A stretch of DNA of 64,000 nucleotides from a virus, in IMG/VR virus record IMGVR_UViG_3300008110_000009; one strand, given 5' to 3'. Under the pieces are notes generated by a model. The model was not told where the DNA came from, did no database searches, and worked only from the letters and a program-made list of their open reading frames with translations. The position numbers were made by a program, and so were the translations under genes. Below are positions 1 through 64,000 of the stretch, piece after piece; within the stretch, counting starts at the first letter, position 1; each line of letters opens with the position of its first letter.

Positions 1-2091
1 TTAGTTGTTTTGTGTTCGTCCAAATACCACCACTATTTCTAACCAATAAATCTCCTTGTGATATGTTTGTGTAAGCAACATCATGGGCTTCATTAAGTTC
101 TATACCATTATCAATACGAACATATATAGAACCGTTATTTTGATTTACTCTTAAAACTTCACCAAGTCTAACACCATGTAAGGGCGCCACAGGTGATGTA
201 TTAATAAATGAACCCGTAGACCCCAAGAAAATAAGATCACCGGCAGTCATTCCTAATGTGTTAACACCAAGTAAAACACCTTCAGTAATTACCAAACCAT
301 TAGACCCATTTGCAATGTTTTCTGTTGCAATACCTAATGTATTTGCTGAGTTATTATCGTTCTCATATGATGCTGTCGCAATTAAAGGGTTATCACCAAC
401 AGCACCAACAATTCTAACAACTTGACCCTTGTTAATTTGGTAACCTGAGTTATTTTGACAATATACGTCGGTTTGCGTTGTTCTTAACGCATAAGATGCT
501 GTTGGGACTTGTTGTGAACTACTATACGCTTCTAATACATCAAGTCGTGAATCTAATGATCCTGATACTGTTGTATATGATGATGTAAATGTGTTAAAAT
601 CACTTCTAATACTTCCACTTGCAGTTTCTAATGAAGTTAATCTACCATTTGCAGAAGAAGTATGTGAATTTAGACTAGCTGTTGTACTTTCTATCACACC
701 AAGTCTTGTATTGGTACTTGAAGTGTATGTGTTTAAGATTCTAAATAATTAAGTCTAGTATCAGTGCTGCTTGTAAATATATTCAAACTTGCAGTTGTAG
801 ATTCGATCGCACTAATTTTATTAGTTTGATTTAAATCAGTTGTTGCTAATGAAGAACTAAACGTATTATAGTTGGTTGTTTGAACGATATCAATTTGTCC
901 GCTACCGGATATAACCCCATCAGTATTTAACTTATTCTTAATAGTTGTATCAATCGAAGATGTAAAACTATTTAAAGAAGATGTTGAGGTCTCAATTATG
1001 TTTAATCTATTATTAATTGATGATGTTGTGTTTTCAATAACACCTAATCTCGTATTAGTTGACGATGTATATGTATTTAATGATCCTGTTGTAGATTCTA
1101 ACGCATCTAATCTATTATTTTGAGTTGAATTTGTTGAATCGTTTGAACTTGTGTAAGTATTAAAATCAGAACGGATTGACCCGCTTGATGTTTCCAAATA
1201 TGTTAGTCTATCTTTGACACTACTACTAAAAACATTTAAAGAACTTGTAGTTATTTCGATGCTTGCAAATTTAGATAATGCACTGCTACTAAATGTATTT
1301 AAACTAGCTGTTGACGTTTCAATTAACCCAATTTTAGTTTCTTGAGAAAGGCTTATTGTTGCAAGTGATGAACTAAATGTCGAATATCCGGTTGTTCCTG
1401 TAATATCAACTTGAATTGATCCTGAAATTACACCATCATTATCTAGTTTATTCTTAATTGTTGTATTAATAGAACTAGTGAAAACATTTAAACTTCCTGA
1501 TGAAACCTCTAAAGCGGATACTCTACTATTGTTGCTTGATGTGTATGAATTTAAAGCTGAGGTATACGAATTTAAAGAAGACGTAAATGAATTAATGGAA
1601 CTTGAAAAACTATTTAAACTTCCGCTAGATGTTTCTAAGGAAGATACTCTTGGGTCGTTACTTGCAGTGTATGAATTGAATACGGTTTCGTCTAATTTAC
1701 CGGTACCTATGGCTTGACCATTTAATGATATTGATCCTGTTATATTAACAGAGCCGGTAATATCGTGATTATCATCTAAACTATCACCAAATCTGGTAGA
1801 ACCAGATTGATAAAGTACTGAAGACGAGTAAATTGTCACATCAATTTGTTCTGCAACAATTGTTCCTGTTACTTTTAATGTTCCTGTAATTGATGTGTTT
1901 GAATTGACATTAAATCCGTTTGGTGAAACAGATGCTGTCACTGATCCTGTTGATATTTGGGATAAATTTAACCCAGTTACACCGCTAGCGGAGATTCCAT
2001 ATAATCCGCTACCATCTCCAACAAAAGAACCCGTGAAAACTGAGGCCGTCATTGACCCCGATATGCTTTGTATCGAGCCGTATAATTCCAT
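1..2091 (-). CDS. Tail fibre protein, frameshifted near 734 and running off the left edge
   Basis: ORF 733-2091 has ~21-aa RLxxIExxTxSLNxxTSS repeats and stops at ...NYLES*. The same repeat continues immediately in the -1 frame (LNTYTSSTNTRLGVIES...VYCQNNSGYQINKGQVVRIVGA...), open to base 1. Confidence 0.75.
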
Positions 2092-2102
2092 TAATTTATA
2101 GT

Positions 2103-2882
2103 TTATCTATAAATATTAACAGAAGCGATTAGGGTTGGGATTATTTTATTTTGTAAAATTTCTTCATTAGATAACTCGACACTATAAATAACAACAGCCG
2201 CAACCCTAACATATGCATTTTCTATAGTTAGATTAGAGTTCATAGCGATAGTCATTCTTTGGACATTATTGTAATTAAAACCACCACCAATTGCGCCAGA
2301 AGCTTCTTGTAAACCGTTTACATGTACATATGCATTACTGTTTTGTGTCCATTTATATGAAACTATTCTATATGGGTCATTTGCGGCCTTTATTGATGTT
2401 GTGGGATAAAGCCCCCCAATACCTCCATATGATGATCTATACCAAAGACCATGTTTAGTTTCATCACACGATGCTAGAGTGAAATAATCGCTATAATCGT
2501 TATTTGTGCTGCTACCGTCATTAAAACTCACTAATCTACTACAACCTCCAAAATTACTGTTACCTATACTTGATACCATAATCATTACTGTTCCCGCAGA
2601 ACCAACATCATGCGAAATGCTACCAGCTCTTGTGGCATAATCATTTGATCCACTGAATTGAAACGCACTAGCTCTATTATATACCCCAAATACTGGGCTA
2701 TTAACTAATGTAAAATCATAACCATTACCACTTAAATCATACCAAATATTGCCACTTCCAGGGTATGAATTACCGTTTTGAGCGTCCAAATATAACATCA
2801 TACCTCTTCTAACAATAGAGGTTGAATTATGCAACCCTACTTCTATATTATCCAATATGTTTCCACCTACATCAAACGGCAT
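2103..2882 (-). CDS. LamG/concanavalin A-like domain tail-associated protein (atypical C-terminus)
   Basis: LYLDAQNGNSYPGSGNIWYDLSGNG start and 'YSVELSNEEILQN' end are typical of phage LamG modules; paralog of 2894-3613. Confidence 0.8.
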   Translation of the reverse strand: MPFDVGGNILDNIEVGLHNSTSIVRRGMMLYLDAQNGNSYPGSGNIWYDLSGNGYDFTLVNSPVFGVYNRASAFQFSGSNDYATRAGSISHDVGSAGTVMIMVSSIGNSNFGGCSRLVSFNDGSSTNNDYSDYFTLASCDETKHGLWYRSSYGGIGGLYPTTSIKAANDPYRIVSYKWTQNSNAYVHVNGLQEASGAIGGGFNYNNVQRMTIAMNSNLTIENAYVRVAAVVIYSVELSNEEILQNKIIPTLIASVNIYR

Positions 2883-2893
2883 ATTTTTTCTTT

Positions 2894-3613
2894 TTATCTA
2901 CCAAATCTCACTCTTTGAGCTGCAAAATTTTGAATAACTTGAGCATCAGTAAAAGCTGTATTATAAACTATTGTGTTTGCAATTATTCCAGCAAATCTCC
3001 CGGCCCAACTTCCACCAATAATATCAATTGGGTTGTTATTACCTGATGGTGAACTGCCGGCACTAAGGTCTTTAACACCATTCACATACATATCCATAGT
3101 TGTATTTGACCTATTAACCCATGTAAGATGCTGCCAAAGATTATTATTAACAGTAATGCTTCCTCCAATCAATCTAAACCAACCTCCGCTATATGACCAG
3201 TATGCAATTCTACCCGCATTTACACATAATGATGAATATACAGGCCCCCCGCTTGAGTTACTTAATATTGAACCGGCGCCTAACCCGTCGGCAGATGTCC
3301 CTGTTCTAACCCAAGCCGATATTGTCCAAGGTGTTGGACCATTACCAAGATTAAATGTTGTCATTAATCCATAATCATCAGATCCATCAAAACTTAATTG
3401 TCCTCCAGTTGTGGTGCTATATGTCGGCCCATTATACAATGTTACGGTTCTACCATTTCCACTTAAATCATACCAACTACTTCCGCTTCCGGGGTATGAG
3501 TTAGCAATACCAGCATCCCAATAGTAAACTAATCCAGTTGTGATTAATTCTCTGTCATTAAGCAATTTTACCCCTAATGAATTTAATTCGTTACTATTTA
3601 AATTAATCGGCAT
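2894..3613 (-). CDS. LamG/concanavalin A-like domain tail-associated protein
   Basis: Motifs YWDAG..SYPGSG..WYDLSGNG, WTISAWV, WQHLTW, MYVNG and 'VIQNFAAQRVRFG'. Confidence 0.85.
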   Translation of the reverse strand: MPINLNSNELNSLGVKLLNDRELITTGLVYYWDAGIANSYPGSGSSWYDLSGNGRTVTLYNGPTYSTTTGGQLSFDGSDDYGLMTTFNLGNGPTPWTISAWVRTGTSADGLGAGSILSNSSGGPVYSSLCVNAGRIAYWSYSGGWFRLIGGSITVNNNLWQHLTWVNRSNTTMDMYVNGVKDLSAGSSPSGNNNPIDIIGGSWAGRFAGIIANTIVYNTAFTDAQVIQNFAAQRVRFGR

Positions 3614-3614
3614 A

Positions 3615-3866
3615 TTATAATCTGTTTAATTCATTATTTGTCCATTCATTTGTTGAAAGAATTTCCAAAATTTGAAAATTATTATATTCTGCAGATTTAC
3701 TCATTAAATTACTAACAGATTGTGGCATTGCACCTTCGTATTTTACAAAAGTTTTACTACCGTCAACAGATTTTCTCAATGTTTCTATTGAATCTTCTTT
3801 TACTTCATTAAAATTGATTTTATCTGCTTCAGAAAAATCGAAAATTATATATTTTAAATCTAACAT
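3615..3866 (-). CDS. Small phage protein accompanying fibre/LamG genes (possible adaptor or chaperone)
   Basis: 83 aa, tightly packed between a long fibre gene and the LamG genes; TLRKSVDGSKTFVKY...ILSTNEWT motif. Confidence 0.6.
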   Translation of the reverse strand: MLDLKYIIFDFSEADKINFNEVKEDSIETLRKSVDGSKTFVKYEGAMPQSVSNLMSKSAEYNNFQILEILSTNEWTNNELNRL

Positions 3867-3867
3867 A

Positions 3868-6800
3868 TTATATTTTTTTTGCTGGGGCTATTGATGGATC
3901 AACTTCTTGTAATAAGAACTTAAACACTTTATTTGTTTTATTATTATATATAAATAAATCTTCTTCACCTTCAACAATTGTGTAATCACCAATACCATTT
4001 GACATTGATAAGTCAGATGTAAATACGGTATTCCATCTTGCAGATGAAGAACCTAAATTATACGTTGCGCTGGCTTTTGGTATTATACTTCCATGTACGT
4101 ATAAACCACCTTCTGCCCACATATCAATTCTTCTATCACTCGATCCTGTTCCGGATGACATACCGATAATATTTAATGAGTTTGATACATGATATCCGGC
4201 AGATATTTGTGCTGAGTTTACTTCTTTACCACTATTATTTCCACCAAAAATAATACCACTAGCGCTCATTTTCATATACGATGTTGGTGTGTCAACTTGA
4301 ATTGATTGATGAACCCTTAATTCACCATTATCTCTAATTGTTAAAAGATTTGAAGTGTCTGCTTGGTTATTAAATCTATATCCATATGTTGAATTACCAA
4401 CAAAATAAGAGTTGGCGGTGCCTAAAGAAATAACACCATTAATTGTTAGTGAACCAGTGTCAAACACAGATCCGCTAGCGTCTCTTTTCATGTAAAACAT
4501 TCTGTACCAAGTTGTACCATTATTTACATAAAATTCAAAGTCATGAGGTGATGATCCAGCTGTTTGTATTGCACCATAATCAACACCACCTTTTGCAAAT
4601 CGAATATCATTATCTATAACTGAAGTTGGGCTATCTACTCTTAATGCAAAACCACTACTACCATCATTTCTAAATGTTGCATTACTTGATGAATTTAATG
4701 AATTAGATAATGACAACCCAACAAAAGTTGGACTATTACTTGTCCCTAAGTTTTGGTTAATGGTATATGCGGTTATATTGCCCGCTGTTGTTGCGCTAGT
4801 TGCTGTGCCAGCACTACCAGCGCTATCGGCGTAACCAGCCCAAATTTTATTCCAACTACCCCAAGTTGTTGCCTCTCTTGTTCTATAAGAGATATACCTA
4901 TCAGTTGAATTATATCTTGGTATAGCCATTTGCATAGCATAATCAGCATATGCATAATCATTACCTAAACCTAGAGAAATACCATAAAATTGATTTGATC
5001 CTGTACCTGGTCCATTTGTTGTACCCTGTATGAAATATGGTCCAAATACAGTAACGGAATTAAAATCTGTTGGACTACCGTGATTTCTTCCTCTATTATT
5101 AAAAATTTGATTTATTGTTAATCCCTCTAATCCGCTTGAATTAGAAGCTAAAGTTGCCGTTGCTGCGTTACCTGAAATGTTTGTTTGGTCACCAGTATTT
5201 GTACCACTACTACTACCACTAAAGTTAGTAGCACTAAAGTTACCCCTAACGGTCATGTCACCACTCGTTGCAATTGTAGTTCTATTTGCGGTGTTACCAC
5301 TTGGAACAAATTCAATCATCGAATCTGAGTTCCAAAGATACAATGAACTTGCACCAACAGAATTTGCGGTTGATCTATTTTTTATAATATAACCATCTCC
5401 AGATGCTGTTGTTAATCTTAAGTAAGAGTATTGGGCGTCTGCCTTAGTGTTTGTGATCCATGCGTATGTTTCTGCACTTGATGAATTAGAAACCAAAAGA
5501 GGATTTCCTGCGCCATTCACGGTAACCTTACTAAATGTTGGTGATGACGTTGTTAATACTGCTTGATCTAAATACGTGCCGAATCCTGTTGTTGATGCAA
5601 TTGATATTTGACTTGATCCCGATACTAATCCTGAAGGGACACCTGTTATACTTCCAAAAGATACTTGTGCTGATCCAGATAAAACACCTTCAGCATTTAA
5701 TCTTGTTTTAATTCCACTTGAATAATTCGTGGTAGCTGTTAAGTCAACTTGAACTGATCCCGAAACAATTCCTCCAGGTATACTACTTATACTACCATAT
5801 GTAATTTGTGAAGACCCTGAAACAATTCCTGAAGGTATTCCACTTAATCCACTATATGTTATTTGTGATGAACCAGATACTAATGTTGGTTTGTCTGTGA
5901 TACCATTAAACGATATTTGCCCTGAACCAGATACTACAGATATTCCATTAAAGAATGACCCCGAATGTATTGTTGTTCCATTTAATACTTGAGAAGAACC
6001 TGAAACTGTACCAGCAGGTAAAGCTGATACAACTTGTGCAGAACTTGATAATGCATTCTCAGTATTCAATCTTGTTTTAATTCCACTTACATAGTTTGTT
6101 GTTGAAGTTAAATCAACTTGAACCGATCCTGAAATTATCCCACTTGGTACGCCACTTAATCCAGAATATGTAACTTGTGAACTACCAGAAACAATACCAC
6201 TTGGTATACCGCTAATACTACTATAAGTTATTTGTGATGAACCAGATACAACACCATCTGTATTCATTTTTGATTTAACACCATTTGTAAAATGTGTTGA
6301 TCCAGTGTCTAATGTTAATGTTCTTGTTGAAGCAATTGTTCCGCCACCAGATAAACCATTACCCGCTGTTATTGAAACTGCTGTATGATCTACGTGTTGA
6401 TTTGCATCATAATTTGTTGTTGTGTTATGATTAATTTGTGATGAGCCGGAAACTAACGTTGTTCCAGTTGCACTAAATGTACCATTAACCACCGCATTTG
6501 ATAGTATTGTAACGGTTGTTCCATCATCACTAATATTACTATTAGTTAGGTGTTCAATTCCTGTACTTTTTACTAATCTATTTGCTGTTATATATGATTC
6601 GTTACCTAAATTATTATAGGTCTCAGGCCCCATCAATAAAACAGAAGAAGTAACAGTCCCTTGATTTTGATGAACAAACAACCATTGGTTATTTACTGAA
6701 TCAAAAAGCATTGAGCCAGATACTTGTGGTGATGAACCGCTATCTATAACTGCTAAACCACCAAATCTAATACTTGGATTTTGTGCGTTAACAGTAATAA

Positions 6801-8901
6801 TATTATCACCAATATTAACAACAGATGAACTAATATGTTGTATTGATGATGAACCTCCAATAATTAAGTCTTGAGAAACATATAATGATCCGGTAATTGT
6901 TTGATTACCGATAAAGATATTACTGCCGGTTGTTGCGTAACTACCAGTTTTACCTTCAATTGAATCTAATCTACCGTTCTGAATAGTGTTTGTGCTTAAA
7001 ATACTACCACTAGTTGTTTCTAATGAATCAAGTCTACTATTTTGAGTTGTGTTAACACTTATAATACTACCGGTTGCAGTTTCAATTGAATTTAATCTTG
7101 TGTTTGTTGTACCACTATAAGATGCAAATGAACTTGTTACACTTTCAATTGAAATAAATTTACTATTTGCACTTGTTGTATATGAATTTAAACTACTTGT
7201 TGATGTCTCTAAAGCAGTCAATTTACCACTTGCTGATGATGTAAAAGAATTAATAGAACCAGTTGTAGATTCGATTGTGTTTAATCTAGTATTTGCAGAT
7301 GATGTAAATGTATTAAGAGAACTTGTTGTAGACTCAATAACACCTAGTCTTGTATTTGTACTAGATGTATAAGAGTTTAAACTACTTGTGCTAGTTTCAA
7401 TTGCTGATAATTTTGCAGACGTACTTGAAGTAAAACTATTTAAACTTGATGTTGTGCTTTCAATCACACCCAATCTTGTATTGTTACTTGAGGTATATGT
7501 GTTTAAACTACCTGTTGAACTTTCAATTGAATTTAATCTGCTAATTGCTGATGCGGTGAATGAGTTTAAACTTCCTCCGCTACTTTCTAAATTTCCTAAT
7601 CTACTATTAAGTGATGAACTAAACACTGTTAAATCAATACCTTCAATTGTACCTGTTATGTCTATTGAACCAGATACAACTATGTCGCTTGCAAATACAA
7701 CAGGAGTACCTCCAACTGAAGATTGAATTTTGTTACCATTCAATACCTCAACTGGGCCCTTCAACATGATTTTACCGTTGGTTGGGTCTAATAAGATATC
7801 ACCATCAGCGCTCGATTTTAATTCGATATCCCCGTCTGCAGTTTGAAGAATGATTGAATCTGTTGTACCTTCTAAAATCTTAATTGATTGTCCAGTATCA
7901 GTTGTGATTACCAATTCCTGTGCAGTACTACTAAGAACCTTTGTGTTATCAATATATAATGAACCTGAAGAAATGTAAACATCTCTCCATTGGTATTGTG
8001 GGCTACCTAAATCAAACGCATTATCAATTGTTGGTACAATTGACCCGCTAACGTACTGATCACCTTTAAATGTGTTAGAGCCCGTTACAGCAAATCCATA
8101 AGAAGTAACTTGTACAGAACTTGATACAATGTTTGAGCCATTTAAAATCTGAGAAGACCCTGATATCACGCCATCATTATTAAGTTTATTCTTAATTGTG
8201 GTGTTAATAGAAGAAGTAAAACTATTTAAACTACCTGTACTTGTTTCAATTGCAGATAATTTTACAGATGCACTTGAGGTAAAACTATTTAAACTTCCAG
8301 TTGTATTTTCAATTGAATTTAAACGCAAATCTGCACTAGAAGAAAATGTATTTAAACTTCCAGTTGAAGATTCGATTATTCCTAATCTATTTTCTAAACT
8401 ATTGGTATATGAATTTAAACTTGATGTAAAATTTTTAATTGAGCTTGAAAATGTTCCAAATTCAACTTCATTAACAAAAGTGGTGTCTAAAGATGAACTA
8501 AATGATTCAAGCCCTCCAATTCTTGTGTTAAAAGAGGAACTTTCGCTAATATAAGATGAGGTAAACGAATTGTAAGATGTTGTTAGATTATTAAAATCTG
8601 TATTTGCTACTTTATATGATGATGTATAGGTGTTAAATGTTTCTTCATCTAATTTTCCTGTTCCAATTGCTTGGCCATTCAAAGAAATAGAGCCGCTAAT
8701 ATCTACAGAACCTGTAAATCTGTGAGTATCATCCGAAGAGTTACCAAATCTGGTTGAACCAGATTCATAAATTATTGAAGATGTTGTAATTGATGTGTGA
8801 AGCTCATCAACTGTTAATGTACCTCTAACTCTTAAATCCTGCTCGAAATCGGCAGAACCGGACACAATAAGTCCATTTTTAACTTTAAATTCGTTTGCCA
8901 T
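3868..8901 (-). CDS. Long tail fibre protein (1677 aa)
   Basis: N-terminus MANEFKVKNGL; 21-aa coiled-coil-like repeats; VSGSSQI repeats; LGSxxxxWxxV motifs; C-terminal 'YTIVEGEEDLFIYNNKTNKVFKF' block seen at phage fibre ends. Confidence 0.85.
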   Translation of the reverse strand: MANEFKVKNGLIVSGSADFEQDLRVRGTLTVDELHTSITTSSIIYESGSTRFGNSSDDTHRFTGSVDISGSISLNGQAIGTGKLDEETFNTYTSSYKVANTDFNNLTTSYNSFTSSYISESSSFNTRIGGLESFSSSLDTTFVNEVEFGTFSSSIKNFTSSLNSYTNSLENRLGIIESSTGSLNTFSSSADLRLNSIENTTGSLNSFTSSASVKLSAIETSTGSLNSFTSSINTTIKNKLNNDGVISGSSQILNGSNIVSSSVQVTSYGFAVTGSNTFKGDQYVSGSIVPTIDNAFDLGSPQYQWRDVYISSGSLYIDNTKVLSSTAQELVITTDTGQSIKILEGTTDSIILQTADGDIELKSSADGDILLDPTNGKIMLKGPVEVLNGNKIQSSVGGTPVVFASDIVVSGSIDITGTIEGIDLTVFSSSLNSRLGNLESSGGSLNSFTASAISRLNSIESSTGSLNTYTSSNNTRLGVIESTTSSLNSFTSSTSAKLSAIETSTSSLNSYTSSTNTRLGVIESTTSSLNTFTSSANTRLNTIESTTGSINSFTSSASGKLTALETSTSSLNSYTTSANSKFISIESVTSSFASYSGTTNTRLNSIETATGSIISVNTTQNSRLDSLETTSGSILSTNTIQNGRLDSIEGKTGSYATTGSNIFIGNQTITGSLYVSQDLIIGGSSSIQHISSSVVNIGDNIITVNAQNPSIRFGGLAVIDSGSSPQVSGSMLFDSVNNQWLFVHQNQGTVTSSVLLMGPETYNNLGNESYITANRLVKSTGIEHLTNSNISDDGTTVTILSNAVVNGTFSATGTTLVSGSSQINHNTTTNYDANQHVDHTAVSITAGNGLSGGGTIASTRTLTLDTGSTHFTNGVKSKMNTDGVVSGSSQITYSSISGIPSGIVSGSSQVTYSGLSGVPSGIISGSVQVDLTSTTNYVSGIKTRLNTENALSSSAQVVSALPAGTVSGSSQVLNGTTIHSGSFFNGISVVSGSGQISFNGITDKPTLVSGSSQITYSGLSGIPSGIVSGSSQITYGSISSIPGGIVSGSVQVDLTATTNYSSGIKTRLNAEGVLSGSAQVSFGSITGVPSGLVSGSSQISIASTTGFGTYLDQAVLTTSSPTFSKVTVNGAGNPLLVSNSSSAETYAWITNTKADAQYSYLRLTTASGDGYIIKNRSTANSVGASSLYLWNSDSMIEFVPSGNTANRTTIATSGDMTVRGNFSATNFSGSSSGTNTGDQTNISGNAATATLASNSSGLEGLTINQIFNNRGRNHGSPTDFNSVTVFGPYFIQGTTNGPGTGSNQFYGISLGLGNDYAYADYAMQMAIPRYNSTDRYISYRTREATTWGSWNKIWAGYADSAGSAGTATSATTAGNITAYTINQNLGTSNSPTFVGLSLSNSLNSSSNATFRNDGSSGFALRVDSPTSVIDNDIRFAKGGVDYGAIQTAGSSPHDFEFYVNNGTTWYRMFYMKRDASGSVFDTGSLTINGVISLGTANSYFVGNSTYGYRFNNQADTSNLLTIRDNGELRVHQSIQVDTPTSYMKMSASGIIFGGNNSGKEVNSAQISAGYHVSNSLNIIGMSSGTGSSDRRIDMWAEGGLYVHGSIIPKASATYNLGSSSARWNTVFTSDLSMSNGIGDYTIVEGEEDLFIYNNKTNKVFKFLLQEVDPSIAPAKKI
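5600..6270 (-). repeat. Intragenic ~18-aa repeats (SGIVSGSSQITYSxxSGIP)
   Basis: Repeated VSGSSQ(I/V) units in the translation; matching 'tgatgaaccagatac'-like DNA repeats. Confidence 0.75.
6950..7620 (-). repeat. Intragenic 63-nt / 21-aa tandem repeats (RLxxIExxTxSLNSxTSS)
   Basis: About ten consecutive units in the translation; the same unit recurs at ~8200-8420 and ~540-1660. Confidence 0.8.
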
Positions 8902-8906
8902 ATTAT

Positions 8907-8928
8907 ATTAGTTTCACTGTCCACTAAT
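8907..8928 (-). promoter_or_regulatory. Leader hairpin ATTAGT-GGACAGTGAA-ACTAAT, 5 nt upstream of the fibre start codon
   Basis: Perfect 6-bp stem with a purine-rich 10-nt loop, lying between a TATTTAT motif and the ATG. Confidence 0.5.
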
Positions 8929-8952
8929 GTGTTACTAATAAATACTCAGAAT

Positions 8953-11421
8953 TTAACAAGCATATGAGTTAATTACATAACCAGAGGAATCAATTTGTAA
9001 GGTGGTACCATAGTCGCCGGTAGAATTACCATAATACTTGTTGGCACCGTTAAATGGTGTTGTCATTCCGTTATTAGTAAAGAATCTGGTGACCGTTAAC
9101 CAATCGGAAGAATTACCATAAACCGAAACATCAGAACCAAATAAACCACTACAATAATCTGGTGCAGTACTACCTGAACTAATTAAAAAATTAGTTGAAG
9201 TGGTTGAGGTTACTGTTGGTGTGGGCGTTGCTGTTGGTGTAGGTGTTGGGTATGTACTTACACAAGAAATAAAGTCTCCTCCTGATGTTCCAACATTTAT
9301 ATAAACATATTGATTTGGTGTTGCGTCAAATACTTGGGTGTATGGGTTGTCAAATCCACAATAACCGCTATATGCACCATTATTACCAGCACCAAATTCT
9401 ACAGGTGTTAATGCAGGATCATTACTTCTTGTTAATGCAAAAGAAAGCGTAGCGCCAGAAGCGATATTTACACTACCTCCACCCGTATAATATGTTAGTG
9501 CACTAGTGTTGGTTGATAATAAAGACCACGCACCATTATTGTATCGAATCCATACATTATATCTATTGTTAGGATCTGTTGTTGTTGATTGTGCTTTTTG
9601 ATAAATTCCCCAAGTTCCAGTTGATGAAGTTGGTGTGGCTGTAGGTGTTGGTGTAGGTGTTGGTGTAGGTGTTGCATTAGGTGTTGCTGTTGGTGTTGGT
9701 GTAGCTGTAGGGGTTGGTGTTGATTGAGGTAATATTTGATCTCCAAGAGCTCTATATAATACTTCTACTGTCCATGTTCCTGAAGCAATTGTTGCATTTA
9801 ATTTACCAGTTCCAGATACATTGAATCCTACTGCTGTTGTATTTCCTAAATCAATTGTAGTTGTTTCATTATATGAAGAATTTGTACCATCCCAAACACT
9901 CATTATCGCCCCACCTCTCATATTACTTCCACTTTTGATAACATAATCAAAAAATGCACCGTCAAAAGTACTTAAATCAAATATTTCTGTGTTACTTGAA
10001 ATTGTAGTTCCAGTTGAACATATTTTAGCATTATTAATTGTTAAACAACCAGCGATTGTTTGTGCACCAGTTAATGTGTTTGACCCTGTGGTTGCAAACC
10101 CATAGTTTGTGATTTGGGTGCTACTACTAACAATACCACTACCAGTAAGATTAATATTAGTAATATCAATTGAACCTGAAATAATGTGCCCACCCTTAGC
10201 TACGTTCAAATGACCCGCAACAGGTGTTGAAAAATAAACTTCAATTGTATCAGAATCTATAGATCTAATTTCTTGTGGGAAGATTATCTTTCTATTGTTG
10301 TTATAAACAGTAACAATAGGATAATCCGTACCCATATTATGGGATACCGACCAAGTGGTTGCTGCACTAAATTGTTGTGTCATTCCACCAGGACCAGTAC
10401 CTAAAGAAGCTATTGCTCTACCGCTTTGTGCAGATGGAAAAGTTATCGTTGCGCTATCGGAATTTACAGCAGTTATTTGTGATGGAATAATTACATTATC
10501 ATTCGTATCAAAAATTTGAAAAATAGGATATTTTTGACCTAAGTTGTGGTTAAATGTCCAAGTTGTACTAGGGGTTGTTTGATTTAACTCTGCATATGCT
10601 CCATCACCAGCACCGCCTCCACTACCACCAGCACCAGCATTTAAAGCAAATGCAGCTGTTAATGCATATGATGCACTCAATACCGTCATTGAAGACGTTT
10701 GACTTGAGTATACAACACTTGATGTAAAATTATCTAATGCTGTAATATGTTCGTTTACTGACCCGCTAAATAAACCAAATGAGGTTGTGAAAGAATTGAA
10801 TGCTCCAGTTAATGAATTTAAAGATCCAGTAATGTTTTCAATTCTTGTATTTAAAGATGACGAAAGATTGGTAGTACTGAATTTTAATTCTTTTGTGTAT
10901 CCATTTGTGTTCGTATCTGTATTTGATACTGTGATATCAACACCCCCATCACCAATAACTTCAAAAGCATCTGATCCGGTTGCTCTAAGCATACCAGAAC
11001 CAGAAACAAATATATCCCTAAAGTGAGAACCAATTGAAATGAATGCGGTGCCTGGTGCAGATTCACTAACGTTTAAACCGGTACCGTCGTCAAATTGTAA
11101 CTTTGTGAACGCTTTATCATATGTGTTACCATCAACATCAGATCCGGTAATAACAAATGGGACACTTGTTAAACCAGAAGCATTACCAATAAATGAACCC
11201 GAAATCACTGATGCAGATATTGCACCAACTAAACTAATTGAACCTGTATTAACGGTATTTGTAACTACTAATTCTTGTACTGAGGGTCCACCGGAGCCAG
11301 AAACGGCCATAAAGACTTTACCGTCTGTGGTATTAAGCGCTAATTCTCCAAGTTGTAAGTTAGTGTTCGTTGGTTTTTGACCAGATACACTACTTCTACG
11401 TAGTTTTACTATTTGTGCCAT
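8953..11421 (-). CDS. Tail fibre / branching adaptor protein with Pro-Thr linkers
   Basis: MAQIVKLRRSS...GELALNTTDGKVF N-terminal fibre domain; two W(T/S)xxHN(L/M)G..YP repeats; FFDYVIKSGSNMR domain; then two PT linkers each followed by a small domain. Confidence 0.75.
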   Translation of the reverse strand: MAQIVKLRRSSVSGQKPTNTNLQLGELALNTTDGKVFMAVSGSGGPSVQELVVTNTVNTGSISLVGAISASVISGSFIGNASGLTSVPFVITGSDVDGNTYDKAFTKLQFDDGTGLNVSESAPGTAFISIGSHFRDIFVSGSGMLRATGSDAFEVIGDGGVDITVSNTDTNTNGYTKELKFSTTNLSSSLNTRIENITGSLNSLTGAFNSFTTSFGLFSGSVNEHITALDNFTSSVVYSSQTSSMTVLSASYALTAAFALNAGAGGSGGGAGDGAYAELNQTTPSTTWTFNHNLGQKYPIFQIFDTNDNVIIPSQITAVNSDSATITFPSAQSGRAIASLGTGPGGMTQQFSAATTWSVSHNMGTDYPIVTVYNNNRKIIFPQEIRSIDSDTIEVYFSTPVAGHLNVAKGGHIISGSIDITNINLTGSGIVSSSTQITNYGFATTGSNTLTGAQTIAGCLTINNAKICSTGTTISSNTEIFDLSTFDGAFFDYVIKSGSNMRGGAIMSVWDGTNSSYNETTTIDLGNTTAVGFNVSGTGKLNATIASGTWTVEVLYRALGDQILPQSTPTPTATPTPTATPNATPTPTPTPTPTATPTSSTGTWGIYQKAQSTTTDPNNRYNVWIRYNNGAWSLLSTNTSALTYYTGGGSVNIASGATLSFALTRSNDPALTPVEFGAGNNGAYSGYCGFDNPYTQVFDATPNQYVYINVGTSGGDFISCVSTYPTPTPTATPTPTVTSTTSTNFLISSGSTAPDYCSGLFGSDVSVYGNSSDWLTVTRFFTNNGMTTPFNGANKYYGNSTGDYGTTLQIDSSGYVINSYAC

Positions 11422-11502
11422 ATATATGGGTCCCTCAAAATTGTTGTGGTATAACCTATGTAGGTCTTACTATAAATACATAAAAGTTATGATTATGTAA
11501 AT

Positions 11503-11533
11503 AAAAAAGGGAGGTTTTTATACCTCCCTTTTT
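11503..11533. terminator. Intrinsic terminator (potentially bidirectional)
   Basis: AAAAAAGGGAGGT-ttttat-ACCTCCCTTTTT, just downstream of the stop at 11553. Confidence 0.85.
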
Positions 11534-11552
11534 ATTATTCCCAAATAAACGC

Positions 11553-14301
11553 TTAGTACGTTCCGCCATCAATCACTGTAGAAAACGCTAACGCTCCAGT
11601 AGAATTTTTATAGCCCAATAAACCATCTAATACGTCTGTTGTTTCTGTTGTTGAAACAAAACCAACAATATTAGCAGAGTTTCTGAACATGATAGCAGAT
11701 GTTTTAGTTCCGTTATCGGTTCCACCTGAATATGATAATGTGAAATTACCACTAATCAATGCATCACCTGTTCCAGAGTCGATTGTAAATTTATTTGTAT
11801 TGAATGCTAATGTTGTACCAAGATAAGTCAACAAGCTATCTGAAATATGATCATCACCTGTTGCAATTGGAATGTGACCAACTGTTAATCCTGTCTCATC
11901 ACCCAATGATCCACTGTTTTTAGGTCCCGCAATAAATCTTGCAGAAGCATATGCTGAACCAGAAGGGTTCGAATATAACCACACATTATTCACAGCATCC
12001 CATAAAAGTGATCCAGTTGCACCGGCATTTGAACCAGAATCGTGTACTGTTATACCACCAAATCTTTCAAATGGTGCATATGTGTTTAAGTTAATAATAT
12101 TTGTTCCCAAATCAACTTGTGAAGAAGAGATGTTAACATAGCTAGATGTTCCTAATAATTCTAAGTTACCTGAAACATATAAATTCCCATGAACAACTGC
12201 ATTATCTGTAACATCAAGAGAACCTGAAATTCCTAAACTACCTGTAATTCCTAAATCAACATTTTCAAGTCTCAAGCTTCCGGTGTTATCTAATAACACT
12301 TTGTGAGTCAAGCCAGATGAAATATCATATGTTGAAAAATTAACGCTACCACTATTAACATTAAGATAGTTAACACCCGATTCACTATTGTCTGTTTTTA
12401 GTTGTATACTTAAACTTGATGTACTTTCTAATACTATGTCTCCAGCGGTTGTAATATCTAAGTTACCCGCGCCATAATCGGAAATATGATTAACAAACAA
12501 TGTATCACCACCAACTAAACTAACATTATTGTCAAAAGATGTTACACCAGAAACACTTAAAGAATCTTTTAGTGTTGCTGAACCGGTAACGTCTAATGTT
12601 GAGTTAATTGTAGTAGCCCCTTTTAATTCTGTAGATGAGTTTACTGTTAAAGTACTTTCTAATGTTGTTGTTCCTGATACTGATAAGCTGTCTTTTAGTG
12701 TTGCTGAACCTGTTACAGTTAATGTAGAATTCATTCCTACCGCACCTCTTAGTTCTGATGAACCAGTGACTAACAATGTACCATCTATAACTGTTGTACC
12801 AGTCATAGAAACACCGCTAGTATTAGCTAAGAACTTTCTGTGCCATGTTGTACCATCAAATTCAGCAATATTGAATCCGCCCGTACCACTGTTTCTCGAA
12901 TCAAAAACAAACTCAGCACCACCTCTTTGAGATGGGGTTGCATAATTGTTACCAAACATTTGGTAATATGAACCTAAAATGTTTGAGCCATCATAGAAAC
13001 CGTATATTGTGTTGTCGGTGTAATGAATCTATTGTGATTGTATTAGTATTATCATCTATTTTTAAGAAATTACTATCATCACCGAAGAAGCTATATGCAG
13101 CATTACCTTTGATATGAATATCAGATGGTGCGGTATTATAAATTCTAAAATCTCTAGAATCATTAAGATCTGGTTTCAAATATAGTGAACCGGTACCTTG
13201 AATATTAGTTACTTCAAGTGCACCAGATAAATTTAAATTGCCGTTATCAAAAGTTAAACCACTGTAGTCCGTTAATAAACCGTTTGTGCCAGCAACAACT
13301 AATCTTTTTTCTGTTAATTGATCATTATATATCGATCCAGATATTACTACTTGATCGCCAGCGCCTTGTCCTAAATAAGATGAACCGCTTACAACTAAGT
13401 CTTCAAATACTGTGATACCATCAAGTGATATTGATTGTGCTTCTAATATATTAACATAAGCAGTTCCACTAACATGTAGGTTTCTCCAGTTTTTACTTGA
13501 AGAACCTAAGTCGAATGAATTGTGTACAATTGGTAATATTGATGAACTAACCTCACCACCAAATTGAATAATATCTGTTGTTTGGTTACCGATTGTGATG
13601 TTACCACCTAAAGTGATGTCACCAGTTACTTCAATAGAACCTGTTTGATATGTGTTACCTGTTATATGTAAATCGTTACCTAAGAAAGTTTGACCGCTAA
13701 CAGTTAGGGTTCCACCAGTTAAATTAGTAACCGTACCGTATGTACTTGTAAAAGTTGATCCAGTTAAGTTTGTAAAATTACCATTACTTCCGGTTAAAGA
13801 AGTGATGTTTGAATTCGTACTTACGAATGTTGTACCAGTTAGATTTGTAAAATTACCATTACTTCCGGTTAAAGAAGTGATGTTAGCATTGGTACTACTT
13901 AAGGTTGTACCAGTAACATTAGTAATATTTGCATTACTACCGGTAAGTGAAGTAATTGTAACATTACTAATAGTGTTACCTTCAATGTTACCAGTAAAAT
14001 CTAATCTACTGTTACCATCTTTACTAAGAATATAAAGAGATTTATTTCCCGAAGCATAAAATGGTGTACCATCGATTACTGAACCATGTGATCCAACTGT
14101 GATTGTTGGGGCTGCAGCACCTTGATAAATCTTGGAAATCGGTCTATAAGCACCTGCAATACCTTCAGTTTCACCAACAAAAAGAAACGGACCGTTAAGG
14201 TCTCCGATTGATCCTGTGGCTACAACAAGTTCAGAAATTCTGGCTGTAACATCTTTTAATTGGGTTATACTACCTCTCCTGTGTTTAATTATTTGTGCCA
14301 T
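11553..14301 (-). CDS. Tail fibre protein, frameshifted near 13020 (ORFs 12991-14301 and 11553-12959 appear to be one gene)
   Basis: The upstream ORF ends in off-pattern LHRQHNIRFL*. The downstream frame is already open from ~13028 (TDNTIYGFYDGSNILGSYYQMFG...). Starts MAQIIKHRRG and ends VIDGGTY. Confidence 0.7.
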
Positions 14302-14346
14302 CTTTCTTTTTTAATAGTTTTATTTATATAAATACTTTATTTTTAA

Positions 14347-15084
14347 TTAGAAAAAACCGTCGCCACAGTCAATAACCGAATTTTTGTTACGGTCACTTAA
14401 CGAACCTAGATTTTCTATAGTTAATGACGCAGATACTATGTGACTATTAACAATATTCTTAACAATTGCCATAGCACCTGATACCGTCAAAGTATCTTTA
14501 TTATGATCTGTCTGTACCAATGTTGTCCCCCCTTCTACTTTAAGATCACCAAGAATTCTAACAGACCCACTCATTAATATTGTTGTACCATCGTCAGAAA
14601 CCCTGGAATCAATTAAAGTTCCATCCTGACCGGTCTTAAGTAGATAATTTGCGGTTCCAGTACCACCTAATAAAATAGGTTGCTCACTTCCTAAAGGCCC
14701 AGCTATCCATCTATCATTAAGTGAGTCCCATAAAAATGAGCCAGAAATTGTATTTGGGGCGGTGGGGTCTTTTATTAACAAACCGCCAAAAGAAGCTGCA
14801 GTACCATTTAATTCAACAATATTGTCACCGATCGTAACAACATTTGATTCTACTGCGGTTGTTGTACCCTTAACGGTTAAATTACCACTAACTACAAGGT
14901 TACCTGGAATATCCAAGTCGCCACCAACAACTAATGATCCCGAAGCATATAAATTTTTAGCATATACGGCTTCCAAATAATTTGAGCCGGTTCCACCCAA
15001 TACTACCAATGAAGCCGATCCACTCGAATTTAATGGAACGTTCTGGGTGTCAATCTGTAACCAATTTATCTGTTGTAGAGGCAT
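14347..15084 (-). CDS. Short tail fibre / adaptor protein
   Basis: GNLTVKGTTTAVESNVVTIGDNIVELN fibre motif, shared with the 11553 and 3868 proteins; ends VIDCGDGFF. Confidence 0.7.
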   Translation of the reverse strand: MPLQQINWLQIDTQNVPLNSSGSASLVVLGGTGSNYLEAVYAKNLYASGSLVVGGDLDIPGNLVVSGNLTVKGTTTAVESNVVTIGDNIVELNGTAASFGGLLIKDPTAPNTISGSFLWDSLNDRWIAGPLGSEQPILLGGTGTANYLLKTGQDGTLIDSRVSDDGTTILMSGSVRILGDLKVEGGTTLVQTDHNKDTLTVSGAMAIVKNIVNSHIVSASLTIENLGSLSDRNKNSVIDCGDGFF

Positions 15085-15133
15085 GTAAAAGTAAAGTCTT
15101 TTACATAAATACTTTTATTATGGTTCTTCGCAT

Positions 15134-15163
15134 AAAAAAGGGGATTTTTTTTGAATCCCCTTT
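15134..15163 (-). terminator. Intrinsic terminator
   Basis: Minus strand AAAGGGGATT-caaaaaa-AATCCCCTTTTTT, after the glutaredoxin stop. Confidence 0.85.
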
Positions 15164-15172
15164 GAACTTTTT

Positions 15173-15445
15173 TTACAGATATTTTTTTATTTTTTCTATT
15201 GCCTCTTCTTTTGTTTGAAAATCACGGCCAGCTACGAATATTGGGCCGGATAAGGTTTCTGGGTCTTGTAAATAAACAGTGGGTAAAGCATCCACCTTTG
15301 TTAACTTAACAACCTCATCATAAATTTTTCTACTTTTACTTACTTCAAACTCTTCATATGATATGCCTTGTTTGATTAATTCGTCTTTGAGAAATTTACA
15401 ATGTGAACAACCGTTAAGTGTAAAAATATTTACAGAATATGCCAT
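15173..15445 (-). CDS. Glutaredoxin/NrdH-like redoxin
   Basis: FTLNGCSHC (CxxC) near the N-terminus, LPTV cis-Pro motif, 90 aa. Confidence 0.85.
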   Translation of the reverse strand: MAYSVNIFTLNGCSHCKFLKDELIKQGISYEEFEVSKSRKIYDEVVKLTKVDALPTVYLQDPETLSGPIFVAGRDFQTKEEAIEKIKKYL

Positions 15446-15446
15446 T

Positions 15447-15752
15447 TTACAAATTATTTAAAATTTCTTTATAGAAACTATCCGAATTCGCTCCGGTAGA
15501 TCTATCGATTAATTCAGCCCCTTTATATATCATCACGGTAGGTACCGATCTAATACCAACTTTTACTGCGTGATCCATATTTTCATCCACATCAACCGAA
15601 ACAAACTTTGCATTTGGATATTCTGACTGTAAATCACTAAGTCTTGGCATTAATGATTTACACGGACCACACCATTTAGCAAAATAATCAACCAATACAA
15701 CTTGGTCTCCTGTTAATAATTGTTCTACTACTTCTCCTGTAACGTTTTCCAT
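15447..15752 (-). CDS. trxA: Thioredoxin
   Basis: WCGPCK active site, IRSVPT motif, 101 aa. Confidence 0.95.
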   Translation of the reverse strand: MENVTGEVVEQLLTGDQVVLVDYFAKWCGPCKSLMPRLSDLQSEYPNAKFVSVDVDENMDHAVKVGIRSVPTVMIYKGAELIDRSTGANSDSFYKEILNNL

Positions 15753-15755
15753 AAT

Positions 15756-16826
15756 TTAAAATCCTATTTTACTTGTTTTTTTATCTGATGATTTATGAAC
15801 CTCCACATCTACATTATATATATCTGCTAGTACCATTCCTTCTGATGAAACGTAATCTTTTTTCAGATGTTTTAATAATTTATTGGTTTCCTCTAGTGTT
15901 AGCTTTTCGAACTTATGCTCAACGATAAGTCTCCCCTTTCTTAATAAAGCTTGGTCAATCCTTTCTCGTTTCATATTAAATGTGGCGATCACTTGAATGT
16001 TTAAGCAATCACCTAAAATACCATCTGTTAAGTTTAATAAATTAGATACCCCGGCTGCAGAGCCATTACCTTCTCTATCAGAAATAACCCTCTCAGCATC
16101 TTCGATAATCAAGATTGTATTTCTATGATCCATTAAAAATGGGATAATATTTGGTTCAGATAACATCTCAGCCATGGATGGTGGGATAAATAAAATATCC
16201 TTTTCTTTAATAAGTTTTGTTAGATACTTTATATAAGATGTTTTTCCGGTACCTGGTTCACCATGTAGTAAAATAATACCTTTATCATTTGGTTTATTTA
16301 ATCTTTTAACCATGATATCATGAACGTTCTTGAATTCTTTACCATAATTTAAAACTAAATCAATATCCGGAATTGCTAAATCATATTCCTCTGTATCTAA
16401 GTGTCCCATATCACTTTTTATCAAATTGATATTGGCTTTCTTTTTGTTTTTTGCAAATTTATTAATCTCATTGAAATTCATTTGTTCGTCCAGTTGTCCC
16501 TCTCTTATATCATAAAAGAATGTTAGGGTTAACAAGGGATTTTTTTCTGTTGTTTTACCATGTGAAAACATGATAAATAACTTTTTTTCATAATTTACGA
16601 ACAAGCGTTCAGATGAATTCATTTCTCTGCTTGATAATTCTATTCTTGATAGTTCGATAAAATTATGATCCTTAAAATAAGGTATAATTTCGTGAGAATA
16701 GGTTTGTCTATACGAATGTTTGGATGGGATAGTATTAAAGTGAATCAAATATAATTGTTCAACTGGCGCTTCATTCCCATAAGATGTTTCGTATAAATTA
16801 TAATGTTGGGGATATTGTACGTTCAT
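15756..16826 (-). CDS. AAA+ ATPase
   Basis: Walker A GEPGTGKT, Walker B IIEDAE, LLNLTDG, ALLRKGRL arginine-finger region. Confidence 0.9.
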   Translation of the reverse strand: MNVQYPQHYNLYETSYGNEAPVEQLYLIHFNTIPSKHSYRQTYSHEIIPYFKDHNFIELSRIELSSREMNSSERLFVNYEKKLFIMFSHGKTTEKNPLLTLTFFYDIREGQLDEQMNFNEINKFAKNKKKANINLIKSDMGHLDTEEYDLAIPDIDLVLNYGKEFKNVHDIMVKRLNKPNDKGIILLHGEPGTGKTSYIKYLTKLIKEKDILFIPPSMAEMLSEPNIIPFLMDHRNTILIIEDAERVISDREGNGSAAGVSNLLNLTDGILGDCLNIQVIATFNMKRERIDQALLRKGRLIVEHKFEKLTLEETNKLLKHLKKDYVSSEGMVLADIYNVDVEVHKSSDKKTSKIGF

Positions 16827-16864
16827 GTATTAAATATACACGAAAAAAATGACAAATCAAAACA

Positions 16865-17158
16865 TTAATTCATTGAAATTGGTGGGTAATTTTCGAAAAA
16901 CATAAATAACCCATCTGCACTATAGAATACTTTTTGTTTACTGATTGTAACAGCTAAAATTGTTTTTCTCAATAACTCAAATTGTTCTTGTGTTAATTCC
17001 GGTTGCCCATTTTTCTCAAAATTTTTTTCTGAAATTAGAGCTAAGTGTTTGTAAAATTCTTCTGCATCTGAATTACCAATGAAATAAGTTTTGGCTTCTT
17101 CATTTGTGGTTAAATAATTTTTAACCTTTTGTAGATAAACAAGAACCTCGGTATCCAT
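16865..17158 (-). CDS. Hypothetical protein
   Basis: 97-aa ORF whose start overlaps the nusG stop codon. Confidence 0.65.
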   Translation of the reverse strand: MDTEVLVYLQKVKNYLTTNEEAKTYFIGNSDAEEFYKHLALISEKNFEKNGQPELTQEQFELLRKTILAVTISKQKVFYSADGLFMFFENYPPISMN

Positions 17159-17682
17159 TAATAAACTTTTGATATTTGTTCTAAATTAACCTCAACAACA
17201 GTGTCTCGGCCAAAAACCTTAACGTTTAGTTGTACTTTATCATTATAAATATTGCTAACAACCCCGTTAAATGATGTAAATGGACCGTCATTGATAACAA
17301 CGCTTTCACCTAGAATGAATTTGACAGTTTTGTTTTCTTTGTGTTTTTCTAAAACATCGTCTTTCAATATTTTGTTAATATCATCCTCACTCATTCTTCT
17401 CGGTCTTTTATCACCAAGCATACCCATAACCGCTGGGCTGGCTGCAATTGTTTTCAATTGGTCTTCTGTTAATTGATTTTGAGATTCAAAGTAAAGATAC
17501 CCATTATATATTACTTTCTCCCTTAGAACTTTCTTTTTTCTAACTACAACGAATTCTTTTTCCATTGGGCAAACAAATCGATCAATGAAATTTATTTTAC
17601 CCAACCCAATTTGAGTGTTGAATTGTTCATTTAGTTGTCTTTCTTTACCTGGGGTAACTTTTATTACATACCACTTGGACAT
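17158..17682 (-). CDS. nusG: Transcription termination/antitermination factor NusG
   Basis: KWYVIKVTPGKE NGN domain, IYNGYLY, and KOW domain GESVVINDGPFTSFNGVV...VKVFGRDTVVEV. Confidence 0.92.
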   Translation of the reverse strand: MSKWYVIKVTPGKERQLNEQFNTQIGLGKINFIDRFVCPMEKEFVVVRKKKVLREKVIYNGYLYFESQNQLTEDQLKTIAASPAVMGMLGDKRPRRMSEDDINKILKDDVLEKHKENKTVKFILGESVVINDGPFTSFNGVVSNIYNDKVQLNVKVFGRDTVVEVNLEQISKVY

Positions 17683-17804
17683 ATTATTTTTTTTTTAATC
17701 TGAATTATTATAAATATTTATTTTTCACCTAATCATTAATATACGTATTATTTTTAAAATAAGCAAATGTTTGGTTTTTGACCTTTTTTTATTTATATTT
17801 AGTT

Positions 17805-17957
17805 ATGGGTTGCTCAAATTGTAAAAAGAAAAACACATACCTGGATGAAAAGGAAAAACAAATGTCCGGGGTTAATAATGCTGTTATAGGCTTTGTGATT
17901 ATCTGGTCACTATTGGCTTTATATGGTCTATACTCTTTAATTATGTTGCTAGTATGA
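17805..17957 (+). CDS. Small membrane protein with N-terminal CxxC (50 aa, below the ORF-track cutoff)
   Basis: MGCSNCKKK...VIGFVIIWSLLALYGLYSLIMLLV*; preceded by TTTATATTTAG; its TGA overlaps the next ATG (ATGA). Confidence 0.7.
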   Translation: MGCSNCKKKNTYLDEKEKQMSGVNNAVIGFVIIWSLLALYGLYSLIMLLV

Positions 17958-18604
17958 GTAAGAATCCAAAATACATGATTATAGTAATACTGAATAAAAA
18001 AAGAAAAAAAGTATTATATAAAAGCAATAAAAGGACCACCATCAACGAATATTGGAGAGAGTGTAAAAGCCAAAAGAAACCAATTTATTGTGCTGAAAAC
18101 AGAGGGAGATCCAGAGCTAAGCTACATTTTCATTTAATGCTAGTCTATCCAAATAATAGATGGGCTAAAAATGATGAGAAGTTTCACGTTAAAGACGCAT
18201 TGGGCAGATATCAAGAGGTTTTCATTGAACATGATGATTATAGAATTAAAGAGGTTATTCCTTGGTGGGAACCCGAAAAAATCTATGATTTTCAGCAAAA
18301 GAAACACATTTATTTTGAAGAGATGTTTGATATAATTAACAAGGTTACTGAACATGCACAGATATTCACATTGAATAATAAAATCTTTTTACAGATTGAT
18401 GATGATGTGACTGTTTATAAAAATAAGAACTTAAACGACACTCAAAGATTATTTACTATTCTTCAATCGGAGCTATTAAAAAAGAAAAGAACAAACTTTA
18501 TGTTTGTTAAAGATGTTACTTCTTATCAAAGAAGGTTGTTGTATGATTTGTTGGAGCCTAAAGGGTTTTCAAGAAACGAGCTGTTTAGGCATTACTCATA
18601 TTAA
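17954..18604 (+). CDS. Hypothetical protein (basic)
   Basis: 216 aa; the only long plus-strand ORF not shadowing a minus-strand gene; coupled to the upstream small ORF. Confidence 0.75.
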   Translation: MSKNPKYMIIVILNKKRKKVLYKSNKRTTINEYWRECKSQKKPIYCAENRGRSRAKLHFHLMLVYPNNRWAKNDEKFHVKDALGRYQEVFIEHDDYRIKEVIPWWEPEKIYDFQQKKHIYFEEMFDIINKVTEHAQIFTLNNKIFLQIDDDVTVYKNKNLNDTQRLFTILQSELLKKKRTNFMFVKDVTSYQRRLLYDLLEPKGFSRNELFRHYSY

Positions 18605-18824
18605 AGACGATATTCACATCGCCGATTTTCACATTAAAAGTATCTTGTGGTTTACCTGTAACAAATCTAACTTTAGATTCTACTATTTTATATATTCTAT
18701 AAAATTCTCTTTCTGGTAGTTCTAGAATTATTGTTTGGCTTTTAGATTCTACATTTATTTTTTCTAATAAGTCGGATATAATCGCTAACTGATTGAATAA
18801 ATCACCCTTTTTTTCCATATCCAA
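18585..18824 (-). CDS. Hypothetical protein
   Basis: 79 aa, part of an overlapping minus-strand gene run. Confidence 0.6.
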   Translation of the reverse strand: MDMEKKGDLFNQLAIISDLLEKINVESKSQTIILELPEREFYRIYKIVESKVRFVTGKPQDTFNVKIGDVNIVFNMSNA

Positions 18825-19005
18825 AAATTATTAATATCTTATCCCATATAGATATTTTCTTTTTTGGTTTTTCAACAAACATCTGGGATTTATCAAGCGC
18901 CTTAATTTCTTTTACCAGATTTTTTTTGTGTTCCAGGATCTCCTTGCTGTCCTTCTCCATCTCTTTCGAGAGCCAGCTTATGCCCTGTTGCAATCTCTTG
19001 TCCAT
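18802..19005 (-). CDS. Hypothetical protein
   Basis: 67 aa, helical with a hydrophobic C-terminus (SIWDKILIIFGY); overlaps both neighbours. Confidence 0.55.
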   Translation of the reverse strand: MDKRLQQGISWLSKEMEKDSKEILEHKKNLVKEIKALDKSQMFVEKPKKKISIWDKILIIFGYGKKG

Positions 19006-19378
19006 TTTCTTCCGGTATAAAATTTATTTCCTTCAATTTATTAAGAGACTCGTGTTTAAATAAAATTTCAAGTTCCTTAACCTTTTCTCTGAACAATCTT
19101 TCTTTTTCTTCAAGCTCAATGTTATACTTGATAATTTCTTCAGCACAAATTCTTGCTGTATCATAACCATCTTGTGTTGCAATAGATATAAGTGATATAA
19201 GTTGACTTTTATCATTTTTATCTTGAACCTTAACTTGTAATGACTTGTATTGAGAGACAATACCCTGAACATTTTCTAATTTCCATGTTGTAGGTATTCT
19301 TAAATCTAAACTAACGTTTTCCTGGATTTCTCTTAAAGAGAAAAAATATGGTCTTAAACTTGATATTAATTCGTACAC
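18902..19378 (-). CDS. Hypothetical protein
   Basis: 158 aa; GTG start overlaps the upstream TAG; C-terminal coiled coil. Confidence 0.65.
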   Translation of the reverse strand: MYELISSLRPYFFSLREIQENVSLDLRIPTTWKLENVQGIVSQYKSLQVKVQDKNDKSQLISLISIATQDGYDTARICAEEIIKYNIELEEKERLFREKVKELEILFKHESLNKLKEINFIPEENGQEIATGHKLALERDGEGQQGDPGTQKKSGKRN

Positions 19379-19560
19379 TATATTGTAATTAAAAATGTTA
19401 TTATATAAGCAACTGAAACATAAATAAAAATCTCAGTAACTTTGTTTATTGTCATTGGTTTTGGATTTTCATCCCTTAGCGTTATAAAAAATTCTATTGC
19501 ATATCTCAGCAAAAAAATAATACTAAAAATAAAAAAGAATATACTAATTACCTTGATCAT
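19378..19560 (-). CDS. Small two-TM membrane protein
   Basis: Two hydrophobic stretches in 60 aa. Confidence 0.6.
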   Translation of the reverse strand: MIKVISIFFFIFSIIFLLRYAIEFFITLRDENPKPMTINKVTEIFIYVSVAYIITFLITI

Positions 19561-19732
19561 GTCTTTTGATTTCGTCTAATATTTCTTTTCTATAAACACC
19601 AATGAGAGCCTTAAGCTCTTGTGCATGTTTTCTTGCGCGGATAGATGCGCTTCGATTTCCCTTATGAAAAACTTTCTGGGTATCGACGGACATTTTCTCC
19701 ACCAAATCTTTTATTTTCTTTAAAGTTTCCAT
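19544..19732 (-). CDS. Histone H1-like protein (Bacteroidota Hc1 type)
   Basis: KGNRSASIRARKHAQELK matches the KGNKAAGTRARK..LEL motif of the ~60-aa Bacteroidota Hc1-like family. Confidence 0.75.
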   Translation of the reverse strand: METLKKIKDLVEKMSVDTQKVFHKGNRSASIRARKHAQELKALIGVYRKEILDEIKRHDQGN

Positions 19733-19804
19733 TTTTCAGATATTTTACCTAATGCAATATAAATAAAAATATCCGTTTTTCAAAGTGAAAAACAAGATTT
19801 TTTT

Positions 19805-20263
19805 TCACTTTTTGATATTTGCTTCCAGAATTTTATAAATTTCAGTAAGCATATCCAGTTCAGATCTGGTTTTCCTGTAGTTAAATTGAAATAGTTTTGT
19901 AAAATACTCTTTGATTCTATTATTAACGTTGTTTTCATTTATATAGAACGCTTCATAGAAAAAATTCCAAAGATAATCGTGGTGTTGACCGGTTTCTTTA
20001 AACTTAATTGATTCTTTTTCAAAGCTTTGTATAACTTTCTTCCAGCACCAATTAAAATGATTCTTTTGTTCTTGTTCTGTCACAATAACATCCGATCCAA
20101 GATATGTTTCTTCAATAATATCATATAAGCTAACAGCAAAATCATGAAATAATTCTGTTTTTTCACGAATAATGTTGTACGCTTTATACCAAACTTCGAT
20201 TTGATTACGGAAATTTTCGGAAGCGATAAACTCTAAATAACTTTCGTCCTTTTTCATATTCAT
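19805..20263 (-). CDS. Hypothetical protein
   Basis: 152-aa ORF with its own upstream promoter-like motif. Confidence 0.7.
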   Translation of the reverse strand: MNMKKDESYLEFIASENFRNQIEVWYKAYNIIREKTELFHDFAVSLYDIIEETYLGSDVIVTEQEQKNHFNWCWKKVIQSFEKESIKFKETGQHHDYLWNFFYEAFYINENNVNNRIKEYFTKLFQFNYRKTRSELDMLTEIYKILEANIKK

Positions 20264-20308
20264 AATATACCTTTAATATAAGGATAAAAGAATAGAAAAA
20301 AAAGAGAG

Positions 20309-21586
20309 TTACTGAGTTTTCTTATTGTAAGATGCCATCTGTTTCATTCTCTGAATTTCTTCAGAAATAACCTTTTTAGATGTCTCCTCAGATTCGTTAA
20401 CTGCCTTTGTAGGTTGTGCATCTTTGTTGTACATTGGCATATTCTCTTCTTCTTTATCTTTTCTCTTTACCTTTTTAATGATTTTTTCACCTAATTTGCT
20501 TGGAATAACATTAGCGGCATCATGGGAATTTCCCATTTTTGAATCACCTTTTAATGCCATTGCATGTCTTTCTTGTGCTTCTTTAGAAGGATCAACATCA
20601 TAGATTAAATCCTCTAAACCACCACCTCTGTGATCTGCTACTTCTTCAGATTCGTCTTCATCAGCTCTTCTAGCTTTAACTTCACCACCAACTTGATGAG
20701 GAAACTCTGGGTTATCGTTACCATCAAAATTTAGATATTCTTTAATTTTCTTTTCTACATCAGATAATGCTTCATCATTTTGTGAACCACTTTCTTTATG
20801 TGCTTTTTGGAACGTTTCTAAACCTGGAACAGCTTCATTAACCATTTTCTTAATAAGGTTAACTAATTGAGATTCAGATAAACGAATTTTATCTTTTGAT
20901 TCATTCATCATTGGACCGCATTCACACATTTCTTTACCACATTTTTCACATGTTCCTTCTTCTTTCATATAGTTATCGCCACATTCCATGCAATCACTTT
21001 CTTCTTCAACATCAAATTCTTTTCCGTCAACAGTAAAACTATCATCACCAGATTCTTTTGCTTTTGCTAAGGCTCCAGTGAAAGCGTTACCTTCTTTAGG
21101 TTCTACTTTTTTTACTCTTATCTTTGATTTTAGTTCTGGCATATCATAATCATCCAAAATTTCGAAAACACGGTTTGCTGGGATTTTCTCGCCATACATT
21201 TCACATAATTCCATTAAATCGTCTTCAGCGTCTAAAACCCACTCGCCGGCTTTTTTAGCTAATTTCATTACTTGAGCCATAGTGAAGTAGCCCTTGTGTT
21301 CTGTTTCATTGATATTTTCCATGCTTTCTAATTTTTCTGACATTGTGTCTAATTCTTCAAAAGATAATTTTTTACCTTTTTCAATTATTAATTCTTGATC
21401 TGGGTGTTCCTTTTTGTAAACCTCTAAAGCTTTTTCAGCTTCTTCTTCGGTTTCAAATTGTTCAATAGGTTCACCCTCTTTATTTTTTATAATAAAAACT
21501 TCTTCTGAAATGTTTTCCAGAATAGCTTGTTTTATCTCTCTGTTGATTGATTCTTTTATAATATTTTTTAAATCTTCAGTTTTCAT
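20309..21586 (-). CDS. Acidic probable internal head/scaffold-type protein
   Basis: Glu-rich; many (I/L/V/M)xE sites (IKES, INET, MNES, VNEA, VNES); IRLSESQLVNLIKKMVNE and ISEEIQRMKQM motifs; TATTTAT motif upstream. Confidence 0.55.
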   Translation of the reverse strand: MKTEDLKNIIKESINREIKQAILENISEEVFIIKNKEGEPIEQFETEEEAEKALEVYKKEHPDQELIIEKGKKLSFEELDTMSEKLESMENINETEHKGYFTMAQVMKLAKKAGEWVLDAEDDLMELCEMYGEKIPANRVFEILDDYDMPELKSKIRVKKVEPKEGNAFTGALAKAKESGDDSFTVDGKEFDVEEESDCMECGDNYMKEEGTCEKCGKEMCECGPMMNESKDKIRLSESQLVNLIKKMVNEAVPGLETFQKAHKESGSQNDEALSDVEKKIKEYLNFDGNDNPEFPHQVGGEVKARRADEDESEEVADHRGGGLEDLIYDVDPSKEAQERHAMALKGDSKMGNSHDAANVIPSKLGEKIIKKVKRKDKEEENMPMYNKDAQPTKAVNESEETSKKVISEEIQRMKQMASYNKKTQ

Positions 21587-21587
21587 A

Positions 21588-22766
21588 TCAAATAAATATC
21601 TGTTTAAGTTGATTTGATACTAATTTTTCCACTTCTCTAACTGGTAAACCGTATTTTTTTGCTGTTTCTTGAATTGCGTTTTTAATTTCTTCTGTTTCTA
21701 GTAACTCTAGGGCACTCATATCACCTTGATTGCAATATGGATATTTTTTGCATTTGTCAGCAATTTTAACAAATTTACCACCTGGGCCTCCCCATTTTGG
21801 GAATTTCTTATCCTTAACAGCTCTACCTTTATAGATAGTATCCGGACCTCCAATACTTAAAGGGTTCTTTCTACCCTTTGTTCCACCAAACAACGGAACA
21901 TCAAAAGCACCAGAAGAACTACCATCAGTTACTTCATCGATCTCTTGTTCCTGTTCAGTCATATTATGTATTTTAGTTATGTGTTTTTTCTTTATAACAC
22001 CACCGAAAGCAGGACCTTCAAATGATCCAGAAGAGTCTCCTCCTGTCATTTCTTTTGCTTCAATCTTTTTTAATTTAGTATAATACGTAGGATCTTCCCA
22101 CAGATGGTCCATAGCGATTTCTTTCGCTTTTTCTTTGTCATCTGTGTGTTCCATCTCAACCTTCATACCCATGTGTAGTTGTTTTCTTAAAGAATCCATC
22201 ATATTCTTAATATGATAGTAGTTTTTTGCATCATGTTTTTTTGCAATCTGCGCCAGCGATTTATCATCTGCTAAACCACCTTTTAGTTCTTCGGACTCAC
22301 TAACATTTTTCTTTCTACCCTGGCAATGTGCTTTTTGGCTGAAGCCTTTTGGGTTATTGCAATCAATTGATTTTTTATATTTTTCGGACCATTTTTCTTT
22401 CAGTTCAGACTTTTGTTTTGTTAGGTCAATTACCCACAATTTAGCATTTATGCCGTTTTCAAGCAATCCAGCTAATCTTGTGTTACCGCCTAATAAGTCA
22501 TAATCATCATCCGCAAATTTAACTGCGATCGGTATTTCAACCTCCCCTTTTGCAAACGCTTCTTCAAATCTTTTTCTTTTGTCTTCTTCTAATGAATCGT
22601 AATCTAAATTAACATTGTTTAATACGTCTTCAATCTTATCAAAACTAATGATAGTATAATTTTTAGTTGCAATATCTAGCCAACCTTTCTTACCCATTTT
22701 TTCAAATTCACGGTAACGAAGGGCTTCCATCCATTCTTCATCAAAATTCGGCTTAGTATATTTCAT
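21588..22766 (-). CDS. Multidomain probable head protein: ParB/Srx-like domain, CxxxxGFSQKAHC module and DUF5661-like domain
   Basis: IPIAVK..YDLLGGNTRL; KWSEKYKKSIDCNNPKGFSQKAHC; GMKVEMEHT...IAMDHL.EDP.YYTKL. Confidence 0.65.
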   Translation of the reverse strand: MKYTKPNFDEEWMEALRYREFEKMGKKGWLDIATKNYTIISFDKIEDVLNNVNLDYDSLEEDKRKRFEEAFAKGEVEIPIAVKFADDDYDLLGGNTRLAGLLENGINAKLWVIDLTKQKSELKEKWSEKYKKSIDCNNPKGFSQKAHCQGRKKNVSESEELKGGLADDKSLAQIAKKHDAKNYYHIKNMMDSLRKQLHMGMKVEMEHTDDKEKAKEIAMDHLWEDPTYYTKLKKIEAKEMTGGDSSGSFEGPAFGGVIKKKHITKIHNMTEQEQEIDEVTDGSSSGAFDVPLFGGTKGRKNPLSIGGPDTIYKGRAVKDKKFPKWGGPGGKFVKIADKCKKYPYCNQGDMSALELLETEEIKNAIQETAKKYGLPVREVEKLVSNQLKQIFI

Positions 22767-23006
22767 TTACTTAACGTTTTTCAATGCACTAACCCAGAAG
22801 TTGTTTCTGGTCCATAGTGTCTTGTATAGCTCAACAACAACTTTAGTGGCTAGATCGACAATTTTATCATCTATCTTTTTAGTCCCTAATTCTTTTTGGA
22901 TTATTTTAACCACAATGTCGTGAGCTTTAGTTGTATCAAGGAAATCTTTAACTTCCTTTTTTACAATTTTCTCAACTTCTTTTTTATCATCGTTTGTTAA
23001 AGCCAT
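22767..23006 (-). CDS. Hypothetical protein
   Basis: 79-aa helical ORF abutting both neighbours. Confidence 0.65.
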   Translation of the reverse strand: MALTNDDKKEVEKIVKKEVKDFLDTTKAHDIVVKIIQKELGTKKIDDKIVDLATKVVVELYKTLWTRNNFWVSALKNVK

Positions 23007-23008
23007 TA

Positions 23009-23497
23009 TTAATTATTTTTTCTATTATTCATTATTTCTATTACAACATCATCAAAGCTGTGTTTGAATTTCTCAAGCTTACTGATTATTTCTACAGTAT
23101 CTTGTTCTATTTTTAACATATTCGCATTGATATATAAACCCCCATTGTTACCAGCAATAAAGACAAATCCAAGATCTTCCTCGATGCTACCATCTAATCT
23201 AACATTGTCCACATAGATATTAAAACCTTCCTCAAAGTTGGCAAGTTCGCTAACCTGAGATTTAAAGTTTTGAATCAACTGATTCAATGAATTTTTCTCT
23301 TCGTCTGATAAGGACAGGTCTTCTTGGTCTGTGCTGTGTATCTTTACTTCAACATTATCGTTTAAAACCAGATTGAACATTTCCTGGCTTTCTTCTTCTT
23401 TTAGGACTTTCTTTGATTGTACGTTTTCATTAAGATTTCTCATAGTATTGAGCATCTTTTTTGTAAAATCATATCCTAGGTTCTGCTTCTGTGACAT
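23009..23497 (-). CDS. Hypothetical protein (possibly head-associated)
   Basis: ATG at 23497 (MSQKQ); LNE and LKE sites near the N-terminus; TATTTATA motif at 23540-23547. Confidence 0.6.
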   Translation of the reverse strand: MSQKQNLGYDFTKKMLNTMRNLNENVQSKKVLKEEESQEMFNLVLNDNVEVKIHSTDQEDLSLSDEEKNSLNQLIQNFKSQVSELANFEEGFNIYVDNVRLDGSIEEDLGFVFIAGNNGGLYINANMLKIEQDTVEIISKLEKFKHSFDDVVIEIMNNRKNN

Positions 23498-24092
23498 TTT
23501 CTTCAAAAATATTAAAATTAAATGATGGGTTTATATCTGTATAAATATCGGAGAAATTTGATTTACTGACTATCCCATTGAAGTTTTTAGCATTCTCGAA
23601 ATATCCTGAAGATGGTACTATTTGATAGGGTATATCATAGTGTGCGCATAATAGTAACGATAGGTTAGATAAGGCTGTTAATTGCTCCTTTGTATACACA
23701 TCCCAGTAAAAATACCCTCTCCATCCTCTAAGATGAGGCTCACCTCTATAAACATCGTTAATCCAGTTGCTATAGGTACCCATAATAGTATTCCTATTTA
23801 ACCAGCCTAGATTCTCAATAGCGATCTTAATTTGCTTTTTGTCTATGGAAGCATCACCAAATGTTTTGGTCATGTAATCGGGCTCTATTAGCTTATAAAC
23901 CTTACCCGTCTTTGTGATACAGAAATGGGGAATATCTTCATATTTACCATTTCTTCTATATTTGAGCATTTTAATGAAATCATCAAATCTTCTTTTGGTA
24001 TCATATAGAAGGATTTGTGTTTTCTTATATTTTCTTTTTTTGTAATTTAATTCGTTAAGATTAAAAACTTCTGCGTCTAGAATTTCTAACAT
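23469..24092 (-). CDS. N-acetylmuramoyl-L-alanine amidase-fold (Amidase_2-like) protein with degenerate active site
   Basis: Pattern QILLYDT / [14 protein letters not shown] / IKIAIENLG / [12 protein letters not shown] / TDINP follows the Amidase_2 layout. Confidence 0.65.
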
Positions 24093-24393
24093 TTCTCTGG
24101 AATGTTTTATTTCCGATTATTGGTTCTTCGGGTTCAGGTTCAATAATACCATCTTCCCAATATAAATCATCTGGTGTTTCGCTTGGTGTTGGCGTCGGTT
24201 CCAGAGTCTCTGTAGGGGTTTCGGTTGCCGTTGGTGTCGGTGTTTCTGTAAAAGTATGTGTTGGGGTTGGTGTCTCCGTAACTGTGAATGTTGGTGTCGC
24301 AGTTGGGGTTGGACTAGGTGTTGGTGTTGGTACTATTTCTTGAATGTACAATGGTGTTTCTGTAGCGGAAGGTGTCGTTATGATTTTTTTTTT
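24061..24393 (-). CDS. Pro-Thr-rich -1-frame extension of the upstream membrane protein
   Basis: Frame open from the A10 run ([26 protein letters not shown]...); no ATG start of its own. Confidence 0.55.
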
Positions 24394-25625
24394 AAATCAT
24401 CATCCTCTTCTTGGATATGATCTCTCCAGAAACTATCATTGTTTATTTCTTGAAATTCTTCCTCTACGGGTATTGAATCATCAATATTATATTTTGGAGC
24501 CTCTTCTGGAACAGGTATCGGTTCCGGTATAAATTCTTCAAAATCACCAGAATCTTGCACACTTTCTTCAGAAACAGAATTGTTGAAATTTAGTTCCTCT
24601 TCTTCTTGAGATGGAGTGTATTCTACAGGCGCTACTTCATGAACTTGCATTTCGTCATCAACATAGAAATTTCTTTCGATAGGCTCTTCTTCATTTACTG
24701 TATCAAATTTTCTTTCCCACTCATCCATAAACATTTCTCTAACCTCTTCATCAGATAACGCTGGTGTAATTGGTTCGCTATTAAATGGTAATTCATCGTC
24801 GCCAATTAATTCTTCATTTGTTAACCCTCCCCAATCTTCATCATATAAACCTAATTCTTGATCTTTTTGCATGATCTCAGAAATAAGCTCTGCTTGCTTT
24901 TCTTTAGTGAGTTCTTCTTTTACTTCCGGCTGTTCATCAGAAGCTATTGTTGCTTTCTCCATATACTTTTTTGCAGCCTCTTTCAAAACTTCATTAGGTT
25001 CTGGTGGGTTAGACAAGTATCTTTCAAGTATCTCTAAATCTCTTTCTGTTAGTTTAAGTCTTAGAGATTCGTTAGCCAAATCACTATTAACAATATTGTT
25101 CTGTATTTTTTCATCTACACTTTCATTAGTGCTTTCTTTTAATCTATCTTCTTCTGTAAATTTAACCAACATATGTAAGAAAGATAAAGATATTATTGGT
25201 AACATACCACCAGAAAAAAGAGCTAGAAATCTTTTATGACCAACAAAATCTGTTGGTTCAACACCCATGAATTCTAATAAAGGGGCAACAAGATCTACCC
25301 AGTCTTTAAAAGATTGTGAATTGATATCAATAAATGAATAAGCAAAAAATATGTTACCAATAAATTGAACTAGTGTAACGATAGCGAATGGGAAATATAC
25401 CTTTTTACCCATGTCTGCCGATATTGCAGCTAATGCAGACAACGCAGCAATTTCAATACCTATTGAAAGATATACGGCCCAGCTAACTGGATTTGATATA
25501 CCATACCATTTTGTAACGTGTGATATTGATACAATTGCTACAGTAATGATCGGTACTAAAAACGCAGCAATGATTAGCGTTTTATAATTTTTATTTATCC
25601 AATGTTTCATTTTAAAATTTCGCAA
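24378..25625 (-). CDS. Membrane protein with ~4 N-terminal TM segments and a long acidic tail
   Basis: Hydrophobic segments in the first ~155 aa, then a Glu/Asp/Pro-rich tail ending DDDLKKKS*. Confidence 0.75.
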
Positions 25626-25905
25626 GCTCTTTTTCTAATTCTACAACTTCTTGGTCAATTTTTGTTTGACGTTGAACATCTAGAATTTTTCGGTCTGTTG
25701 CTTGGATCATTCTTTTTTCAGATTTCAGACCTTCGATTTGTAAAACAATATTTAATTCTTTTTTTGTATAAGTAGAATCTCTCATTGCTTTAATCTCATT
25801 TTTAATGTTTTTTATTTCTCTACTATCGCTACAACTTTTAAAAAAAGTTAGTAACACAACAGTAAACACAACAACAGTAAAATTATTCTCAATAAACTTT
25901 TTCAT
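25612..25905 (-). CDS. Putative lipoprotein/membrane-anchored coiled-coil protein (spanin-like candidate)
   Basis: Hydrophobic leader ending ...LLTFFKSC, then coiled coil; TATTTATA motif directly upstream. Confidence 0.55.
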   Translation of the reverse strand: MKKFIENNFTVVVFTVVLLTFFKSCSDSREIKNIKNEIKAMRDSTYTKKELNIVLQIEGLKSEKRMIQATDRKILDVQRQTKIDQEVVELEKELAKF

Positions 25906-25908
25906 ATA

Positions 25909-26718
25909 TTATAAATATTTTAAGAGTGAAAAGCTCTCGTTTCTGAGCTTCTTTATTGCTTTATCCTTTAATTGTCTAATTCTTTCTTTGGTGCATCCAA
26001 ATTCTTCACCAAGGTCATCAAGGTTCTTTTCTGTACCAGTTAATCCAAAATAACCCTCTATGATGGCGCTTTCTCTTTCATCTAAAAAAGACATCATGTA
26101 TTTGATTCTGTGTTTTAAATCTTCAGTACTATTAGCTAAATCTTCAGGAGATACTGCATTTGGATTTGCAATAATTTCAAGAAGAGTGTCCCCTTCTTCA
26201 TTTATTTCTCTAAATAAATCTATGGTTGTTGGTATTCCTGTTAATGGGATCTCACTGTATTCAACATAAAAACTATCTTCTTGTGAAGCTTCTGCTTTTT
26301 TTAATTTTTGCGCTTCTTGGATAACGTTAGATGGAACTCTAATCGTTCTTGCATATTCATTTAATGCGTAAAGAATTTGTTGCTTAATCCACCACACAGC
26401 ATAGGAAATAAATTTGAATCCTGATGATATATCATAACGCTCAATTGCTTTTATCAAACCTATATTTCCTTCCGATATTAAATCAGAAACATCAAGTCCT
26501 TGATTTTGGTATCCTTTAGCAATCGATATAACGAATCTAAGATTACCCTTAACAACTTCGTCAATTAGTTTTTGACGTTCTGATTTTGTTAAAATTTCAT
26601 CTTTTAACTGCGAAAAGATTTCGTTTTCTCTTTCATGAGAAATAACTGGAATTTTTTTGAGATCCTTGATGTAGTAGTTGATCTCTTCTGTTTTGATGAT
26701 TGGAGCGGTCTTCTTCAT
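25909..26718 (-). CDS. RNA polymerase sigma-70 factor (short Bacteroidota RpoD/SigA type)
   Basis: NLRFVISIAKGYQNQG, DLISEGNIGLIKA, FKFISYAVWWIKQ, TIRVP, and region 4 TKERIRQLKDKAIKKLR. Confidence 0.92.
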   Translation of the reverse strand: MKKTAPIIKTEEINYYIKDLKKIPVISHERENEIFSQLKDEILTKSERQKLIDEVVKGNLRFVISIAKGYQNQGLDVSDLISEGNIGLIKAIERYDISSGFKFISYAVWWIKQQILYALNEYARTIRVPSNVIQEAQKLKKAEASQEDSFYVEYSEIPLTGIPTTIDLFREINEEGDTLLEIIANPNAVSPEDLANSTEDLKHRIKYMMSFLDERESAIIEGYFGLTGTEKNLDDLGEEFGCTKERIRQLKDKAIKKLRNESFSLLKYL

Positions 26719-26758
26719 TTTGTAAAAGGTTTGTTAAGCTAAAATACGGAAAAAAAAC

Positions 26759-27199
26759 CTATTTACCAAATTCGTCAAGAAATTTTTTTTCATCTTCCGT
26801 TAAACTATCTACCCCAAAATCTTGAATCTTTTCAAGAATCTCATCTAGGTCGAATTTTTTGTCTAACTTTCTGATTGTAATCTTAAACGCATCATGTGAG
26901 GATTCCTGTGGTTTAAACATGAACTCTCTAAGTGCTTCCGGTATTTCAGCCCAAATTAAATCATTTTTTTCAAAAATAAAATAGAATTTAATTTGTTCAA
27001 TCTCCAAAGTTTTTTTAAGATCACTTATTAATGTTTCTTTGTCTTTCTCTGTGTCAAAAATTATAATACAATTACCCAAACTTTCTATTACGTATTTAAT
27101 TCCCGCCTCTGTAACCTGATTAAAATGCTCCATACAGAAGAATTCTAAGTCTTCGTGGTCTTCAAATGATCCGTAAATGAAAAGGATATATGATTTCAT
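26759..27199 (-). CDS. Hypothetical protein with C-terminal DUF6576-like motif
   Basis: C-terminal LDEILEKIQDFGVDSLTEDEKKFL resembles the tail of Bacteroidota rhomboid proteases. Confidence 0.6.
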   Translation of the reverse strand: MKSYILFIYGSFEDHEDLEFFCMEHFNQVTEAGIKYVIESLGNCIIIFDTEKDKETLISDLKKTLEIEQIKFYFIFEKNDLIWAEIPEALREFMFKPQESSHDAFKITIRKLDKKFDLDEILEKIQDFGVDSLTEDEKKFLDEFGK

Positions 27200-27230
27200 A
27201 AAAAGATAAGCAATAAAAAAAGAAATAGTT

Positions 27231-27878
27231 TTATTTCTTTTTCTTTAGATTTATTTTCCAATATACACCGCCACCGATGTATGGTTGGAATTCGCCACTT
27301 AAACCGTTTACAACCGTATTGTTAACGCCAGTCGACACTTTGTATAATCTATCGCTTTTATCTTTTAAAATCAACCCTAAACCCATAAGCCTAACCACAT
27401 TTGGTTTGTCAAAATTGGCATCAAACCCAAAGAATAGTTGTGTTTTCTTCGGTTCTGGGGTGTAAATTGTATCTTTAATTACTTTTTGTTTAACTTTTGC
27501 ATCAAAAGACCTAGACAAAACTTTATTTTGACTAATTGTCTCGTTTAATGCTATGGTACCCAATCCATTAGGTAGTGTTAAGGTTTCTTTAACCTCATTT
27601 TTCACATAAAAATCTTTAAGAATAGCTGCGGTATCAACCGGCATAAGCAGTGTATCGTGAATCGGGTATGGTATTTGAACCTCGTAAGGTACCTCGACTT
27701 CAACCTCAACCAGTGAATCAACCATTAAGGTATCATGCACTGGATAAGGTATTGAGTCAATTATTTGATGATACTTAGTTCTGTTTGGCATAATACCCCT
27801 TGGATTTACTGCAACAATTACAGTTGAAGCTAATAATAGCAGAATAATTATGTTTCTAACGTCTAAGTATTTTTTCAT
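27231..27878 (-). CDS. Membrane-anchored protein with C-terminal beta-strands (lysis/spanin-like candidate)
   Basis: N-terminal TM, repeated HDT/DT motifs, and amphipathic C-terminal strands ending PYIGGGVYWKI. Confidence 0.55.
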   Translation of the reverse strand: MKKYLDVRNIIILLLLASTVIVAVNPRGIMPNRTKYHQIIDSIPYPVHDTLMVDSLVEVEVEVPYEVQIPYPIHDTLLMPVDTAAILKDFYVKNEVKETLTLPNGLGTIALNETISQNKVLSRSFDAKVKQKVIKDTIYTPEPKKTQLFFGFDANFDKPNVVRLMGLGLILKDKSDRLYKVSTGVNNTVVNGLSGEFQPYIGGGVYWKINLKKKK

Positions 27879-27880
27879 TT

Positions 27881-28297
27881 TTATTTAATTAATAATGCGG
27901 ATGTTGCTAATACACCAACAAAAGATCCTACTTTATATAAAAAGGTCTTTCTTCTTTGTCCTTTAAGTTCTTTTAATAAACTTTCTGATTTTTGTCTTTC
28001 TAGATTAAATTGCTCATCTTTTTTAACGATGATCAACTCTAGATTTGATATTTTTTGATCTTTAAGCGTGTCTTTTTCCTTAAAAAGTTTGATCTGATCA
28101 TCCTTTAGACCGATAACTTTATTTAAATCTAACACCTCGGCTTTTGCACCGTCTCCGCTAATGAGATCTTTAATAACCAATTTAGCAACAGGTACTTTTA
28201 ACGGCACTATTGTATCAATTTTTGTTATTGTAACGGTCTGTGAAAAACTTTTCGAGGTCAGAAAAATTATAGTTGTTAACAGAATCAATTTTTTCAT
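27881..28297 (-). CDS. Exported coiled-coil protein with C-terminal TM (spanin-like candidate)
   Basis: Signal peptide MKKLILL...SFS|Q, coiled coil, C-terminal hydrophobic helix; overlaps the upstream gene by 83 nt. Confidence 0.55.
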   Translation of the reverse strand: MKKLILLTTIIFLTSKSFSQTVTITKIDTIVPLKVPVAKLVIKDLISGDGAKAEVLDLNKVIGLKDDQIKLFKEKDTLKDQKISNLELIIVKKDEQFNLERQKSESLLKELKGQRRKTFLYKVGSFVGVLATSALLIK

Positions 28298-28559
28298 CGG
28301 TTTGCTTTTTAATAATTGTTATGTTTTTAGTAACGCTGTTGATGTCTCCATCGATGTTATCGATTTCTTTATCGATAGTTAGAATTTGTTGAGTGAGTGC
28401 TGTATTGACGTCTTGTATAGAATCGATCTCGTTTTGGATTGAATCTATTTTAGCATTATACCCAGCAACATCAGTTCTAATACCTTGTCCCTGAAAAATG
28501 CTGTATGCCGCCAAACAAGCTATAATACCCAATAAAATGTTTTGCTTGTTTATTTTCAT
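28215..28559 (-). CDS. Inner-membrane-anchored coiled-coil protein (i-spanin-like candidate)
   Basis: Likely start MKINKQ at 28559, downstream of a terminator and a TATTTATA motif; N-terminal TM then heptad repeats. Confidence 0.55.
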   Translation of the reverse strand: MKINKQNILLGIIACLAAYSIFQGQGIRTDVAGYNAKIDSIQNEIDSIQDVNTALTQQILTIDKEIDNIDGDINSVTKNITIIKKQTDEKIDSVNNYNFSDLEKFFTDRYNNKN

Positions 28560-28583
28560 AAAAATCCTTTTTCCTATAAATAC

Positions 28584-28607
28584 AAAGAGGTCGCAAAAAG
28601 CGACCTC
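28584..28607 (-). terminator. Intrinsic terminator
   Basis: Minus strand GAGGTCGC-tttt-tGCGACCTC followed by TTTGTATTT. Confidence 0.75.
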
Positions 28608-28633
28608 AAAGCAAGACCTTGTGATTAGTTTAT

Positions 28634-29431
28634 TTAGTATTTTGTTCCGCAATGTGGGCAGAACTTATGGTTATCTTTTTTACGTTTTGCGCCACACTCT
28701 GTGCAATAAACGACCAAATCCTCGCTGATAAGAGGCTTTGTAGATAATGGTTTTATTTTCCACCATTGTGTCAAATCTGGGTATGAATTAAATTCCGTAT
28801 TATCAGATGTGAATTGTTGGCTTGACGTTGAACCTTTTTCAACCCTACCAGTCTCTAAATTTTGACTCGGCGTTGCCCCACTATTATAAAAAGCGGTAGA
28901 TGATGTTAGTGTTGAGTTTATCCCACCGGTATTTGTTGATGTGTAAATAAGGGGAGATCCTGTTGTGTAGGTTATTGTTCCACCATTTAAAAATGTATCA
29001 CTAGTTCTAGTTGTATAACTGTTACCACTAAAAGTAGTTGTTACAAAATTGGTAATTGGCCAAGTATTTGGTGACTTCTGCTTATAAAATTTTATAGTCA
29101 CGTCACCGTTGTCTTCTATCGCTTTTTGAACTTCTTTGTTTTGCCCATCAACAAAATAAGTTTGAAAGACAAATTTTCTGGCTTCATTTAAATAGCGTTC
29201 TAAAAATACTCTTTCGGCTGGACGAAGTACAATCCCCGATCCAATAGATTCACCATTTATTTCAATGGTGGCTAGTATTTTCATTTTGTATGGATTATAA
29301 AGTTCGATTTCGAACTCATCACCGTTTTTGAGGTATACGGTGTCTATGTGCTGTTTTAATCTTTGTTTACCCTTGGTAATAAAAGACTGCGGTACAGCAA
29401 TACCGCTGTTGATTGAAATTTTTCTATTCAT
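28634..29431 (-). CDS. Hypothetical protein with C-terminal zinc ribbon
   Basis: CTECG...FCPHCG at the C-terminus; Thr/Ser-rich middle; beta-rich N-terminal domain. Confidence 0.75.
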   Translation of the reverse strand: MNRKISINSGIAVPQSFITKGKQRLKQHIDTVYLKNGDEFEIELYNPYKMKILATIEINGESIGSGIVLRPAERVFLERYLNEARKFVFQTYFVDGQNKEVQKAIEDNGDVTIKFYKQKSPNTWPITNFVTTTFSGNSYTTRTSDTFLNGGTITYTTGSPLIYTSTNTGGINSTLTSSTAFYNSGATPSQNLETGRVEKGSTSSQQFTSDNTEFNSYPDLTQWWKIKPLSTKPLISEDLVVYCTECGAKRKKDNHKFCPHCGTKY

Positions 29432-29447
29432 TTTCCTTATATTTTTT

Positions 29448-29521
29448 TTGTATTTGAATCCGAATTTGCTGGTATCAATTCCAACTCTAATGCCTCAAGG
29501 ACACTTCCGATTCAACCACAA
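29448..29521 (-). promoter_or_regulatory. Candidate structured 5' leader RNA (three-way junction)
   Basis: P1 TTGAATC/GATTCAA (plus TTGTG/TACAA and GAA/TTC), P2 GTGTC/GGCAT, P3 GTTGG/CCAGC; lies between a promoter-like motif and the ATG. Confidence 0.55.
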
Positions 29522-29555
29522 GGTCTAATATTAAATATAAGGAAAATTTTTAAAT

Positions 29556-29582
29556 AAAAAAAGGGAAGTCAAAAAACTTCCC
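29556..29582 (-). terminator. Intrinsic terminator after clpP
   Basis: Minus strand GGGAAGT-tttttg-ACTTCCC followed by a T tract. Confidence 0.85.
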
Positions 29583-29604
29583 ATTTTAAACACTAACCAC
29601 TAAT

Positions 29605-30270
29605 TTATTTTTTCTTTTTGACTATTTCATCAATAATCCCATAAGCCAATGCATCATCAGCAGAAAGCCACAGATCTCTAGAAGCATCTTGCATTACTTG
29701 TTTTCCGTCTTTGTCACAATACCCACCTAACAAATCAAAAAGCAAATTATTAAGCTTCTCCCATTCAATCATATCGATTTTCGCATCTTGAATGTTCCCA
29801 TGGAATCCTCCACTAGACTGGTGTAACATTGTACGTGAAAATCTAAGTGACCCTCTTTTACCTTTTGTACCAGCACCTAAAAGGATTGATCCCATAGATG
29901 CAGCCATCCCAGTATTAATTGTTCTGATATCTGAATTAATGTATTCCATAACATCAACCATAGATAAACCAGATTTTACTGAACCACCCGGACTATCAAT
30001 ATGCATTGTGATATCATTGTTATCTAGACTATCTAAGAACATTAATTGCGCTTGAACAATTGTTGACATATGATCATTTACTTCACCAGCGACCCAAATG
30101 ATTCTTTCCATCATAAGTCTACTGAACACATCCATCACAGTAACATTAAGGGACCTCTCCTCAAGAATATATGGTGTCAAACTATTTTCAATGTTTTTGT
30201 TAAAACGATGTAAATCTAATGAACCAATACCTCTGTCTTTCGCATAAAGACTAAAATCTTTTGTAATCAT
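29605..30270 (-). CDS. clpP: ATP-dependent Clp protease proteolytic subunit
   Basis: DVFSRLMMERII, IDSPGGSV, AASMG (Ser), MLHQ (His), RDLWLSADDALAYGIID (Asp); Bacteroidota-like PYILEER N-terminus. Confidence 0.95.
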   Translation of the reverse strand: MITKDFSLYAKDRGIGSLDLHRFNKNIENSLTPYILEERSLNVTVMDVFSRLMMERIIWVAGEVNDHMSTIVQAQLMFLDSLDNNDITMHIDSPGGSVKSGLSMVDVMEYINSDIRTINTGMAASMGSILLGAGTKGKRGSLRFSRTMLHQSSGGFHGNIQDAKIDMIEWEKLNNLLFDLLGGYCDKDGKQVMQDASRDLWLSADDALAYGIIDEIVKKKK

Positions 30271-30289
30271 AATTCTTTGTTGTTTAATA

Positions 30290-30297
30290 CAAATATA
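30290..30297 (-). promoter_or_regulatory. Bacteroidota -7 promoter element TATATTTG upstream of clpP
   Basis: Exact TAnnTTTG match ~20 nt before the ATG. Related motifs lie upstream of other non-structural genes (~16831, 20273, 26740, 27201, 29532, 32654, 36010). Confidence 0.55.
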
Positions 30298-30313
30298 AAT
30301 AAAATTTGTGGTA

Positions 30314-32647
30314 TTAAGAAATTTTTGTTGTTACATAATCAATAGACGAGACATTCTCTTCTTTTTTGATCATAATCAAATTGTCAGACCAGTTTCTGAT
30401 CAATGGATTGTGCGATATTACAAAAATATGCTCGAAATAGTTTTTAATTTTCTTAAAGAATTCACCAACCATCTCCAAGTTCTCATCAGCTATTTTACCA
30501 AACACTTCATCCATAACAACAATATTTGGTTTTGGTAATGATGATACTTTTGTAAGTACACTTCTTAATGCTAAAGAAGATATTGTTCTTTCATACCCAG
30601 AACCAGCATTTAATGGCTTAACAACTCTAGTTTCAGAATCAATCATAATAAACTCTAATTCGTTCTTATCGTTTATATTTAATTCTAAAACAAAGTAGCA
30701 ACTGTCAGAAAGTAATCTACTCAATTCTTGATTAATAAGTGGTATCATGTTTTTCAAAATTGTTTTTGAAATACCATTTTTACCATAAGTCATCAAATAA
30801 ACCTTAAATACACCTTGAAGTTCTTCCTCTGCTTTAATCTTTGTTATCAATTCGTTGTAGGTTTTAATTTTATCCTCCATCGTCGTGATATTGATTTTGT
30901 TTCTTTCAATTGTTGAATTCGAAACACGGATATCAGCATTTACAGTTTCCAATCTAGTTCTTAACGAAAGAAGTTCGGCATCTATTTTTTGATTCTCATC
31001 AAGCTTCTTTTTATTATTCTCGTAATTATCTAGCTTAGTTTGTTTAACATTAATCTCCAAATCTTTTTGATCTACTTCAAGCTCGTATCTTGCTTTACGC
31101 AGTTTATTTCTTTCGTAGTTATCAAACTCAGATTTAAGGGAATCAAATCCATCCGATTGTACTTTTAATTCATCAAGTTCTTTTTGATTTGAATCAACTT
31201 GAGAACTAATTTCTTTAATCTCTTTCTTTAAACTTTCAATCTCATCTGTATGATCAACTTCGTCTAAGGCTCTCTTACAGGTTGGACATATCTTTCCCTC
31301 TTCAAGTTGTTTTATTAACTTTTCTTTTTCACCTTTAGTGTGCTTACACGCAACAATAACCGAATACACATCACCCATTTTTTCTTTTAGGTCTTTGTGT
31401 TCATCTTCGCTGTAATATTTGGATGGTTCTTTCACATCTACAGCTTCTGCGTTTCTTTTGCTTGTTGCTTTTTGTGTGTTTAATTCTTCGATCTCTCGTT
31501 GAAGTGCAACGGGATTCGTTTTAATTAGTTCCTGATCAATATCATTTGATCTCAAGCCAAGAATATAGTCTCTTCTATCCTCCAATTCTTTTAACTTATT
31601 ACCATAGTCGGTTAAAAGATTTGTATGCTCAAAGATTTGATCTTTAGAATTTTCAATGCTTTCATTACTAGCTTCAATATCAGCTTCTAATTGTGCGATA
31701 TTATGAGTATTGCTAATTAATTTTCTAGACCAATCATTATAGATTTCTTTACAAATCTCTTCCTTTTGCTTTAGATTTTCTAAACCCAAAAACTTAGTTA
31801 AGATTTGACCTCTCGCTGTTGGCTTAGATTCAATTAATTCTTCTAGATTATAACCAGTAGTTAAAATTGTAGAAAGAAAATCTTCTTGCGTTCCGATCGC
31901 TGATTCAATAAACGTCTCAGTTTCTCTTCTTTGTTCTCCTGTTAAATTCTCAAGTTCACCATCTTCCTTTTCTTTATAGAATTCTAATTCGCTTTTTACA
32001 GAGTATTCGCCGGATCTACCTTTCTTTCTGGTTAATGTTCTGGAGATAACATAATTTTCTCCATCAATTGTTATATGTCCTTTTACAACAACTTCATCTT
32101 CGTCGGTAAATTTATTGAAAACCTCGCCGTTTGTTTTTGTTTTAGTTGTTGTATTAAAGAATAAAAACATTAATAGATCAACACTTGAAGTTGACTTACC
32201 ACCAAAGTTTCTAGGATTTGATTCAATAACACTAATACCATTCAATTCGGTAAAATCAATACTGTTGTTTTTACCAAAAGAAAGAAAGTTTGAGAACTCA
32301 ACTTTCTTAATAAACCATTTATTGTATCTTACTTTATTCTCATTGATTTTATCTATTTGAGAATTAACACGATTGTCTAATCTATCTAACAGCTCCCACT
32401 TAACATTAACCTTATTTTCGGTTAGAAAATCTTTCATTAACGTTTTTTGGTACTGATGGTCTAATATACTATCAGTAACCTCTAGAGTCTTCAGCTTTGT
32501 ATTTTGCTTCTGACTTAAGGTTTTTGTAACAACTTGTACATGTGTTGTGTTGTACTTATTTTGAAAGTACGTTTTAACACGTTTAATTCTTTCTGGGGTA
32601 AAGTTCTCAGCAACGTCTTCCCACTCAACTTTAATAAAAGGATTCAT
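30314..32647 (-). CDS. sbcC: Rad50/SbcC (T4 gp46-like) recombination ATPase
   Basis: VEFSNFLSFG, Walker A-like NFGGKST, coiled coils, zinc hook CPTC, signature GSGYE, Walker B VVMDEVFG, H-loop ISH. Confidence 0.92.
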   Translation of the reverse strand: MNPFIKVEWEDVAENFTPERIKRVKTYFQNKYNTTHVQVVTKTLSQKQNTKLKTLEVTDSILDHQYQKTLMKDFLTENKVNVKWELLDRLDNRVNSQIDKINENKVRYNKWFIKKVEFSNFLSFGKNNSIDFTELNGISVIESNPRNFGGKSTSSVDLLMFLFFNTTTKTKTNGEVFNKFTDEDEVVVKGHITIDGENYVISRTLTRKKGRSGEYSVKSELEFYKEKEDGELENLTGEQRRETETFIESAIGTQEDFLSTILTTGYNLEELIESKPTARGQILTKFLGLENLKQKEEICKEIYNDWSRKLISNTHNIAQLEADIEASNESIENSKDQIFEHTNLLTDYGNKLKELEDRRDYILGLRSNDIDQELIKTNPVALQREIEELNTQKATSKRNAEAVDVKEPSKYYSEDEHKDLKEKMGDVYSVIVACKHTKGEKEKLIKQLEEGKICPTCKRALDEVDHTDEIESLKKEIKEISSQVDSNQKELDELKVQSDGFDSLKSEFDNYERNKLRKARYELEVDQKDLEINVKQTKLDNYENNKKKLDENQKIDAELLSLRTRLETVNADIRVSNSTIERNKINITTMEDKIKTYNELITKIKAEEELQGVFKVYLMTYGKNGISKTILKNMIPLINQELSRLLSDSCYFVLELNINDKNELEFIMIDSETRVVKPLNAGSGYERTISSLALRSVLTKVSSLPKPNIVVMDEVFGKIADENLEMVGEFFKKIKNYFEHIFVISHNPLIRNWSDNLIMIKKEENVSSIDYVTTKIS

Positions 32648-32692
32648 ATCTGTTAAAGATAATGTTTTTGTTTTGAAATTAAAAATTTTCTT

Positions 32693-33007
32693 TTACTTAA
32701 TTCTACTTTCTTCAAAAAATTCTATGACACCATTAATTGCCCAAACGATTCCGCAGGTAAACATACCATCGAAGAAAACACCAAATAGCCAATTAACATC
32801 TAGAAATTTTTCAGTTAACCCACCCAAAAGAATTGACATAAAGAAACCAACCCAAGTAGATGTACACATCATGCAGCTAATTAGATCACCAAAGAATTTA
32901 GATTTCTTTTTAATCCAAGCTCGTTGGTTTTCAAAAATTGATCCGTAAACTAAAATAGTGGTCATACCGTAACCCATAAATGCCCACAAGATTAAAACTG
33001 ATACCAT
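32693..33007 (-). CDS. Membrane protein, DUF1360-like
   Basis: Three hydrophobic segments with LISCMMCTSTWVG (CxxCxxxW) motif. Confidence 0.65.
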   Translation of the reverse strand: MVSVLILWAFMGYGMTTILVYGSIFENQRAWIKKKSKFFGDLISCMMCTSTWVGFFMSILLGGLTEKFLDVNWLFGVFFDGMFTCGIVWAINGVIEFFEESRIK

Positions 33008-33017
33008 AATTTAAATT

Positions 33018-33518
33018 TTATTCGTCATATAGATTATTCAAGTCGCTACCCTTTAGATATTTCGCTTTATTCATTTTTTCTAAAGCGGTTGTTATCTTGG
33101 TTAGTTCGTCTTTTAATTTATCATTTTCCAGCTTTAAAGCTTTAACTTCATCATCATTAACAACCACCTTTTCAATAGGTACTTCTTTAATTACTTCTTT
33201 GATGATTACTTGTTTTTCGCCTTTAACTTGTACTGGAACTTCTTTAATTACCTCAACAATTTTCTCAACAGGAACCTCTTTAATTATTTCAACTGTTTTT
33301 ATAACTTCAACAATCTTTTCAACAGGAACTTCCTTAATCACTTCTTTGATTACCTCTACTTCTTTTCCTTTTGCTGTTGTTGGTGTTTCACCATATTTTT
33401 CTATGGTAAATCCTCTTTGAAATATTTTTTTAGCTGTTCCTTCGATGTCTGTAATATTGTTAAGCTCACAATACCTTACAAATTCATCATCCAGCGTTAA
33501 CGAGTTCTTCTTTTTCAT
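33018..33518 (-). CDS. Hypothetical protein with EVIKEVPVEKIV repeats and a coiled coil
   Basis: Repeats visible in the translation. Confidence 0.7.
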   Translation of the reverse strand: MKKKNSLTLDDEFVRYCELNNITDIEGTAKKIFQRGFTIEKYGETPTTAKGKEVEVIKEVIKEVPVEKIVEVIKTVEIIKEVPVEKIVEVIKEVPVQVKGEKQVIIKEVIKEVPIEKVVVNDDEVKALKLENDKLKDELTKITTALEKMNKAKYLKGSDLNNLYDE

Positions 33519-34302
33519 CTTGAATATCGTTTATATCTGAAATGGTGAAATGCATATATGGTTGATTATTTGGCAAATCAAAGAAATCATACTTTTTTGT
33601 CACCATATCAAATATCCCATAACCATGATGTTTAACTGTTTCACCAAAGTTTTGTTGAATAAGAGAACCAATCATAACCGCTAATCCACCACCAGGTAAT
33701 TTAAATGTTTGTCTTTTATGAATATCACCACATAAAAGTAAATCTAATCCAACAAAGTTTAAACGATCATACCCATCTTCAAATTTAAAGCCAAGATCTG
33801 TTGACATACCTTGTATTGGTCCGTGAAACAAACCAATTTTATAACGACCGTCTGCTTTAAAATCTGGTCTTTCATTGTGTTGGTACAATGAATATACAAC
33901 CCAATCAACATCTTCATCTTCATACACACCTTTGTCTTTTAGATAAACAATATTTTTATTGTCTATTAATTCTACAACCGGTGTTATACTATCTAATCGT
34001 TGCATATTATTTTCTAAGAAATCGTGGTTTCCCGGAATAATAACAACCTTACCATAACTAGAAAGTTTATTTAAAAACCAACTGGTTAACATTAGTTGTT
34101 CGTTTGAAATATTGATTTTCTGATGTGCAATATCGCCAGCAATAACAATACGAATCTCATCCCATTTAACACCTTCAGATGTCCATTGTGCACTATGTTC
34201 TCTAATTTCTTCAATTAGCTTTTCAAATTGCTCTTTATACAAATCATGTAATTGAATTGTTCTGATGTGTAAATCTGCAATGTGTACAATTTTTTTAATC
34301 AT
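33487..34302 (-). CDS. sbcD: Mre11/SbcD (T4 gp47-like) metallophosphoesterase nuclease
   Basis: HIADLH, AGDIAH, PGNHD, FHG, GDIH, GSLIQQNFGE. Confidence 0.92.
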   Translation of the reverse strand: MIKKIVHIADLHIRTIQLHDLYKEQFEKLIEEIREHSAQWTSEGVKWDEIRIVIAGDIAHQKINISNEQLMLTSWFLNKLSSYGKVVIIPGNHDFLENNMQRLDSITPVVELIDNKNIVYLKDKGVYEDEDVDWVVYSLYQHNERPDFKADGRYKIGLFHGPIQGMSTDLGFKFEDGYDRLNFVGLDLLLCGDIHKRQTFKLPGGGLAVMIGSLIQQNFGETVKHHGYGIFDMVTKKYDFFDLPNNQPYMHFTISDINDIQDEKEELVNAG

Positions 34303-34303
34303 T

Positions 34304-35065
34304 TTATTTTGAGTTTAACATGTCGATAATCTCTTTTCTCATGTCTGCACATTTGAAAACTTTGTAATTGTCATTACCTTCAAAAAACCAAACGAAATAT
34401 AGATCCCCTATCTTTAAGTTTGTGTTCTTTTCGATAATATATTTGTATAGACTTGTTTGAAGACTATATGTATTATATTCACATTCATCTAAATGTGAGA
34501 TTGGTCTTTTAAATCTATTTCCATAATCACTCTTCATGTTTATGGCTTTGTTTGTTTTCCAGTCCCAGATTTGAATCTGATTGCTTTTCTTGTTCCAGAA
34601 TAGTTGGTCTACCATTCCACATATACCTAATTCAGCATCGCCAATTACAAATTCGCTTTTTAAAGGTATTAAATTTGCTTTACTATCGTTATAGAATCTA
34701 TCAAATAGTTTTACACATTTGTCATATGCTGGTTTAACAATGTCTTCACCAAACCTGTTAACAGCTGGTGACGAATCGTATGGAAATATTTTATTATTCC
34801 AATGGTTTTCAGCATAATCATGCACTGCGCTTCCTTTGATGGTGCTATAATCTCTTTTGTGATCCCATTCGGCTAATACCTCTTCTTTAACAAGACCGTG
34901 TTTATTTGCATATCTTTCAGCTTGACCATCGCTGTCAAATTTGTTTTTAAACTTTCCAATAAAAGTGGTGGCAGATGTTAATAATTGATCTTCAATATAA
35001 TAGTGATGTGGTTCATCATGATATTTGATGTGATCAAACTTGTTTAATTCTAATAGTAAATCCAT
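34304..35065 (-). CDS. PD-(D/E)XK family exonuclease
   Basis: GSAVHDYAE, SEFVI, CGMVDQLF, IWDWKT, YSLQTSLY. Confidence 0.85.
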   Translation of the reverse strand: MDLLLELNKFDHIKYHDEPHHYYIEDQLLTSATTFIGKFKNKFDSDGQAERYANKHGLVKEEVLAEWDHKRDYSTIKGSAVHDYAENHWNNKIFPYDSSPAVNRFGEDIVKPAYDKCVKLFDRFYNDSKANLIPLKSEFVIGDAELGICGMVDQLFWNKKSNQIQIWDWKTNKAINMKSDYGNRFKRPISHLDECEYNTYSLQTSLYKYIIEKNTNLKIGDLYFVWFFEGNDNYKVFKCADMRKEIIDMLNSK

Positions 35066-35066
35066 A

Positions 35067-36005
35067 TTAATCTAATTGTAGTTTTTCTAAATTTTCAAAA
35101 TCACCTTTTAAGTCAGCAATATCTTTGTCTATAGGCATTTTAACAACCCACACTTTACCAAACAATTTTCCTGTATTCAGTTTATGGTAAAGTCTTTGTG
35201 CATCTTCCCAGGCGTCACCATCTAATACAATCACAATCTCTTTTGCGTTTGCATAAAGCTTTGAGTAAAGAAACTCACCCATAACCTTACCTAGCATTGC
35301 TATTGAGTTATCAACAAATATACTGTCAAAAACCCCTTCAACAAGATAAATCGTTCTATTCCAATCTATTAGGTGTTCATTGAAAATAATAATTTCTTTT
35401 TGAACATCTGGGTTTTTATATTTCATTTTGGTCTTTGGTAAATAAGACCTGGCAATAAAATAATTGAGTTTTCTGTTTACATCATAAGATGGAATTATGA
35501 TTCTATTTGCAAATAAACCATCATGTGCAAACCCTATATTATGTTTATTAACCATATCATCTGTTATATTCCTACTTCTGATATAGTTGTATGCTTGCCT
35601 GTAATGATGTGTGAGTTTTAACCCCATACTTGCTCCTGAAAATGGAATAAACTCATTTGGGAGTTTAGCTATTTTAGTGATTTTCTGCGGTTGTTCAACG
35701 TCTTCTGGGCGCATTAACTCATAAAACTGTAGTTGCTTTTTTGTGCCATATTTTTTTATGAGTTTGTAAAGATTTCCGTGGGTTTCGTGAGTTTCACCAC
35801 AAGACCAACATTTGTAAACCCCCATTCTATAGTTGATTTCCAGGTTCCCTTTACCATCACCTTCATCCAATCCTTTAATTTCATAGGAACAAACAGGGCA
35901 ATCAAAAGATATTTGACCTTTATAGTCATTATGCATCTTGTAGTTACCAAGAATATCCTCTAAAAGTTCAACAATTTGGTCGAAATCGGTGTCTGTTGCG
36001 GTCAT
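35067..36005 (-). CDS. DNA primase (Zn finger plus TOPRIM)
   Basis: CPVC...YKCWSC, YIRSRNI, RIIIP, KYKNP, LVEGVFD, LDGDA. Confidence 0.9.
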   Translation of the reverse strand: MTATDTDFDQIVELLEDILGNYKMHNDYKGQISFDCPVCSYEIKGLDEGDGKGNLEINYRMGVYKCWSCGETHETHGNLYKLIKKYGTKKQLQFYELMRPEDVEQPQKITKIAKLPNEFIPFSGASMGLKLTHHYRQAYNYIRSRNITDDMVNKHNIGFAHDGLFANRIIIPSYDVNRKLNYFIARSYLPKTKMKYKNPDVQKEIIIFNEHLIDWNRTIYLVEGVFDSIFVDNSIAMLGKVMGEFLYSKLYANAKEIVIVLDGDAWEDAQRLYHKLNTGKLFGKVWVVKMPIDKDIADLKGDFENLEKLQLD

Positions 36006-36032
36006 ATTTTAAATATAAGTAAAAAAAACCGT

Positions 36033-36067
36033 AAAAAAAAATCCCCAGAGACACCACCCTCTGGGGA
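36033..36067 (-). terminator. Intrinsic terminator
   Basis: 9-bp GC-rich stem followed by nine T on the minus strand. Confidence 0.9.
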
Positions 36068-36108
36068 ACCAACCAAAATGTAAATAAATTTACATTCCCG
36101 CCTACATT
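36033..36108 (-). ncRNA. Candidate free-standing small RNA (~75 nt) ending in a strong terminator
   Basis: Promoter-like GTTATATTTA at 36111-36120; hairpin AATGTAAA/TTTACATT; TTGGTTGGT; terminator TCCCCAGAG/CTCTGGGGA plus T9. Confidence 0.45.
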
Positions 36109-36137
36109 ATTAAATATAACACAAATAATAACATTTA

Positions 36138-36344
36138 TCAAACATTAGTTGCCATTTTTTCTTTAGTCTTCTTTTCTTTGATAATTCCAACAGGATAATA
36201 AGTAATTTGATCAATAGTAATTGAATTTATTTTATATCCTGTGTTTGGGTTTGTAACATTAATTCTTTTACTGATACTGGTATCATAAATAACATTTTCA
36301 AGTACTACTTTTCCGTCGACCATTCTTTTAATTGTTTTTTCCAT
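36138..36344 (-). CDS. Hypothetical protein
   Basis: 68-aa ORF starting 2 nt after the resolvase stop. Confidence 0.55.
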   Translation of the reverse strand: MEKTIKRMVDGKVVLENVIYDTSISKRINVTNPNTGYKINSITIDQITYYPVGIIKEKKTKEKMATNV

Positions 36345-36346
36345 TT

Positions 36347-36949
36347 TTAATCGTTTTCTTTTATCATGTTTATATATCCTATAACAGCTGTTGCAGCATC
36401 AGCCATATCATAGTTCTCTTTTTTTAAGTTACCTGTTTTACCATATAACCATTTTACTTCTGTACACACAGCGTTAACATGTTCCCAGATAACGTGTTTT
36501 TTATCTATATCTTTTGGATAACCGCCGAACAATACGTTCTTACCTTTACCATTGTCACCAACTAAATCTGGAAATGCAAACTTTCTAGCGTTGTATGTTG
36601 AAATAAATGTTGGTACAATCTCTAACACATCATAAACCGCTTTACAGATCATGGTATTATAACGAAGTAGTGTACCTACTGTGTAGATATTATTGGAATT
36701 TAATAACGGCTCTTCAATAATAACTTTTACAATACCTAGATTCTTATATGCTTCTAGATGCTTTTTAAAAGCGTCAGCCTTTTTTATTAATTCTTCTAAT
36801 TTATCTTCAGGTTGTGGTTTTATTTTTGGGGAAAAATGTGTTAATTCTAATAACTTTTTTCCAGTAAGGTCAAATAAAGCCCACCCAATTGTCTTGGTTG
36901 AAATATCTAAACCAAGAATCTTCGATTTGTTTTTGAATTTAAGGTCCAT
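36347..36949 (-). CDS. RuvC-like Holliday junction resolvase
   Basis: ILGLDISTKTIG, VIIEEP and DMADA acidic catalytic motifs. Confidence 0.85.
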   Translation of the reverse strand: MDLKFKNKSKILGLDISTKTIGWALFDLTGKKLLELTHFSPKIKPQPEDKLEELIKKADAFKKHLEAYKNLGIVKVIIEEPLLNSNNIYTVGTLLRYNTMICKAVYDVLEIVPTFISTYNARKFAFPDLVGDNGKGKNVLFGGYPKDIDKKHVIWEHVNAVCTEVKWLYGKTGNLKKENYDMADAATAVIGYINMIKEND

Positions 36950-36988
36950 AAAACAAATAATAAGAAAAAATAAATCTATAGTAAAGTC

Positions 36989-39097
36989 TTAGAAATCAAT
37001 TCTAACGGAAAATACCTGGTTACCTGTTCTTTCTAACGGTTTAGCTAATTTAGCTGTAACTAAAGGCTCTTTATTTTCATTTAATAATGCTACCTCTGTT
37101 ATTCTTTTTGGTTGCCCAGTAACATATGTTGGGTTCTGGCTTGTTAAGAATTGTGTTCCAGGTAGATTAACCATGAAATTTAAAACCTCTACGTCAGTTG
37201 CCCTTGTTAATTGAACTGCACCTGGGAAAGGTTGTGAATCTCCAAACTGTGGTAATGTTGGTTGATCGATATTTGGTAATGGGCCAAGATAATTTTCTAT
37301 ATCATATGTAGGTGCAGTAATGGCACTATCATACATATCTCCGGTGATAACAAATTGGTAACCACACATATTTGTTTTAGAAATAAGGTTACCGACAGTG
37401 TGTCCAGATATTTGTGTTGTTAAGTCAATAATTTTCCATCCGTCTGATGATGGTGGATTACCTGTTTGTACAACTTGAACTAATGCATAAAATTTATTTG
37501 CTGTAAACCCGGTAAAATATGATGAATTACTTAAAAATTTAAAATCACCGGTTTCAAATCTAAAACCAATATTTGAATTTGTTGTTCCTGTGATCTTTCC
37601 ATAATAGTTACAATGCATACCATTTCTATAGGTGTCACCAGTGTATTGGAACATATATGTAACCCAAGCGGTTTCTCCTGTAAGAACTACTGGATCTAAA
37701 TCATAGAATGTCGGTAAATCTAATGGCACTGTGTTGAATCTAGGTGCTGGTAATGTATATTTTCTATTTGTTTTATATTCTAATACGGCCACCAATTCTT
37801 GGTCATCAAATACAATAATTTTTTTATCAACAAATACTTTACCAACACGAATACCTTGTTCGTCTAATAAAAATCTAAACTTAAGATTGTTTGTGTTTGG
37901 TTTAGTATTTTTTGCTGATGAAACATAATAATCAGTTGTATCCATCACAAATTTTGCGCCGATTGTTGTTCCGGTATTTCTGTGATAAAAAATAAAAGGA
38001 ATATAAACTTCAAAATGATTAACATCAGAAACTAAATCATCTGGATCGTATGTGTAATATTCTTCATCTGTTTCGCTCCCAATATAATCATCATATTTAA
38101 AAAATCTTTCTGGATCATTAACAATGTCACCTAATTCTGAATAATGAATAACCGCAATACATCTTTGATCTTCTGGTTTTACATCTATTCTTTCTCCAAA
38201 TGAGTTAGTATATGATGTTGGATTAGAAATCGTCCCACCAGTTAAATTTGTAAATGTTTGGCCGGTAGAGGTATAACCTAAGTATTCTTTTAATGATGCG
38301 AACTGTGTTCCAGTATAACCACTTAATGCTTCATCTGATGCGTCTAATCCAGCTGGTTTTTGTGTCCATATTGTTTCTAGTGTCCATGGATCGTGTTGTG
38401 CTAGATTGTCAACTGGTAATGGTGAACAAACCGTAGAGCCTGTTGGTGCTTCTGGGTATTCTAAACTACATCTATTGCAAATAACTTGTGCATATCCGGT
38501 CTCCGCTGAAAGATTTGGCATCGGTCTGTCAAATGTTAATTCTGTAGGACTAACATTTGTGATTTTATAAACTAAGCTTTGTGATGTCCCACTTATAACA
38601 TAATTTTGACTAACAAATTGATTCTTAAATACTAATGTTACGAATTCACACTGTGAATAACCTGTAGCATTAGGAACTGATAAAATATTAGTTCCATCAA
38701 CTTCTGATAATGATATTTCTTTAACTAAGCATTCAACAGTGGTTCCAGTACAAACATCACTATCATATGGTCTATAGTTTGTAACGAATCCAGCTGGGCC
38801 CATTGCATTTTTTAATGTGGTTGTTATTGATTGTTCAACAGCGTTACCATAGTTGATTGTATCTGTACCTGTTAATAGATAGGGATACTTCACATGTTGA
38901 TCTCCATCCATAGGCGCCAATACCCTTTGTCTTGGTGTTGTGCCTGCCCCGGTAAATCCACTAAAAGTATAATCAAATTCAGAATCGCCAACCTGAAAAT
39001 ATTTTATAACAAAATTACCTTCAGCGATAGATTTTCTACCCTTTCTGGTTATTCTTGCTGATAAGAATTCTGAATTACTGCTATCTAAAAAGCTCAT
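36989..39097 (-). CDS. Baseplate/tail-collar structural protein
   Basis: N-terminal ARITRKGRKSIA..F.IKYFQVGDSE and C-terminal ITEVALLN....LVTAKLAKP...VRIDF halves resemble a tail-collar (DUF3751-like) domain around a large insert. Confidence 0.6.
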   Translation of the reverse strand: MSFLDSSNSEFLSARITRKGRKSIAEGNFVIKYFQVGDSEFDYTFSGFTGAGTTPRQRVLAPMDGDQHVKYPYLLTGTDTINYGNAVEQSITTTLKNAMGPAGFVTNYRPYDSDVCTGTTVECLVKEISLSEVDGTNILSVPNATGYSQCEFVTLVFKNQFVSQNYVISGTSQSLVYKITNVSPTELTFDRPMPNLSAETGYAQVICNRCSLEYPEAPTGSTVCSPLPVDNLAQHDPWTLETIWTQKPAGLDASDEALSGYTGTQFASLKEYLGYTSTGQTFTNLTGGTISNPTSYTNSFGERIDVKPEDQRCIAVIHYSELGDIVNDPERFFKYDDYIGSETDEEYYTYDPDDLVSDVNHFEVYIPFIFYHRNTGTTIGAKFVMDTTDYYVSSAKNTKPNTNNLKFRFLLDEQGIRVGKVFVDKKIIVFDDQELVAVLEYKTNRKYTLPAPRFNTVPLDLPTFYDLDPVVLTGETAWVTYMFQYTGDTYRNGMHCNYYGKITGTTNSNIGFRFETGDFKFLSNSSYFTGFTANKFYALVQVVQTGNPPSSDGWKIIDLTTQISGHTVGNLISKTNMCGYQFVITGDMYDSAITAPTYDIENYLGPLPNIDQPTLPQFGDSQPFPGAVQLTRATDVEVLNFMVNLPGTQFLTSQNPTYVTGQPKRITEVALLNENKEPLVTAKLAKPLERTGNQVFSVRIDF

Positions 39098-39120
39098 TTA
39101 TACTTATTTATTTTAATCAT

Positions 39121-40353
39121 TTATGCTTCACTAGGCCCACCAGGTCCACCTGAACAACTATCATTACCTACTGATATAATACCACCATTTGAATCTACTC
39201 TTATAAATTTATATGTACCTCCATCATATAATAAATCACCATTAGGATTTGTTGTTGTTGGGGTATTTTGCGCACTTTGGTTTTCTGATTCAGTTATATA
39301 TGCCATTCTTGTTACATTACCTAATGACCAAGAACCCGCAACAGGTGTTGTTAAACCATAATCACTATAGATTGTTGTAGTACCTGGTGTTAAAATTGCG
39401 TCAGTTGTATAGAATGGTGAGTTAATTAGATAACCTTGTCCACCTGAACCAAAATTATTACAATAAGTTGTTGATATATTAGTGTCCATGACTTCTTCTG
39501 CTCTGTAGTATACATAAACTGTTGTTGGTGTTACTGTTGGTGTTAACGTCGGAACACCAAGACATTGTATACTTACCTCCCAATAGTCATTTACGTCATT
39601 TGGCGCAGCTAACATTGGTGCTGTTAATACATCTATGTAATATGTTTGGGTGTTATCATATGTTATTGTTAATGTTATTGGGCCAGTTTGAGTTGGGTAC
39701 CAATAATCATTTGAATCATAACCAGATGAATTACCAAACCATCCTGTACTTTCAATAATTGTTAAATCTGTTCTAATTGAAATATTGTTTGGTCTATCGT
39801 TTGCTGTACACGTAAAATTAATTAGCGATCCGTTAGCCACCCCTGTAAAATCTAGTTGACGATCAGGGTAATTATAAATCGTTGGCCCAGTATATTCACC
39901 TGTTACAGTAGAACTACATCCTGGCAAGCTAGTAGGGGTTATTGTTGTTGTTGGTGTAATTGTTGGTGTAACGGTAGTAGTAGTTGTTGTTGGTGTAATT
40001 GTTGGATCAACGGTAGTTGGTGTGGTAGTTGGTGTGGTAGTTGTTGTTGGTGTTATTGTTGGGGTAACAGTGGTAGAAGTTGTTGTTGGTGTTGGTGTTA
40101 CACCTGGTATTCCAGTTATTGAAATACATTGTGTTGTACCAGAACAATCTCCGCCGTCCACTTTAACAAATAAACTAACCGTTCCATCAGGTATTGATGA
40201 AATTGTTTTTGGAAAACTAGATACCGCTTGTGATGTTACTAGACTTGTACAGCCACTTCCACAAGACGCACCTGTACATCCTGATATTGAAACGGTTTGT
40301 CCTGTGATTCCGTTTCCTACTGTTCCTAAATTTACTGAAGCGTTAAATGCCAT
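39121..40353 (-). CDS. Putative virion surface protein: Cys-containing N-domain, PT linkers and beta domains
   Basis: Thr/Pro linkers separating compact domains; no signal peptide; TATTTATA motif upstream. Confidence 0.6.
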   Translation of the reverse strand: MAFNASVNLGTVGNGITGQTVSISGCTGASCGSGCTSLVTSQAVSSFPKTISSIPDGTVSLFVKVDGGDCSGTTQCISITGIPGVTPTPTTTSTTVTPTITPTTTTTPTTTPTTVDPTITPTTTTTTVTPTITPTTTITPTSLPGCSSTVTGEYTGPTIYNYPDRQLDFTGVANGSLINFTCTANDRPNNISIRTDLTIIESTGWFGNSSGYDSNDYWYPTQTGPITLTITYDNTQTYYIDVLTAPMLAAPNDVNDYWEVSIQCLGVPTLTPTVTPTTVYVYYRAEEVMDTNISTTYCNNFGSGGQGYLINSPFYTTDAILTPGTTTIYSDYGLTTPVAGSWSLGNVTRMAYITESENQSAQNTPTTTNPNGDLLYDGGTYKFIRVDSNGGIISVGNDSCSGGPGGPSEA

Positions 40354-40382
40354 ATGTTATAAATATTAATTCTTTTATTTTA

Positions 40383-41267
40383 TTATACTGGACACCCAAT
40401 AGGTATATTGTTATTAGCTCTTAATGTCACAGATACATGTAAAGGTGTTGGTGATGGTGTGTAATCCTCTTCTCCAAGCAGATTGTCAATCGGGCTACTT
40501 AAATGTAATTCTGATGTTCCAATAATATCACAAACTCTATATCTTATAATATTACCCGATCCACTAGCCCACATCCCTCTAATTGTATATGGTAATAAAC
40601 TTTCTAAAACATATATAGTTCCACTTCTTGATCCTCCAGCAGATGTGGTTTCATCTAATAATGTTGCACCATTTTTATCTAAGATAACTAATCGTCCACC
40701 AGAATCTGCACCTATAACCCAATCAATTCTTGCTGATGTAGTTGTTGTAGTTGTTGTTGGTGTTGTAGTTGTTGTTGGTGTTGTAGTTGTTGTTGGTGTT
40801 GGCGTTATTATAACATTATATTCAGACGATCCTCCAGTAAAAGTACAATCTGCAGGGGTTGTTGTTGGTGTTGGGCTTGGGGTAATGATTTGATCGCTAA
40901 TAGCAGAACCACCGCTAAATCTACAATCAATATAATTCGATGTACCTCCAGTAAATAAGCAACAATTTATACAATTATCATAAACCTCCTCATGATTTGT
41001 GAAAATATTTTCAATCACATAACCTCCGGTTACTGTATCTAAAATTTTAAACCAATATTGTGTACTATAGGACGCTCCACTAAAAATAATAGGGTTTGTG
41101 TTGTAATATGATCCATCAGAACTTGCTTGATAAGTTGTACCAGAATTTGGATAATATGTATACCCGGTTGTGACCACAGATTCATTACCTGCGGTGGGCC
41201 CAGTTTTATATAATAACTTAAATGGGTTTGGTGAAACAATACCTTTTAATTTTAGATTTAATCCCAT
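40383..41267 (-). CDS. Putative virion surface protein with three CxF(T/S)GG motifs and PT linkers
   Basis: Likely start MGLNLK at 41267, after a TATTTAT motif; CLFTGG, CRFSGG, CTFTGG. Confidence 0.6.
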   Translation of the reverse strand: MGLNLKLKGIVSPNPFKLLYKTGPTAGNESVVTTGYTYYPNSGTTYQASSDGSYYNTNPIIFSGASYSTQYWFKILDTVTGGYVIENIFTNHEEVYDNCINCCLFTGGTSNYIDCRFSGGSAISDQIITPSPTPTTTPADCTFTGGSSEYNVIITPTPTTTTTPTTTTTPTTTTTTTSARIDWVIGADSGGRLVILDKNGATLLDETTSAGGSRSGTIYVLESLLPYTIRGMWASGSGNIIRYRVCDIIGTSELHLSSPIDNLLGEEDYTPSPTPLHVSVTLRANNNIPIGCPV

Positions 41268-41300
41268 ACTACATAAATACAACTCTTATAAAATATAAAT

Positions 41301-41328
41301 AAAAAACCCCTCGTTTTGAAGGGGTTTT
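41301..41328 (-). terminator. Intrinsic terminator
   Basis: Minus strand AAAACCCCT-tcaaaacg-AGGGGTTTTTT. Confidence 0.8.
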
Positions 41329-41351
41329 AAAATATAATATTAAATTAGTTT

Positions 41352-41912
41352 TTAATTACCAATTAAACATGTTCCATTAGTTGTACAAGGTGTTCCGTCA
41401 TTTGACCATAACCACTCTGTTGTAATTTCTACACCACCTTGAACCCAAACAGGTGTACTATAAGCTCCACTAAATGAAACACATAAACCAGCTGTGATTG
41501 TACTATTACCGTTATCCATTGATTCAATGTTACTTAATAAAACTGTTTGGACGGTACCGTCATAATCTCTATATCTTACATATAAATCACCTGGTGGTGG
41601 ATTAGTTGTACTGTATGTTACAGTCCAACATTCTGCTGTTACACTTGATGTAGTTGTCGGCGTTGGTGTTGGTTGGGATGGGAAAGCTTCCCATTGCTGG
41701 GTATTTGTACAAATTCCGGTACTTGCGATTGTACCACCAGTTGTGAGATCACTAATACCAGTAATTGTATGTCCGGTTAATAATTGTTCCTTTGTTACCC
41801 CTGTTGCTAATTCTGTGGTAACATTACCGCTGGTTGTTCCTGAAATATTAAAAGGCCCAGCAACATATGTTGCGCCAGAATATTGATTTTGTAATGTGAA
41901 TGTAACTATCAT
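41352..41912 (-). CDS. Two-domain putative virion surface protein
   Basis: N-domain (AGPFNIS...ATGVTKEQLLTG...STGIC), PT linker, and a C-domain paralogous to the end of 41966-46945. Confidence 0.65.
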   Translation of the reverse strand: MIVTFTLQNQYSGATYVAGPFNISGTTSGNVTTELATGVTKEQLLTGHTITGISDLTTGGTIASTGICTNTQQWEAFPSQPTPTPTTTSSVTAECWTVTYSTTNPPPGDLYVRYRDYDGTVQTVLLSNIESMDNGNSTITAGLCVSFSGAYSTPVWVQGGVEITTEWLWSNDGTPCTTNGTCLIGN

Positions 41913-41965
41913 TGTTTTTTCTTTTTGTATAAATATTTGTTTATTTGAAATTGTTTATAATTTTT

Positions 41966-44900
41966 TTATACGCTACCTATTAGACATACACCATCAGATT
42001 CACAAATTCCACCTTGGGTCCAACTATCAAAACAAGTAACTTCAACACCACCTTGTACACAAACTGGTGTAGAATATGATGATCCAGGTTTAACACAAAT
42101 ACCTACAGTATATGTACCATTACCATTATCCATGGTCGCTAAATTCTGAATTAATACTGTTTGTACCGTATCTGTAACGTCTCTATATCTTACATATAAA
42201 TCATTTGGTATTGTTACGTAAGTCATTGTATAACAATATCCTGGAGCATCCCCATCAGTTAAAACTGTTAAACCACTTGTTGTTATACAACCATTTGTAT
42301 CAGTAACTTCAAGACAATATCCACCAGATGTTAAACCTGTTATTGATCTTGTTGGGTTACTAGACGCAACACTATAATATTCTGCCACTATATCTCCACC
42401 GCAAGTTGTATATGGTGAGCTAGTGTCCTTATATAATCTATATGTCTTAGGCCACACACCACCACTAGAACTAATATCAAGGCTTCCAGCTGATGGGGAA
42501 TAAAATCCAGGATTAACTGCATTATTAATTGTTGCATATTGTTGTGATGGTTCTGATATGTATACACCATATGTCGCCTCACACTGATTATAGTCTTTAA
42601 GGTACACCGTATAACTTCCAGAAGTTAAATTATTAAATGTTGCTGTTGGAACACCATTAACCAAATTGAATAAGTAATAGTCTGAGAAATCACCAGTCAA
42701 TGAAACTGTTAATTGTCCACTATTACCACTAGTTGGGTTTGTTATTGTTATTGAACCATTAGAACCACCGTAACAAGATATATTAGAATGCGTTATTGTT
42801 GCGCTTGGTGCCGCCTTACTTAAATTAGTGTTTTGATTAGACGATTCACATCCGTTTCCGTCTTTAACTCTAACAGTATATGTTGCTGAGTATAAGCCAG
42901 TAAAGCTATTACTTGATTGCCATGTTGATCCTCCATTAATAGAATATTGATATGAGCCAGCACCACCACTTGCAATTACTGTTATTGAACCATTTGTACT
43001 ATCATAACAAGTTGGATATACCACATTTGTATAGAATGATACTGCACTTGGAACCGTAATTGAAGTTGTGTATGTTTGAACACAATTTGAACCGTCCTTA
43101 ACATAAATAGTATATGAACCATCACCCAAACTAGCGTACGCCTGTGGTAAATTTCCATATGTGCCACCAGCGTTTAATTTAGATTGATAAGTACCACCGT
43201 TACCACCTGTTCCAGAATTAACTGAAATACTACCTGTTCCTCCAACACAAGTTGGATTAAAAATTGATATTGTTGCGTTTGGTGCAGATTTAGATAAAGT
43301 TTGTGTTGTTGCAGCAACACAATTATTAGCGTCTTTAGCATATAATACATATGTTCCAGTACCTAAACTACTAAATGTTGCACTTGCCTGATAGTTTGTA
43401 CCATCTTTTGAATATGTTTTTGTTCCAGTACCACCAGACGCGGATAATGTTATAGAACCATCAGCACCATCCCAACACGTTGGATTTGTTGCTGAATTAA
43501 CACTTACTGTTAATGCAGATGGCTCAGTAATTACATAGGTATATGATGCTTTACAATTTGTTGCATCTTTTATATATAACGTATAGTTTCCTGGTGATAA
43601 ATCACTGAAAATCTTTTGTACTGTGTAGTAAGTAATATCATTAAGAGATACTGTATATGGTCCATTATTACCACCACTTGCGCCAACAACATTTAATGAG
43701 CCGGTACCGCCATTACAATAAGCATTTGTTTGATTTACAACTGGTGTTGGAGCGGATTTTGTTACACTTACAGTCGCACTAGAAGATTGACATCCATTAC
43801 CATCTTTTGATTTAACGGTATAAACACCAGAACTTAAATTGGTAAACACACCACTACTTTGCCACGTTGACCCATTATCTTTAGAATATTCATAACCGCC
43901 TCCAGATCCGCCTGAAGCACTTAGTGTGAACCCTGCATTAGTGCTATTCCAACAAGTTGGATATTGTAATCCAGATGAACTAACAGTAACTTGAGTTGGT
44001 TGTGTTATTGTTACAGCATATGTATTTTCACAACCAGCGCTATCTTTTACATAAATAGTATATGAACCAGCCGATAAAGAAGAATAGGTTCTAGAGGTAG
44101 TTAATACTTGATAAGTTCCGCCCGAATTTAATTTTGTTGAGTATGGACCACCTTGGCCTCCTGATAAATCAGAAACAACTATTGATCCATCGCTACCGCC
44201 ATTACATGTTACATTTGTTTGTGATACTGTTGCGGTTACTTGTGTTCTATCTAAACCTATTGTGTTTGTTCTTACACAACCGGCACTATCTTTTACATAA
44301 ATTGTATATGTCCCATTACCTAAATTGCTGAAGGTTGTACCGGTTTGATATGTGGAACCATCTTTAGAATAGGTATATCCAGAGCCTGTACCTCCAGAAG
44401 CTGATGTTACGGTAATCGAACCATCTGTACTTCCTATACAAGTTGGATTTGTTCTAGATAATGTTGAACTAACTATAGTTGGCTCAGTCACTGTTACTAC
44501 ACTACTATTACCAACTTCACCATATGAATCTTTAGCATATAAAATATATGAACCAGCGGTTAACCCACTGAAAACATTTGACGCTTGATAATTTGTACCA
44601 TCTTTTGAATATGTATAACTTGCAGTACCTCCAGTAACCCCAGAAACAGTAATAACACCGTTTGAGCCACCATTACATGTTACATTAGTTGTGGTTGATA
44701 CACCAACCGTTAAAGTTACGTTAGTAATTGAAATTACAATCGATTTATCATATGTTAATCCTCCAGCATCTGTTGCTCTAACTCTAATTGTATAACTTGA
44801 TTGTGTTTCAAAATCAAATACCGCGGCACTTCTTAATGTTGTTCCTGAAATTGAAAAACTTGAATTTCCTGGATATGATGATGTGTCAACTAAGGCATAG

Positions 44901-46945
44901 GTAAAGGTGTCGCCAGCATCTGGATCAGATGAACTAAATGTCCCTATTGTTGTACCAGTTGGTACATTTTCTGAAATTGAAACTGAACTTAGAGAAATAT
45001 TTGTTGGTGCTTCGTTAACATTGGTTACTGAGATTGCAAATACTTGATCAAATGTTAAACCACCGGCATCTGTTGATCTAATCTTTATTGAATATGAAGA
45101 TTTTGTTTCTAAATCAAATATTGCCGCAGATTTTAAAGATGCTCCAGTAATAGTAAAACTAGAGTTATCTGGATAATTTGCTAAATCAACTAAAGTGTAT
45201 GTAAATGTGTCACCAGCATCTGGATCTGTTGTTGATAGTGTTCCAATTGTTGTACCGGTTGCAGAATTTTCTGCTATTGTATTTGATGATAATGAAATAG
45301 CTGTTGGTGTTTCATTAGCATTTGTTATCGATATTGTTAATGTTTTATCAAATGTTAATCCACCTGAATCGGTTGATCGGACTCTTATTGTATAAGAACT
45401 TTTTGTTTCAAAATTAAATACTGCTGCAGATTTTAGTGTTATACCACTAATACTAAAACTAGAGTTATCTGGATAATTTGCTAAATCAACTAAACTGTAT
45501 GTAAATGTACCGCCGTCTGGGTCAGTTGTTGAAAATGTTCCAATGGTTGTTCCTGTTGCCACATTTTCCTCAATTGATAATGAACTTAAACCAATATTTG
45601 TTGGTGCTTCATTAACATTACTAACATAGATATATAATGTACCATCATAAGTTAACCCACCTTGATCTGTTACTCTAATTTTAATTAAATATTCATTTTT
45701 TACCTCATAATTAAAGACAGCAGCTGATCTGAGTGTTGATCCACTTATGATAAAGCTGTTGTTGTCAGGATAAGTTATAGTATCTCTAAGTGCATAAGTA
45801 AATGTATTTCCAGAATCATTGTCTAATCCACTTAAAATACCAACAGTTGTTCCTGTTGCTGAATTTTCTGGGATAGTATCATTAGAAATACTAAAACCAT
45901 ATGGTGCTTCATTAACATTTGTTACATAAGCTGTTAACACACCTTCAAATGTTAAAGAATTAGAATCTGTTGCTCGAACTTTAATTGGATATGAATTTTG
46001 GATTTCATAATCAAAAATTTCAGCAGACTTTAAAACCCCTCCACTAGTTAATGTGAATTTATTATTATTTGGATAAGATAATGAATCTATAAATTCGTAT
46101 GTAAATGTATCACCACTATCAGGATCAAGCGCTGTTATTGTACCAACAGTTGTTCCTGTGGGTGAATTTTCCGGAATACTTCCGTTTAAATTTAAACCAT
46201 ATGGCGCTTCATTAATATTTGTTACATTAATTGTAAACGCTTTATCATAAAATAATCCACCGGCATCGGTTGATTTTATGATTATACTGTATGATGATTT
46301 ATTCTCGTAATCAAAAATTGCGGATGTTCTTAAATCAGAACCATCTATGTTAAAAGATGCCGCATCCCCAGTTGATTGTATGGAATAAGTATGTGTGTCG
46401 CCTAAATCAACATCATTAGTACTTAAAGTTCCAACAATTGTGTTTATTGGGCTGTTTTCATTTACTGTATTATTGCTTAAATTAATATCTACTGGTGCAG
46501 AATTTGTTGGGGTCGGGGTTGATGTAGATGTTGGCGTTGGTGTCGCTATAACCGCAATAGTGTCTATTAAAAATTCACAATTAGGGGTATAGGTTGATGT
46601 TGGTGTAAGAGTAATAGTTGGAGTGTTGGTTGGTGTTTCGGTTGGTGTTGCTGTAAGTGTTGGTGTTGAAGTTGGTGTGGCAGTTGGTGTTGGTGTTGGT
46701 AAAATTAAATCGTCACCAATTAAACAATATGGATCTGTGTTATATAAGATTATTTTATATGCATTATCAGGTACAGAAACTAACACACCGTTTATATCTG
46801 TTAAATCTGAATATGTTATTCCTGTTGCGGGTAATGACGTTGAAACCACCGTAGCAATATTCAACGGATCAACAACATCATAATAAATGTTGTATGGCCC
46901 TGGTGCCGTTCCTGAAGATATTGTTACTGTGAATTGTTTTGCCAT
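41966..46945 (-). CDS. Large adhesin-like protein: 6 cadherin repeats and ~9-10 SprB repeats
   Basis: Cadherin motifs ENS..GT.VG, DxDxGD, FDYE, VTNVNEAP x6; SprB-type TCNGGSDGSITV..SGG..YxYS.DG...F..L..G.Y...KD..C repeats. Confidence 0.85.
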   Translation of the reverse strand: MAKQFTVTISSGTAPGPYNIYYDVVDPLNIATVVSTSLPATGITYSDLTDINGVLVSVPDNAYKIILYNTDPYCLIGDDLILPTPTPTATPTSTPTLTATPTETPTNTPTITLTPTSTYTPNCEFLIDTIAVIATPTPTSTSTPTPTNSAPVDINLSNNTVNENSPINTIVGTLSTNDVDLGDTHTYSIQSTGDAASFNIDGSDLRTSAIFDYENKSSYSIIIKSTDAGGLFYDKAFTINVTNINEAPYGLNLNGSIPENSPTGTTVGTITALDPDSGDTFTYEFIDSLSYPNNNKFTLTSGGVLKSAEIFDYEIQNSYPIKVRATDSNSLTFEGVLTAYVTNVNEAPYGFSISNDTIPENSATGTTVGILSGLDNDSGNTFTYALRDTITYPDNNSFIISGSTLRSAAVFNYEVKNEYLIKIRVTDQGGLTYDGTLYIYVSNVNEAPTNIGLSSLSIEENVATGTTIGTFSTTDPDGGTFTYSLVDLANYPDNSSFSISGITLKSAAVFNFETKSSYTIRVRSTDSGGLTFDKTLTISITNANETPTAISLSSNTIAENSATGTTIGTLSTTDPDAGDTFTYTLVDLANYPDNSSFTITGASLKSAAIFDLETKSSYSIKIRSTDAGGLTFDQVFAISVTNVNEAPTNISLSSVSISENVPTGTTIGTFSSSDPDAGDTFTYALVDTSSYPGNSSFSISGTTLRSAAVFDFETQSSYTIRVRATDAGGLTYDKSIVISITNVTLTVGVSTTTNVTCNGGSNGVITVSGVTGGTASYTYSKDGTNYQASNVFSGLTAGSYILYAKDSYGEVGNSSVVTVTEPTIVSSTLSRTNPTCIGSTDGSITVTSASGGTGSGYTYSKDGSTYQTGTTFSNLGNGTYTIYVKDSAGCVRTNTIGLDRTQVTATVSQTNVTCNGGSDGSIVVSDLSGGQGGPYSTKLNSGGTYQVLTTSRTYSSLSAGSYTIYVKDSAGCENTYAVTITQPTQVTVSSSGLQYPTCWNSTNAGFTLSASGGSGGGYEYSKDNGSTWQSSGVFTNLSSGVYTVKSKDGNGCQSSSATVSVTKSAPTPVVNQTNAYCNGGTGSLNVVGASGGNNGPYTVSLNDITYYTVQKIFSDLSPGNYTLYIKDATNCKASYTYVITEPSALTVSVNSATNPTCWDGADGSITLSASGGTGTKTYSKDGTNYQASATFSSLGTGTYVLYAKDANNCVAATTQTLSKSAPNATISIFNPTCVGGTGSISVNSGTGGNGGTYQSKLNAGGTYGNLPQAYASLGDGSYTIYVKDGSNCVQTYTTSITVPSAVSFYTNVVYPTCYDSTNGSITVIASGGAGSYQYSINGGSTWQSSNSFTGLYSATYTVRVKDGNGCESSNQNTNLSKAAPSATITHSNISCYGGSNGSITITNPTSGNSGQLTVSLTGDFSDYYLFNLVNGVPTATFNNLTSGSYTVYLKDYNQCEATYGVYISEPSQQYATINNAVNPGFYSPSAGSLDISSSGGVWPKTYRLYKDTSSPYTTCGGDIVAEYYSVASSNPTRSITGLTSGGYCLEVTDTNGCITTSGLTVLTDGDAPGYCYTMTYVTIPNDLYVRYRDVTDTVQTVLIQNLATMDNGNGTYTVGICVKPGSSYSTPVCVQGGVEVTCFDSWTQGGICESDGVCLIGSV

Positions 46946-46964
46946 TATTTTATATAATTATTCA

Positions 46965-49331
46965 TTAACTTTGATTACACGGGTTTAAATTATATCCCAA
47001 TGTGTTTAGTGCTGTTATTATTTGATCCGCATAATATTGAGCGGTTGAACCCGCTGTGACATTTGAAATGTAGGTTATTTCACTCTTATCAGATAGACCG
47101 TTTGTTCCTGAGTATGCACCGGTTCCATCTTTAACCGCCACCAAGAATTGTCTAAATCCATCATATGAATTTGGACCCGTATTAACTCTAAACACAATAC
47201 CTCTATAATAACTGCTATTAGGAACATTGTCAAGCGTTGATCTTAAGCCGCTTATATCAGTATCATACGTTCCTGTTCTGACACTGGTATTAAATGAGCT
47301 ACCATCAGCAGCGTATGGAGAAGATTCGTCTTGGAATACTAAGTTTATAACTTTGGTTATACCAGCTGTTGTTCCTGTTGTGTTCAATACGTACATTGTT
47401 CTTTCAGTACCACCAGATTTACTTGAGAAGTTGCTTACCGTTACGTTTTGATCATATGTGTTATAATCATTATTGTAGAATTGAACGAGACAATCTCTTA
47501 AAATAGTATCTCTCATACTTTGTAATGGTGATAGTGTTGAGTTCATTGAGCCGCTATCGTCAAACCAAATATTAATTTCAGTGTTTTCATCAACAACTAA
47601 TGGGGTACCTAATGCAGCCTCAAACACACAATCAGGTGTGTATGTTGATGTTGGTGTTGCGGTTGGTGTTTCAGTTACAGTTGGTGTTGGTGTTTCAGTT
47701 GATGTAGATGTTGGTGTCTCAGTCAACGTTGGTGTTGGTGTCGATGTAGGTGTGGGTGTAGTAATTAAAGCCACTGTGTCAATTACAAACTCACAATTTG
47801 GTGTATAAGTAATTGTAGGTGTTTCTGTTACTGTAGGTGTTTCAGTAGATGTTACGGTTGGTGTTACTGTTGGTGTTGATGTTGGGGTAGGCGTACTAAT
47901 TACTGCCACTGTATCAATTATAAATTCACAGTTTGGTGTATATGTTTCAGTTGGTGTAATTGTAATTGTTGGGGTATCTGTTGCTGTTGGTGTCTCAGTT
48001 GCTGTTGGGGTTGGGGTTACTGTTGGTGTTGCAGTTGATGTTGGTGTTGGGGTATATATTGTACCACAATCTACGTACTCAATCTTTTTACATACAGGAT
48101 TTTCTGGATCAGTGGTGTCTAAAGTATAACCAGCTGGACAGCTATAGTTTGTGCAGAATCCCTCACCCGCCAAAGGTCCACCAGGTAAGTAATCACCTGT
48201 TGAGAACATTATATTTAATTCACTTGCATTGGTTACCCCAGTCAATGTTGCTAGTGTATCGTCATATACCTCAGCAGCAAACGATCCCACACTACTTCTA
48301 TTCCAGTTTTCAATTTCAACAATATTTGGACCTGCTTCTAGTGTTACTGGATATATGTGGTAGAATCTAAAATTATCTACTGGTGAGTTATCTGCTTGAT
48401 TTATTAATGTTACAGAATTTATTTTAACTGTAATATCATTATCACCAGCCACGCCGATATAATATGTTTTTGTTGTAGTTAAATTGAATGTTGCACAGAA
48501 ACTAACGTAATCAGGATAATTTGGATTTGGCCATGTCGTGTTACCATCAACCCAAACGTTAATTTGATTCATTCTACCAGCCCAGAATGATTCGTTAGGT
48601 GTTGTATCTGGGCTACCATATGCCGTTGTATAACCAGAATATGCTAAGTTACCACTTATCGAATTTCCAACAGTATTGTAGTCATTTTCATTGTATATCT
48701 TAACACCATACATTCCGTATGCTGAGTTACTACCACCATCACCAACTAACAAGTTTTCAATTGATGTTGGGGTTGATGTTAATACTCTATAACATGCACC
48801 CCCATCATTTGTGGCTGTAAATCCTTCAGGACAATCACATGTTGGTGTTATAGTAGGTGTTTCGGTTACTGTTGAAGTAGAGGTAGGTGTTGGTGTTGCA
48901 ACAATAGCATCAATATTAATAATAAACTCACAACTATCTGATGATGTTGTTGTTGGTGTTTCAGTAGATGTTACAGTTGGCGTTAAAGTTGGTGTTGGTG
49001 TTGCTATAACCGCGTTGATATCTATTACAAACTCGCAACTATCCGATGATGTTGTTGTTGGTGTTTCAGTTGGTGTAATTGTTATCGTCGGGGTTGAGGT
49101 TGGTGTTGGGGTTACTCCTGGAACTATTTCTAGGTTACAGACAAACCCTTCAAGTTCATTTTTAAAATTAAAATCGTATGTACCGTAGTAATAATCTGAG
49201 GTCCAAAAATAAGGTATAAGTACGTTGGTTCCGATGGTAACAGCTGTTCCTCCGCTATATGGATGAAAAACAACATCAGCATAATAACCGTTGTATAAAC
49301 CAGATGCACTATATAATCTTATTGTTGCCAT
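46965..49331 (-). CDS. Putative virion surface protein: CEFxID repeats, PA14-like domain flanked by CPxGY/F motifs, C-terminal vWA-like domain
   Basis: YYIGVAGDNDITVKIN...LEAGPNIVEI (PA14-like); CDCPEGF and SCPAGY; IWFDDSGSM (MIDAS DxSxS). Confidence 0.6.
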   Translation of the reverse strand: MATIRLYSASGLYNGYYADVVFHPYSGGTAVTIGTNVLIPYFWTSDYYYGTYDFNFKNELEGFVCNLEIVPGVTPTPTSTPTITITPTETPTTTSSDSCEFVIDINAVIATPTPTLTPTVTSTETPTTTSSDSCEFIINIDAIVATPTPTSTSTVTETPTITPTCDCPEGFTATNDGGACYRVLTSTPTSIENLLVGDGGSNSAYGMYGVKIYNENDYNTVGNSISGNLAYSGYTTAYGSPDTTPNESFWAGRMNQINVWVDGNTTWPNPNYPDYVSFCATFNLTTTKTYYIGVAGDNDITVKINSVTLINQADNSPVDNFRFYHIYPVTLEAGPNIVEIENWNRSSVGSFAAEVYDDTLATLTGVTNASELNIMFSTGDYLPGGPLAGEGFCTNYSCPAGYTLDTTDPENPVCKKIEYVDCGTIYTPTPTSTATPTVTPTPTATETPTATDTPTITITPTETYTPNCEFIIDTVAVISTPTPTSTPTVTPTVTSTETPTVTETPTITYTPNCEFVIDTVALITTPTPTSTPTPTLTETPTSTSTETPTPTVTETPTATPTSTYTPDCVFEAALGTPLVVDENTEINIWFDDSGSMNSTLSPLQSMRDTILRDCLVQFYNNDYNTYDQNVTVSNFSSKSGGTERTMYVLNTTGTTAGITKVINLVFQDESSPYAADGSSFNTSVRTGTYDTDISGLRSTLDNVPNSSYYRGIVFRVNTGPNSYDGFRQFLVAVKDGTGAYSGTNGLSDKSEITYISNVTAGSTAQYYADQIITALNTLGYNLNPCNQS

Positions 49332-49334
49332 TTA

Positions 49335-49925
49335 TTATATTTGAGTTAATGTTGCTATTACTGATGGCACTGACGGACCAATAGTTGGGGTCAGTGATGT
49401 TATTTGTATATTACTATCTGTTGTTGCCCAAGCAATTTCAACATAATCACCGCTATTTAAGTTGGGGTATATTATGTTCCAAGCAGCAACAACATATTCA
49501 CCGTTATTGGCGAAAGTTATTACTGTATTAGAGCTTGTAATAGATGTACCATTTTTCTTAAACCATATATAGAAATTTTCCGTTGTTCCACCTTGTACTC
49601 TATATAATTGAGCAGAGAATTGTAAATTATACGATCCTGGGTTACTAACAATCATTTGTGATCCATTAGCCCATGTACACCCATTTGTTGCATCAAGACT
49701 ATTAAATGTCATTAAATGCTCAGTATTTGTAGTTCCTGTTTGAATCACGGAACTACTATATGAACCAAAAAATCTTGTTGTGCCACTTGTTATAACACCA
49801 GAAAATAAATCTTCATGTGTTATAGCAGCAGAATCATATGGACCATTTCCTTGAGCCATATAAAATAACGATCCGCTTGTTGGGGTTGTTAATCGTTGTA
49901 ATTCTGAAATTCTAGTTATACTCAT
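49335..49925 (-). CDS. C1q/BclA-like jelly-roll domain protein with an RISEL-type N-terminal segment
   Basis: MSITRISEL...; IVSNPGSYNLQFSAQL, IWFKKNG, LNSGDYVEIAW. Confidence 0.7.
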   Translation of the reverse strand: MSITRISELQRLTTPTSGSLFYMAQGNGPYDSAAITHEDLFSGVITSGTTRFFGSYSSSVIQTGTTNTEHLMTFNSLDATNGCTWANGSQMIVSNPGSYNLQFSAQLYRVQGGTTENFYIWFKKNGTSITSSNTVITFANNGEYVVAAWNIIYPNLNSGDYVEIAWATTDSNIQITSLTPTIGPSVPSVIATLTQI

Positions 49926-49948
49926 TTTATTTAAATATTTTTTTTTAT

Positions 49949-52900
49949 TTATTCTTCTATTAATATGTCAGTATTATTTTCATCCACAATAAAACTTGCA
50001 CCACTTTCAAGAATTATCCCTTGAGAACTTTCAACAATTTCATAAGTCATATCACAAGATCCCTCTGTAAATGTAATTGTTGGTGTCGAAGTTATTGTTG
50101 GCGTTGTGGTAGAGGTTGGTGTAGGTGTTGATATAACTGAATTAATATCTATTACAAATTCACAACTATCTGATGATGTTGTTGTTGGTGTTTCAGTTAT
50201 AGTTGGTGTAGCTGTTTCTGTTGGTGTTGGTGTTGCAATAATTGCAATTGTATCAATTATAAAATCACAATTAGATGTAAAAGTTGATGTTGGCGTTATA
50301 GTAACACTTGGTGTCGGTGTTGCAATTGTTGCGACTGTATCAATAACAAATTCACAATTTGGTGTGTATGTCGATGTCGGCGTTATAGTGACGCTCGGTG
50401 TTGGGGTTGCAATTGTTGCAACTGTATCAATAACAAATTCACAATTTGGTGTTGATGTTGATGTCGGTGTTATAGTGATACTTGGTGTCGGAGTGGGAAT
50501 TACAGCAACTGTATCAATTACAAATTCACAATTTGGTGTTGATGTTGAAGTTGTTGTTGGTGTAGGTGTTAGCGTCACAACATTTGTATCAATTACAAAT
50601 TCACAATTTGGTGTTGTTGTTACTGTTGGTGTACTAGTTGGCGTCTCTGTTACAGTAGGCGTACCAGTGTTTGTTGATGTATTTGTAGGTGTACTAGTTG
50701 GTGTCTCAGTCAACGTTGGTGTTGGTGTCGATGTAGGTGTATTTGTAGCGGTTGGTGTGCTAGTTATGGTAGGTGTACTGGTAGATGTATTTGTTGGTGT
50801 AGGTGTAGATGTTGGACTTGGGGTTACTATTGGATATGTGCTACCACAAGGTACGGCCGGGGTTATAACACCACATTCAGTTGTATAATTTCTTACAGGA
50901 TCTTCAATTTCAGTTTTACAACATTGATTATCAATATAATATTGACTTAAGCTCATATTAAGTCTATTAAACTTAGTATATGAGTGTTGTATTAATACTT
51001 GTGTTCCATCATTACCATTAAACAATATTAGGTTTTGAGGTTGTGTTCCTGTTATATTAATGTTATAATAAAGATTATTTTCACAGTAATTTAAATTAAC
51101 TGAAATAACCTCTAATAATTCACCTTTTTCTGTAATTAAAAAATCACCAGTATCATAATAATCTGATGGATAATAACAACAAGGCTCCTCCGGTGTTTCT
51201 GGTTTTAATTGCAAAAACTCTGGAGATCTAGAATCAAAAAAGTAACCATCTCGTTTAGATACCCTATATGTTGCTTCATCAACCTCTTTATTTGTGTAAA
51301 CACGTAGTTTTGTTGTTGGTAAAACTTCAATAACAACCTGTTGACCGTTTGAGGTCATACCTATTATTTCACTTTTCTTTACAGATCCTAAACAATCAAT
51401 ATCGCTAATTGTATGCGTTGAATAATCATATGAAAAAGAATAATCATTGTTTTCACTAGCATATTCAAACATGCTTGATGAAAGTGTGGTGCATGATAAG
51501 TATGTTGCACCTAATATGACATTTCCATTAACTAAATCTTTAACATCTTTCTTAACAAGAGTTCCAGCAGCTAAATAACTAGTAATATTTGCTGGTGTTG
51601 TAGATGAATTAATTGTAGCACCACTAACAACAATAACTTTAGTATTGTGTTTTAAACCATAATTGTATGTGTTTCTATATTGTACTTTTGGTACTAATGT
51701 ATAGCCAGTGTTAACAACTAACGGTAAATCAGGCACTTCAGATGGGTATTCTACATATCTTAATGCTAGTCCTTCTATTTTTACTTTTTTATCACAGTTT
51801 GCTGCATCAGTAAAAATTAAATCAATAACCTCATCTTCTCTTACATTACTAAGTTTGAACTTACAATTTTCTCCAACAATTTGGAAGAAACTTGTATCTG
51901 TATAAGTTGGGTGGTATCCTGTACTGATGTTATTTCCTGGTGTACAATTTCTTTGAACATATACACCCCATCCACTATCGTTACCAGATTGAACAGTAAC
52001 ACCTGTTAAGCTAACAATAACATCTGTTGCAACTTTACAAGTTGGATAACCAGAATAAACATCACAAGACGCATCAAATGATAAATCTAAATGACATTTT
52101 GGCTCAGTATATTTGTAATCAACATCAAAATAAAAATCTAAATTATCTTTTACTAAACATTCTCCAGAAGAGTTTGTGTGTGCAATAAATTTAACTTTTT
52201 CAACACCATTATTATCTGTGAAAAATTCATAAGATATTAATTGTGTTTTTCCTGACAATATAGCATTTCCAGGAACATATGAAGGGGTATTGAATGCACT
52301 ATATTGTGTTTCTGTTTGATTAATTTGTTCAACAAGAGATGCTATGGCGTTTTTCCAAGCGGCTTTTATTGTTGTTAAATTTAAATTAATCCAATTTTTA
52401 TATTCACAAATAAGTGGTATTTTAGATGTTGAGGAAGTTAGTACACTACAACTTTCCACAGCAGTAAAACCAGTACCAAATAAGGTACTGCCGGTTAAAA
52501 CTACTTGTGTCGTTCCACTATAATCAGTACCGTCAATATCAATATGTAAAGTAAATGTTACACCACTAAATTCAATTAAACCTCTTAGATTATCTGGATC
52601 TCCAATTATTGTTTCAAGATCTTCTTCAATTACTGTTTCAAATTCTGGATATAAATTTTCTACAATCTCTAATGGTTTACATGGTTTTCTATATGAAAAC
52701 TTGGGTCTACCAAAAACATTGTTTTCAATTAAATTACCCCCCATCCATAATGTTGTTGATGGTATAATTTGTTCTAAAACATTTGACCAATATGGGCTCA
52801 TCTGATTAACAAAATCAGATGTTGATATTATATCATAAGTTGTATAACCAGATGCTACTAATTGATTTATATAATCCTGATAAACATCCTCTAAAGCAAT

Positions 52901-55003
52901 ATAATTCTTCTTATATCTTATTATATTTGAATTAGTTATTTGATTTGAGAAGGTATTTTCTAAATATTGTGCAAAAGTTACACCAGTTTGTGGTGGTAGA
53001 CTATTTGTGCCAAAAGTTACTTCAAGTTCTCTAGATTTTCTCCAAATATCATAGTTAACAGCATTTGCTGCAGATACGAATACGTTTATGTTTTTTCTAT
53101 TAAGAATTAAATTTGAAAGAGCTTCGTCTTCTAAGATTTGTCCTTGCTGATTATCAATTTCACTTTTTATTGTGAAACCATAATCTAAGCCAGGTAATGT
53201 TCTGTAATTATCAAAAAACTCTTCACCATAAGAATATGGTTTTGCTGTTGTTAATAGCGTTTTAGTTCTTCCGGTTAATACTGAATTTTCAGTATCAAGG
53301 ACATCGGAAGATCTATGATCTAAGCTAACATTTGCCCAGCCAGACCCCATTTGGAAGAAAACATTTTCTTGATTTGTTGTTGGAGCTTTAGGTAATAATG
53401 TTGTTTCGTCGATGGGGTAATCGGTTAGTTGATTATTTGTTGTTAACCCTGTTAAAGAAGAAACGGTATAAGTGTATGTATCACTATTAAATGTTACACT
53501 ATTACTAACATTAATATTATTTAATGTGTTATTTAGATCATCTAAAGTAGATGGAGGTAACGCACTGGTTACTTTATAAACATATTCGTTTATTTTCACC
53601 ATTGGATCTGGCGCACCGATAAACTTTAAGAAAAATTCAATACTACTTCTAGTGCCTTTTGATTTATATATAAATGCTAGATTAACTAATAACCTTCTAT
53701 AGAATTCAAGTTCGGCTTCTACTAAATTTTTACCAATAGCTTGTCCATTGTAAACAGTGGAAGAAGCTTTATATATTTGTTCTTCTAAACTTTTTTGATC
53801 AAATAAATTAATGGTATTAAGACCTAGTGTATTTGCTAAGTTTTTAAGAAAAACATCTGGGATATTATCAATTGCGTCATAAGAAACATTTCTCATGTTC
53901 GCGATATTGTCAATATAAGATTTTACTTTATCGAAGCTCTGACCATATAATTGAAATATCTTATCAATTTTTTGATCCTCTGTGTCAAATTCAAATAATT
54001 GCGGCGCAACAAGAAATCTTGTAACTAAATTGGATTTATAGTTATCAATTTCAGTTGCTAAGTCACTTAAACGTGTTAGATATTCCTCGAACTTAAGACC
54101 GGTAATTTGAATGTTGTACCCATCTTTTGATGTTGGCCAGTTAACTAATATGGAAATCAGTTCTGTTTTTGTTTCGTCTAAACTAGTTCTAGGAACCGTA
54201 AACCCAGCTTGATATATTGGGTATGTTTCTCGATTTAATAATGTTTGTTCTAAATCGTCTAAACCTAAATAAAATTCTTCAACAACACTGTCATTTGGTC
54301 TTAAAATAAAACTATCTGAATATGTTGCACCAGTAAATGGTTTACCATCAACAACAAGTGTTATTTGGTTAAACTGATCTGGCTGTACGTAACTTGTTAC
54401 AGCATAAGTTTTATCCTCTATTACAATACAATATTTTGTATATGAAGAAAATAAATTTCTTATTTTATTTTCAACTTCAATTAATTGACTTGCTGTTGGT
54501 TCTTTTAATACAATATCAAAAGGATTAAAAAATCTACCAACTTGAGTTTTAAATGTGGTTGTATTAGTTGTTGGATTATGTGTTATATTTTCAGCAGTGT
54601 AACTGTTAATAGACGCTAAAGCATCTTTGTCAATAAAAATACCGCCGGGAAAATTTTTAGCAATTCTAGCAATAGAGACTCTTATTCTTTCTCTTAATGA
54701 TCCAAAAAGAGACTTAGATGCATCTCTTTTATTTGTATTAAATCTTACTGGTCTTTTTTTACCATCAGATTGTACAACTGTTGTTGGAACATCTTCCTCA
54801 ACCTTAAGATTTTCTAATGTAATAAAATCTGAAAATGGCGCAGTTTGGAATTTTTTTGAGTCTTTCTCTGGGACAATCGTATCAAGAGCGAAGTTCGTAT
54901 TAGTCAATTGACTAGTACCGTCGGTAATTTGTCTACCAACGAGACTATCGTTAAACGTATCAAAACCACTAGCCGCCTGACTCGGAACTTTTCTTTTTGC
55001 CAT
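49949..55003 (-). CDS. Baseplate wedge-like protein with a long C-terminal PT/CEFVID repeat extension
   Basis: [17 protein letters not shown]...[25 protein letters not shown] resembles the P2 gpI-like wedge motif. Confidence 0.7.
50130..50620 (-). repeat. Six tandem C(E/D)F(V/I)ID motifs separated by Pro-Thr linkers
   Basis: DNA unit 'tatcaat(a/t)acaaattcacaatttggtgt' and variants; further copies near 49020, 48920, 47920, 47780 and 46570. Confidence 0.9.
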
Positions 55004-55005
55004 TA

Positions 55006-55923
55006 TTATTCAGTAATATCGTCAAAGTTTAACGTTTGGTCTATATCAGTCCTTCCCTCACGAATCTCATATAATGTCTCATTAAATTCGTCCTTAACTT
55101 CGTATAGGTTAAACTGTTTATAAATGTTGTTTGAGCCATCATAGATCGTGTAGATACCTGAAGATACCGCCTTACTTTGATTACCATAAAGAGCAAGTGC
55201 AAGCGTAGATGCGTCATGTTCAACCATTTCTACCTCAATCGTAGTTGGATTAAAATAGCTGTTTGTTAGTATAATTTTTTGTAGTGGTTGGCCAATAAAT
55301 GGGACAGTATTTGGTTTATTAGTAGGTGCAGAAGATGGGGTGACAGTCAAAAACACTAAGTTTGTTGGTGAGTCTGAATATCTATATCTAACTGATTTTT
55401 GTGTGGTATTTGTTAAGTTTGTTGTTACTGGCTCACAATAAAATGAAGATGTTACAATTTTATAAAAATTTTGGACTTTTTTATTATCAGTAACACTTAT
55501 ATATTCTACTCTATATCCAACCAAACCCTGTGGGGCGAATTTAGATCTATCCTCTTGTTCAACGTTTCCAAGATCAATTACAATACCCCTAACTGAAGAT
55601 AATGATGCTAAAACACCACAATCTGTTATTTGTGTTCTTATTTGTTTTGGTCTTACGTGAAGTGTGTATATCCCTAACTCGGAGAATGTGGTACTTTCTA
55701 ATCTTAATGTATACATACCACCCAAAACCTCCACATTTGGAGCGTTTGTATCATCAGTTGTATTTGCATTGTGATATAATGGTGATAAGATAGCTGCCGA
55801 ATCCAACTTTGTTAGTGTTGAATCGGTAGTTGCACCTCTGTCCGCAGCATAGTGAAGTAGTATTTCTACATCTTCTGGTGATACATCCGCTGGTCTTATT
55901 GTTCCGTAACTTCCTACTGCCAT
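55006..55923 (-). CDS. Putative structural (baseplate-region) protein
   Basis: 305 aa, beta-rich, directly upstream of the wedge gene; TATTTAT motif upstream. Confidence 0.55.
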   Translation of the reverse strand: MAVGSYGTIRPADVSPEDVEILLHYAADRGATTDSTLTKLDSAAILSPLYHNANTTDDTNAPNVEVLGGMYTLRLESTTFSELGIYTLHVRPKQIRTQITDCGVLASLSSVRGIVIDLGNVEQEDRSKFAPQGLVGYRVEYISVTDNKKVQNFYKIVTSSFYCEPVTTNLTNTTQKSVRYRYSDSPTNLVFLTVTPSSAPTNKPNTVPFIGQPLQKIILTNSYFNPTTIEVEMVEHDASTLALALYGNQSKAVSSGIYTIYDGSNNIYKQFNLYEVKDEFNETLYEIREGRTDIDQTLNFDDITE

Positions 55924-55947
55924 AGCATTTTAATAATAAATATAATT

Positions 55948-57210
55948 TTATTGTTTTTTCACAACGAAAAATCCATTTCCATATATGTCTAATTCGCCAA
56001 TATTGTCAATTTCCCCTAATCTTAAATTAAATTCAGATACCCCCATCTTACCTCTTTCAACAAATATGTCAGAATAAACCGATGGATCTGAAACAAACCC
56101 CAAAAAATGCTCATTTCTGGTTAACATTTTATTTACCACATACTCTGTAGCAAAATCTGTACTGTTACCTGTTGTAAATCCAGAAGTTCCATTTATAATG
56201 TGGTTTGGCACTTTTCCTGTAACATAGGTTACCCCGTCTGAGCAATCATAATAATCTAAGCCATCAACTGTATATTTTGAACAGCTTAAGGTTGTACCAG
56301 GTAGTGAAGTTGATGTTACACCCGTATAAGCCGTTTGGCCGTATAATTTTTTTTCTATAATTCTACTTTTACCAACAGCAACAAATGTTAAACTTGTTGA
56401 CGATAGTGTTTTTGTTGATCCTGAAGCCGCCACACCATAATCTGTGTATGGGAAGGTAAAAGTAAGGGTACCCAAACTAGTTGGATCACCGATAACTAAA
56501 GGTAGCTTTATTGTCCTTGATAATGTTTGTACTTTCCAAGGGCTATTCATTGTAATTGAAATTACTTTACTACCTGCAGTTGAATATGTTTTGGTTGCGT
56601 TACCTAAAATTGAAATAGAAGAGGCTGTAGAATCTCCCCAATTAATTTGGAAGGTTGCGTCAACGACTCTTTTTAAAGTATTTGTATTGGTTGTGTTATA
56701 AACAGTTACGGTGTTTCCAGAAGCTTTATATGTAAAATTACAAAGTTGTTCTACTTGATCGATATCACCATCAAAACCAACCATAACACCTAATTCATCT
56801 ACTTTTGAATCTAGAAGTATTGGTAATTCATAATCTGGATATGCAGCTGATTTATTTTTTCCAATGTTAACCCAAGATGTTCCATTCCATCTATAATAAT
56901 AACCTTTGTCTGTCCACGTTAACGCTTCTGGTTGCTCAACCCAAAACGATGTTTGTGTTGACGGTATTTTATTTAAATTTGAAACAACTAATGATTTATA
57001 TATTTTACCATTATAATAAATGGTATCTCCAGAGGTGTAAGTGATATCGCTATACCATTTAACATCCATGACTGTTGTTCCACTAGTTGGTACAGTTGTT
57101 GCTGACCATGGAACTAACTGTAGGTTATTATCATACCAATACTGCCCAGCGTTATATAAAACAACCGATAATATATTTTTTTGCAATATTTCGTACTTAT
57201 ATTTTCTCAT
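55948..57210 (-). CDS. Putative structural protein with CBM5/12-like and PKD-like domains
   Basis: WYSDITYTSGDTIYYNGKIYKS....P......W; INWGDS....ATKTYSTAGSKVISIT. Confidence 0.6.
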   Translation of the reverse strand: MRKYKYEILQKNILSVVLYNAGQYWYDNNLQLVPWSATTVPTSGTTVMDVKWYSDITYTSGDTIYYNGKIYKSLVVSNLNKIPSTQTSFWVEQPEALTWTDKGYYYRWNGTSWVNIGKNKSAAYPDYELPILLDSKVDELGVMVGFDGDIDQVEQLCNFTYKASGNTVTVYNTTNTNTLKRVVDATFQINWGDSTASSISILGNATKTYSTAGSKVISITMNSPWKVQTLSRTIKLPLVIGDPTSLGTLTFTFPYTDYGVAASGSTKTLSSTSLTFVAVGKSRIIEKKLYGQTAYTGVTSTSLPGTTLSCSKYTVDGLDYYDCSDGVTYVTGKVPNHIINGTSGFTTGNSTDFATEYVVNKMLTRNEHFLGFVSDPSVYSDIFVERGKMGVSEFNLRLGEIDNIGELDIYGNGFFVVKKQ

Positions 57211-57212
57211 TT

Positions 57213-58046
57213 TTATAATTTAGCCGCAGTACCACTGCCAAAATCACAATCACTTGTAATTCCTCTAGTTATTTTATAGCTATGGTCCGATCTTTTGAAT
57301 CTTACTTGATAGTAAACATCATTAATTTCGTCCACAGTATTACTATAATTCATCTCATAAAACTTAACAGGATTTGCTGTTGTACCCACTCTTTCACCAT
57401 TTACTAAGCTAGAATTATTTGCTGTTAAATCTTTATTTAAAAATCTCGTAATTGTGCCGTCTTCAGCATTAAAAAATCTAGCAGTCATGTAAAAGGTTAG
57501 ACCGCTAAACACACTATCATCACCAAACCAAAACAAATACATATTTTCGGTGTTTCTGTAGTTGTTACCATTAAATACCGGTACAAAAATGTCTTCTCTT
57601 AAATTTAAGTCGAAAACTTTTTGTCCAAGAGGTATTGATAGGTTTTTAGCAAAAACAAGTTTTTGTGTTTCTCTTTCTCTTGTTGTATAAAATTCTAATC
57701 TAAAGAAACTATTAACGGTGTGTTTTAATAACTTAGCATTTTCTTTTGGGCTTATACCAATTAAATCGTAGTCAAAGCCATTATCATAATCTCTAGGATT
57801 TTGATTATTTAAAAAATAAAACTGATACCAAATGTCACATTGTTTAGTCGATACCCCAGATATTGTCACATCGTAAGGTTCATGAATATATCTAACAGTT
57901 TCATAGTTTTCAACCGGATTAATAATTGATCTAAGAACTTCTTCCTGATAATCTAGGAAATTTTCTTCCCAACCAGCATTTATTCTAAAATCTGTTTCCG
58001 GATTAAAAACCAAAGATTTACTATCTCTATTATACAATATATTCAT
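57213..58046 (-). CDS. Putative structural protein
   Basis: 277 aa in a tightly packed structural run; ends DCDFGSGTAAKL. Confidence 0.55.
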   Translation of the reverse strand: MNILYNRDSKSLVFNPETDFRINAGWEENFLDYQEEVLRSIINPVENYETVRYIHEPYDVTISGVSTKQCDIWYQFYFLNNQNPRDYDNGFDYDLIGISPKENAKLLKHTVNSFFRLEFYTTRERETQKLVFAKNLSIPLGQKVFDLNLREDIFVPVFNGNNYRNTENMYLFWFGDDSVFSGLTFYMTARFFNAEDGTITRFLNKDLTANNSSLVNGERVGTTANPVKFYEMNYSNTVDEINDVYYQVRFKRSDHSYKITRGITSDCDFGSGTAAKL

Positions 58047-58047
58047 T

Positions 58048-59814
58048 TTAACAATTTATGTTTGTATTTCCGAACCCTTTAAATCCATCTGATTTATTAT
58101 TAAATTCTTTTTCGTTTATAAAATAAAAATTAAAATCTGTTTTAACATAATGCTGTCCATTTACAAATGGAAAGTCGGTGCCATTACCTTCATCATCAAC
58201 AAACCCATGATCATATAAATCCCTCCACTTCCATAATCTTTCATCTGGAAAGTATCTGGCATTATCTGGAAGATCTAATATATTGTTAGTATTAAATGTT
58301 TCAATATATGATGAAAGCTGTCTTAGCTTTACTCTATAGTGTGGTTGATATAATAACCCCATTTTATTGTTTGCTGTAGCTCCGCTAAAGCCTGTAACAT
58401 TTTCATCTTGACTATGATCAAAAATTGTTGTTGGGTGAACAATTTTATGAAGCGCTTCAGATATGATTCTTTCTTTTAATTCATAAGGATTGTATTCGAC
58501 AAATGCACCAGTTAAAATTGTTCCAGTTGGTATTGTGCTACCAGATGTAAAAGTTATTCCACTAATAGTAACAGATGTACCACTAAGTGATGTTTCTTGT
58601 GTTGTTGTTCCACTAAAATGATCATCTATCCAACTATCGTGTAAATGAAATCTATAACCAACCTTTGGTGGATATTCAAAATAACCTGAGCCATTTTTAA
58701 ATAAAACTGTTACATAAACCTCTGTTGGTGTATAACCAAGATTATTTGTTAGGCCAGTTAAAATAAAACTATTTCTAAAATCATATAATAAAGACTCTGG
58801 TCGATTTCTTTCAACTAAAACATCATTATTACCAACACTATCTTCAAATAAAATCTTTTTTTCTTCCTCAAATATTGGTACCTCAAATCCGGCTTTATCT
58901 AAAATATAATCGGTATGTGGGGTTAATATTTTATGTTTATGTACGTAATATGTTGATGTTGTTCCTGATATATTTTTATCATTAATACATCTTTTAATTG
59001 TGATTAATGTTGGTAGGGTTATACCACTAAATTGTTGTCTATTTAAATTTATTACATACTTTGATGAATTGTATTTATCATCCCCTAGGCTTGAAACAGA
59101 ATATGTTTTTCCGCTTACAGCCGAAACAGAAGATATTATAACAAACTCATCTTCACCAATTCCATGTGGGACTGGTGTTATTAATTTATAATTTGTTGCT
59201 GTTGTTTCTACTCTACATGGTATTCCTTTTCCACTAGTAAATGTAATAATATTTGTACCTTCTACTTTGGTTGCCCCACTTAGTGTATACTTCATTGGGT
59301 AATTAGTATCACCACTGTATACGTAACTCATATAAAGATTCCAGTTATGGTATGGGGCATCCATATTGGATATATTCTGATGTTTATTTCTTGGTTTTGT
59401 TGGTAATGAAAATGTTGGTGTATAAGTGCCGTATGTTGATCCACTAACAGATGGAATGCTAATATCTTGTCTATATGTGTCTCTTCTTATAAATGCAAAT
59501 TCATCATATGGAATATATCCTGTATTATCTCCAATATCACCCGCACCGCTTAAATAAAGATATTCAGTTAAATTTTGATAATTACTATCACCCTCATACA
59601 TGTTTCTGAATATCATTCTTAGTTTACCATATATTTTATATTTGTTGCTTTGTGCCCTTTCGTAGCTAAAGTGTTCTTCAAGATCTAAAACAATTGAACG
59701 GTCACCTTCCCTTAACAATTCTTCACTTGTTTCTAAACCAATTCTTGTTGATAGATCAACAGCTGGGGCCTTATGATACCTTAACTCTGGTAATATGATT
59801 GTTTTCTTTTCCAT
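58048..59814 (-). CDS. Putative structural protein
   Basis: 588 aa; start overlaps the upstream stop codon. Confidence 0.55.
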   Translation of the reverse strand: MEKKTIILPELRYHKAPAVDLSTRIGLETSEELLREGDRSIVLDLEEHFSYERAQSNKYKIYGKLRMIFRNMYEGDSNYQNLTEYLYLSGAGDIGDNTGYIPYDEFAFIRRDTYRQDISIPSVSGSTYGTYTPTFSLPTKPRNKHQNISNMDAPYHNWNLYMSYVYSGDTNYPMKYTLSGATKVEGTNIITFTSGKGIPCRVETTATNYKLITPVPHGIGEDEFVIISSVSAVSGKTYSVSSLGDDKYNSSKYVINLNRQQFSGITLPTLITIKRCINDKNISGTTSTYYVHKHKILTPHTDYILDKAGFEVPIFEEEKKILFEDSVGNNDVLVERNRPESLLYDFRNSFILTGLTNNLGYTPTEVYVTVLFKNGSGYFEYPPKVGYRFHLHDSWIDDHFSGTTTQETSLSGTSVTISGITFTSGSTIPTGTILTGAFVEYNPYELKERIISEALHKIVHPTTIFDHSQDENVTGFSGATANNKMGLLYQPHYRVKLRQLSSYIETFNTNNILDLPDNARYFPDERLWKWRDLYDHGFVDDEGNGTDFPFVNGQHYVKTDFNFYFINEKEFNNKSDGFKGFGNTNINC

Positions 59815-62800
59815 TATTCAGTTGATGGGAATGCACCTTTTGGTCCATAATATTTTATAAATTTATCATAAGCCGTGCTGCCAGGTCTTAATCCGAAATA
59901 GAATTGGAATGGTGTTGATAATACTTGTTTGTTTCCAGAATAGTTTAATGCTGTTTGATAAATAAATGTTTCATTATTGTCTTTTACATATGGTATTGGT
60001 GCAGACCATGCCCCATTAACTACAACATAGATATTTCCAGTTAATGGATTTTTCTGGGTTCCAGTTAAAACATGTAGCCAAAGGTCTCCTTCAACAAATT
60101 CTGTTGCACTTGTTGGTGTTGTTAATCTTATTGCCTCAAATCTTTCTAATGAATCAGGATAGTTACCAACAAGAGAAAACGTATCATGTGTTTTTGTCAT
60201 TGGTTTAATTAAATATTCCTCTTCACCATCAGCCATTAAATAATTTGTTGTTGTACTAGTTGTTCCTGATATTGAAACCATTCTTTGTAATTTTTGAACA
60301 CCGATAGCATTTCTGTCCCAAAATTGGTCATCGTTTAAACCAAATCCAGTTGCACCTTTATTCCATAAATAAAAAGGAACTTTTTGTGTAAAATCACCCA
60401 ATCTATTATTTAAACAATATCTAACAAAACTTCCATTTACATCTAATTTAAAATCAATTGGTGTTGGCCCCCATGACGATCCATTTTTAAAATATGTCAT
60501 AAACGTTGTATCTTCTGGATCTAAGAATTCACCATTAAACATAAAATAATGTGAACTATCTAAATCAAAAGCTTCAATGCCAGCTTCACAATTTATTGAT
60601 ATTAATTGTAAAACATCACCATCCATTACGTAACCATTAAAAGTGTAACCACTATTAGTGAAGAAATCATCAATATTTGTTCTTGCCGCTGAAACATCCA
60701 TTCTATAGTTAATAACATGTTCTATGACATTACCAGGGTCTTGATATGATGACGCAGTTAAGTCTCTTATTACTGAGCATGTTGGATCCACCGCCGGATC
60801 AAAACATATCTCATCAAAAAATTCATCTCTAACACCAACATCATAGAAAGTTGTTGGGTGTAAAAGCTCAACGTACGGTTTTTGTTCATTTGGTTTTTGG
60901 CCAATAAATAATTTTGTTGTTGGATTATAAGGTGTGCTTCTATAATAGAATTTCCCATCTAAAACATTAAAGAAAACTAATTCTCTAGGGTACTTACTAC
61001 CTCTTTGATTTAAATCTCTTATTGTTTTATCATCCCATTTTATTCTATAGTCAAATTTAAAGAAGTATAATAATCCGTGAAGCCAATTCTCTATGAATGA
61101 ATAATTTGTTACACCACCACAGAAGAACAATCCTATCCTTTTTCTTCTATACCATTCTTGTATCATCGATGCATTTTTAGAGCCACCTTCAACAACCGGT
61201 ATAACAGTAAACACACCGTCCCTTATTTCTGAATACCCAGATTTTGTTTTTCTATCATAATATGTATTTCCAAGTTTTGACCAAATCACTAGTCTAGGCA
61301 AACGACCTGCACCACTAGAACCAATGATATCAGCCATAATGGTATAACTTGAATTTGGTTTTGTTGCTGATTCAACATAACCAGATGGGTACGCTGGTGG
61401 ATATACTGGTGTATATCTATCACCATATGTTGATCCTGTTGACCAAAGATATGCTTGAGATATAGATTCATCATATGCCTTATCATATTTAAAGCAACCC
61501 TCTTCAATATTAAACACTGCCGCAGGGCTATCTGGATTTATCTTGGGTTTACTTCTATCATAAATTCTAAGTGTAACGTATGTACCTCTATCTGCGTAAT
61601 TACCTGAACCATTATTACCTCCACTATATCCTTCGTAGTTAAAACCAGAAAGCTCAGCCCAACTTCCGTGATTGAAAAATAAACCATTAACAGTTCTACT
61701 TGAATACTCTCCAACAACATTTACTAAATATGTAACATATGCTGTTCCATAGTTACCTTCACCAGTTGCCCAAGAATCTAAAATACCTTGATTTATAGTA
61801 TTTGTTGCAAATTTAATTCTATCCCCAGCCGCAGCATTTGTACTAAATGAAACAGTGAAATCACTTAATGAAACAGATTTTGTTAATGTATCACCACTTG
61901 CTGGCGAATATGGTAGTATATTATCTTTAACTGCCGATACTGCTTCCGCAACAAATCTAGAATTATTTGGGTCATTTGGTATCGGTGTGATAGTATATGT
62001 ATGTAAACTATTTAAAATTGTTCTTGTAGCAGAGTTAGTACTACCTGTGATTGCGAAGGTGTTTCCACTCATAAATGAATCGTTCGGATCATAGTCTCTT
62101 GCTCTACCACCAGGAAAAACTGCTGATGTGTTTTCATTTGTATCTGTGTTAAATGAATAAGGTATCACAAATACATTACCTCCCGTAGCACCAATCCCTA
62201 TAACCTTAAATGTAATTTCACCAACAGAACAATAAGTACTAGATAATGATGCACCTAATGTTGCATATTCATCATCAGTAGAACATTCTTCACAATCTGG
62301 ATACGTTGTTAATGATAATGTTTGAGTTCCATTAACTTGTAATCTATGTGCGATATCTTGAAATTGTTCCCCGATTTTAGCGAAAGGTCTCCAGTTAAAC
62401 GGCCACCCAAAATATATTGCATACAATGCCTTACCAATAGTCATAAAAAATCTACCTAGTAATTCAAAAACAAAATTTAATATGATGGCAAATATAAATT
62501 GTAAGAATAATAGAACTTGTGATAGTAATAGACCAAATTTAGTTCTATTTTTAAATGCAAAGTTTGTTGGTATGTAATTTGCTGTACCTGTACAATCATC
62601 TTCAGAGTTCGGTCTAATTTCTTTTATACCTAAAAATGCGTCTCTTCTGGTTAAACCAAATAAATTTTCTACAGCAGATACTTCATAATGTGATCCTTGA
62701 AAGGATGTTGGTGTGTATACTTTTCCGTAAATAAATTTATAAAAATAATCTTCAGGTATGTCATTATTGTTTGTGCCTAATATCAATTCTTTTTTATGTA

Positions 62801-64000
62801 ATTTTTCTGCCGATGTTAGTGGCTCAAGTGTTACACCAGTTGGTACTGGTACATTTATGTAATCTTCAAATACATCTGAAAAAACATATGATGAAATAAT
62901 AGCTTCACTATATTCGCTAGCACCGCCAGTACTATACTTATTAAATTCTCTAATATTTGGAACTAAATAAGTTGCAGATGATGTGCCTCTTGCTGAGCCT
63001 TCTCCTGATGACCCGCTTAATTCTAATTTAAGTCTTGCTATTGTTGATGTGGCAACCCCTTTGTTAGGGTCATTTGTTGTTTCTTGTTCACCAAACTCAT
63101 TTGTATAAACATAATCAAGATTCATTGGCATCGTTGCCATTGCTGTTCCATCTTCGTCAATAACCCCTGGATTAAAATATTCTAATTCTGGATATAATGT
63201 TACACCATCTGATCCTATAACTTTCCTACCAGTAAATCTAACCCCCTGTATTTTACCGTCACTTGTTTGTAAATTACATTTATATCCACTTTTTCTTCTA
63301 ATAACACCACTTCTTTTAACTGCGTCACCATCTGAATCTGTAACCGCTGAAACCAACATTAAGGATACTGGATCAACTTTAATTCCTAAGTTAGATAAGT
63401 CGAAATCTGCCCTGGTTATTCCTATTTGACACAAATCCATATTTCCCCAAAAAGGAGAAACATCAATAGTTTTATCGAAAGCAACTATTTGTGGTAACCC
63501 ATCTAAATCGGTATCGGATCTGAATTTGAAAAATCTATCAAATTTATTAGCGTCTTCACCTTGTCTTATAAAGTCATATGGTCTAAGTGAAAAACAACCC
63601 ATATCTGATAAATCAACATCAATATGTAATTGCTGTTCGCCTAAAGGTATGCCCCAAATCATATAGTCACCAGCATAGTTTGTTTTAGCTGTGAACTTGT
63701 AATATTTTTCAAAAACTTCTAATTGTTCTTCTCTACTAAGAATATCGTTTTGGTCTGGGAATGTACCTGTTGGTGTATGCCCAGCATGTTGTTGTCTAGC
63801 TGGTAATAGGTTATATCTATAACCATCATCATTTTTATCACTACTAAGTTTGAATGGGTAAAGTGTGGAAATTACTGGATCTTGCTCGTCTTGGTCTGAT
63901 ATTGGTACTAAAATGGAAACTCTTGCGTTTGGTATACCTAATCCATTATTTGCTGTTACCCTACCGCAAACAACACCATAGTCAGCACATAATGACGTAT
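59814..64000 (-). CDS. Large putative structural protein, 5'-truncated by the window edge
   Basis: Frame is open beyond the track start at 63662 to the window end (DYGVVCGRVTANNGLGIPNARVSIF...TAKTNYAGDYMIWGIP, carboxypeptidase-regulatory-like pattern); internal hydrophobic segment. Confidence 0.7.
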   Translation of the reverse strand, partial: TSLCADYGVVCGRVTANNGLGIPNARVSILVPISDQDEQDPVISTLYPFKLSSDKNDDGYRYNLLPARQQHAGHTPTGTFPDQNDILSREEQLEVFEKYYKFTAKTNYAGDYMIWGIPLGEQQLHIDVDLSDMGCFSLRPYDFIRQGEDANKFDRFFKFRSDTDLDGLPQIVAFDKTIDVSPFWGNMDLCQIGITRADFDLSNLGIKVDPVSLMLVSAVTDSDGDAVKRSGVIRRKSGYKCNLQTSDGKIQGVRFTGRKVIGSDGVTLYPELEYFNPGVIDEDGTAMATMPMNLDYVYTNEFGEQETTNDPNKGVATSTIARLKLELSGSSGEGSARGTSSATYLVPNIREFNKYSTGGASEYSEAIISSYVFSDVFEDYINVPVPTGVTLEPLTSAEKLHKKELILGTNNNDIPEDYFYKFIYGKVYTPTSFQGSHYEVSAVENLFGLTRRDAFLGIKEIRPNSEDDCTGTANYIPTNFAFKNRTKFGLLLSQVLLFLQFIFAIILNFVFELLGRFFMTIGKALYAIYFGWPFNWRPFAKIGEQFQDIAHRLQVNGTQTLSLTTYPDCEECSTDDEYATLGASLSSTYCSVGEITFKVIGIGATGGNVFVIPYSFNTDTNENTSAVFPGGRARDYDPNDSFMSGNTFAITGSTNSATRTILNSLHTYTITPIPNDPNNSRFVAEAVSAVKDNILPYSPASGDTLTKSVSLSDFTVSFSTNAAAGDRIKFATNTINQGILDSWATGEGNYGTAYVTYLVNVVGEYSSRTVNGLFFNHGSWAELSGFNYEGYSGGNNGSGNYADRGTYVTLRIYDRSKPKINPDSPAAVFNIEEGCFKYDKAYDESISQAYLWSTGSTYGDRYTPVYPPAYPSGYVESATKPNSSYTIMADIIGSSGAGRLPRLVIWSKLGNTYYDRKTKSGYSEIRDGVFTVIPVVEGGSKNASMIQEWYRRKRIGLFFCGGVTNYSFIENWLHGLLYFFKFDYRIKWDDKTIRDLNQRGSKYPRELVFFNVLDGKFYYRSTPYNPTTKLFIGQKPNEQKPYVELLHPTTFYDVGVRDEFFDEICFDPAVDPTCSVIRDLTASSYQDPGNVIEHVINYRMDVSAARTNIDDFFTNSGYTFNGYVMDGDVLQLISINCEAGIEAFDLDSSHYFMFNGEFLDPEDTTFMTYFKNGSSWGPTPIDFKLDVNGSFVRYCLNNRLGDFTQKVPFYLWNKGATGFGLNDDQFWDRNAIGVQKLQRMVSISGTTSTTTNYLMADGEEEYLIKPMTKTHDTFSLVGNYPDSLERFEAIRLTTPTSATEFVEGDLWLHVLTGTQKNPLTGNIYVVVNGAWSAPIPYVKDNNETFIYQTALNYSGNKQVLSTPFQFYFGLRPGSTAYDKFIKYYGPKGAFPSTE

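What the first reader, a model, noticed from the sequence alone, without database searches (positions are those of the whole stretch)
39121..50900. Candidate branched virion adhesin scaffold built on a repeated Cys-led motif
Seen: the motif C(E/D)F(V/I/L)I(D/N)xxx(V/I/T/L) occurs 11 times, always isolated on Pro-Thr linkers. Six copies are at the C-terminus of the baseplate wedge protein, four in 46965-49331 and one in 41966-46945. There are two subtypes (TPN-CEF..DT and [12 protein letters not shown]). A sister motif CxF(T/S/G)xG occurs three times in 40383-41267 and once at the end of 57213-58046. Neighbouring proteins (46945, 41912, 40353) begin with a ~75-aa beta domain that has a Cys near its end, then a PT linker and different head domains; 46945 and 41912 share GP(Y/F)NI and ATG(I/V)T..L. 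Inference: an ~11-aa strand cannot fold alone, so it may be a docking strand (beta-complementation, possibly disulfide-locked) for those N-domains. That would give a cellulosome-like tree of interchangeable adhesins anchored on the baseplate.
Basis: partly seen in the sequence, partly recalled or inferred. Interest (0 to 1): 0.85.

Follow-up and report, generated by a model that had tools for sequence, protein, structure and literature searches.

The report
Cys-led docking strands on phage fibre stalks
An uncultured jumbo phage carries many copies of an 11-residue cysteine-led beta-strand on the Pro-Thr stalks of three large tail proteins, and these strands most likely act as plug-in sites for the small N-terminal domains of swappable adhesin fibres, which would be a new way for a phage to build a branched host-recognition apparatus.

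Summary
The motif occurs 11 times (6, 4 and 1 copies in three proteins), and every copy is an island inside a Pro-Thr linker. The copies are real and under selection: synonymous sites between them are nearly saturated (pS 0.63), while the peptide is conserved (pN 0.17).

The motif is the local form of a family-wide element, C-x-F followed by alternating V/I. I found 212 unique copies in a large lineage of uncultured jumbo phages. Copy number runs from 1 to 22 per protein. The sequence is specific to each lineage but similar across different proteins of one genome.

Three of the neighbouring N-terminal domains form one beta-sandwich family with 1893 cluster representatives. It is almost always N-terminal and usually has exactly one Cys.

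- AlphaFold2 places the in-chain island of the cadherin protein onto its own N-domain as an added strand.
- A two-chain prediction gave weak support: score 0.41, best control 0.02.
- Islands co-occur only with the 186-aa-protein type of N-domain: 27 of 27 island-bearing loci against 4 of 15 island-less loci.
- Island type co-diverges with that domain (partial Mantel r 0.34).

None of this is decisive. Self-stacking of the islands remains a live rival. The disulfide lock and the 'baseplate wedge' label are unverified. Other first readers of this scan noted the same stretch.

The parts
49949..55003 (-). 1684-aa scaffold protein. It has a conserved body (residues 1-1390), a PT stalk with 6 islands and a 38-aa acidic tail.
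   Evidence: ORF; architecture; 278 homologues, all 'hypothetical'; wedge label rests only on a 0.84 lead to PF23786 clusters.
50066..50833 (-). PT stalk of the scaffold protein (residues 1391-1646). Its six Cys-led islands lie at 50573-50605, 50498-50530, 50411-50443, 50324-50356, 50237-50269 and 50132-50164.
   Evidence: tandem 87-bp and 105-bp repeats with 74-85% matches.
49952..50065 (-). 38-aa acidic C-terminal tail of the scaffold. It is conserved in relatives whose island type differs.
   Evidence: Alignment A2; L005 keeps the tail with another island type.
49335..49925 (-). 196-aa small fibre-like protein with no PT linker and no island. It is absent from relative L012.
46965..49331 (-). 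788-aa protein: N-domain of a separate family (49116-49331), 2 SSDS-type islands, an EGF-like/PA14-like middle domain, 2 TPN-type islands and a C-terminal domain with a D-x-S-x-S motif. Islands lie at 49005-49037, 48900-48932, 47898-47930 and 47763-47795.
   Evidence: cEGF E 5e-5 and PA14 E 0.0019, both below the Pfam cut-off; phrog_15511.
41966..46945 (-). 1659-aa adhesin: family-A N-domain (46694-46945), PT linker, one island (46547-46579), then cadherin and SprB repeats.
   Evidence: Pfam Cadherin E 6e-54 and SprB E 4.5e-36. In the AlphaFold2 model of residues 1-155 the island is a strand with block pLDDT 77, against 45-55 for the linkers.
41352..41912 (-). 186-aa protein: family-A N-domain (41673-41912) with one Cys, a PT linker and a small head. 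This is the N-domain subtype that tracks the islands.
   Evidence: hhalign; head homologous to the C-terminus of 41966-46945 and to the head fused onto the scaffold protein in L015; co-occurrence; two-chain prediction.
40383..41282 (-). 299-aa protein (a likely ATG start at 41267): N-domain of a third family ending in two C-x-F-x-G-G units, a PT linker, one isolated C-x-F-x-G-G hairpin-like island, another PT linker and a head. The second-class motifs lie in 40806-40961.
   Evidence: The same layout is seen in the corresponding proteins of L111, L138, L143 and L137.
39121..40353 (-). 410-aa protein: Cys-rich family-A N-domain (40099-40353), a long PT linker and head domains.
   Evidence: hhalign probability 96-97.5% to the other two N-domains. 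The N-domain is 89-91% conserved while the head is swapped in L011.
57216..57248 (-). C-terminal C-D-F-G-S-G peptide of the 277-aa protein.
   Evidence: The peptide is conserved in close relatives. The L016 homologue instead continues into PT linkers and a head domain.
36989..39097 (-). Conserved 702-aa protein that bounds the variable fibre cassette. I used it as an anchor to fetch 80 related loci and as the control for divergence.

Best explanation
The islands are donor beta-strands. Each is an amphipathic strand of about 11 residues, with Cys, Phe and V/I on one face and mostly acidic or polar residues on the other, held out on a flexible Pro-Thr stalk. A strand inserts at the edge of the small beta-sandwich N-terminal domain (family A) of separate fibre proteins and completes or extends its sheet. 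The best candidate receptor is the subtype found in the 186-aa protein. The large scaffold protein (6 islands here, up to 22 in relatives) and the 788-aa protein (4 islands) would then be multivalent scaffolds on which N-domain/PT-linker/head adhesins are hung. The cadherin/SprB protein, with one N-domain and one island, can cap itself or pass the connection on. The lone conserved Cys of the N-domain and the lone Cys that leads each island could lock the joint by a disulfide once the virion is outside the cell. Shown: the motif, its selection, its family-wide distribution, the N-domain family, and the co-occurrence. Inferred: the binding itself, its partner specificity, the disulfide, and attachment of the scaffold to the baseplate.
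For: (1) Selection. Across the 55 pairs of island copies pS is 0.63 and pN is 0.17. Between proteins pS is 0.69. Sameness of the copies is therefore not due to recent gene conversion.
(2) Strand character. The consensus of 212 unique islands is [N/D]-C-x-F-D-[V/I]-D-x-x-[V/I/A]-[V/I/L], then T-P-T-P. That is an alternating pattern, as in donor strands.
(3) Cis docking. The AlphaFold2 model of residues 1-155 of the cadherin protein used a 66-row alignment. The N-domain has pLDDT about 90. The island forms a DSSP strand at residues 125-132 with block pLDDT 77, against 45-55 for the flanking linkers. The only possible partners for that strand are N-domain strands. Structural alignments to C2-type sandwiches span residues 1 to about 132, so they include the island.
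(4) Two-chain prediction. I paired the N-domain of the 186-aa protein with one scaffold island. The score was 0.41 and the best of 3 controls was 0.02. That mark was reached by 58 of 80 solved complexes and 2 of 110 mismatched pairs. A score of 0.60 or under was seen in only 7 of those 80 solved complexes and in both mismatches that passed, so this counts as weak support. The runs agree in at least 10% of contacts, and the partner's pLDDT is at least 47.
(5) Co-occurrence. Among 42 non-redundant related loci, islands are present with that N-domain subtype in 27 and without it in 0. Island-less loci have the subtype in 4 and lack it in 11. Fisher p is 3e-7, uncorrected for phylogeny. Two apparent exceptions turned out to have 15 and 22 islands once their scaffold genes were fetched. 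Three other N-domain families show no association.
(6) Co-divergence. Island-type distance correlates with divergence of that N-domain after controlling for the neighbouring 702-aa protein (partial r 0.34, permutation p about 0.002).
(7) Fusion versus split. In L015 the scaffold homologue carries, directly on an island-free PT linker, a head homologous to that of the 186-aa protein, and the whole cassette is absent.
(8) Cysteine parity. 101 of 150 N-domain representatives have exactly one Cys and 128 of 150 have an odd number. Each island has one Cys.
Against: The complex score is in the weak range, where passes are more often wrong than right unless the prior is good, and one of three runs scored 0.11. 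AlphaFold2 also pairs the six scaffold islands with each other and with the linkers at pLDDT 52, so it may simply pair these strands with whatever is available. The N-domain family also occurs without islands: 4 of 15 island-less loci, and only 2 of the 150 best representatives carry islands in cis. Islands therefore cannot be its only anchor. A relative (P0154) has 7 islands in a stalk that also carries cadherin/SprB domains covalently. On the tree only 3 well-supported independent contrasts exist (6 on all branches). The N-domain trait went the same way in about 2 of these, did not differ in about 1, and never went the opposite way, so the test has no statistical power. The Mantel signal weakens to r 0.17-0.18 in subsets of 11-12 loci, and shared recombination history of the cassette could produce it. 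No coordinates were available, so the partner strand and the Cys-Cys distance are unknown.
Confidence: 0.4

Rival explanations
1. Self-association. Islands of one chain, or of neighbouring copies of the scaffold protein, stack in register into a small cross-beta or solenoid-like core, possibly with a ladder of disulfides. The PT linkers serve as the return loops. The array would stiffen, shorten or bundle the stalks rather than recruit other proteins.
For: AlphaFold2 turns all six islands, the intervening linkers and the tail of the scaffold C-terminus into one strand assembly. Copy number in scaffold homologues is typically 6-14. Islands are near-identical within a genome: identity 0.67 within a protein, 0.50 across proteins and 0.27 between genomes. 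That pattern suits in-register homotypic packing. Linkers between consecutive islands are mostly 17-21 residues or longer, with a minimum of 9, which is long enough to return along an 11-residue strand. In many relatives only the scaffold protein has islands.
Against: The model is low confidence: mean pLDDT 52, islands 55-68. Single-island proteins such as the cadherin adhesin and its orthologues cannot stack alone. This reading does not explain the strict association with one N-domain subtype or the co-divergence with it. Many arrays have odd copy numbers, which does not fit pairwise disulfides.
Confidence: 0.25
2. Repeat by-product. The islands are copies of the 'last strand plus PT linker' of an N-terminal domain, multiplied by slippage and recombination in the repetitive linker DNA. 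They are kept only as generic hydrophobic beads or spacers, with no specific partner.
For: The last strand of family-A N-domains has the same layout: a Cys, then about 10-15 residues of strand, then a PT linker. In L163 it reads as a true C-x-F strand. The arrays are tandem DNA repeats with varying copy number.
Against: pN/pS is 0.27 with saturated synonymous sites, which shows long-term constraint on each copy. Cys and the alternating pattern are kept through complete turnover of the other residues in many lineages. The orthologous single island of the cadherin protein follows the type of its genome's arrays.
Confidence: 0.12
3. The islands act on the host or are modification sites. They might be short hydrophobic, acidic strands that bind a host surface component or Ca2+. 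Alternatively the Cys or the D-T-V triplet might be a site of covalent modification.
For: Many lineages have D-V-D-V-D-type islands with one acidic face. D-T-V resembles the Bacteroidota O-glycosylation triplet (my own knowledge, not tested).
Against: Virions assemble in the cytoplasm, away from the periplasmic glycosylation machinery. The SSDS subtype and many lineage types lack D-(S/T)-hydrophobic at that place. Nothing links the islands to a host ligand.
Confidence: 0.07

Closest known systems
Donor-strand complementation in chaperone-usher pili (for example Fim, Pap, Saf)
   Same: A short strand with alternating hydrophobic residues would complete or extend the sheet of a small Ig-like sandwich on another polypeptide. 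A protein with one acceptor domain and one donor strand could form chains.
   Different: No chaperone or usher is involved and this is not a pilin family. Foldseek gave only weak hits to pilin subunits (E 0.5-1). The donor strands are internal, repeated up to 22 times, sit on PT linkers and are led by a Cys. The acceptor groove was not inspected.
Cellulosome scaffoldin (cohesin-dockerin)
   Same: A multivalent scaffold has repeated docking elements separated by Pro/Thr-rich linkers, and interchangeable modules with a common docking domain are hung on it. Two island subtypes on one scaffold recall type-specific pairs.
   Different: No cohesin or dockerin domains were detected (Pfam). The docking element is an 11-residue strand, not a folded module. 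This is a virion, not a secreted enzyme complex.
Branched receptor-binding complexes of phages (Ackermannviridae tailspike complex, PMC11414711; Klebsiella jumbo phage phiKp24, PMC9700779; DT57C LtfA/LtfB, PMC4728585)
   Same: Several receptor-binding proteins have conserved N-terminal anchors and swappable C-terminal heads, and are encoded in one cassette next to baseplate-region genes.
   Different: In those systems folded N-terminal domains of trimeric spikes bind folded domains of other spikes. Here the proposed site is a repeated linear peptide on a disordered stalk. There is no sequence similarity to those proteins (no PHROG or Pfam hits; no match in 50,697 phage records).
SpyTag/SpyCatcher (split CnaB2 adhesin domain)
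   Same: A strand peptide completes a small beta-sandwich and is then locked covalently. The N-domain model aligns to SpyCatcher at Z 4.5, rmsd 3.4 over 67 residues, which is within the background range.
   Different: That lock is a Lys-Asp isopeptide. Here a Cys-Cys disulfide is only conjectured, and no homology is shown.

Membership tests
Chaperone-usher donor-strand complementation | Acceptor Ig-like domain that lacks its last strand and exposes a hydrophobic groove | tested here: inconclusive
   The model is a beta-sandwich with the island added as an extra strand. No coordinates were available to inspect a groove. The N-domain keeps its own last strand.
Chaperone-usher donor-strand complementation | Donor strand with alternating hydrophobic residues | tested here: met
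   Consensus of 212 unique islands: C, F, V/I, V/T/I/L and V/I/A at alternate positions.
Chaperone-usher donor-strand complementation | Dedicated periplasmic chaperone and outer-membrane usher | not tested
   These are not expected for a cytoplasmically assembled virion. None appeared in the Pfam or PHROG scans of the proteins I examined.
Cellulosome cohesin-dockerin | Cohesin and dockerin domains | tested here: not met
   No such Pfam hit in any protein of the cassette at E up to 0.01-1.
Cellulosome cohesin-dockerin | Scaffold with repeated docking elements on Pro/Thr linkers | tested here: met
   Architecture. This is a resemblance of layout only.
Phage baseplate wedge (Pfam PF23786 and T4 gp6/gp7-like families) | Significant profile match of 49949-55003 or its neighbours | tested here: inconclusive
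   No Pfam or PHROG hit even at E 1-5. The language-model neighbour clusters carry PF23786, at score 0.84, which is a lead only.
Cadherin / SprB repeat adhesins | Pfam Cadherin (PF00028) and SprB (PF13573) repeats above the gathering score | tested here: met
   41966-46945: Cadherin 180.8 bits over 6 stretches; SprB 122.6 bits over 6 stretches.
Family-A N-terminal domain (unnamed, defined here) | Profile-profile homology among the N-termini of the proteins ending at 46945, 41912 and 40353 | tested here: met
   hhalign probability 99.1, 97.5 and 96.0%. The profile finds 1893 cluster representatives, nearly all matched at residues 1 to about 85.

The most novel reading that the evidence does not exclude
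A phage 'fibrosome'. A baseplate-attached scaffold protein presents up to about 20 linear donor strands on a disordered Pro-Thr stalk. Each strand captures the Ig-like N-domain of an interchangeable adhesin by strand complementation and is then locked by a Cys-Cys disulfide outside the cell. Lineage-specific strand/domain pairs would keep co-infecting relatives from mixing parts. This would be a peptide-tag docking system invented by phages, usable as an orthogonal set of natural tag/catcher pairs.
Probability: 0.2. Interest if true: 0.9.

Novelty: new variant of a known kind. Interest (0 to 1): 0.7.

Why it matters
Branched, multi-adhesin tails are known to broaden phage host range, but in every solved case folded domains dock onto folded domains. 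A repeated linear strand on a flexible stalk that recruits modular fibres would be a different and very compact assembly rule. It would explain how this large, uncultured lineage of aquatic jumbo phages shuffles heads so freely: N-domains are 78-98% conserved while heads are swapped. It would also give a family of short natural peptide/domain pairs with lineage-specific sequences, of interest for protein engineering. Even if the docking model is wrong, the element is a strongly selected, family-wide feature that has no description in the databases searched.

Tried and rejected
- No isolated phage relative: tblastn of the 1684-aa and 702-aa proteins against 50,697 phage records found nothing.
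- PDB sequence searches found nothing useful.
- No whole genome is held for this window.
- Foldseek of the N-domain model against the PDB gave no hit with E <= 0.001. VIA-align gave only generic sandwiches with Z <= 5.2. I therefore claim no specific fold family.
- Atlas search of the 186-aa protein was uninformative.
- Recent gene conversion as the cause of within-genome sameness is rejected on pS 0.63-0.69.
- A hetero-protein strand zipper as the general mechanism is rejected, because in many relatives only the scaffold protein has islands.
- I looked by eye for a difference between island-bearing and island-less N-domains of the cadherin-protein type and saw none.
- Co-divergence of island type with the other N-domain families was not significant.
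- Phylogenetically independent contrasts gave only 3 supported pairs, too few for a test.
- A jackhmmer hit of the N-domain profile to the 138-aa protein at 27881-28297 looks spurious, since that protein is a signal-peptide/coiled-coil type.
- Whether this lineage is the 'moraphage' group of PMC12619734 could not be established from the paper text.

Full report
WHAT IS THERE

All genes of the region lie on the minus strand. A regex for the reported motif finds exactly 11 copies:
- six near the C-terminus of the 1684-aa protein (49949-55003);
- four in the 788-aa protein (46965-49331);
- one in the 1659-aa protein (41966-46945).

A simple mask for Pro/Thr/Ser-rich sequence shows that every copy is an island of 10-11 residues with PT linker on both sides. 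The two subtypes and the sister motif C-x-F-(T/S/G)-x-G are as described. The sister motif occurs three times in the 299-aa protein and once as the last residues of the 277-aa protein.

THE COPIES ARE UNDER SELECTION

The arrays are tandem DNA repeats with 74-85% matches, yet the codons of the islands differ freely. Over all 55 pairs of the 11 islands, the proportion of synonymous differences is 0.63 and of non-synonymous differences 0.17. Between proteins the values are 0.69 and 0.165. Sameness of the peptide is therefore maintained by purifying selection on old copies. It is not due to recent gene conversion.

THE GENOMIC SETTING

The window belongs to a very divergent tailed phage. It encodes a primase, a RuvC-like resolvase, an SbcC-like nuclease and a clamp-loader-like ATPase. 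Most structural proteins have no Pfam or PHROG match. There is no relative among 50,697 deposited phage genomes. IMG/VR, however, holds many relatives on contigs of up to 335 kb. This is a large lineage of uncultured jumbo phages.

The label 'baseplate wedge' for the 1684-aa protein could not be verified by profile searches. The only support is a sub-threshold language-model lead to clusters that carry PF23786. All 120 listed homologues, out of 278 found, are annotated as hypothetical.

THE CASSETTE IS MODULAR

Comparison with relatives shows that the genes between the 1684-aa protein and the conserved 702-aa protein form a variable cassette. N-terminal domains are conserved (78-98% identity in close relatives), while the parts behind the PT linker are exchanged.

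In the distant relative L015 the cassette is absent. Its scaffold homologue instead carries, on an island-free PT linker, a head domain homologous to the head of the window's 186-aa protein. Heads recognisable here are cadherin and SprB repeats, an EGF-like/PA14-like module below the Pfam cut-off, and a domain with a D-x-S-x-S motif read directly from the sequence. These are adhesin-like, so the cassette encodes receptor-binding fibres.

THE MOTIF IS THE LOCAL FORM OF A FAMILY-WIDE ELEMENT

Scanning about 100 related loci for short non-PT islands inside PT linkers gave 352 Cys-led islands, 212 of them unique. Their consensus is [N/D]-C-x-F-D-[V/I]-D-x-x-[V/I/A]-[V/I/L], followed by T-P-T-P. 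This is an amphipathic strand with Cys, Phe and V/I on one face. The hydrophobic islands I saw were Cys-led; this was read off the listing and not counted.

The sequence is lineage-specific. Relative L005, whose scaffold body is 84% identical to the window's, has a D-V-D-V type in both its scaffold (10 copies) and its 788-aa homologue (5 copies). Within a genome the type is shared across proteins. Mean identity at the eight variable positions is 0.67 within a protein, 0.50 between proteins of one genome and 0.27 between genomes. The orthologous single island of the cadherin protein follows the local type.

Among 120 scaffold homologues, 73 have PT stalks and 37 carry islands, mostly 6-14 copies. 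Two further relatives have 15 and 22 copies.

A second, hairpin-like island class (C-x-F-x-G-G...) recurs at the same place in the homologues of the 299-aa protein.

THE N-TERMINAL DOMAINS

Profile-profile comparison shows that the N-termini of the 1659-, 186- and 410-aa proteins are one family, which I call family A (probability 96-99%). Those of the 788- and 299-aa proteins are different.

A profile of family A finds 1893 cluster representatives among 1.84 billion proteins. Almost all matches lie at residues 1 to about 85 of proteins of 100-600 aa. Of the 150 best:
- 99 have a PT linker directly behind the domain;
- 101 have exactly one Cys in the domain;
- 128 have an odd number of Cys.

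The Cys precedes the last strand, so the layout 'Cys, strand, PT linker' is the same as that of an island. In L163 the last strand is itself a C-x-F strand. The islands may therefore have arisen by duplication of 'last strand plus linker'.

STRUCTURE PREDICTIONS

AlphaFold2 on residues 1-155 of the cadherin protein, with a 66-row alignment, gives a confident beta-sandwich (pLDDT about 90). It places the island as a DSSP strand (residues 125-132, block pLDDT 77) between linkers at pLDDT 45-55. Only N-domain strands are available as its partners. Alignments to C2-type sandwiches span residues 1 to about 132. No specific fold family emerges.

AlphaFold2 on the scaffold C-terminus (residues 1440-1684) stacks islands, linkers and tail into one strand assembly. 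Confidence there is low: mean pLDDT 52, islands 55-68.

The single complex job paired the N-domain of the 186-aa protein (60-row alignment) with one scaffold island (32-row alignment). The score was 0.41 and the best of 3 controls was 0.02. That mark was reached by 58 of 80 solved complexes and 2 of 110 mismatched pairs. A score of 0.60 or under was seen in only 7 of those 80 solved complexes and in both mismatches that passed, so the tool's verdict is weak support. The runs agree in at least 10% of contacts, the partner's pLDDT is at least 47, and one run scored 0.11.

COMPARATIVE TESTS

I classified 42 non-redundant loci that had the full 10 kb upstream of the 702-aa gene. Where the scaffold gene lay outside that range I fetched it.
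- Islands with the 186-aa-type N-domain: 27 loci.
- Islands without it: 0 loci.
- No islands but the domain present: 4 loci.
- Neither: 11 loci.

Fisher p is 3e-7, uncorrected for phylogeny. Two loci first scored as exceptions proved to have 15 and 22 islands in their scaffold gene, which lay outside the 10-kb stretch first scanned. The cadherin-type subtype of family A and the N-domain families of the 299- and 788-aa proteins show no association, while the 410-aa-type subtype shows a weaker one.

Island-type distance correlates with divergence of that N-domain after controlling for divergence of the 702-aa protein (partial r 0.34, permutation p about 0.002). The signal is weak in smaller subsets, and shared recombination history could cause it.

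On a tree of the 702-aa protein each trait changes at least 6 times. Only 3 well-supported independent contrasts exist. The N-domain trait went the same way in about 2 of these, did not differ in about 1, and never went the opposite way. That is too few for a test.

READING

The element is real, selected and widespread. That would make the scaffold protein and the 788-aa protein multivalent scaffolds for interchangeable adhesins.

I put this at about 0.4. The structural evidence is weak-range, and the predictor also stacks islands on themselves. The domain family also exists without islands, and one relative has islands in a stalk that carries its head covalently. Self-stacking of the islands into a stiffening core is the main rival, at about 0.25. 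The disulfide lock fits the cysteine parity but is untested.

COMPARISON WITH KNOWN SYSTEMS

The proposed mechanism works like donor-strand complementation of chaperone-usher pili, and the layout is like a cellulosome scaffoldin. Membership in either family is not supported: no cohesin or dockerin domains were found, pilin similarity is not significant, and no chaperone or usher was detected.

Branched receptor-binding complexes are known in phages (PMC11414711, PMC9700779, PMC4728585). They use folded domain-domain contacts and share no sequence similarity with these proteins. I found no description of Cys-led strands on PT linkers in virion proteins.

Other first readers of this scan noted the same stretch. 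Their notes agree with the observation and were tested here as stated.

Noticed in passing
L208 (record of L176) and L207 (record of L116), scaffold homologues: A sister lineage has no Cys-led islands and no 186-aa-type N-domain. Its very long PT stalks instead carry dozens of a Cys-free unit of the form P-T-L-T-I-T-Q-S-I-T. This may be an alternative repeat element.
   Followed up: partly
window 49952-50065: The 38-aa acidic C-terminal tail of the scaffold protein starts with another Cys-led strand. It is conserved in relatives whose islands are of a different type (L005, L011), which suggests a function of its own.
   Followed up: partly
P0154 (relative of 49949-55003, 86% identical over residues 1-960): This 2568-aa form has the scaffold body, 7 islands and cadherin plus SprB repeats fused in one chain. 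In the window those repeats are on a separate protein.
   Followed up: partly
P0016: A 1495-aa protein matches the family-A N-domain profile in 13 stretches. Everywhere else the domain is single and N-terminal.
   Followed up: no
window 57213-58046 versus L016:5494-7908: The window's 277-aa protein ends right after its C-D-F-G-S-G peptide. The homologue in L016 (804 aa) continues into about 400 residues of PT/Q-rich linker and a Cys-rich head.
   Followed up: partly
window 46968-47651: The C-terminal domain of the 788-aa protein contains a D-x-S-x-S motif, as in vWA MIDAS sites, but it has no Pfam hit. PHROG 15511 (unknown function) matches it.
   Followed up: partly
window 8953-11421: An 822-aa fibre-like protein elsewhere in the window also has PT linkers (41 and 22 residues) but no Cys-led islands. 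It has PHROG hits to virion structural proteins.
   Followed up: partly
scaffold homologues P0151-P0270: Linker lengths between consecutive islands cluster at about 18, 28, 38-39, 46-49 and 55 residues, in steps of about 10. This suggests a quantised linker unit.
   Followed up: no
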